From Candidatus Eiseniibacteriota bacterium (lineage in GTDB: Bacteria > Eisenbacteria > RBG-16-71-46 > SZUA-252): 32,231 nt of DNA. Location of the stretch: positions 1 through 32,231 of the forward strand of contig JAEHDN010000162.1 in NCBI GenBank assembly GCA_016880395.1. Direction: 5' to 3'. Made by a program: the position numbers and the translations under genes. This document shows, piece after piece, positions 1-32,231 of this stretch. The notes beneath the pieces were generated by a model. The model saw nothing but the letters and a program-made list of their open reading frames with translations. It ran no database searches and had not been told where the DNA came from. The first letter of the stretch is position 1. The number at the start of each line of letters is the position of its first letter.

Positions 1-1
1 C

Positions 2-610
2 CGGCTCGCGAGCGGCGAGACGGCCTCGGCCGACGCGGTCGTGGTCGCCACTCCGCCGCGCGCGGCGGCCGCGCTCCTCCGCGGTCTGGAGCCCGAGATC
101 GCGCGCCCGCTCGCCGCCCTCCCCTGCGCGGGGCTCGCGGTCGTGGGCCTCGGCTTCCGCCCCGAGTCGTTCCGCACGCCCCCCGACGGCTATGGATTTC
201 TCGTCGCGCCCGGCGACGAGCCAGGCGTGCTCGGCGCGCTCTGCGAGACGAACCTCTGGCCGGAGCGCGCGCCGGAGGGCCGCATTCTCATCCGCGCGAT
301 GGTCGGAGGGGTCGGCGCCGAGGCGGTCGTGACGCGGAGCGACGCGGAGCTCGTGGGGCTCGCGATGAAGGCGCTGGATCGCGCATGGGGGCTGGCCTGC
401 GGACCCGAGCGGTCGTGGGTCATCCGCCAGACGGACGCCATTCCGCAGTATCCCGTCGGCCACCGGCACACGCTGGGGACGATCGCCGGCCGGCTCGACC
501 TCTGGCCGGGACTCCATCTCGCGGGGAGCGCGTACCGCGGCGTCTCGGTGGCGGCGCTCGTGGAGGACGCGGAGCGGGTGGCGGCGCGCGTGGTGGAGCG
601 CGCGGCCTAG
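2..610 (+). CDS. hemY: Protoporphyrinogen/coproporphyrinogen III oxidase (HemY family), C-terminal fragment; 5' end lies outside the window
   Basis: Frame 2 is open from the window edge, with no stop before the first start codon at 41. The translation carries HemY-like C-terminal blocks (GYGFLVAP, AIPQYPVGH, LAGSAYRGVSV). Stop is TAG at 608-610. Confidence 0.72.
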   Translation, partial: RLASGETASADAVVVATPPRAAAALLRGLEPEIARPLAALPCAGLAVVGLGFRPESFRTPPDGYGFLVAPGDEPGVLGALCETNLWPERAPEGRILIRAMVGGVGAEAVVTRSDAELVGLAMKALDRAWGLACGPERSWVIRQTDAIPQYPVGHRHTLGTIAGRLDLWPGLHLAGSAYRGVSVAALVEDAERVAARVVERAA

Positions 611-852
611 GGCTCGCGCGGCCCGGGCGCGTCGCCGTCCGGCGGGTCGAGCGACTCGCGGTCCTGGCGGCGCAGCCAGAGGACGAAGCCCCCCAGCGAC
701 GCGAACGGAAGCACGACGAGCACGGCCGTCGCCGCCATGTAGCCGGCGCCCCCCTCCTTCGCCCTCGCCCCGCACGACGGGCACGCGGTTGCCTTCCCCG
801 CTCCGGTCGAGAGCGCGATCACGACCCCCGCGGCCAGCGCGAGGCTCCTCAC
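607..852 (-). CDS. Small (81 aa) two-TM membrane protein with a CPSC motif, last gene of the oxidase operon
   Basis: Hidden inside track ORF 607..1299. The GTG at 852 overlaps the TGA of the upstream gene (GTGA). Codon position 3 is almost all G/C in this frame. Two hydrophobic helices (LALAAGVVIALS and AATAVLVVLPFASLGGFVLWL) flank C-P-S-C. An alternative ATG at 738 would give a 43-aa single-TM product. Confidence 0.45.
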   Translation of the reverse strand: MRSLALAAGVVIALSTGAGKATACPSCGARAKEGGAGYMAATAVLVVLPFASLGGFVLWLRRQDRESLDPPDGDAPGPREP

Positions 853-1463
853 CGGCCGCCCCACGGCTGGTAGAGGAGCACGTAGAGAATCGGCCACACG
901 GCGACCACGAAGATCCAGAAGAGCGCGCAGACGACGACTGACTCCCGGCGGGCGGGGGTGATGCCGCCGCGATCGGCCCGCCGCCACGTCACCGCGAGCG
1001 CGATGAGCGCGGCCACGACGTGCGTGCCATGAATTCCAACCACCGCGTAGAAGGTCGCGCCGTAGACGCCCGACCGCGTGGTGAGCCCGTAGCCGAGGAG
1101 CCTGGCCCACTCGATTCCCTGACCGAGCAGGAACGCGAGGCCGAGCCCTCCGGTCGCGGCGAGCCAGGTCGCGGTGTTCCCGCCGACCTTCCGCGAGGCG
1201 GCCACGGCGCGAAGCATCGTGACGCCGCTCAGGATGAGGAAAAGCGTGTTCACCCCGGTCGCCGCCACGGGAAGGCGAGGCTGCCCCGGGGGCGGCCACA
1301 CCGGCGCTCGACCCTGCAGGACGAGGAAGGCGCTCACCAGTCCCGCGAAGAGCATCGCTTCCGTGAAGAGGAAGAGAACCATCCCCACACGGCCGGCCGT
1401 CACGGCCGGACGGCGCTCCACGGGCCGCGGCGTCGGAACGGTCACGCTAGCCGCCGTAGACAT
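849..1463 (-). CDS. Heme-copper oxidase subunit III family protein (second paralog)
   Basis: 204-aa polytopic membrane protein with subunit-III-like blocks (FLFTEAMLFAGL, GATFYAVVGIHGTHV, ALFWIFVVAVWPILY). ATG at 1463 overlaps the end of the subunit IV gene. A GTG at 1445 is an alternative start. Confidence 0.8.
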   Translation of the reverse strand: MSTAASVTVPTPRPVERRPAVTAGRVGMVLFLFTEAMLFAGLVSAFLVLQGRAPVWPPPGQPRLPVAATGVNTLFLILSGVTMLRAVAASRKVGGNTATWLAATGGLGLAFLLGQGIEWARLLGYGLTTRSGVYGATFYAVVGIHGTHVVAALIALAVTWRRADRGGITPARRESVVVCALFWIFVVAVWPILYVLLYQPWGGR

Positions 1464-1767
1464 GGACGATGTCCAGGAGGAGCCCGGAGAAGAGGATGAA
1501 GAGGCAGGCCAGTGCCGCGAGAATCACGACGATGACGTAGCGAGGCTCGAACCGGAGGTGCATGTAGTACATCGCGACGATCGCCGCCTTCGCGATCGCG
1601 ATCGCGAAGATGAGCGCGGCCGCGAGCCGGGTGTGCTCGAACACGGCCAGGAGCAGGGACACCGCCAGTGCTCCGACCAGGATGAACCAGAGCGTGACGT
1701 ACGGTATCCGGTGGGCCGGCCCCGCGGGGACGGACGTGGCGGGCGCGGCGGTCATGGGAGCGCTCAT
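1447..1767 (-). CDS. Cytochrome c oxidase subunit IV (prokaryotic COX4 family)
   Basis: 106 aa with three TM helices. The KAAIVAMYYMHLRFE block is typical of bacterial subunit IV. ATG at 1767 overlaps the upstream stop (ATGA). Confidence 0.8.
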   Translation of the reverse strand: MSAPMTAAPATSVPAGPAHRIPYVTLWFILVGALAVSLLLAVFEHTRLAAALIFAIAIAKAAIVAMYYMHLRFEPRYVIVVILAALACLFILFSGLLLDIVHVYGG

Positions 1768-2387
1768 CCCCGGGAGGCCAGATAGAGGAGCGGGAACAGG
1801 AAGATCCAGACCACGTCGACGAAGTGCCAGTAGATCCCGACGTACTCCACGCGATGCGGGTTCTCGCCCCGCTGGACCGCGCGGCGGACCGCGAGGATCG
1901 CGACCAGGCCTCCGAGGACGTGCAGCGCGTGGAGCCCGGTCATCGCGAAATAGAAGGACCAGAAGAGCCCAGCCACGGGCGTGAAGCCCTGGACGATCTC
2001 GTGGGTGTACTCGAACGCCTTGATCACGAGGAAGACGCCCCCCGCGAACACGCTCTGGAGCATCGCCTGCGACGCCAGCCGCAGGTTGCCTCGCTCCACC
2101 GATTCGTGCGCGAGCACCATCGTGAGGCTGCTCGTGAGAAGCACGAGCGTGTTGACCGCCCCGGCCACCGTCATCGTGTGCGCGGCGAGCTTGCCCCACT
2201 CGGGATGGCGCAGACGGAAGAGCACGTAGATGGTGACGAGCCCGCCGAAGATGACCACTTCGGACGCGAGGAACCACCAGATGCCGAGCCGCCCGGTGGG
2301 CACCGAGGTCGCGGCCCGCGGAGCGGCGTAAGGCGCGGGCGACGAGGCCGGGACCGCAGGGCGGCCCGGCGAGGTGGGCGTACTCAT
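1764..2387 (-). CDS. ctaE: Cytochrome c oxidase subunit III
   Basis: 207 aa with subunit III motifs (GIWWFLASEVVIFGGL, FWSFYFAMTGLHALHVLGG, YWHFVDVVWIFLFPLLY). ATG at 2387 overlaps the subunit I stop (ATGA). The track ORF 1764..3209 is an artefactual N-terminal extension. Confidence 0.9.
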   Translation of the reverse strand: MSTPTSPGRPAVPASSPAPYAAPRAATSVPTGRLGIWWFLASEVVIFGGLVTIYVLFRLRHPEWGKLAAHTMTVAGAVNTLVLLTSSLTMVLAHESVERGNLRLASQAMLQSVFAGGVFLVIKAFEYTHEIVQGFTPVAGLFWSFYFAMTGLHALHVLGGLVAILAVRRAVQRGENPHRVEYVGIYWHFVDVVWIFLFPLLYLASRG

Positions 2388-4078
2388 CCGGCCTTCCTCG
2401 AGAGCGCCCCCTCCGGCGCCACGTGCTGCGGATACCAGTCGTTGTCCCGGCCCGGCGCGCTGTACTCGTAGGGCCAGCGGTAGACGGACGGGATCTCGTC
2501 GAAGTTGCCATGCTGCGGCGGCGACGGGGCCAGCCATTCGAGCGTGTTCGCGCGCCACGGATTCGCGCCGGCCACGCGCCCTCGCTTCATGCTGCCGAAG
2601 AAGTTGATGAGCAGCGGCACCTGCGAGAAGAGGAGTCCGGCCGTGCCGATCGTGGCGAGGATCTGCATCCCGCCCATGTTGCCGAGCGCGACGAACTGGC
2701 TCGGGTCGTACACGCGCCGCGGGTAGCCGCGCAAGCCCATCACGAACATCGGCAGGAACGTCACGTTCACGAAGAGGAAGGTGCCGAGGAAGTGCAGCCG
2801 GCCCAGGGTCTCGTTCATCATCCGGCCGAACATCTTTGGGTACCAGTAGTAGATCCCCGCGAAGAACGAGAAGAAGACCGGCGGGATCAGCGCGTAGTGG
2901 AAGTGGGCGACAACGAAGTAGGTGTCGTGGATGTAGATGTCGGCCGCCGCGGAGCCGTTCAGGATGCCGGTGACGCCGCCGATCAGGAATACAGCCATCA
3001 TGCCGAGCGCGAAGAGCATCGGCGTCTTGAACTCGATGGAGCCGCGGTAGAGCGTGGCCATGAAGCAGAAGAGAGTCACCGCCACGGGCACCGAGATGAG
3101 GATCGTTGTGAGGCTGAACGGCGCCGCGAGCCGAGGGTCGATGCCGCTCACGAACTGGTGGTGCGCCCATACGACGAAGCTCAGGAGCCCGGTCACCACC
3201 GTTGACCACACGATCATGCGGTAGCCGAAGATCGGCTTCCGCGAGAACACGGGCAGGATCTCCGCGACGATGCCGAGCCCGGGCAGGAGTAGCACGTACA
3301 CCTCCGGGTGGCCGAAGAACCAGAAGAGGTGCTGGAAGAGGAGCGGATCCCCGCCCGCCGCAGGGTTATAGAAGCCAGTTCCCGCCGTCCGGTCGAGGAG
3401 GAGCATCACCGCGCCCGCGACCAGCGGGCCCACCGAGAAGAGGAAGATGATCGAGGCCGCGATCTGCATCCAGACGACCAGCGGCAGGTCGCGCATGCGC
3501 ATGCCGGGCGCGCGCAGGTTGATCGCCGTGGTGATGTAGTTGATGCCCCCCATGAGGAAGGCGACCAGCTCCAGCGCGACCGCCAGGATCCAGAGGTGCA
3601 CGCCCCAGGTATTCCCCGAGTAGGCGGGAATGGCCGACAGGGGCGGATAGGCCGTCCAGCCGACCGGCGACGGCCCGCCCGGCACGAGAAACGAGGAGAC
3701 GAGGACCACGGTCGAGAGGAAGAATGTCCAGTACGAGAGCATGTTGAGCCGCGGGAACGCCATGTCCCGCGTTCCCACCATCAGCGGGATCAGGAAGTTT
3801 CCGAACGCGCCGAGCAGGAGCGGCATGGCGACCCAGAAGATCATCACCGTGCCGTGCATGGTCACCGTTGCGTTGTACTTGATTCCCTGCACGACGCCGA
3901 GGCCAGGCACCGGATGACCGGGATTGGAGAGCTGCAGGCGCATGATCTGCGCGAGAATTCCGCCCAGGAACGCCATCGCGATACCGGTGAAGAGGTACTG
4001 CTTCGCGATGACCTTGTGATCGGTCGAGAAGATCCGGCTCCAGAGGCCCGCGGCCTCGGCGTGTCCGTCGTGGCTCAT
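2384..4078 (-). CDS. ctaD: Cytochrome c oxidase subunit I (A-family heme-copper oxidase)
   Basis: 564 aa. Starts MSHDGHAEAAGLWSRIFSTDHKVIAKQYL. Carries GHPEVYVLLLPGLG (His-Tyr site), WAHHQF and HFHYAL ligand motifs. ATG at 4078 overlaps the subunit II stop (ATGA). Confidence 0.95.
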   Translation of the reverse strand: MSHDGHAEAAGLWSRIFSTDHKVIAKQYLFTGIAMAFLGGILAQIMRLQLSNPGHPVPGLGVVQGIKYNATVTMHGTVMIFWVAMPLLLGAFGNFLIPLMVGTRDMAFPRLNMLSYWTFFLSTVVLVSSFLVPGGPSPVGWTAYPPLSAIPAYSGNTWGVHLWILAVALELVAFLMGGINYITTAINLRAPGMRMRDLPLVVWMQIAASIIFLFSVGPLVAGAVMLLLDRTAGTGFYNPAAGGDPLLFQHLFWFFGHPEVYVLLLPGLGIVAEILPVFSRKPIFGYRMIVWSTVVTGLLSFVVWAHHQFVSGIDPRLAAPFSLTTILISVPVAVTLFCFMATLYRGSIEFKTPMLFALGMMAVFLIGGVTGILNGSAAADIYIHDTYFVVAHFHYALIPPVFFSFFAGIYYWYPKMFGRMMNETLGRLHFLGTFLFVNVTFLPMFVMGLRGYPRRVYDPSQFVALGNMGGMQILATIGTAGLLFSQVPLLINFFGSMKRGRVAGANPWRANTLEWLAPSPPQHGNFDEIPSVYRWPYEYSAPGRDNDWYPQHVAPEGALSRKAG

Positions 4079-4845
4079 CGGGCGATGGCTCCCTTCGTCG
4101 CGGGGGTGGATGCCGGCGCGGCCGGCGAGGTCGAGGCAGCGGAGGTGGTCGCGGGCGAGGCGGCGCCGGCGGCGGGCGGCGGCGAGGCTTCCGCGGCGAC
4201 CCAGCCTCGATAGACGTCGGGCTCGTCCACCGTGAGCGTCCCGCGCATCATTCCGTGCGCGGCACCGCACAGCTCGGCGCAGAGAACGCCGTACGATCCA
4301 GTCCGCGTGGCCTCGAACCATCCGTAGATCGTTCGGCCCGGCACCGCATCCTGCTTCAGCCGGAGCTCGGGAATCCAGAGCGAGTGGAGCGTGTCGCTCG
4401 ATCTGAGCGCGAAGCGAACCACGGCGTTCACCGGAACGTGGATCTCGTTCATCTTCACGACGTCGTCCGGCGTGTCGAGCCGCCCGTCCGGTCCGGGATG
4501 GACGAAGATCCAGGCCCACTGCCGCCCCTCGATGCGGATCTCGAGCTCCGGCTTGGGCTGGGTCTGCTTCATCTTCTCCCAGACGTGGGCGCTCGCCCCG
4601 TCGATGATCAGGTCGCAGGCCAGGATCGCCACGCAGGGGACGAGGATCCACGCGACTTGGCGCCGCCTGTCCCCCGTGACGTAGGCCGCCGGGTGGCCAG
4701 GGCGCCTCCGGTACCGGACGATGAGAAAGACGAGAACCGCTTCGGCGAGGATGAACCAGACGCCCACGATGGCGGTGATCAGCCAGATCAGCCCATCGAT
4801 GTCGTGCGCGTAGGTTGATGCGGCTCTTGGAAGCCAATCGAACAT
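4075..4845 (-). CDS. ctaC: Cytochrome c oxidase subunit II (CuA subunit, no fused cytochrome c domain)
   Basis: Two N-terminal TM helices. CuA ligands HSLWIPEL and CAELCGAAHGMM. The C-terminal ~45 aa form an Ala/Pro/Ser/Thr-rich low-complexity tail. Confidence 0.9.
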   Translation of the reverse strand: MFDWLPRAASTYAHDIDGLIWLITAIVGVWFILAEAVLVFLIVRYRRRPGHPAAYVTGDRRRQVAWILVPCVAILACDLIIDGASAHVWEKMKQTQPKPELEIRIEGRQWAWIFVHPGPDGRLDTPDDVVKMNEIHVPVNAVVRFALRSSDTLHSLWIPELRLKQDAVPGRTIYGWFEATRTGSYGVLCAELCGAAHGMMRGTLTVDEPDVYRGWVAAEASPPPAAGAASPATTSAASTSPAAPASTPATKGAIAR

Positions 4846-5002
4846 GGGCGCACTCCGTGCCTGTTGCGGGCCGGGTGGCGGAGTGCCGCCCGATCACGAC
4901 GCGCGGGCAGTCTCCCAAATGTGGAGCGGCCTTAACAATTCGACGCGAGGGGTAGGGGCAGGTAGACCTGAGGAGTACGGAAACGTCCCGCGGGCCGCGG
5001 GG

Positions 5003-5368
5003 CTAGGCTTCCCCGCCGTACTCGCAGCGCGCGGTGCAGGTCTCCTCGACCGCCACACAAGCGAGCGACGGGAGCAAGGGCTTCAGCCGCTCCCAGATCC
5101 ACGCGCACAGGACCTCCGACGTGGCGTTCTCGAGACCTTCGATCTCGTTCAGGTAGTGGTGATCGAGCCGGCTCCGGACGGGATCGGCGGCGTCCCGGAT
5201 CACTCCGTAGTCGAGGAACCATCCGGTCGTGGGATCGACCGGGCCCTCCACGGTGACCAGGACGCGGAAGGAGTGGCCGTGGAGGCGGCGGCACTTGTGC
5301 CCCTCGGGCGCGTGCGGGAGCCGATGGGCAGCCTCGAAGGTGAAGGCGTGCGTGAGCCGCACGTTCAT
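5003..5368 (-). CDS. queD: 6-carboxy-5,6,7,8-tetrahydropterin synthase
   Basis: 121 aa. Contains [10 protein letters not shown] and the CRRLHGHSF (C-x3-H-G-H) zinc/catalytic motif typical of QueD/PTPS. Confidence 0.9.
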
Positions 5369-5408
5369 GGGAGCTGCTTCATGGGAGCCCCTTCACCGGA
5401 GCATGCCA

Positions 5409-6122
5409 TCAATGGAGACCCATCGACTTGTGCGTCTGCGGAATGAGCCGCGCGTCGGGATAGCGGGCCCAGGGCCAGGCCTCGAACACCGCGCCGGCGC
5501 TCCCAGCGCCGTGCTCCGGCTGGAGTACGATCGGTCCGCGATAGCCGAGCGCGTCCAGGATGCCCACCGCATCCTCGATGTCTCCTCCGTCCTGGATCAC
5601 GAACTTGAGCTGGCGCCGCTCCTCGGGCAGCGCGAGGAGCCGCCGCAGCGCGGGCACTTGCGCTTCGACCGGATCGCCGTCGAACGTCCGGGCGCTCCGG
5701 CCCTTGGGCGCGATCGTCCAGAAGTCGATCCGCTCGAGCGCCTCCTCGACGAGCCTCGCCCCGCTCGTCTCGACCGAGATCCAGTACCCGGCGGCGCGAA
5801 GGCCGTCGAGGAGCCGCACCAGCGCGTCCTTGTGGACGATCATCGGCTCGCCCCCGGTCAGGCAGACGCGCCGCACGGCCGGAAAGGCGAGGATCCGGTC
5901 CTTCACCTCCTCCACGGAGAGCGAGGTGAACCGCCCCACACCGGTGTGCGCCAGGGCCTCCGGCTGGTCGCACCAGACGCAGCGGAGCGGGCAGCCGTAG
6001 AATCGGACGAACACGGTGCGCTCCCCGGCGTGGATTCCCTCACCCTGGACGGACAGGAAGATCTCGTGGATTCGCAATGGGGGCGCGGCGGACACGGCGA
6101 TCAGTGTACCCCACCCGGCCAT
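5409..6122 (-). CDS. queE: 7-carboxy-7-deazaguanine synthase (radical SAM)
   Basis: IHEIFLSVQGEG followed by the CPLRCVWC (C-x3-C-x2-C) cluster motif, plus LTGGEP. I chose the ATG at 6122 (237 aa). The track start at 6275 adds a Pro/Arg-rich extension that overlaps the divergent gene. Confidence 0.85.
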   Translation of the reverse strand: MAGWGTLIAVSAAPPLRIHEIFLSVQGEGIHAGERTVFVRFYGCPLRCVWCDQPEALAHTGVGRFTSLSVEEVKDRILAFPAVRRVCLTGGEPMIVHKDALVRLLDGLRAAGYWISVETSGARLVEEALERIDFWTIAPKGRSARTFDGDPVEAQVPALRRLLALPEERRQLKFVIQDGGDIEDAVGILDALGYRGPIVLQPEHGAGSAGAVFEAWPWARYPDARLIPQTHKSMGLH

Positions 6123-6237
6123 TCGCCGGGGCGGACGCGGAGGAGGACGCTCGCCGGGGGGGACGGGCGTTGGTTGACCCCGCCGGGGGCTCCCCTTATG
6201 ATCGGATTCCAGCGCCCAGGGGAGCCCCGGCGCCTGG

Positions 6238-6921
6238 ATGGACCGAACGACCAAGGGACGCATGAAGAAGTCCAATTACGGCCACCTGCCGATCAATCAT
6301 AGCCCCGAGCCGATCCGGCTCTTCCGCTCCGACTTCCTCGAGTTCTTCACGCACATCCACCCGGTGGTCGTGCTGCTCCTCTTCGTGCCGGTCGTGGTGG
6401 CGTTCCTCGTGCGTGGGGTGCGGGACTGGAGCCCGACCGGCTCCCTGGCTCCGGTCGTGGCCGGATACGCGGGGGGGCTCCTCCTCTGGAGCCTCGCGGA
6501 GTACCTGCTCCACCGGTACGTGTTCCACTTCGAGCCCGAGGCGCCGTGGCTCCAGCGGGTCTGGTACCTGATCCACGGCGTGCACCACGAGCAGCCGCAG
6601 TGCAAGACGCGCCTCGTGATGCCCCCGATCCTGAGCATCCCGCTCGCGCTCCTCCACTACACGGCCTTCTACCTCATGATCGGGATCCTGCTCGGCGCGC
6701 CGCGCTGGGTGGCGCCCATCTTCTCCGGGTTCATCACGGGCTACCTGATCTACGACATGGTCCACTACGCGACCCACCACCTCGCGATGAAGTGGGGATT
6801 CCTGAAGTTCCTCAAGCGCTACCACCTGCTCCACCACTACAAGACCCCCGACGACCGGTACGGCATCAGCTCGCCGATCTGGGACGTGGTGTTCGGCACG
6901 CGTCCACCCAAGGACACCTGA
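6238..6921 (+). CDS. Fatty acid hydroxylase superfamily protein (FA2H/Scs7-like di-iron membrane hydroxylase)
   Basis: Histidine boxes HRYVFH, HGVHH, HYATHH and HLLHH, with four hydrophobic segments. The ATG at 6262 (MKKSNYG...), preceded by AAGGGA, may be the true start. Confidence 0.8.
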   Translation: MDRTTKGRMKKSNYGHLPINHSPEPIRLFRSDFLEFFTHIHPVVVLLLFVPVVVAFLVRGVRDWSPTGSLAPVVAGYAGGLLLWSLAEYLLHRYVFHFEPEAPWLQRVWYLIHGVHHEQPQCKTRLVMPPILSIPLALLHYTAFYLMIGILLGAPRWVAPIFSGFITGYLIYDMVHYATHHLAMKWGFLKFLKRYHLLHHYKTPDDRYGISSPIWDVVFGTRPPKDT

Positions 6922-6951
6922 GGCCCGCGCCGGACCCCCGGCCTCTGGCTC

Positions 6952-7725
6952 ATGATCCGCACGGTGATCGAGCGCCTTCGACGGACGCTCGTGACGGTCC
7001 AGGAGTTCACGCTCTTCACGGTCGCCCTCATCCGGACCGCGTTCATTCCTCCCTTCTACGGCCGCGAGATGATGCACCAGCTCTACTTCGCGGGGATCGG
7101 ATCGCTCCTGATCGTGGTCGTGTCCGGGACGGTGGCGGGGCAGGCGCTGGCGCTCCAGCTCGCCCGCGAGCTGGCGCAGTCGGGCGCGAAGAGTCAGCTC
7201 GGGCACTTCATGGTGATCTCGGTGGTCCGCGCGCTGGGACCGGTGCTGGTCGGCATGGTCGTCGCGTCCCGCATGGCCGCCGGGATCACGGCGGAGATCG
7301 GGGCCATGCGCTCGAGCGATCAGATCGACGCGCTCGTGGCGTTCGGGACCGACCCGATGAAGCGGCTGGTGGTCCCCCGCATGGTGGCGCTCGTGATCGC
7401 GCTCCCCGCGCTCGTGATCATCGGTGACACGCTCGCCGTCGCGGGAGGCGGGCTGGTCGGAATGCAGTACCATATCACCTGGGAGTCGTACGCGGCCGGT
7501 GTGCTGCGCTACCTCACGCCGCGCAATCTGCTCGTCGGCATGATCAAGCCGTTCCTGTTCGCGATCATGATCGCGGCCGTCGCCTGCTGGAAGGGCTTCA
7601 CGTCGGAGGGGGGCGCGAAGGGGGTCGGCGTGTCGACCACCGAGTCGGTGGTCATCTGCTCGGTCGGGATCCTGGTGCTGGACGGCATCCTGACCCGGCT
7701 CATCTTCCGGATGCTCCACTGGTGA
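6952..7725 (+). CDS. mlaE: MlaE-family lipid ABC transporter permease
   Basis: 257 aa. Conserved MlaE core RALGPVLVGMVVASRMAAGITAEIGAMRSSDQIDALVAFGTDPMKRLVVPR. Starts 30 nt after the hydroxylase gene. Confidence 0.9.
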   Translation: MIRTVIERLRRTLVTVQEFTLFTVALIRTAFIPPFYGREMMHQLYFAGIGSLLIVVVSGTVAGQALALQLARELAQSGAKSQLGHFMVISVVRALGPVLVGMVVASRMAAGITAEIGAMRSSDQIDALVAFGTDPMKRLVVPRMVALVIALPALVIIGDTLAVAGGGLVGMQYHITWESYAAGVLRYLTPRNLLVGMIKPFLFAIMIAAVACWKGFTSEGGAKGVGVSTTESVVICSVGILVLDGILTRLIFRMLHW

Positions 7726-7729
7726 CACC

Positions 7730-8545
7730 ATGATCGAATTTCGAGACGTGGATTACTCGATCGACGGGCGCCCGATCCTCACAGGCGTGTCCCTGTACGT
7801 GAATCCGGGCGAGACCCGCGTCATCCTGGGACCTTCCGGCTCGGGAAAGAGCACGACGCTCCGCCTCCTGATCGGGCTGGTGCACCCGGACCGGGGTCGT
7901 ATCTTCATCGAGAGAGAGGACGTCACCCAGATCTCCGAGGAACGTTATCGTCAGATCCGCCAGCGCATCGGGATGGTGTTCCAGCAGGGCGCCCTCTTCG
8001 ACTCGATGACCGTCGGAGAGAACGTCGGCTACGCCCTCCTCGAGCAGAACCTCGACGAGGACGAGGTGGACGCGCACGTGCGCGAGGCTCTCCGCCGGGT
8101 GGGTCTGGACGAGGGCCTGATCGACCGGATGCCCGACGAGATGTCGGGCGGCATGCAGCGGCGCGTCGCGATCGCGCGCGCACTCGCCTCACGCGATCCA
8201 AAGATCCTGCTCTACGACGAGCCAACCACCGGGCTCGATCCGCAGAGCTCCGAGCGCATCACGGACCTCATCGTCCATCTCCGCGACACGCTCGGGAAGA
8301 CCGCGATCCTGGTCACGCACGACATCGCCGATGCCTTCAAGGTGGGCAACGTCATCACCGTCCTGAACGAGGGGCGCGTGGTCTTCGACGGCCCGGCGGG
8401 CGATCTCGACCGGGCCAACAACGACTTCATCCACCAGTTTCTGGCGCCCTTCCGCAAGACGGTCGCGGCCGCCGCGCAACGTCTGCCGGCAGGAGTCGCT
8501 CCCCGACCCGCCCCGGCGCCACCCCTGCGGGGAGGAACGTCGTGA
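7730..8545 (+). CDS. mlaF: MlaF-type ABC transporter ATP-binding protein
   Basis: Walker A GPSGSGKST, signature MSGGMQRRVAIARAL, Walker B LLYDEPTTGLD. Confidence 0.9.
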   Translation: MIEFRDVDYSIDGRPILTGVSLYVNPGETRVILGPSGSGKSTTLRLLIGLVHPDRGRIFIEREDVTQISEERYRQIRQRIGMVFQQGALFDSMTVGENVGYALLEQNLDEDEVDAHVREALRRVGLDEGLIDRMPDEMSGGMQRRVAIARALASRDPKILLYDEPTTGLDPQSSERITDLIVHLRDTLGKTAILVTHDIADAFKVGNVITVLNEGRVVFDGPAGDLDRANNDFIHQFLAPFRKTVAAAAQRLPAGVAPRPAPAPPLRGGTS

Positions 8546-9468
8546 AGCGAACGGGCCAGGTCCCCTTCATGCAGCTCAGGATCGGCATCTTCGTCGTGAT
8601 CGCCTGCCTGCTCCTCCTCTGGGCGACCTTCCAGTCGGGCAGCTTCCGCCTGGGCAAGGAGCAGGAGATCCTGGTGCGGTTCGAGCGCATCGGCGGGCTC
8701 GAGGAGGGCGCGATCGTGCGCCTGAACGGCGTGCCGGTCGGCGTCGTGCGGAAGATCTCGCTCGCCCCCGCCACCAACGAGGTCACGGTCAAGCTGGGAG
8801 TGAAGCCGGGCACGCGCGAGCGCCTCCACCAGGGGGCGTACGCCCACATCACCACCGTGGGCTTCCTGGCCGAGCTGTACGTCGAGCTCACCGACGGATA
8901 CGCGACCGCGCCGAGGATCCACTCCGACTCCGAGATCCGGACCGACATGATGGCCGACCCGGCTGCGATCATGAACAAGGCGAACACCATGGCGGACAGT
9001 CTGCAGATCCTCGTGGGCAGCCTGACCGGGGCGGGACGCAGCTTCGCGCAGGGACAGGGTACGCTCGGCCGCCTCAACCGGGACGAGCGCCTCTACGAGC
9101 ACATGGTGTCGCTCACCCACGAGGCGACCCTGCTCACCGAGCGGATCAACCAGAACCAGGCGCGGGTCACGGACCGGCTGGTCATGCTGACCGGCTCGCT
9201 CGACTCCCTCACCTGGCAGCTCCAGCATGGGAACGGCACGGCCGCGCAGCTCCTCCGCAAGGGCGAGCTCTACGACCAGCTCGCGTCGAGCACGGCGCGG
9301 CTCGACTCCATCTTGACCATGGTCGAATCGGGACGCGGGACCTTCGGCCGGATGATGGCCGATACCACGCTCTACGAGGACACGAAGGCGCTGATGGGAT
9401 CGATGAAGCGGCTGATGGCGCAGATCGAAAAGGATCCGAAGAAGTACTTCAAGTTCAGCCTGTTCTAG
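8542..9468 (+). CDS. mlaD: MlaD/MCE-domain protein with an extended C-terminal helical region
   Basis: The GTG at 8542 overlaps the mlaF stop (GTGA) and follows GGAGGA. N-terminal TM helix, then an MCE core (LEEGAIVRLNGVPVGVVRKISL). Confidence 0.85.
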   Translation: MKRTGQVPFMQLRIGIFVVIACLLLLWATFQSGSFRLGKEQEILVRFERIGGLEEGAIVRLNGVPVGVVRKISLAPATNEVTVKLGVKPGTRERLHQGAYAHITTVGFLAELYVELTDGYATAPRIHSDSEIRTDMMADPAAIMNKANTMADSLQILVGSLTGAGRSFAQGQGTLGRLNRDERLYEHMVSLTHEATLLTERINQNQARVTDRLVMLTGSLDSLTWQLQHGNGTAAQLLRKGELYDQLASSTARLDSILTMVESGRGTFGRMMADTTLYEDTKALMGSMKRLMAQIEKDPKKYFKFSLF

Positions 9469-9508
9469 GGGCTCGCGGCCACCGCCGTACGCCCCGGAGC
9501 CCCGCGCC

Positions 9509-12004
9509 TCAGCGCGCGCGAACGACTCGCCGCGTGAAGCTCTCCCCGCCCGCGGTGGCGCGGATCCAGTAGACGCCGCTCGCCGCCGGGCGACCCTTCG
9601 AGTCGTTCCCTCTCCAGACCAGCTCGAGGTTGCCCGCGGGCGCCTGCCCGCGGTAGAGCGTCGCGACCTTGCGACCAGCCACGTCGTAGACCACGACCTC
9701 GACGGTCGCCGCGTCGCGCAGGGTGAGCGAGAGCGTGGCCGCGTGCGACGTCGGGTTGGGATAGGGGGCGCCCAGGATCGCCGGGGGGGTCGTCGAGGGC
9801 GGACCATCGACGACGCCGGTGGGGTGGAGCGCCGCGTCGTAGAGCTCGAAGTCGTCCACCGCAGCCTCCACGATCGATCCCACCCCCTCGTCCTGCGCGA
9901 TGAAGCGCACGCGGACGGCGCCTCCGGGAACGATGTAGTCGCGGACGCGCATGCGCTCGAGGTGCCACTCCGGGTGGCTCTCGTGCGTGTTGAGCATCCG
10001 GACCCACGTGGTGCCGTCGCGCGAGATGTCGACCAGGAGGGAGTCCGGCTCGCCGGGCGTGTTCATGTAGTACCAGCGCCGGAACGCGATCGTCGGCTCG
10101 GTCATGCCGGATATGTCGAGGGGCGGAGTGGTGAGCGTGGTGCGTCCGCCGTCCACGTCCCCGGCGGCGGGGTCGCCGCCCGAGAGTCCGTTGGCCGTGA
10201 CGAAGCAGTAGCCGCTTCCGGGCGTGTAGTCGTCTCCCGGCTGTACCGGTCCCGCCGCGCCGTAGCCCCCTTCGCCCGGCTCCGGATGCTGGGGAGCGCG
10301 GAGCGAGGGATCCGGCGACGCGGGCCCCGACTTGTTCGAGGCCCCCACGTTCGACCCCACGGGGATCGCTCGAAGCCAGAGTCCGTCGATCGCGTTGTCC
10401 CCCGGCGCGCTCAGCGACCAGCCCTTGTCCGTGTCACACGAGTCGTACCAGGCCGCTCGGAGGAGTCGCCAGTCCTGCGTCATCGACCCGCCCGGCTGCA
10501 CGGTCACGGTCCGCTCCTGCGGCACGAAGCCGGGACGGTCCGCGAGGAGCCGGACGGTCTCGGGCATCATCCCGGTCAGGGTGTACGCGCCGAACGATTC
10601 GGTCGTCGCGGCGCGGGGCGTGTCCTCCGCTTCCACCGTCGCTCCCACGATGCCCGCCTGATCGGAGTCGCGACGCACCGCTCCGGAGATCGTCCCGGTC
10701 GGAGCCGTGCTCAGCGTGACGGCGATGGAATCGTGGCTCCCTACCGCGACGGTCACCGGCAGGTACGCGGTCGTGTAGCCGTACTTCCGCACGCGCAGCG
10801 TGTGCGCCCCCGGAGCGAGCGCGAGCCCCGCCGTGCCGCGGAGCTGCGTCCTCGTGGAATCGCTCTCGCCGACCGCGGCGACGTCCACTCCCGTCATCGG
10901 GGCGAGCGCGGCATCTCGAACGAGCACCTTCACCAGCCCGTACTGGGGATTCGAGCGGAAGATGTAGAGCCCGTTCTCGATGTCGCTCGCGATGAAGGTC
11001 CCCGAGGGGAAATTCGCCGATACCTCCCAGACGCCGTGGAACCCCCCGGAGAAGCCGCCGTAGGTGTCGTACCAGCCCCACTCCACGGGCATCGACGGAT
11101 CGTGGAGGTCGAAGAGGTGCACACCCTCCGTGTACCAGGCCACGAACGCGGTGTCCCGCCTCACGTGCACGTTGTGCACGATCGAGAGCGGGTTCACCGT
11201 CAGCTCACGAACCATCGGATGCAACGACAGGTCCGCGATGTCGAAGACCTTCATCGTGCCGTAGTTCTGCTCGTCGCACACGTAGAGATAGCGGCCGTCG
11301 CGCGAGGTCTCCGCGCTGTGGGTCCGCGCGCCGGGGTAGGTCCAGCTCTCGATGTCGTACGGCTGGGTGGGGTCCGAGAAGTCCAGGACGTGCATCGTGG
11401 CGCTCGTGATCCCGCTCGCGTAGAGGGTGTCGTTCCGCACCCAGCTGTCGTGCACGTAGTCGGCCGCGTACGTCCCCACCTCCACCGGATTCTCCGGTTC
11501 CGCGAGCGAGAGGACGCGCATGCCCGCCTGGAGCGCGTCCTGACGCGTGCCGTTCAGGATGAGCAGCGCGCGCGTCGAGTCCACCGACACCGTGTGCTCG
11601 TGGTTGAAGTTGACGGCGTAGGTCCGGACCAGGATCGGATGCTCGGGATCGAGCATCCGTACGATCTGGACGCCCCCTCCCGTCGCCTCGGTGGTGATGT
11701 AGACCCAGCTCCTGTACTGCTTCATCTCGCGCCAGGACGACCCGAGGCCTGCGATGAAGGCCACCTCGTAGGGAGCGCTCGGGTTGGTGATGTTCACGAT
11801 CGACGTTCCGGTCGTGGTGCCGAGGATCGCGTATTCGCGCCCATCGGAGTGCACGTAGCTGCAGCAGGCCGAATAGGCCGCGTAGTTGTCGAGATGGGCG
11901 AGGAGCGTGACGTTCCGCGACACCGCGGCGTCCGAATGGGCGGGGCGGAGCGGTAGGGCCAGGAGCAGGAAGAGGAGGAGCGCGGCGCGGCGCGTGGCGG
12001 TCAT
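9509..12004 (-). CDS. Secreted multidomain protein: LVIVD-repeat beta-propeller, two carboxypeptidase-regulatory-like domains, a jelly-roll domain and a T9SS/FlgD-Ig-like C-terminal domain
   Basis: ATG at 12004 gives a signal peptide, MTATRRAALLLFLLLALPLRPAHS. Repeated LVIVD-type strands (TSIVNITNPSAP, MRVLSLAEPENP, MHVLDFSDPTQP, MKVFDIADLSLHP, VHLFDLHDPSMP). C-terminal PYPNP...VVVYDVAGRKVATL...SGVYWIRA domain. The upstream 113 codons in the track ORF are Arg/Ser/Pro-rich and unlikely to be coding. Confidence 0.75.
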   Translation of the reverse strand: MTATRRAALLLFLLLALPLRPAHSDAAVSRNVTLLAHLDNYAAYSACCSYVHSDGREYAILGTTTGTSIVNITNPSAPYEVAFIAGLGSSWREMKQYRSWVYITTEATGGGVQIVRMLDPEHPILVRTYAVNFNHEHTVSVDSTRALLILNGTRQDALQAGMRVLSLAEPENPVEVGTYAADYVHDSWVRNDTLYASGITSATMHVLDFSDPTQPYDIESWTYPGARTHSAETSRDGRYLYVCDEQNYGTMKVFDIADLSLHPMVRELTVNPLSIVHNVHVRRDTAFVAWYTEGVHLFDLHDPSMPVEWGWYDTYGGFSGGFHGVWEVSANFPSGTFIASDIENGLYIFRSNPQYGLVKVLVRDAALAPMTGVDVAAVGESDSTRTQLRGTAGLALAPGAHTLRVRKYGYTTAYLPVTVAVGSHDSIAVTLSTAPTGTISGAVRRDSDQAGIVGATVEAEDTPRAATTESFGAYTLTGMMPETVRLLADRPGFVPQERTVTVQPGGSMTQDWRLLRAAWYDSCDTDKGWSLSAPGDNAIDGLWLRAIPVGSNVGASNKSGPASPDPSLRAPQHPEPGEGGYGAAGPVQPGDDYTPGSGYCFVTANGLSGGDPAAGDVDGGRTTLTTPPLDISGMTEPTIAFRRWYYMNTPGEPDSLLVDISRDGTTWVRMLNTHESHPEWHLERMRVRDYIVPGGAVRVRFIAQDEGVGSIVEAAVDDFELYDAALHPTGVVDGPPSTTPPAILGAPYPNPTSHAATLSLTLRDAATVEVVVYDVAGRKVATLYRGQAPAGNLELVWRGNDSKGRPAASGVYWIRATAGGESFTRRVVRAR

Positions 12005-12056
12005 GGGGTGCGAAGACCTCGGCGCGGGCTCCGGCGGCCCGTCGCGTCCAGCGAGT

Positions 12057-13046
12057 CTACACCCAGCCTTGCTCGCGATACCAGTCCGCGGTGCGTTGAA
12101 TTCCCTCCTCGAGGGGGAAGCGCGGCTCCCAGCCGAGCTGTGCGCGGATCTTGGCGGACGAGCAGACCCAGTCGCCCGCGCGGATCTCCCGCAGCTTCTC
12201 CCGCGTGAGGAGCGGGGCGCTGCGCGTGAGGAATCCGAGTGCCTCCGAGACGATGGCGCCGGCGTCGAGCAGGAAGAAGGGGGGCGACACGGTCCAGGCC
12301 CACGTGCCGAGCGCGCGCTCGACGCACTCCCCCACCTCCACATAGTCCGTGGCCTCGGGCTCGCCCACGAAGTAGACCTCCCCCAGCGCCCGCGGCTCGA
12401 TGAGCGCGAGACGAACCGCGCGCGCCAGATCCTCCGCGTACACGAGCGTGAACCGCCCGCCCCGCCGGAGCACCGGGAGCACGTGCCGCTTGACCGCGGC
12501 GAAGACCTTGTAGATGGCGGTGTCGCGCGGACCGTAGACGGCGGGGGGCCGGATCACGACGACCGGCAGGCGGCCCTTGAGGAGGAGCGTCAGCTCCTCG
12601 GCGCGGAGCTTGGAGACGCCGTAGGCCGATGCGGGATCGGGGCGCTCCCCCTCGGTCACGGGCCGTCCGTCCGGGGCCGCGGGGCCGGCGACCGACTGGC
12701 TCGACACGAGGAGGAACCGCTCCAGTCCGTCTCCGGCCTGCATGGCGGCGCGGAGCACCCGCTCGGTCGCGTTGACGTTCGCCTCGTGGAATTCCCTCGG
12801 GTACCGGGCCCGCGTCAGTCCTGCCGCGTGGATGATCCATGTGGCGCCGCGGAACGCCTCCGCGATCGGCTCCACGCGGTCGAGCGGGACGCGGGCGATC
12901 TCGGCGGTCGATCCGTCGAGCCAGCGCGTCGAAGAGCCGGGGCGCAGCAGGCAGCGCACGCGCGCCCCGTTCGCGAGCAGCTCGTCGACGATGTGGCTCC
13001 CGACGAAGCCGGAAGCTCCGGTGACGACCGCGAGCGGCGCGCTCAC
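12057..13046 (-). CDS. NAD(P)-dependent epimerase/dehydratase-family SDR reductase
   Basis: Rossmann motif VTGASGFVGSH and catalytic YGVSK (YxxxK). The GTG at 13046 overlaps the upstream stop (GTGA). Confidence 0.85.
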   Translation of the reverse strand: MSAPLAVVTGASGFVGSHIVDELLANGARVRCLLRPGSSTRWLDGSTAEIARVPLDRVEPIAEAFRGATWIIHAAGLTRARYPREFHEANVNATERVLRAAMQAGDGLERFLLVSSQSVAGPAAPDGRPVTEGERPDPASAYGVSKLRAEELTLLLKGRLPVVVIRPPAVYGPRDTAIYKVFAAVKRHVLPVLRRGGRFTLVYAEDLARAVRLALIEPRALGEVYFVGEPEATDYVEVGECVERALGTWAWTVSPPFFLLDAGAIVSEALGFLTRSAPLLTREKLREIRAGDWVCSSAKIRAQLGWEPRFPLEEGIQRTADWYREQGWV

Positions 13047-14137
13047 GGGATCCGTCGTTCGTAGATCCGGTAGACTCCGGCGCGCACGCCGCCGATCCCG
13101 GTGATCAGGTTGTTCACGGCGTCGTTGTCCTCGAGGGTCCAGCCGATCTCGACGTCCGTGTAGCGCCGGCCGTTCAGCGCCTGGACCAGCTCCTCGACGA
13201 GGAGCGGGGCGATGCCCTTTCGCTGCCAGTCGGACCGGACGCCGAGCGCCATGAGCCTCCCCTCCCGGATCCGCGGCAGGTTCCAGAGGAGCCGCACGAT
13301 CCCGAACGGGAAGAGCCGGCCGTCGATCTTGGAGAGGGCCAGGTTGATGTCAGGGATGATCAGTCCGAATCCAACCGTCATGCCGTCGACCTCGACGAAG
13401 CGGACCAGCTCGGAGACGATCGCCGGCCTGAGCTGCTTGGCCATGTGGTCGATCTCGGCATCGGTCATCGGGACGAAGCCCCAGTTGCGCTCCCATGCCT
13501 CGTTGTAGACGCTCTTGACGCGCCCCAGCTCCTCGTCGAAATGGCGCATGTCGATCGGCCGCGCGACGAGCCCCGGCAGCCTCCGCGTCGACGCGGCGAT
13601 CCGGCGGAAGGTGGCAGGGCTTTCCCTGGGAATCGGCGCTCGGAACGAGTAGAGATCCTTCGCCTTCACGAAGCCGGATGCCTCCACCCATCCCGCGTAC
13701 TCCGGCGGATTGTGGGGCATCATGATCGCGGGCCTGCGATCGAAGCCCTCGATGAGGAGGCCGCACTCGTCGTTGGTCGTGAAGCTGAGCGGACCCCGAA
13801 GGACCTCGGCCCCCTGCTCCTTGCCCCAGGCTGCCGCGCGCTCGAGGAGCGCCGCCGCCGCCACCACCGACGTCGCCTCGAAGAAGCCGAAGGCCGCCTG
13901 CCGCTCGCCGTGCGTGAGATCGTGGTTGCGGTCGATCGACGCCGCGACACGGCCCACGACCTCGCCCCCCTCGCGCGCCAGGAAGCAGGCGGCCGTGCCG
14001 TGCTCGAAGAAGGGGTTCTTGCCGGGGGTGAGGCGGGCGTGCTCGTCCGACCGGAGCGGGGGCACCCATCGCGGGTCGTTCCGGTAGCGCGTATAGGGAA
14101 CTTCGATGAAGCGCCGCAGATCCGCGGCGCCCTGCAC
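13043..14137 (-). CDS. Large (~364 aa) GNAT-like N-acyltransferase
   Basis: C-terminal GNAT core with the acyl-CoA pyrophosphate-binding motif (GVRSDWQRKGIAPLL). The N-terminal block FIEVPYTRYRNDPRWVPPL is typical of a widespread ~380-aa GNAT-like family. GTG start; the N-terminus may be slightly mis-set. Confidence 0.7.
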   Translation of the reverse strand: MQGAADLRRFIEVPYTRYRNDPRWVPPLRSDEHARLTPGKNPFFEHGTAACFLAREGGEVVGRVAASIDRNHDLTHGERQAAFGFFEATSVVAAAALLERAAAWGKEQGAEVLRGPLSFTTNDECGLLIEGFDRRPAIMMPHNPPEYAGWVEASGFVKAKDLYSFRAPIPRESPATFRRIAASTRRLPGLVARPIDMRHFDEELGRVKSVYNEAWERNWGFVPMTDAEIDHMAKQLRPAIVSELVRFVEVDGMTVGFGLIIPDINLALSKIDGRLFPFGIVRLLWNLPRIREGRLMALGVRSDWQRKGIAPLLVEELVQALNGRRYTDVEIGWTLEDNDAVNNLITGIGGVRAGVYRIYERRIP

Positions 14138-14169
14138 CGGAATCAGGTCCAGCGCATTTCTCCGGACGG

Positions 14170-15450
14170 CTAGCCCTCTTTCGAGACCAGCTCCAGTCCG
14201 ACCTCCTCGTGCACCTCGCCCACGACCTTGAGGATCGTGTCGAGCTGGTCGTCCTGGTGGGCCGCCATGTACGACGTGCGGAGGAGGTCCCGGCCGGGTG
14301 CGACCGCCGGGACGAGAATCGCGTTCACGAAGACGCCGCGATCGAGGATCTTCTTCCAGACCTGCATCGTCTTCAGCCGGTCACCGATGAAGATCGGCAC
14401 GATGGGCGTTTCGGCGCCGTGGCCGACCTCCAGTCCCTGCGCGCGGAAGCCGGAGCGCATCTTGATCGAGATCTGACGGAGTCGCTCCCGCAGGGCGGGC
14501 TCGGTCTCGATGATCTCGAGCGAGGCCAGCGCGGCCGCCACGCTCGCCGGCGTCATGCTCGCGCTGAAGATGAGGGCGCGCGCGTGGTGCCGGAGATAGT
14601 CCATCACCGCCTTCGGCCCCGCGATGAACCCGCCGAGCGAGGCGAAGGACTTGCTGAAGGTGCCCATGACCAGGTCGACCTGGTCCTCCACGTTCATGGC
14701 CTCGCAGGCGCCGGCCCCGCGCGCGCCGAGCACGCCGATGCCGTGCGCGTCGTCCACCAGGAGCCGCGCGTTGTACTCGCGGGCCAGGCGAACGACGTCC
14801 GGAAGCGGGGCGAGATCCCCCTCCATGCTGTAGAGGCCGTCGACCACGATGAGCTTCCCGGACTTCGCCGGGACGCTGGAGAGGACCCGCTCGAGATCGC
14901 GAATATCGTTGTGACGGAAACGCTTCACATCCCCGAACGAGAGCCGCGCGCCGTCCACGATGCAGGCGTGGGCATCCTTGTCGAGGATGACGACGTCCCC
15001 CTTGTCGGCCAGGGCGGAAATGCTCCCCAGATTCGTCAGGTAGCCGGTGGAGTAGACGAGCGCCGCTTCCTTCCCCATGAAGCGGGCGAGCCGTTCCTCG
15101 AGCTGCTCGTGCAGCTCGAGCGTGCCGTTCAGGAATCGCGAGCCGTTGTTCGAGGTCCCGAAGCGAAGGAGGGCATCCTCGGCCGCCGCGATCACCTTGG
15201 GATGCTTGGTGAGGCCGAGGTAGTTGTTGGACCCGGCCATGATCAGGCGCTTGCCCCCAATCGTGACCTCCGTGCCGTGGTTCTCCGCGATCGGCAGGAA
15301 GTAAGGATAGACGCCGGCCGCCTTGGCCAGCCGATGCTCCTTCCAATCTCGGCACTTGTCGAAGATGTCCAACGCTCGTCCTGTCGTTTGGGATGGGCCG
15401 GTGCGGCCGCTCAGCGGCGCGTTTGAGGAAGTATCCCGAACGATACCCAA
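14170..15450 (-). CDS. Alpha-oxoamine synthase family PLP enzyme (serine palmitoyltransferase-like)
   Basis: GSNNYLGL, DDAHGIGVLG, and the PLP-lysine motif GTFSKSF. N-terminal IFDKC...AGVYPYF resembles the Spt/KBL-type N-terminus. The TTG at 15450 is the most upstream start. A TTG at LDIFDKC, preceded by AGGA, is an alternative. Confidence 0.85.
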   Translation of the reverse strand: MGIVRDTSSNAPLSGRTGPSQTTGRALDIFDKCRDWKEHRLAKAAGVYPYFLPIAENHGTEVTIGGKRLIMAGSNNYLGLTKHPKVIAAAEDALLRFGTSNNGSRFLNGTLELHEQLEERLARFMGKEAALVYSTGYLTNLGSISALADKGDVVILDKDAHACIVDGARLSFGDVKRFRHNDIRDLERVLSSVPAKSGKLIVVDGLYSMEGDLAPLPDVVRLAREYNARLLVDDAHGIGVLGARGAGACEAMNVEDQVDLVMGTFSKSFASLGGFIAGPKAVMDYLRHHARALIFSASMTPASVAAALASLEIIETEPALRERLRQISIKMRSGFRAQGLEVGHGAETPIVPIFIGDRLKTMQVWKKILDRGVFVNAILVPAVAPGRDLLRTSYMAAHQDDQLDTILKVVGEVHEEVGLELVSKEG

Positions 15451-15525
15451 TTCACCCCTTCCGAGTCAATTCGGATGGGGGCCCCGGGACGCCAGTCCCT
15501 TGGCAGACGGTCGGTTGGAGCGGTG

Positions 15526-17244
15526 CTAGCGGATGAGGCGGAGCGTGGTCGAGCGGTTCCCGGACGGGAGGGACAGGACCGCGAAGTAGGCTCCCGAGGC
15601 GCAGGGCGTTCCGTCGGAGCGCGAGCCGTCCCACGCGACCGAGCGGCTCCCGGCGGGGGCGCTGCCCTCGGCCAGGACCCGGACGAGCCTGCCCTGGACA
15701 TCGTGGATGGCCAGGCGGAACCGGGACGGAGCATCGAGCGTGAACTCGATCGTCGTATGTGGATTGAACGGGTTCGGGTGCGGCGTGAGGAATCGGGGCG
15801 CCGCCGCGGGCGACGACGGCTCGACACCCGTGCCGACCGGCGAGAGGCGGAACGCGTACACGTTGGCAGACCCGGAGCGATAGTCCTCCCACGCGAAGAT
15901 CGAGCCACCGAAGCCATCGGCCGCGGACGACGTCAGATGCCTGGTGCCCGCGCTGGTGGCGATGCGCACACCGTTCGGCGACCAGCGGATCGCGCCTGCC
16001 AGTGTCAGGCCCTGTGCGTAGATATCCTCGTCGGTAGCGGCGCCGCGCTCATCGTCCCAGCCCACGACCACGCCGCCGCTCTTGTCGGGCACGATCGTGA
16101 GGGCGAACTGGCCGCTGTCCGCCGTGCAGACGGCGATCCCGTTCCCGACCCAGCCAAGCGCGCCGGTCGAGTCCACGCGCTGCGCGAAGACGTCCGGATA
16201 CCTCGATCCGTTCCGCGAATCGGTCCAGGCGACGATCGCGCCCGCGATGCCGTCGGTCGCGACGAGCGGATGTACTTGGGTGCTGTCCTGGTCGCAGAGC
16301 TGGACGCCGTTCGCGGGCCAGCGCGGCGTTCCGTCGGGCTTGATGCGCTGCACGAAGATGTCGGAGTCGATGCCGTTCCGGGTGTCCTGCCACGTGACCA
16401 GGAGACCGAACTTGCCGTCGGAGGCGATGGTCGGCTCGACCTGATCCTGCACGACGGCGGCTACGGGCACGCCGTCGAGAGCCCAGCGCGGATTGCCGCC
16501 CGAGTCGAGCGACTGCGCGTAGATGTCGTTGTCGAAGGATCCGTTTCGCGCGTCCCGCCAGACCACGAACGCCCCCCCGACGCCGTCGGTGAGGATCCGG
16601 ACGTCGGTCTGCTGCCCAGGCGCGGTGCAGACCGCGACGCCGTCGGGCGTCCATTGGGGCACGCCGGACGCGTTCACGCGCTGCGCGTAGATGTCGCCAT
16701 TCAGCAAGAGGTGCGTGTCGCGCCACGCCACGATCGCCCCGCCGGCCCCATCCGGGGTGATGACCTCGAGGATCTGGTTCCCGATCGCGGTGCAGAGCGG
16801 AACGCCCGTCGCGGGCGTCCAGAGGAGCGTGCCGCTCCCGTTGAGCGCCTGCGCGTAGATGTCGTACGTGCCGGTGCGGCGGTCCTGCCAGGCCACGATG
16901 ATCCCGCCGGAGCCGTTGCCGCAGAGGACGGGCGACTCCTGATGGTTCCCCACGGTGCAGACCGCCACGCCGCCGCTACCCCACAAACGGGTGCCGCCCA
17001 TGTCGAACCGCTGGGCGTAGATGTCGGCGCTGTCCGACCGGAAGTCCTGCCAGACGACGAACAGCCCGCCCGAGCCGTCGGAGATGGTCTGCGAGTTGAC
17101 CTGATTGTTCGGCGCGATCGCGGCCTGATTGCCGTTGGTGGCCCAGGAGCCGAACGCCATTCCGGGCAGGAGGCAACACGCGAAGAGGAGGGACCCGGCC
17201 AGTGGCGAGACGAAGCTCGGGGCGATTCCCGATCGCGGGTGCAT
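15526..17244 (-). CDS. Secreted protein with eight ~55-aa tandem repeats (probable beta-propeller) and a T9SS/FlgD-Ig-like C-terminal domain
   Basis: ATG at 17244 gives a signal peptide (MHPRSGIAPSFVSPLAGSLLFACCLLPGMAFG). Eight units match DG.GG..V.W.D.R.....DIYAQR....G...W...GV.VC. C-terminal PHPNPFNP...LAIHDVQGRLVRVL...SGAYFAVL domain. Confidence 0.75.
   Translation of the reverse strand: MHPRSGIAPSFVSPLAGSLLFACCLLPGMAFGSWATNGNQAAIAPNNQVNSQTISDGSGGLFVVWQDFRSDSADIYAQRFDMGGTRLWGSGGVAVCTVGNHQESPVLCGNGSGGIIVAWQDRRTGTYDIYAQALNGSGTLLWTPATGVPLCTAIGNQILEVITPDGAGGAIVAWRDTHLLLNGDIYAQRVNASGVPQWTPDGVAVCTAPGQQTDVRILTDGVGGAFVVWRDARNGSFDNDIYAQSLDSGGNPRWALDGVPVAAVVQDQVEPTIASDGKFGLLVTWQDTRNGIDSDIFVQRIKPDGTPRWPANGVQLCDQDSTQVHPLVATDGIAGAIVAWTDSRNGSRYPDVFAQRVDSTGALGWVGNGIAVCTADSGQFALTIVPDKSGGVVVGWDDERGAATDEDIYAQGLTLAGAIRWSPNGVRIATSAGTRHLTSSAADGFGGSIFAWEDYRSGSANVYAFRLSPVGTGVEPSSPAAAPRFLTPHPNPFNPHTTIEFTLDAPSRFRLAIHDVQGRLVRVLAEGSAPAGSRSVAWDGSRSDGTPCASGAYFAVLSLPSGNRSTTLRLIR
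15832..17136 (-). repeat. Eight tandem ~165-nt coding repeats (protein-level ~55-aa units)
   Basis: Periodicity read from the translation (residues ~37-471). The units have diverged at DNA level. Confidence 0.7.
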
Positions 17245-17531
17245 GCGAGTAGCGGAGGAAGTCGTGCGCTTGCGGGTCACGGTTGCGCCGAATAGTATGC
17301 AGGATATGGGCCTTCCGGACAACCCGGATTGGGGTGTGGAAGCTCTCTTATAGCTACCTAATTCACATGGAGTTACACTGCTGCGCCATATCCCCCGATG
17401 GGCGCCTGGCTGGGTCCGGCCTCGGGGCTGGGTGGTTTGGCGGATCGGGATGGTTTTTTCTGGGGGAATTCGCACACGACGGCCCGTCCCCGGATCGCCC
17501 TCCCCTCACACACTTCGTGGAGGATCCATCG

Positions 17532-18524
17532 ATGAGCGCACGGATCGGCGCCCTGACCCTGCTCGCACTGCTCGCGCTCCCCGCGTCCGCGGGGGCCACG
17601 TTCTCGATCGTCGCGCGCGATCCCGACACGGGGGACATCGGCGTGGCGGTGCAGTCCCACTACTTCGCGGTCGGGCCGATCGTGCCCTGGGCGGAGCCCG
17701 GCATCGGCGCGGTGGCGACGCAATCCCTCGTGGAGGTGAGCTACGGCCCGAAGGGGCTCGACCTGATGCGCAATGGAAAGACGGCGAAGGAGGCGCTCCA
17801 CGAGCTCCTGGCTCAGGACGACCACGCCGACGTGCGTCAGGTGGCGATGATCGACACGCGGGGCAACGTGGAGGGGTACACGGGCAAGCGCTGCATCGCG
17901 GACGCCGGCGACAAGCAGGGAGAGAACTACTCCGTCCAGGCGAACCTCATGGCGAACGGCAAGGTCTGGGGAGCCATGGCCCGAGGTTTCGAGGCGTCGA
18001 AGGGTGATCTCGCCGAGCGGCTCCTCGCGGCGCTCGAGGCCGGCCAGGCGGCGGGCGGAGACATCCGCGGCCAGCAGTCGGCGGCCATCGTGATCGTGAA
18101 GGGCAAGCGCTCGAGCCAGCCGTGGGCTGATCGGATCCTCGATCTTCGGGTCGACGACAGCCCGAAGCCGATCGCCGAGCTGCGCCGGCTCGTCACCCAG
18201 TGGCGCGCCTACCGCAACGTCGACCGGGGGGACGCGTTCGTGGCCGACAACAAGGTCGAGGACGCGATGAAGGCGTATGCCGAGGCCTCCCGGCTCGCCC
18301 CCGGCAACAACGAGATCCTCTTCTGGCAGGCCGCGACCCTCTGGAAGCTCGATCGGGAGAAGGAGGCGACTCCGATCTTCCGCAAGGTGTTCGCGCGGGA
18401 TCGCCGCTGGGTCGCGCTCGTCCCCCGGCTGGTTCCGCCCGGCCTCCTCGATGACGACCACCAGGACGTGAAGCGCATCCAGGCGCTCGCCCCGGCCGCC
18501 GCGGGTGCGAAGCGCCATCGCTGA
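17532..18524 (+). CDS. Secreted DUF1028-family (Ntn-hydrolase-like) protein with a C-terminal TPR-like extension
   Basis: ATG at 17532 follows GGAGGA. Signal peptide MSARIGALTLLALLALPASAGA, immediately followed by TFSIVARDPDTGDIGVAVQS, the hallmark N-terminus of DUF1028. Confidence 0.8.
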   Translation: MSARIGALTLLALLALPASAGATFSIVARDPDTGDIGVAVQSHYFAVGPIVPWAEPGIGAVATQSLVEVSYGPKGLDLMRNGKTAKEALHELLAQDDHADVRQVAMIDTRGNVEGYTGKRCIADAGDKQGENYSVQANLMANGKVWGAMARGFEASKGDLAERLLAALEAGQAAGGDIRGQQSAAIVIVKGKRSSQPWADRILDLRVDDSPKPIAELRRLVTQWRAYRNVDRGDAFVADNKVEDAMKAYAEASRLAPGNNEILFWQAATLWKLDREKEATPIFRKVFARDRRWVALVPRLVPPGLLDDDHQDVKRIQALAPAAAGAKRHR

Positions 18525-18644
18525 TCGGGCGCCGGCGGCGTTGCATCGAAATCGATAAACCGACAGAATACGGACGCTGGCGCTGCCTCGAGCCGCGCCG
18601 ACGCCGTTCGCCGCTACTTCGTCGCCGAGCACCCGGAGGAATCC

Positions 18645-19826
18645 ATGTCGGAGCGCACCGCGCCGCCGCCCGCCACGTCCAGCCCCACGCCGGCCATTCC
18701 GTACGTGCCCGGCCTCGACGGCGTGCCGGCCGCGAAATCGAGCATCTGCTTCATCGACGGCGACCAGGGAATCCTGGAGTACCGCGGGTACCCCATCGAG
18801 GCCCTGGCCGAGTCCAGCACGTTCGAGGAGACCTCCTACCTTCTCCTCTGGGGAAAGCTCCCGGCGCGCGCCGACCTCGACAAGTTCACGCGCGACATGG
18901 CGACGAACCGGGACGTGCGCTTCCGGCTGATCGATCTCCTCAAGTGCCTCCCCGACACGGGGCACCCCATGGAGGCGCTCCAGGCGTCGATCGCGGCGCT
19001 CGGGATGTTCTATCCGGACCGCGACGTCGACAAGCCCGAGGACCGGTACAACTCCGCCGTGCGGATCATCGCGAAGGCGACGACCCTCGTGGCCGCGTAC
19101 TACCGGCTCAGCACCGGCCGGGACTACATCCCACCCAAGGACGATCTCTCGCACGCCGCGAACTTCCTCTACATGCTGACCGGCGAGGATCCCGAGCCGG
19201 ACGTGGCACGCGTGATGGACATCTGCTTCATCCTCCACGCCGAGCACTCCATGAACGCGTCCACCTTCGCCGGCCGGGTCACCGCCTCGACTCTGGCCGA
19301 TCCCTACACGGTGGTCTCGTCGGCGATCGGAGCGCTCACCGGCCCGCTCCACGGCGGCGCCAACGAGCAGGTGATCCACATGCTCCAGCGGATCGGCGAG
19401 GCGGAGAAGGCCCGCCCCTACATCGAGGACCTGATCGCCCGGAAGCAGAAGATCATGGGGATCGGGCACCGGATCTACCGCGTGAAGGATCCGCGCGCAC
19501 TCGTGCTCCAGAAGCTCGCCTCGCAGATGATCGCGAAGCGGGGCGGCGATCCGCTCCTCGTCGTGGCGCAGGAGGTCGAGAAGGTGGTGGCCGAGCACCT
19601 GGGCGCGAAGCGCATCTACCCGAACGTGGACTTCTACTCGGGCGTGGTCTACACGGCGATGGGCCTTCCCCCCGCGCTCTTCACGCCGATGTTCGCCGTC
19701 GCTCGCATCTCGGGCTGGCTCGCGCACTGGATCGAGCAGCTCCAGGGGAACCGCATCTACCGTCCGGACCAGATCTACACCGGCACCCACAACGAGCCGT
19801 ACGTGCCCGTGGAGGAGCGGGTCTAG
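18645..19826 (+). CDS. gltA: Citrate synthase
   Basis: 393 aa. Contains GPLHGGANE, GIGHRIYRVKDPRA, and the NVDFYSG and ISGW blocks. RBS GGAGGAATCC lies before the ATG. Confidence 0.9.
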   Translation: MSERTAPPPATSSPTPAIPYVPGLDGVPAAKSSICFIDGDQGILEYRGYPIEALAESSTFEETSYLLLWGKLPARADLDKFTRDMATNRDVRFRLIDLLKCLPDTGHPMEALQASIAALGMFYPDRDVDKPEDRYNSAVRIIAKATTLVAAYYRLSTGRDYIPPKDDLSHAANFLYMLTGEDPEPDVARVMDICFILHAEHSMNASTFAGRVTASTLADPYTVVSSAIGALTGPLHGGANEQVIHMLQRIGEAEKARPYIEDLIARKQKIMGIGHRIYRVKDPRALVLQKLASQMIAKRGGDPLLVVAQEVEKVVAEHLGAKRIYPNVDFYSGVVYTAMGLPPALFTPMFAVARISGWLAHWIEQLQGNRIYRPDQIYTGTHNEPYVPVEERV

Positions 19827-19843
19827 CCGGGCGCCCACGCGCC

Positions 19844-20653
19844 GTGTGCACACTCCTGATCGGCATCGACGTCCTCGGCCCAGGGACCGCCGTGATCGGC
19901 GCGAACCGGGACGAGTCTCCCGAGCGCGCCACGGCGGGCCCGGGCGTTCTCGTCCCGACCCCGCGCGTCGTCGGCGGGCGTGACCTCGTGGCCGGTGGCA
20001 CCTGGCTCGCCGTGCGCGAGGGGCGGTTCGTCGCGGCCCTCATGAACCGACGGCCACGCCCTGGCGATCCCACCGAGTCCCTCCGCTCCCGCGGCCTTCT
20101 CTGCCTCGAGACGGCCGCCTCCGCGCCGCTCGACCAGCCCGCTCGCATCGATCCCGCGACCGGCGAGCAACGCCCGGCCGCATGGGATGCCGCGCTTCGG
20201 CGACTCGGTGACCAAGCCTATGCGCGCTGCACGCTCGTGGGGATCGACCCCGACCTTGGATCCTGGGCGGTGGCGGGAGGCGCCGGCGAGGCGCCGCGCG
20301 GCGTGGCGATTCCGGCCGGGTGGCACGCGATCACCCACGGCGAGCTGGACGATCCCGACGAGCCGCGCACGAGGCACATGATCGCGAGGCTCGAGGGACA
20401 GCGTCCCGGCGGCGTGGATGGGGCACTCGACCTCCTCGCTTCTCTCCTGCGCGGCCACGGCGAGGACGGCTCGCCGCCGGTCTGCATCCACCGGGACCGC
20501 TTCCCCACCGTGTCGAGCACGCTGCTCGCGCTGGGCGCGCTCGACCGGCCGCGCTACCTTCACGCCGATGGCCCGCCCTGCGTCACGGAGTACCGCGACC
20601 ACTCCGCACTGCTCTGCGCGGACGCCGAGTCCGATCCGGGGGAACGACCATGA
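19844..20653 (+). CDS. NRDE-family protein (TANGO2 homolog)
   Basis: GTG start gives (M)CTLLIG, then the literal GANRDE motif. Lies 17 nt downstream of citrate synthase. Only the tail of track ORF 18944..20653 is coding. Confidence 0.8.
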   Translation: MCTLLIGIDVLGPGTAVIGANRDESPERATAGPGVLVPTPRVVGGRDLVAGGTWLAVREGRFVAALMNRRPRPGDPTESLRSRGLLCLETAASAPLDQPARIDPATGEQRPAAWDAALRRLGDQAYARCTLVGIDPDLGSWAVAGGAGEAPRGVAIPAGWHAITHGELDDPDEPRTRHMIARLEGQRPGGVDGALDLLASLLRGHGEDGSPPVCIHRDRFPTVSSTLLALGALDRPRYLHADGPPCVTEYRDHSALLCADAESDPGERP

Positions 20654-21225
20654 CTGCTCCATCCCACGATCTCACCCTCATCTCGTTCTACGTCTACCTC
20701 GTCCTCTTCTTCCTGGTGGAGCGCTTCCTCACGCGCTCGACCCTGGGCACGTCCGGCCGGGGCGATCGGGATCCGCTCACGCCGCTCTTCTTCGTGATCC
20801 CCGCCATCGGGATCTTCACCTGGATGTTCCTGATGCATCGCGCGCTCCCGCCCCATCCGACGTGGCTCCAGTATGGCGCGGGGCTGGTGCTGGGACTCGG
20901 GGGCATGGCCATGCGCATCGCGGGCAAGCGGACGCTCGGACGCATGTTCACGGTGCGGGTCCAGATCCAGGAGGACCATCGAATCGTGGACACCGGGCTC
21001 TACGCCCGCGTGCGCCATCCCCTCTACACGGGATTCATCCTCGAGTGGATGGCGCCGCCGCTCCTCCTGGGGAGCCCTGTCGGGTTCCTCCTGCTCACCC
21101 TGCCCCTCGCCATCGTCATCCTGCTGCGCATTCCGAGGGAGGAGGAGCTCCTGATCGAGGCGTTCGGGGACGACTACCGCGCGTACATGGCGCGGACCAA
21201 GCGGCTGATCCCGGGGATCTGGTAG
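20650..21225 (+). CDS. Isoprenylcysteine carboxyl methyltransferase (ICMT/PEMT) family membrane methyltransferase
   Basis: ATG overlaps the NRDE stop (ATGA). Polytopic. Contains GLYARVRHPLYTGFILEW and EEELLIEAFGDDYRAYMARTKRLIPGIW. Confidence 0.85.
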   Translation: MTAPSHDLTLISFYVYLVLFFLVERFLTRSTLGTSGRGDRDPLTPLFFVIPAIGIFTWMFLMHRALPPHPTWLQYGAGLVLGLGGMAMRIAGKRTLGRMFTVRVQIQEDHRIVDTGLYARVRHPLYTGFILEWMAPPLLLGSPVGFLLLTLPLAIVILLRIPREEELLIEAFGDDYRAYMARTKRLIPGIW

Positions 21226-21231
21226 GCGAGG

Positions 21232-21660
21232 TCAGCTCTCGCCGACGTCCAGCTCGGCGTGAACCTCCACCTGATCAGGCGCCAGGAGCCCTTGCTCTCC
21301 CGTCGCCTGGAAGAGCACGCGCGCGGCCAGCGGCGCGGGGCCAGGGAGGCAGCCCGCTTCGACCGTGAGCGGCACGCGGATCGCGATCGTTCCAACGTAG
21401 GCACGCACGCGCCCGCCACCGAGCGGATCCATGGAGTCCTCGGGCGCGCTCATCTCCCCCGGCGTGAGTCCCTCGGCCAGGCCGAGCTGGATCGTGGTCG
21501 CCATGGCCGAGCTCGGCGGCGCGTCCACGGATTCGATCCGGAAGCCTGGCTCGACACGAACGGTGAGGGTCACATCGAGCCGCTCGCCTCGCCGGACGCG
21601 GCGGTGCGGCGCTTCGAGCGAGACGGTCACGGGAGAGCGCGCGTTCCGGGCGAGGATCAC
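21232..21660 (-). CDS. Hypothetical protein, weakly DsbC/DsbD-N-terminal-domain-like (Cys-less)
   Basis: 142-aa ORF with coding-like G/C at codon position 3. The beta-rich pattern (VTVSLEAP..LDVTLTVRVEPGFRI...VPLTV...ARVLFQATGEQGLLAPDQVEVHAELDV) is reminiscent of PF11412-type domains, but it lacks the usual Cys pair and has no evident signal peptide. Confidence 0.45.
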   Translation of the reverse strand: MILARNARSPVTVSLEAPHRRVRRGERLDVTLTVRVEPGFRIESVDAPPSSAMATTIQLGLAEGLTPGEMSAPEDSMDPLGGGRVRAYVGTIAIRVPLTVEAGCLPGPAPLAARVLFQATGEQGLLAPDQVEVHAELDVGES

Positions 21661-21713
21661 GCTCGCTCCATCCTGGTCGTGGCCGGCATCGCGCGAGCGT
21701 ACACTACCCTGCG

Positions 21714-22097
21714 ATGACCCACCGGACCCGGACGATCCTCGCTCTGACGCTGGCGCTCGCGATGGCGGCGACCGCCGTCTCCTGCCGCAAAGGCCGCCGC
21801 CTTCGCCCCGTCCGCACGGTCGCCCTCAGGATGAGCGGCTACGCGTTCAATGAAACGAATCCGATCCTCACCTTCCGGACCGGGGAGCGGGTCCGCTTCG
21901 TCCTCACGAACGACGAGACCACCATGATCCGGCACAACCTCCGCGTGGCCGAGCTCGGCGTGCCGTGCGACTACGAGCTGGGGCCGGGCGAGAGCCGCGT
22001 GGTGATCGTGACCATGCCCGACCGGCCGGGCGTGTTCGCCTACGACTGCTGCACCCATCGGGGCATGGGCGGGACGCTCGTCGTCACGGATCGGTAG
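21714..22097 (+). CDS. Cupredoxin-fold lipoprotein (amicyanin-like type-1 copper site)
   Basis: Signal peptide with lipobox (LAMAATAVSC). Candidate ligands are His in MIRHNL and C-x2-H-x2-M in YDCCTHRGMGGTLVV. Confidence 0.7.
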   Translation: MTHRTRTILALTLALAMAATAVSCRKGRRLRPVRTVALRMSGYAFNETNPILTFRTGERVRFVLTNDETTMIRHNLRVAELGVPCDYELGPGESRVVIVTMPDRPGVFAYDCCTHRGMGGTLVVTDR

Positions 22098-22131
22098 GGG
22101 GCCGGAGATCGAGGCTGGTCGGCAGTGAAAC

Positions 22132-22162
22132 GGGCGGCCCGGCGCGCCTGGCCGGACCGCCC
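22132..22162. terminator. GC-rich hairpin between convergent genes (candidate bidirectional terminator)
   Basis: GGGCGGCCCGGC-GCGCCTG-GCCGGACCGCCC, with 11 of 12 stem positions pairing. No clear U-tract. Confidence 0.35.
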
Positions 22163-22196
22163 ATTGAACGAGCCGTCGCGCTCGATCGCCCGCGCG

Positions 22197-22970
22197 TCAG
22201 CCTGTCTTCTTCGTGGTCGACTTGGCCGTGCTCTTCTTGGCCGTGGTCGACTTCTTGGCGGACGCGTTGGCCGCAGCACGCACGCCCTTCTCCTCGAGCA
22301 CCTTCTGCATCGTGCCCGACATGTCGTTCTCGATCGACAGGACGTAGGAATTGGCGTCCGGGAACAGCATCGTCACCTTCTCCGTCACCGGCTTGTCCTG
22401 CACCATGTACGTGGTGAAGAGCGAGAGCGTGTTGTCGGTCGGGTAGGTGCCGTAGTAGACGAACGCGGCCGGCATCATGGTGTCGGTCCAGATCATCTGG
22501 TACTGCTTCTTCTGCGTGTCGTAGCCCCACGTGGAGCGCCCGTCGAAGGGCTTCCCCATCATCTTCATCTGGTGCTTCCCCTCCAGATGCATGCCACCGA
22601 ACGCCCATCCATAGGTGGACTTGCCGGCCGACTCGGACGCGGGGCCCATCGGGCTCTCGTAGACGTGGACGGTCGAGTTCCAGGTGCCGACCAGGGGCGC
22701 GAGCTTCTTCAGGTCCGCGGGCGGGCCCTCCGGCATCGCGAGGACCGCGGCCTTGGGCTGGGCGTTGGACACGGGCGCCGGCGCGGCCTCGGTCGCGGGC
22801 GGCTGCGTCGTGGCCGCCGGAGGCGTCGTGGCCGCCGGGGGCGTGGTTACCGCTGGGGGCGTGGTGGCCGGGGGTGTGGTCGTGCCCGGCGAGGTCTGGG
22901 CGAGCGCGCCCATGGGCGCCGCGGCGAACAGGAACGCGGCGAGAAGCAGGAGAACGAAACGAACCATCAT
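22197..22970 (-). CDS. DUF1579-domain secreted protein with a Pro/Thr linker and a Lys/Ser/Thr-rich tail
   Basis: ATG-ATG at 22970/22967, 4 nt after GGAGG. Signal peptide MMVRFVLLLLAAFLFAAAPMGALA. DUF1579 core (LVGTWNS..., GGMHLEG..., MMGKPFDGRSTWGYDTQKKQYQMIWTDTMM). Confidence 0.8.
   Translation of the reverse strand: MMVRFVLLLLAAFLFAAAPMGALAQTSPGTTTPPATTPPAVTTPPAATTPPAATTQPPATEAAPAPVSNAQPKAAVLAMPEGPPADLKKLAPLVGTWNSTVHVYESPMGPASESAGKSTYGWAFGGMHLEGKHQMKMMGKPFDGRSTWGYDTQKKQYQMIWTDTMMPAAFVYYGTYPTDNTLSLFTTYMVQDKPVTEKVTMLFPDANSYVLSIENDMSGTMQKVLEEKGVRAAANASAKKSTTAKKSTAKSTTKKTG
22807..22890 (-). repeat. Imperfect 15-18-nt tandem repeats encoding the (T/A)TPPA(A/V)T linker
   Basis: Five units: gtcgtggccgccggaggc, gtcgtggccgccgggggc, gtggttaccgctgggggc, gtggtggccgggggt, gtggtcgtgcccggc. 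Confidence 0.7.
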
Positions 22971-23119
22971 GTGCCTCCGGGAAAGAAGTGGCAGGTAGGA
23001 CCCCCATCGCATGAACCCCGGAAGGGTACCCCGCGCTCCCTTCGGCTTCAATCGGGAGATGTCAACGCGGTCCCGGATGCTCGCCAAGCCGCGGACGGGC
23101 GTCGTGCTAAGCTCGCTGG

Positions 23120-24046
23120 ATGAATGGGCTTCCCAACGAGCCGGCGATCGCGGCGCGGGACCTGTGCAAGGCCTACTCCGGCGTGGACGCGGTCCGCGGC
23201 GTGTCCTTCGACGTGGCCCCAGGCGAGGTGGTCGGGTTCCTCGGTCCGAACGGCGCGGGCAAGACCACGACGGTACGCATGATCTCCTGCTTCCTTCCCC
23301 CGACCTCGGGCTCCGCTACGGTCTACGGCGTGGACGTCCGCTCGCGCCCGCGCGATGTGAAGCGGATGCTCGGCATCTGCCCGCAGGAGGACAATCTCGA
23401 CCCGGACTTCGACGTCCTGAAGAACCTCCTCGCGTACGGCCGCTACTTTGGCATCCCGGGACGGGAGATCCGGGCGCGCGCCGAGAGGCTCCTCGACTTC
23501 GTGCAGCTCGGCGACCGCAAGAAGAGCGCGGTCCAGGAGCTGTCGGGCGGGATGAAGCGGCGGCTCGTGCTCGCGCGCGCGCTCCTCAACGAGCCTCGCG
23601 TGCTCATCCTCGACGAGCCGACGACCGGGCTCGATCCGCAGGCGCGGCACGCGATCTGGACACGCCTCCGCGGCCTCCGCGCGACCGGCGTCACGGTGCT
23701 CCTCACGACGCACTACATGGAGGAGGCCGCGCAGCTCTGCGACCGCGTGATCGTGGTCGATCACGGTCGGGTCCTGATGGACGGGTCGCCGGCCTCGCTC
23801 GTGGAGCGGGAGGTCGGACACACGGTGGTCGAGGCGTGGAACTATGAGCCCACCTTCGCCGCGTTCCTCGGCTCGCTCCCCGGCCGCCTCGAGGAAGTGG
23901 GCGACCGGCTCTACTTCTACCCCGCCGCCGGAGACCACGTGGAGCGGCTGCTCGACGAGCGCTTCCCCGGCCAGGAGAGGCTGATCCGGCGGGCCACGCT
24001 CGAGGACGTGTTCCTGAAGCTCACCGGCCGGGCGCTCCGGGACTGA
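23120..24046 (+). CDS. ABC transporter ATP-binding protein (DrrA/NodI-like, ABC-2 type exporter)
   Basis: Walker A GPNGAGKTT, signature LSGGMKRRLVLARAL, Walker B LILDEPTTGLD. Confidence 0.9.
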   Translation: MNGLPNEPAIAARDLCKAYSGVDAVRGVSFDVAPGEVVGFLGPNGAGKTTTVRMISCFLPPTSGSATVYGVDVRSRPRDVKRMLGICPQEDNLDPDFDVLKNLLAYGRYFGIPGREIRARAERLLDFVQLGDRKKSAVQELSGGMKRRLVLARALLNEPRVLILDEPTTGLDPQARHAIWTRLRGLRATGVTVLLTTHYMEEAAQLCDRVIVVDHGRVLMDGSPASLVEREVGHTVVEAWNYEPTFAAFLGSLPGRLEEVGDRLYFYPAAGDHVERLLDERFPGQERLIRRATLEDVFLKLTGRALRD

Positions 24047-24051
24047 CGGCC

Positions 24052-24840
24052 ATGCGCTCGACCCTCCGCAACCTTTCGTTCCGCGCGCTGCGCGTCTGGC
24101 AGCGCGATGCGGACGTCTACTTCACGACCTGGAAGACGGAGTTCCTACCACCCCTCCTCGAGCCGATCCTCTACGTCCTCGCCTTCGGGCTCGGCCTCGG
24201 CCAACTCATCCACCACGTGGTGTACAACGGCCACGCGCTCGGGTATCTCGAGTTCATGGCCCCCGGCATCGTCGCGGTGGCGATCATGTTCTGGTCGTTC
24301 TTCGAGTCGACCTTCGCGTCCTACGTGCGCATGTACTACCAGAAGACCTTCGACGCGATCCTCGCCACGCCGCTGCTGGTGGAGGACGTCATCCTGGGCG
24401 AGCTCCTCTGGGCGACCTCGAAGGCGATGATCGCCGCGACCATCATGCTGGGCGTGCTGGGGGCGCTCGGCCTGGTCGCGTGGCCGACGGGGCTCTGGGT
24501 CGTGCCGATCGCGTTCTTCGGAGGGCTCCTCTTCTCGGCGATCGGCCTCCTCTTCACTTCGATGGTGAAGACGATCTCGCAGTTCAACGTCCCGATGTTC
24601 ACGATCATCATGCCGATGTTCACCTTCGGCGGGACCTTCTTCCCGATCGACATCCTCCCCCGCTGGGCTCTCGCGGTGGCGTGGTGCCTGCCGCTCACGC
24701 ACGTCGCCTTCCTCACGCGGTCCGCGATCCTGGGAGACGCGAGCCCTCACCTCTGGGTGAGCGCGGTGTACGTGGTGGCGGCGAGCCTCGCGCTCGCCGC
24801 GGTCGCGCTCGCGCGCATGAAGCGACGGCTCGTGCCGTAG
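24052..24840 (+). CDS. ABC-2 type transporter permease
   Basis: 262 aa with six hydrophobic segments. Lies 5 nt downstream of the ATPase gene. Confidence 0.85.
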   Translation: MRSTLRNLSFRALRVWQRDADVYFTTWKTEFLPPLLEPILYVLAFGLGLGQLIHHVVYNGHALGYLEFMAPGIVAVAIMFWSFFESTFASYVRMYYQKTFDAILATPLLVEDVILGELLWATSKAMIAATIMLGVLGALGLVAWPTGLWVVPIAFFGGLLFSAIGLLFTSMVKTISQFNVPMFTIIMPMFTFGGTFFPIDILPRWALAVAWCLPLTHVAFLTRSAILGDASPHLWVSAVYVVAASLALAAVALARMKRRLVP

Positions 24841-24854
24841 ACAGGCCGCAACGC

Positions 24855-24874
24855 GTCGGGGGATCGCCCCGGAC
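24855..24874. terminator. Short GC hairpin between convergent genes
   Basis: GTCGGGGGATCGCCCCGGAC, centred on GATC, with one bulge. Weak. Confidence 0.25.
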
Positions 24875-24876
24875 GA

Positions 24877-26001
24877 TCAGGGGGTGATGCCCACCTCGGT
24901 GAGGAAGTCGCGGAGGCGGCGCTCGGCGGTGGCGGCCGTGGCGGGATCCTCCCCCGCCAAGCGGATGGCGCGGCGGTAGTGGTGCGCGATCTCGTCGATC
25001 GCGGCGGAGTCGGGTGCCGATCCGGCGCGCAGACGGGCCGCTTCCGCGAGGTAGAGCCGCACGCGGGCCGAGTCGAGCGCGGAGGAAGCCCCTCCCGTGC
25101 GGTAGAGGTTCCGGAGCACGGGCTCCGCCCGGAGCACGAGCTGGTCCGACACGCCGGGGCCCCAGAGCGGCGGGAGGCCGTAGCGTCCGAGCGTCGATTG
25201 GAGGCGGCCTTCCGTCGCGGAGGGCGGCGCTGCCGCCTGGCGCTCGCGCGCCTCACCCACCGCGCCCAGGGTCGCCGCCCCTTCGCCGGCCGCCGGGGCC
25301 TTCATGGCCTGCGGGGCGGACTCGAGCTTCGAGAACGCCTGATCCTTCGATTCCTTGCGCGCGACCTCGTCCCTCTCACCGTTTGCTTCGGGCAGGAGCG
25401 CCACGCTCTCCCCCGCGCCGGTCGCGGGCTTCGCCTGCTGCTGCGCGAGGGCCCGTTCCTTGCCGCTCGCGGGCGCGGGCGCGGCCGGCGCCCCCACCGT
25501 GGGCGAAGGCGCGGTCGTGTCCCGAGACGCCCCGCGGAGTGCGGCGTCCGGCGCCGAACGCTCGAGCACCGCCACCTGCGGCGGCGATCCGTGCAGCGCG
25601 AGCAGCACCACCACGACCACCACCGCGGCCATGGCGCTGACCGCCGATCCGACCGCGATCCACGGAAGCCGCGGCGCGCCACCACGCCGCTCCTCGGGCT
25701 CCGCGTCGTCCCGCCGGCGCTCGAGCGGCGTGTCCGGCGCCGGCGCCCGCACGACGTGCGGTGCGGCCGCGCGGACCTTGGCCATCACCTGCGCCTGCAT
25801 CCGATCGTAGTACGCGTCTCCCACCTCCTCGGGGCGCGCGTGGAGCGCGGCCTCGAGCTTCGACATCTCGTCCACCTGCTCGCGGCAGGCGCGACACCCC
25901 ATGACATGCGCTTCGACGAGGACGCGGCGCTCGGCTTGCAGCTCGCCGTCGCGGTAGGCGAACAGCTCCTCGGGGGTGGGATGGAGGGTATCGGTGCTCA
26001 T
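24877..26001 (-). CDS. Anti-sigma factor (zf-HC2 type) with a single TM helix and a ~230-aa extracytoplasmic domain
   Basis: ATG at 26001 overlaps the sigma gene stop (ATGA). Motif HVMGCRAC (H-x3-C-x2-C). TM helix LPWIAVGSAVSAMAAVVVVVVLLAL. Confidence 0.75.
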   Translation of the reverse strand: MSTDTLHPTPEELFAYRDGELQAERRVLVEAHVMGCRACREQVDEMSKLEAALHARPEEVGDAYYDRMQAQVMAKVRAAAPHVVRAPAPDTPLERRRDDAEPEERRGGAPRLPWIAVGSAVSAMAAVVVVVVLLALHGSPPQVAVLERSAPDAALRGASRDTTAPSPTVGAPAAPAPASGKERALAQQQAKPATGAGESVALLPEANGERDEVARKESKDQAFSKLESAPQAMKAPAAGEGAATLGAVGEARERQAAAPPSATEGRLQSTLGRYGLPPLWGPGVSDQLVLRAEPVLRNLYRTGGASSALDSARVRLYLAEAARLRAGSAPDSAAIDEIAHHYRRAIRLAGEDPATAATAERRLRDFLTEVGITP

Positions 26002-26594
26002 CGTTCGTCCGCCTTCGGGGTCTGCGTCATCTGTTCCATCAGGGCCTCGCGCGCGCGGGCGAGGCGCGACATCACGGTCCCCACCGGAACGTCGAGCGTC
26101 TGGGCGATCAGCGCGTAGGAGAGGTCGGCCTCGACGCGGAGCGCGAGGATGACCCGGTGCTCTTCGCTCAGGCGCGCGTACGCGCGTTCCACGTCCAGGC
26201 GCCGTTCCCAGAATCCCGGGTCCGTCCCGGGATCGGCGGTCCGCTCCGCCAGCGAGGCGGACCCGCCAGGACCGGGATCGTCCAGCGAGGACGCCGCGCG
26301 GCGCTTCCCCTGCCGCAGGGACGAGAGGGCGGTGCGTGCCACGATCGTGAGGATCCACGGGGAGAGTGCTCGCCCGGCCTGGAAGCGGTCGAGCGCCTGG
26401 AACGCCTTCACGAAGCTCTCCTGGACGACGTCGTCCGCGTCCTCGTGATGGCGGGTGATCCGCAAGGCGAGACGGTAGGCAGGACGCTGCACGCGGCGAA
26501 CCACCTCCGCGAAGGCGTCTGTCTCGCCGCCGCGGACGAGCCGGACCAGCTCCTCGTCCGTGAGCCCCGTTCGATCGGGCCGCGCAGGGGTCAT
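25998..26594 (-). CDS. ECF (group 4) sigma-70 family RNA polymerase sigma factor
   Basis: Region 2 (DADDVVQESFVKAF, SPWILTIVAR) and region 4 (LSYALIAQTLDVPVGTVMSRLARAR). Confidence 0.9.
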   Translation of the reverse strand: MTPARPDRTGLTDEELVRLVRGGETDAFAEVVRRVQRPAYRLALRITRHHEDADDVVQESFVKAFQALDRFQAGRALSPWILTIVARTALSSLRQGKRRAASSLDDPGPGGSASLAERTADPGTDPGFWERRLDVERAYARLSEEHRVILALRVEADLSYALIAQTLDVPVGTVMSRLARAREALMEQMTQTPKADER

Positions 26595-26610
26595 CGGCCG
26601 CCGACTCTAC

Positions 26611-26636
26611 TACGCCCGGTACGGGAGGACTATTCC
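26611..26636 (-). promoter_or_regulatory. Candidate autoregulated ECF-type promoter (GGAATA-N16-CGTA)
   Basis: The minus strand reads TTTGGAATA-GTCCTCCCGTACCGGG-CGTA. It ends 16 nt before the sigma ATG, so the leader would be very short. The call rests on motif resemblance only. Confidence 0.3.
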
Positions 26637-26700
26637 AAAGGATAGGGCGCCGAGGGGACCGGCTCGGGTGGGGCTACGGGGCGGCGGGCGTTAAGACTAC

Positions 26701-26728
26701 GGGGCGGACCGCCGAAGCGGCCCGCCCC
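26701..26728 (-). terminator. GC-rich hairpin with a UUCG tetraloop after the Tad operon
   Basis: The minus strand reads GGGGCGGGCCGC-TTCG-GCGGTCCGCCCC, with 11 of 12 stem positions pairing. Lies 20 nt after the 31-aa ORF stop. No U-tract. Confidence 0.4.
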
Positions 26729-26747
26729 AGGCAAGCCACGGAACGGG

Positions 26748-26843
26748 TCAGTGGCTGGTCTTCTTGCGGCGATTGGCGCGGCGGGTCATCCACAGGAGAC
26801 CGCACGCAACCACGAGACCGTACAGAACGATCTGCTTCCACAT
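26748..26843 (-). CDS. 31-aa single-TM peptide downstream of tadC (unannotated small ORF)
   Basis: Hand-translated as MWKQIVLYGLVVACGLLWMTRRANRRKKTSH. GGAGGAGGTG lies 8 nt upstream of the ATG, which is 24 nt after the tadC stop. Hydrophobic core with a basic tail. Confidence 0.4.
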   Translation of the reverse strand: MWKQIVLYGLVVACGLLWMTRRANRRKKTSH

Positions 26844-26867
26844 GTCGGCTTCACCTCCTCCGTCGCG

Positions 26868-27791
26868 CTAGTGCGCGTTCTGTGCTGCGATCGCGTCCAT
26901 CAGCTGGATCGCGGCCGGGCCGAGAATCACGATCAGGAGCGCCGGGAAGATCAGGAAGACGAGCGGGAAGGCGAGCTTGATCCCGGCCTTGCGCGCCTGC
27001 TGCTCCGCACGCTGGCGCCGCTTGGTGCGCATGGATTCCGCGTGGGCGCGGAGCGACTGGGCGATGCTGGTTCCCAGCTTGTCGGCCTGGATCAGCATGG
27101 CCGACAGGGCGTAGAGGTCTTCGACTCCGGTGCGGCGCGCGAGGCGCCGGAGCGAGTCGGAGCGGCTCAGGCCGGCCCGGATCTCCTGGTTCACGAGAAG
27201 GAATTCGTCGCTCAGGGCCGGGCTCGCGATCGCGATCTCGCGTCCCACCCGCTCGATGGCGGCGGTGAGCCCAAGTCCAGCCTCCACACAGACGACCATC
27301 AGGTCGAGCGCGTCCGGAAGCGCCTGCTGGATGCGGCCGCGGCGGGACTCGCCGCGCATCCACAGCCAGAGCGTTGGCGTGTAGAACCCGACGACGCCGG
27401 CGACCATGCCCGAGAAGAAGATCGAGCCGATGGGGCGGGCCAGGGCGAAGTTGAGAACGATCCAGCCCACCGCAAAGACCACCGCGAGCGCGCCCTTCGC
27501 GCCCAGGAAGATCATCGGGGCGCTCTCGGTGCGGATGCCCGCGCGGACGAGGCCCGACTGGAGCGCCTCCTTGTCCTCGCCGGTCGGCAGGAAGCCGCCG
27601 AGCGAGGCGAGGAGCTGTGCGACGGGTGACGGCGACTCCGCCTCGAGCTTGGGGCGCGCGGCCAGGGCCCGGGTCCTGAGATCCCGCAGCCGGGCGGTGA
27701 CCGGATCGCGGTCCCGAACCAGGATCTGGTAGAGAGCGAGGAATCCGATTCCGAGCGCCACGGCCAGCAGGAGGGTCGAGATCAGGAACAT
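26868..27791 (-). CDS. tadC: Flp pilus assembly protein TadC (T2SS-F family)
   Basis: 307 aa. N-terminal TM helix, a T2SSF domain (LPDALDLMVVCVEAGLGL...) and C-terminal TM helices. Position in the operon after tadB. Confidence 0.85.
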   Translation of the reverse strand: MFLISTLLLAVALGIGFLALYQILVRDRDPVTARLRDLRTRALAARPKLEAESPSPVAQLLASLGGFLPTGEDKEALQSGLVRAGIRTESAPMIFLGAKGALAVVFAVGWIVLNFALARPIGSIFFSGMVAGVVGFYTPTLWLWMRGESRRGRIQQALPDALDLMVVCVEAGLGLTAAIERVGREIAIASPALSDEFLLVNQEIRAGLSRSDSLRRLARRTGVEDLYALSAMLIQADKLGTSIAQSLRAHAESMRTKRRQRAEQQARKAGIKLAFPLVFLIFPALLIVILGPAAIQLMDAIAAQNAH

Positions 27792-27795
27792 GTCG

Positions 27796-28752
27796 TCACA
27801 CCTTGATGTCGACGATCTTCCGGATCGCGAGGCCGCCGAGGAGCTGCATCAGCAGTGCGAAGCCGAGAATCGCCCGACCGTTCGGGTGGTCCCACATCTT
27901 GTGGAAGTAATCCGGCGCGGTGAGCGCCATGAACATGCCGAGCCCGGCGGGGAGGCAGGTCAGGATGAGACCCGTGAGCCGCCCCTGGGCGGTGAACGTC
28001 ATGATGTCGCCGAGGATCCGGAACCGGTCACGGATCAGCTTGCCCGTGTTCTCCAGCACCTCGGTCAGGTTGCCGCCCGTGTCCCGCTGCAGCACGACGG
28101 CGGTGACGAAGAACTTGAGATCGAGCGAGTCGACGCGGGTCGCCATGTTCGTGAGCGCCTCGCGGAGATCGAGCCCCAGGGCCTGCTCCTCGACCACGAT
28201 CGCGAACTCCGACCGCACGGGCTCGGGCGACTCGTCCGCGACGATCTGGAGCGCGCCCGAGAAGGAGATGCCTGCGCGGAGCGCGCTCACGAGGAGGTCG
28301 AGCGTGTCCGGGAACTCCTCGGCGAAGGCGCGCATGCGGGCGCTCTTCTTCTGCCCGACGAACAGGATGGGCAGGAAGCCGCCCACGGCCAGGAAGAACA
28401 CCGCGGTGATGACCTTGCCGAAGATGGCGAACGCGATCAGGTAGGCGGCCATGGCGCACGCGGAGATCAGGAGCACGAACGTCGCGACCCGCATGCCCAT
28501 CCCGGCCTGGTAGAGGAAGAGCTCGATCCGCCGGGCCATGGCCAGGTTCTTGAGGAGCGTGTCGAGCGCCGGGATGGTGCTCATCCGGGTGTCGCGCTCG
28601 AGGAGGACCGTTCCTTCCGGACCGCCCGCTTCTCCCGCGCCCACGCGCGCGCGGAGCGTCCGGGCGTCCTTCTCCCGGCGGCGCGCCACGAGAGCCGAGA
28701 CCAGCGCGGCGGTGGCCGCGAAGACCAGAATGGCTACGAAGACGAAGATCAT
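27796..28752 (-). CDS. tadB: Flp pilus assembly protein TadB (T2SS-F family)
   Basis: 318 aa. T2SSF domain (FPDTLDLLVSALRAGISF...). ATG overlaps the cpaF stop (ATGA). Confidence 0.85.
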   Translation of the reverse strand: MIFVFVAILVFAATAALVSALVARRREKDARTLRARVGAGEAGGPEGTVLLERDTRMSTIPALDTLLKNLAMARRIELFLYQAGMGMRVATFVLLISACAMAAYLIAFAIFGKVITAVFFLAVGGFLPILFVGQKKSARMRAFAEEFPDTLDLLVSALRAGISFSGALQIVADESPEPVRSEFAIVVEEQALGLDLREALTNMATRVDSLDLKFFVTAVVLQRDTGGNLTEVLENTGKLIRDRFRILGDIMTFTAQGRLTGLILTCLPAGLGMFMALTAPDYFHKMWDHPNGRAILGFALLMQLLGGLAIRKIVDIKV

Positions 28753-30128
28753 CGCCCGTTCCCCCGCTCGAAGATGCCGGTCAGATCGGTGCCGGCCAGG
28801 CGGACCTGGTCGGCGAAGTGGGGCACGACGCCGGTGGCCTCGTAGCGGCCTTCGACCTTGCCGTCGGCGCGGGTGCCGGTGCGCGTGAAGCGGAAGATCT
28901 CCTGCATGGTGACGACCGGACCTTCCATGCCCGTGATCTCGGAGATGCTGAGCACCTTGCGCGAGCCGTCCGAGATGCGCGAGACGTGGACGACCACCTG
29001 GAGCGCCGACGCGACCTGCTCGCGGATGGCCTTGTCGGGCAGCGAGTGCCCGGCCATGAGGACCAGGTTCTCGAGGCGGTGCAGCGCGTCGCGCGGGCCG
29101 TTCGAGTGGATCGTGGTGAGCGACCCGTCATGGCCCGTGTTCATGGCCTGGAGCATGTCCAGCACCTCGTCGCCGCGCACCTCGCCGACCACGATCCGGT
29201 CGGGACGCATACGGAGCGCGTTCCGCACGAGGTCGCGCTGCGTGATCATGCCGCGCCCCTCGATGTTCGGCGGACGGGTTTCGAGCCGTACGACGTGCGG
29301 CTGCTGGAGCTGGAGCTCGGCCGAGTCTTCGATGGTCACGATGCGCTCCCCTTCCGGAATGTAGCGGGAGAGGATGTTGAGGAGCGTCGTCTTGCCGGAG
29401 CCGGTGCCGCCCGTGATGAGCATGTTGATACGCGCGCGGATCGTGCCACGAAGGAGCCGCGCCATCGGCTCGGTGAGCGAACCGAGCTCGAGCAGGTTCT
29501 CGATGGAGAGCGCCTTCCTGCGGAAGCGGCGGATCGAGAGGATCGGACCGTCCAGCGCGGCGGGCGGGATGATGGCGTTCACGCGCGAGCCGTCCGGCAG
29601 GCGCGCGTCCACGAGCGGGCTCGACTCGTCGATGCGACGGCCGACCCGCGAGATGATGCGGTCGATGATGAGGCGCAGATGGGCGTCGTCCCGGAACTGG
29701 ACCGGCGTCATCTCGAGCCGTCCCAGCCGCTCGACGTAGACCTGGCGGTGGGTGTTCACCAGGATGTCCGAGATCTCCTCGTCGAGGAGGAAGGGTGTGA
29801 TCGGGCCGAGGTCGAACGTGTCGTGCAGGAGCTCCTGGATCAGCCGCTCCTCGTCGGACCGCGTGAGGCGGAGCTCGGAGTCGGAGAGGAGCCGGCGCGC
29901 GACCGACTCCACCTGGTCGCGGCGGCCGTTCTCATCGAGCCCCTCGAGGAGGGCCATGTTGAGCTTGCCGATCATCTCCCGGTGCAACCGGCGCTTCAGC
30001 TCCTGGTACTCGTCGAAGGCGGTAGGGGCCACCTGCTGCGGGCGGCCGTTCGCCGGCTCGGCCTCGGGCGTGGGCACCGTGATCTGGGAACCCGTCGCGC
30101 TGCGGCGGAATCGATCTCGTAGGCTCAT
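28749..30128 (-). CDS. cpaF: CpaF/TadA-family pilus assembly ATPase
   Basis: Walker [10 protein letters not shown], plus [11 protein letters not shown] and [15 protein letters not shown] overlaps the cpaE stop (ATGA). Confidence 0.95.
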
Positions 30129-31414
30129 CGAAGCACCTTCCTTCCGAAGAGACCGCGTCGGATGCTCTCTTCCGCCGGGGTCGCGGGCACCTCGCGCCCG
30201 ACCAGCTTGGCTGCGAGCGAGATGATGTCCTTGGAGGCCTGCGCGTCGGGGTCATCGAGGCAGAGCGCCCGACCCGCGTTCGCGGACGCGAAGACGCGTC
30301 GATAGTCGTTCTGGATCGTGTGGTATGCCCGGACCTGAAGCGCTTCGAAGAGCTGGTCCAGGGTGATGAACCCGCGCGTGCCGGTGTAGCGGTTCACGAC
30401 AACCTTCACGCGGTCGGGAACGTCGGTGAAGTGGAGCCGGTCGAAGACCTCGAGCGCGCGCCGGGCCGCCCGGATCGAGGGAATGCTCAGCTCGGCCAGG
30501 AGCACGATCGTGGTGCTCCGGTCGAGGACCTCGAGAGATACCTCGTCGAAGGCATGCGGCGCGTCCACGACCACCGCGTCGTGGGACGATGAGAGCGCGT
30601 CGAGCACCCCGCCGGCCTGCGCCGGGGTCATCGCCTCGAAGTTCGCGAGGTCCTCCGGCTGGGCGAGCACCGAGAGCCCGGTCGAGTGGCGCAGCAGGTT
30701 CATCTGGAGCGCCGCCGAATCGAGGCGAGGGGCGCGGATCAGATCCGAGATGGACCGCTCCGCCTTGAGCCCGAGCACGTGCGCGGCCCCACTCGACTGC
30801 GCGTCGAAGTCGGCCAGCGCCACGGATTCGACGCCGAGGTGGGCCTTCATCGCGATGGCCAGGTTCGCCGCGACCACCGTGGTGCCGATGCCCCCCTTGG
30901 TGCTGAACAAAGTTGTGATCGAGCGCGCTCGGGCACCCGCAGCGGAGCGGGCGGCGCCGCTCCGTGAGACACGCTCGACCGCTTCCTGGAGGAGCGCCCG
31001 GTCGAGCGGCTTCTTCAGGACCTCCTGGGCTCCCGCGCGGATGGCGCGGAGGAGGAGCTGCGGATCCAGATTGTTGGACAGGAGGAAGAGAGCCGTGTCG
31101 GGCATGTCCATCTTGAACTGTCCGGCGGCGGTCAGCGCCTCCTCGTAGCCGTCCTGGAGATCGAGGAGCACGATGCGCGGATGGCGCTGCCGTGCGAGGA
31201 GGAGGCCGCTCCGGAGCTCGAACCGCTCTCCGACCACCTCGACGCCGGCGAGCCCGTTCAGGGCCGCGCGCGTGCTGCGCCGGTTCGACTCGTCCTCGAG
31301 GATGAGGAGGATCGTCACCGCCTCGGGGCGCGACGGTCCGTTCGAGGTGGGACGGCCCTCGCCGTTGCGCCCGCCCGGCGGGTTCGTGTTCCCGTTGTGG
31401 CTGTCGAGCGACAT
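30125..31414 (-). CDS. cpaE: CpaE/TadZ-like protein: N-terminal receiver domain plus MinD/ParA-type ATPase
   Basis: Receiver-like segment ILLILEDES...IVLLDLQ...LFLLSN...VLKKP. Deviant Walker A STKGGIGTT. RBS GGAGAAGGAG lies before the ATG. Confidence 0.85.
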   Translation of the reverse strand: MSLDSHNGNTNPPGGRNGEGRPTSNGPSRPEAVTILLILEDESNRRSTRAALNGLAGVEVVGERFELRSGLLLARQRHPRIVLLDLQDGYEEALTAAGQFKMDMPDTALFLLSNNLDPQLLLRAIRAGAQEVLKKPLDRALLQEAVERVSRSGAARSAAGARARSITTLFSTKGGIGTTVVAANLAIAMKAHLGVESVALADFDAQSSGAAHVLGLKAERSISDLIRAPRLDSAALQMNLLRHSTGLSVLAQPEDLANFEAMTPAQAGGVLDALSSSHDAVVVDAPHAFDEVSLEVLDRSTTIVLLAELSIPSIRAARRALEVFDRLHFTDVPDRVKVVVNRYTGTRGFITLDQLFEALQVRAYHTIQNDYRRVFASANAGRALCLDDPDAQASKDIISLAAKLVGREVPATPAEESIRRGLFGRKVLR

Positions 31415-31426
31415 GGCTCCTTCTCC

Positions 31427-32230
31427 CTATTCGACGAGGTGAACGCCGTAGATCCCGGTGTTGGCCGGCGGACCGGGCTCTCCGGGGGCGATGTACTTGA
31501 TGAACTGGCCGGTGACGCCGTTCTGGACCATGTCGCCGCCCGGACGCTCGCGCAGGAAGAACGCGGCGAACTTGACGATCCGCACGTACTTCGCGCCGTT
31601 CACGTCGAACGTGTCGACGATCGGCGTGAGGAACACGCGGCTCTGATTGCCCGTGTACTCCTGGTAACAGCTCGCCGACTGATCGGTATCGGCGTCCCAG
31701 CGCTCCTGGAGCGCGTCCTTGAACGGGCCGACCTTGTTGCCCGGGGAGGTCAGCACCATCTCCTGGCCGATCGTGAGGCAGCAGCCGTACCCGTGCGCCG
31801 TGTACTCATAGATCGCCGCGGCGCCGCCGCCGGTAAAGTCGTCCTCGTTGCACTCCGAGAAGTCGAGGAGCTGGAAGTTGCCCGGGCCGCTCGCTCCACC
31901 GCCACCACCACCGCCGCCGCCGCCGCCGCCACCACCTCCTCCTCCCGTGCCGCCACCACCCGAGCCGCCGCCGCCACTGTTGCCGCCGCCGTTACCGCCA
32001 CCGTTCCCACCGCCGTTGCCGCCGCCGTTGCCACCACCGTTCCCGCCACCGTTCCCACCGCCGTTGCCCCCGCCGTTACCGCCGCCGGTGCCGCCGTTGC
32101 CGTTGCCGTTGCCGCCCTTGGCCGCGAAGTAGGTCGGGCCCGCGGACCACGGGCCGGCGCTCGCGAGCAGAACCGGGCTGCCGTGGAACGCCCCGAATCC
32201 GGCGAGCTCGATCGTGCTCGGGCCCGGGGC
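31427..32230 (-). CDS. TadG-like pilus-associated protein, C-terminal part; 5' end lies outside the window
   Basis: Hand translation shows this frame stays open from 31759 to the window edge with no ATG, GTG or TTG, so track ORF 31427..31759 is only its tail. The C-terminus (RVFLTPIVD...VRIVKFAAFFL...VTGQFIKYI) resembles TadG-related proteins. It contains a Gly/Asn tract. Confidence 0.6.
   Translation of the reverse strand, partial: APGPSTIELAGFGAFHGSPVLLASAGPWSAGPTYFAAKGGNGNGNGGTGGGNGGGNGGGNGGGNGGGNGGGNGGGNGGGNGGGNSGGGGSGGGGTGGGGGGGGGGGGGGGGGASGPGNFQLLDFSECNEDDFTGGGAAAIYEYTAHGYGCCLTIGQEMVLTSPGNKVGPFKDALQERWDADTDQSASCYQEYTGNQSRVFLTPIVDTFDVNGAKYVRIVKFAAFFLRERPGGDMVQNGVTGQFIKYIAPGEPGPPANTGIYGVHLVE
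31895..32116 (-). repeat. Coding low-complexity tract: GGNGNGNGGT-(GGGN)9-SGGGGSGGGGT-G17
   Basis: Codon-by-codon translation of the minus strand. Nine 12-nt units occupy 31979-32086, and 17 Gly codons occupy 31895-31945, including a perfect (gcc)6 run on the plus strand. Confidence 0.85.
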
Positions 32231-32231
32231 C

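Follow-up and report, generated by a model that had tools for sequence, protein, structure and literature searches.

In Caulobacter crescentus ceramide is formed by three enzymes, the serine palmitoyltransferase Spt (CC_1162/CCNA_01220), the acyltransferase CerS or bCerS (CC_1154/CCNA_01212) and the reductase CerR (CC_1164/CCNA_01222). CC_1154 is the cerS gene and is required for dihydroceramide. Published lists name yghO of E. coli and its Sphingomonas counterpart as orthologues of CC_1154 (cerS/bCerS, 'aca'), and epimerase-family genes of both organisms as orthologues of CC_1164/cerR. Ding et al. (2024, ISME J) have already reported clusters of Spt, bCerS and CerR genes from metagenome-assembled genomes (MAGs) that span about 40 phyla. 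The locus presented here lies in a contig of Candidatus Eisenbacteria, of which a stretch of 32,231 nucleotides (the window) was analysed. Its three-gene operon encodes the same families as in Caulobacter, a PLP-dependent alpha-oxoamine synthase (AOS), a GNAT-type protein of ~370 aa and an epimerase-family SDR, as judged via the E. coli and Sphingomonas orthologues. From these relationships we consider it highly probable that spt-bcerS-cerR encodes a bacterial-type de novo ceramide synthesis in Eisenbacteria.

The three genes are co-directional and tightly packed on the minus strand (12057..15450), an apparent spt-bcerS-cerR operon with the following features:

14170..15450, minus strand: AOS (spt), mechanical open reading frame of the ORF list, TTG start at 15450, 426 aa
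14170..15372, minus strand: spt with the start picked by comparison with relatives, TTG at 15372, 400 aa
13043..14137, minus strand: predicted bcerS (GNAT-like), GTG start at 14137, 364 aa, named by YghO/CerS-family homology
12057..13046, minus strand: predicted cerR (extended SDR), GTG start, 329 aa, named by homology to CerR orthologues and by synteny
15440..15469, minus strand: promoter-like site, TTGACT, 18 nt, TATCGT, from a consensus scan

The stop codon of the AOS gene (TAG at 14170) is separated by 32 nt from the GTG at 14137, and the bcerS stop and the cerR GTG start overlap as GTGA (13046..13043). The original prediction had described this packing together with the motifs GTFSKS, QRKGIA, DPRWVPPL, GASGFVG and YGVSK; all of it was confirmed on the minus strand. 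[quoted passage not shown] For the AOS the TTG at 15372 (MDIFDKC..., 400 aa) is the most likely start, as in five close relatives; the 26-codon extension up to 15450 was not conserved among relatives. The scan for promoters upstream of the first gene found one site against 0.2 expected in shuffled sequences, a weak candidate; it falls within the 5' part of the long reading frame that relatives do not conserve, which fits the start at 15372. Translation of bcerS may begin five codons earlier than listed, at CTG 14152, yielding 369 aa: ahead of the GTG the frame encodes LDLIPV, a peptide that is conserved in the closest relative and corresponds to the N-terminal MDVVPV of other relatives.

The synthase belongs to Pfam Aminotran_1_2 (E 4e-57). 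Among the NCBIfam models, SerpalmtaseCFB obtained the best score with 496 bits, compared to 383 bits for bioF and 350 bits for Kbl. In a distance-based neighbour-joining tree of 15 sequences, without any cysteate-acyltransferase sequence among them, a group of Kbl, BioF and HemA was split from all Spt-like sequences, the window AOS included, in 92 % of 500 bootstraps; set against KBL and BioF, the predicted Spt-like synthase hence kept its place with Spt. The closest solved relative is the Spt of S. multivorum (PDB 3a2b, 8guh) with 391 bits and ~48 % identity, followed by the Sphingomonas Spt (299 bits) and other AOS enzymes (229-248 bits). The alignment with the S. multivorum enzyme is gap-free in the active-site region, with identical GTFSKS and FSASMTPAS stretches. 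Alignment with reference Spt, Kbl and BioF sequences showed the catalytic residues to be kept: in the numbering of the 426-aa reading frame the PLP-binding Lys267 (in GTFSKS), His161, Asp234/His236 and Arg391. The predicted reaction of the enzyme is the condensation of serine and a long-chain acyl thioester, with 3-ketosphinganine as the product.

NCBIfam has three Spt equivalogs, each specific for a clade, and the AOS stays below the curated or trusted cut-off of every one of them (score/cut-off in bits: CFB 496/640, BetaP 411/500, AlphaP 329/670). The E. coli Spt passes the Spt model of its own clade only, and the low scores would show a new lineage rather than a different function. Given these scores, we infer the serine specificity, and a use of alanine or glycine, leading to 1-deoxy-type bases, is possible. 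A product of the 1-deoxy-ceramide type, or another N-acylated long-chain amino alcohol built on alanine, glycine or another amino acid, would agree with the position below the equivalog cut-offs, and no sequence rule that we tried separates serine users from alanine users; we regard such a product as improbable, however, as the PLP-lysine stretch and the phosphate-binding loop are nearly identical to those of the serine-using S. multivorum enzyme.

The capnine- or sulfobacin-type sulfonolipid pathway, which the original prediction had offered as an alternative, is disfavoured more strongly. Here the AOS would condense cysteate, and SDR and GNAT protein would act on 3-ketocapnine. Such a pathway has an analogous chemistry and would call for the same three classes of enzyme. 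SulA of Alistipes finegoldii, a cysteate acyl-ACP transferase, shares the AOS fold and the catalytic residues with the window AOS and is followed by analogous downstream steps. Eisenbacteria are usually placed near Bacteroidota, a group in which sulfonolipids occur, and this placement speaks for the sulfonolipid. The solved cysteate acyltransferases are still recognisable as AOS relatives of the window protein (229-246 bits), yet Spt, with 391 bits, scores above their 246 and 229 bits. [quoted passage not shown] In the window AOS this SulA-specific position is occupied by Ala297 (Lys267 + 30), an alanine as in Spt, and the surrounding stretch FSASMTPAS is identical to the S. multivorum Spt in a gap-free alignment. 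A cysteate-synthase-like family found no match among the scanned window ORFs. In sum, sulfonolipid synthesis is very improbable for this operon, about half as credible as the use of another amino acid for a ceramide-like product.

The ceramide reading gains from the second gene. Pfam Acetyltransf_1 covers the C-terminal part of the GNAT protein only (residues 272-344, E 2e-8), where also the motif QRKGIA is located. Over the full length, the protein is homologous to E. coli YghO (36 % identity, E 1e-78, 98 % of the query aligned) and to the Sphingomonas N-acetyltransferase (33 % identity, E 9e-80). The kinship to Caulobacter CerS, as well as that to CerR, runs through the published E. coli and Sphingomonas orthologue lists. 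An AlphaFold2 model (pLDDT 85.5) displays a tandem-GNAT fold, and the top Foldseek matches were tandem GNAT acyltransferases. Thus the bcerS product is a predicted N-acyltransferase of the YghO/CerS family for the long-chain base.

The SDR (Pfam Epimerase, E 3e-32) was compared to the CerR orthologues, i.e., the epimerase-family genes adjoining acpR-spt in E. coli and Sphingomonas. Both comparisons extended over the full length, with 29 % identity (E 2e-35) to the E. coli and 30 % identity (E 3e-32) to the Sphingomonas protein. The GASGFVG and YGVSK motifs align with the same motifs in these proteins, and the window SDR shares with them a sub-threshold NCBIfam pattern. An identity of ~30 % is an ordinary level among extended SDRs, and the similarity to the CerR orthologues is no higher than that to the HpnA model (125 bits). 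The protein is predicted to be a CerR-family ketoreductase, an assignment that leans largely on synteny. A periplasmic location has been reported for Caulobacter CerR. The Rossmann motif of the window SDR begins at residue 10, too close to the N-terminus for a cleavable signal peptide to precede it, and the E. coli and Sphingomonas orthologues have the same N-terminal build.

The spread of the trio was surveyed in 50 species-representative GTDB loci with full flanks, centred on the GNAT gene and with a distance limit of 3 kb for partner genes. An AOS gene was present within this distance in 42 loci (in our window it is adjacent), an SDR homologue in 35 and both partners in 34. The same-strand order AOS, GNAT, SDR recurred in 23 of the 50 loci from at least ten phyla, hence the arrangement is far beyond chance. 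Rubrobacter and Streptomyces carry the trio in this order, and the pattern was observed in soil and freshwater MAGs. Natural fusions of AOS and GNAT protein also speak for the linkage. In seven loci neither partner was near the GNAT gene, so this family may serve more than ceramide. The closest locus is that of a Candidatus Eisenbacteria MAG, with an AOS of 94 % and a GNAT protein of 78 % identity; of the two hosts considered in the original prediction, Eisenbacteria and a Gemmatimonadota-like lineage, the former is the one that stands. Against this background a locus without lipid pathway, composed of a housekeeping AOS of the Kbl/BioF type, an unrelated acetyltransferase and a sugar epimerase, is hardly credible and largely refuted: the generic database names 'GNAT family N-acetyltransferase' and 'NAD-dependent epimerase/dehydratase' and the 350-383 bits of the Kbl and bioF models on the AOS would allow it, but the AOS falls with Spt in the tree and in the score ranking, neither a threonine dehydrogenase gene nor a bio gene is near the trio (in reference loci kbl adjoins tdh, and bioF is situated between bioB and bioC), the trio is kept as a unit across phyla, and known sphingolipid loci encode homologues of each of the three proteins.

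By homology, each protein of the trio is a relative of the enzyme that carries out its step in Proteobacteria, and the three genes stay together from phylum to phylum. The Caulobacter-type assignment to Spt, bCerS and CerR made beforehand is upheld by the tree and by the homology to YghO/CerS and to the CerR orthologues, including the full-length relationship of the GNAT-like protein to two listed CerS orthologues. In the proposed pathway, the PLP-dependent Spt would condense L-serine and a long-chain acyl thioester to 3-ketosphinganine. The acyl donor is probably acyl-CoA or the housekeeping acyl-ACP, since the scanned window ORFs include no ACP or acyl-ACP synthetase dedicated to the pathway. 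The tandem-GNAT bCerS would place a second acyl chain on the amine, yielding oxo-ceramide, and the extended-SDR CerR would reduce the 3-keto group with NAD(P)H to dihydroceramide. Acylation before reduction is an order borrowed from the work on Caulobacter. The position of bcerS between spt and cerR and the natural AOS-GNAT (Spt-bCerS) fusion proteins that we found suggest that Spt passes 3-ketosphinganine directly to bCerS, with acylation ahead of reduction. Which of these two steps comes first is disputed, and the fusions are relevant to this question.

A neighbouring operon, convergent with the trio, may extend the pathway:

6238..6921, plus strand: Scs7/FA2H-like fatty-acid 2-hydroxylase without cytochrome b5 domain (Pfam FA_hydroxylase, E 1e-19)
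6952..7725, plus strand: MlaE (Pfam/NCBIfam)
7730..8545, plus strand: MlaF-type ATPase (Pfam/NCBIfam)
8542..9468, plus strand: MlaD (Pfam/NCBIfam)

The hydroxylase is the first gene of this operon, which also includes MlaEFD. Its sole relative in the PDB is yeast Scs7p (4zr0, 4zr1; E 3.5e-25), the ceramide very-long-chain fatty acid hydroxylase. Residues 16-222 of the 227 in the window protein align with the C-terminal part of the yeast enzyme (173-371 of 392); unlike yeast Scs7p/FA2H, the window hydroxylase has no cytochrome b5 domain. The combination with MlaEFD in one operon is without a eukaryotic counterpart. Homologues of the hydroxylase occur within 3 kb of the GNAT gene in ten of the 50 survey loci, in other phyla. 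The enzyme may hydroxylate the acyl chain of the ceramide, probably at the 2-position.

The adjacency of MlaEFD is conserved in Eisenbacteria-type relatives, and a locus of an unrelated lineage (L063) presents MlaE, MlaF, MlaD, AOS and GNAT genes as one co-directional, closely spaced string. This makes MlaEFD a speculative candidate for a ceramide transporter. Because the MlaEFD operon with its Scs7-like gene abuts the trio and because of the L063 string, one may imagine a MlaFED-type transporter dedicated to moving (2-hydroxy)ceramide between inner and outer membranes in this clade and, independently, in L063, in the role of Caulobacter LptF2/G2. Together with the acylation-first hand-over, we hold this reading only tentatively and rather expect it to fail. 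Sphingolipid transport in bacteria without LptF2/G2 paralogues was explicitly left open in a 2026 preprint on Caulobacter. The recurrent pairing with the Scs7-like hydroxylase, and with MlaEFD in two lineages, provides a testable transport candidate where these paralogues are lacking.

If the ceramide reading is true, ceramide-type lipids are produced by members of the Eisenbacteria, an uncultured phylum common in soils, which would represent one more sphingolipid-producing lineage of bacteria, with consequences for the interpretation of environmental sphingolipid signals. Our literature search yielded no paper linking Eisenbacteria to sphingolipid synthesis. They are unnamed in text and supplement of Ding et al. 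2024 (ISME J) and may or may not be among its 40 phyla. The novelty of the locus was nevertheless overrated in the original prediction, which regarded such lipids as essentially unexplored: with the MAG clusters of about 40 phyla, the three enzymes and their broad distribution were already published. The window operon adds a new member to a known, widespread pathway.

Compared to the known systems, the window differs from Caulobacter in the absence of a dedicated AcpR or AasR and of LptF2/G2 paralogues among the scanned window ORFs. The bcerS gene is situated between spt and cerR, whereas cerS of the bacteria studied so far has been described as always located in a different operon; the compact operon of the window contradicts this statement. 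The enzymes share identities of only 29-42 % with the proteobacterial enzymes, and by its scores the Spt is nearer to the CFB type (496 bits) than to the alphaproteobacterial one (329 bits). S. multivorum, the source of the closest solved Spt, belongs to a different phylum, and the three genes of Bacteroidota have been described as not clustered, in contrast to the single operon of the window. SulA is less similar to the window AOS than Spt is. With the 'clade B' Spt-like proteins of Ding et al. 2024 the window shares both the trio and the type of evidence: there, too, an Spt-like gene of uncultured lineages is located beside homologues of bCerS and CerR.

The three genes very probably form a bacterial-type ceramide operon (spt-bcerS-cerR) for de novo synthesis. 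The ceramide pathway of the original prediction is upheld by the homology of the three proteins and by the linkage of their genes across phyla, and the open reading frames were recovered exactly as described: co-directional on the minus strand at 12057..15450, with 32 nt between the stop codon of the alpha-oxoamine synthase (AOS) gene and the GTG of the GNAT gene, and a GTGA in which the GNAT stop overlaps the SDR start.

Genes of the putative ceramide operon and its neighbours (positions in the window)
14170..15450, minus strand: AOS, open reading frame of 426 aa
13043..14137, minus strand: GNAT-like protein, open reading frame of 364 aa
12057..13046, minus strand: SDR, open reading frame of 329 aa
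6238..9468, plus strand: FA_hydroxylase-MlaE-MlaF-MlaD, gaps of 30, 4 and -4 nt, convergent with the trio
9509..12004, minus strand: large secreted protein with FlgD_ig (C-terminal), weak Por_Secre_tail, CarboxypepD_reg and LVIVD repeats
15526..17475, minus strand: large predicted protein with a C-terminal FlgD_ig domain

The G+C content of the window is about 69 %, and the minus strand of the trio region (11800..15800) contained no terminator-like site. Pfam domains were Aminotran_1_2 in the AOS, Epimerase in the SDR and Acetyltransf_1 in the GNAT protein, here covering the C-terminal third only. Five close relatives of the AOS share the N-terminus MD(L/I)F(D/A)KC, equivalent to TTG 15372 in the window and a protein of 400 aa, while the 5' extension up to 15450 is not conserved and is overlapped by a promoter-like site (15469..15440). 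Judged by the N-termini of the relatives, the predicted start of the AOS gene was corrected to TTG 15372. Directly before the GNAT GTG, five codons (14138..14152, minus strand) read LDLIP and differ from the closest relative (locus L017, upstream of 10001) by one synonymous change. LDLIPV is kept in this relative and resembles the N-terminus MDVVPV of other relatives; this makes a start at CTG 14152 possible and suggests a CTG start codon for the GNAT gene in the sub-lineage of the window.

Among the NCBIfam models, the AOS scored highest with the CFB-type serine palmitoyltransferase (Spt; 496 bits), followed by the beta-proteobacterial Spt (411), bioF (383) and Kbl (350), remaining under every clade-specific trusted cut-off of the Spt models. 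Comparison to solved structures gave 391 bits for the Spt of Sphingobacterium multivorum, 299 bits for Sphingomonas Spt and 229-248 bits for other AOS enzymes, including cysteate acyltransferases. Fifteen sequences were aligned: the window protein, four close relatives, the trio AOS of Rubrobacter, Streptomyces and Aureispira, an AOS from a Priestia plasmid, the Spt of S. multivorum, Sphingomonas and E. coli, and the annotated Kbl, BioF and HemA as outgroups. Conserved residues include the PLP lysine, His, Asp-x-His and Arg. With supports counted as bipartitions, neighbour-joining separated {Kbl, BioF, HemA} from all other AOS sequences in 92 % of 500 bootstraps. The capnine or sulfonolipid pathway, originally offered as an alternative, would need a cysteate acyltransferase such as SulA of Alistipes finegoldii. 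One active-site difference has been described between these enzymes and Spt: Lys281 of SulA, which follows the PLP lysine by 30 residues, corresponds to an alanine in Spt (PMC9304779). The window AOS has Ala297 at this position within FSASMTPAS, the same surrounding as in S. multivorum Spt in a gap-free alignment. This marker and the ranking of the cysteate acyltransferases below Spt disfavour the sulfonolipid reading. An identity as Kbl or BioF was rejected on the NCBIfam and structure scores and the tree split. Taken together, scores, tree split and Ala297 characterize the window synthase by its sequence as Spt-like, neither Kbl/BioF nor SulA. A lone Spt-like AOS with 52 % identity to the window protein is encoded on the Priestia megaterium plasmid NZ_CP137804.1 (Bacillota; L013, 7001..8215), adjoining acyltransferase-family and methyltransferase genes, with no bCerS or CerR at the locus.

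The GNAT protein has thousands of relatives, named merely 'GNAT family N-acetyltransferase', with the closest named in Candidatus Eisenbacteria; the family comprises 1335 clusters (50 % identity, E <= 1e-30). In the comparisons, Caulobacter bCerS and CerR were represented by their orthologues from E. coli and Sphingomonas, as given in PMC9386255 and PMC11324152. A tblastn search of annotated plasmid records revealed 36 % identity to E. coli YghO over 98 % of the length and 33 % identity to an N-acetyltransferase of Sphingomonas parapaucimobilis. Both genes lie within sphingolipid loci, ordered lptF-lptG, spt-acp-epimerase-acyl-AMP ligase, yghO in E. coli and NAD(P)H-binding protein, acp, Spt-type aminotransferase (annotated only generically), lptF-lptG, desaturase, acetyltransferase in Sphingomonas. 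Strain K-12 of E. coli lacks the remaining cluster, and its yghO usually carries a pseudogene annotation. Padilla-Gomez et al. described two further genes needed for dihydroceramide, 'aca' (CC_1154, yghO ECD_02850, Swit_3908 and others) and 'epi' (CC_1164, ECD_02852 and others); later papers named CC_1154 cerS and CC_1164 cerR, in strain NA1000 bcerS CCNA_01212 and cerR CCNA_01222. The homology to YghO and these published orthologue lists place the window GNAT protein, as judged by homology, in the bCerS/CerS/YghO family. Its AlphaFold model (pLDDT 85.5) has a tandem-GNAT fold, and the best structural matches were tandem GNAT acyltransferases, with no bCerS structure among the matches. The sequence had no useful match in the PDB, only the fold search was informative. 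Two putative natural fusions, P0159 (780 aa) and P0266 (777 aa), combine an N-terminal AOS (Aminotran_1_2) with a C-terminal bCerS-like GNAT; unlike these, P0121 (784 aa) consists of two GNAT-type units in tandem. In Alphaproteobacteria, on a Roseomonas mucosa plasmid (L011, 4795..9098) and in Sphingomonas (L003, 8264..13131), the bCerS homologue is located downstream of LptF/LptG paralogues and is also preceded by a sterol-desaturase or fatty-acid-desaturase family gene. The name of the Roseomonas homologue, 'dATP pyrophosphohydrolase', looks like an annotation error.

The SDR aligned in full length to the CerR orthologues of E. coli (29 % identity, E 2e-35) and Sphingomonas (30 %, E 3e-32), with the GxxGxxG and YxxxK motifs inside both alignments. 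Neither the window SDR nor these orthologues passed an NCBIfam model, and they have a sub-threshold pattern in common: HpnA first, then OleD and SdmB. The SDR is not separable from other extended SDRs by sequence alone, so synteny matters. Caulobacter CerR has been reported as periplasmic; the window SDR and likewise the proteobacterial orthologues leave no space at the N-terminus for a signal peptide.

Rubrobacter radiotolerans and a Streptomyces carry replicons with the trio in the gene order of the window, and Aureispira has all three genes with a divergent SDR. Contigs of one genome per GTDB species were scanned with a 5-sequence alignment as query, yielding 595 GNAT relatives. The best 80 of 595 were retained, all from MAGs, affiliated to Eisenbacteria, Gemmatimonadota, Zixibacteria, Acidobacteriota, Myxococcota, Bdellovibrionota, Verrucomicrobiota, Planctomycetota, Chloroflexota, Ignavibacteria and others; no Caulobacter locus was among these 80. 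Linkage was counted for the 50 of these loci in which each flank reached 3 kb or more. Of these 50, 42 had an AOS no more than 3 kb away from the GNAT gene, 35 an SDR homologue, 34 both and seven neither; the exact gene order and strand of the window occurred in 23/50. The closest of the best 80 loci, from a Candidatus Eisenbacteria MAG, has 94 % (AOS), 78 % (GNAT) and 95 % (citrate synthase) identity, which fixes the host lineage.

From homology and linkage, the product of the operon is most likely dihydroceramide. Spt would form 3-ketosphinganine, bCerS would N-acylate it, and CerR would reduce the ketone to yield dihydroceramide. The order of acylation and reduction is disputed even for Caulobacter. 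Acylation right after condensation is compatible with the position of bcerS between spt and cerR, the translational coupling of bcerS and cerR and the putative Spt-bCerS fusions.

The only solved relative of the Scs7/FA2H-like hydroxylase in the convergent operon is yeast Scs7p, a ceramide fatty-acid 2-hydroxylase (E 3.5e-25), and 10/50 loci (Myxococcota, Bdellovibrionota, Verrucomicrobiota) had a hydroxylase homologue at most 3 kb from the GNAT gene. Mla genes adjoin the trio in Eisenbacteria-type relatives, where the remaining neighbourhood is conserved as well, so this adjacency alone proves little; more remotely related Eisenbacteria loci lack it. An uncultured bacterium of another, unrelated lineage (L063, CAYZGU010000012.1, 5699..11098, plus strand) encodes MlaE, MlaF, MlaD, a Spt-like AOS and a bCerS-like GNAT co-directionally and closely spaced, with no CerR-type SDR and a GFO/IDH/MocA oxidoreductase about 750 nt downstream. 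The window's pairing of a ceramide-type hydroxylase with a lipid ABC transporter hints at a connection with the modification and transport of sphingolipids. According to a 2026 preprint, which asks what other producers use, LptF2/G2 carry sphingolipids in Caulobacter; Mla is not mentioned. Homologues of LptF/G, AcpR and AasR were absent from the window; near the GNAT cluster of the best 80 of 595 loci, LptF/G or AcpR homologues occurred in 0/80 and AasR homologues in only 2/80. A role of Mla in sphingolipid transport is a lead, not a result. The protein at 9509..12004, with a signal-peptide-like N-terminus, separates the trio from the hydroxylase-Mla operon. As an operon member between cerR and MlaD it was rejected, being absent from the relatives L007 and L008. 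This protein and that at 15526..17475 are variably present in relatives and thus outside the pathway. Elsewhere in the window, a membrane methyltransferase of the ICMT/PEMT (phospholipid methyltransferase) type is encoded about 5 kb from the operon (20320..21225, plus strand), and cytochrome c oxidase genes (COX2, COX1, COX3, COX4-like; 1447..4918, minus strand) indicate a predicted capacity for aerobic respiration in this Eisenbacteria-type genome.

The three-enzyme ceramide pathway was defined in Caulobacter; reports of its homologues covered 9 phyla at first and later, from Black Sea MAGs, about 40, by criteria including co-localisation (Ding et al.). The operon is therefore a further case of a known pathway. 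Eisenbacteria are not named in the text or the accessible supplement of Ding et al., and our literature search found no paper tying them to sphingolipid synthesis. The prediction is sound for an unstudied phylum and unlikely to surprise a specialist. Alpha-, Beta- and Gammaproteobacteria have dedicated ACP and acyl-ACP synthetase genes (Padilla-Gomez et al.), whereas none was present among the scanned ORFs of the window, which fits the CFB-like Spt type. Bacterial cerS has been described as always located in an operon other than that of spt and cerR; this generalisation fails here, with the window cerS in one apparent operon with both.
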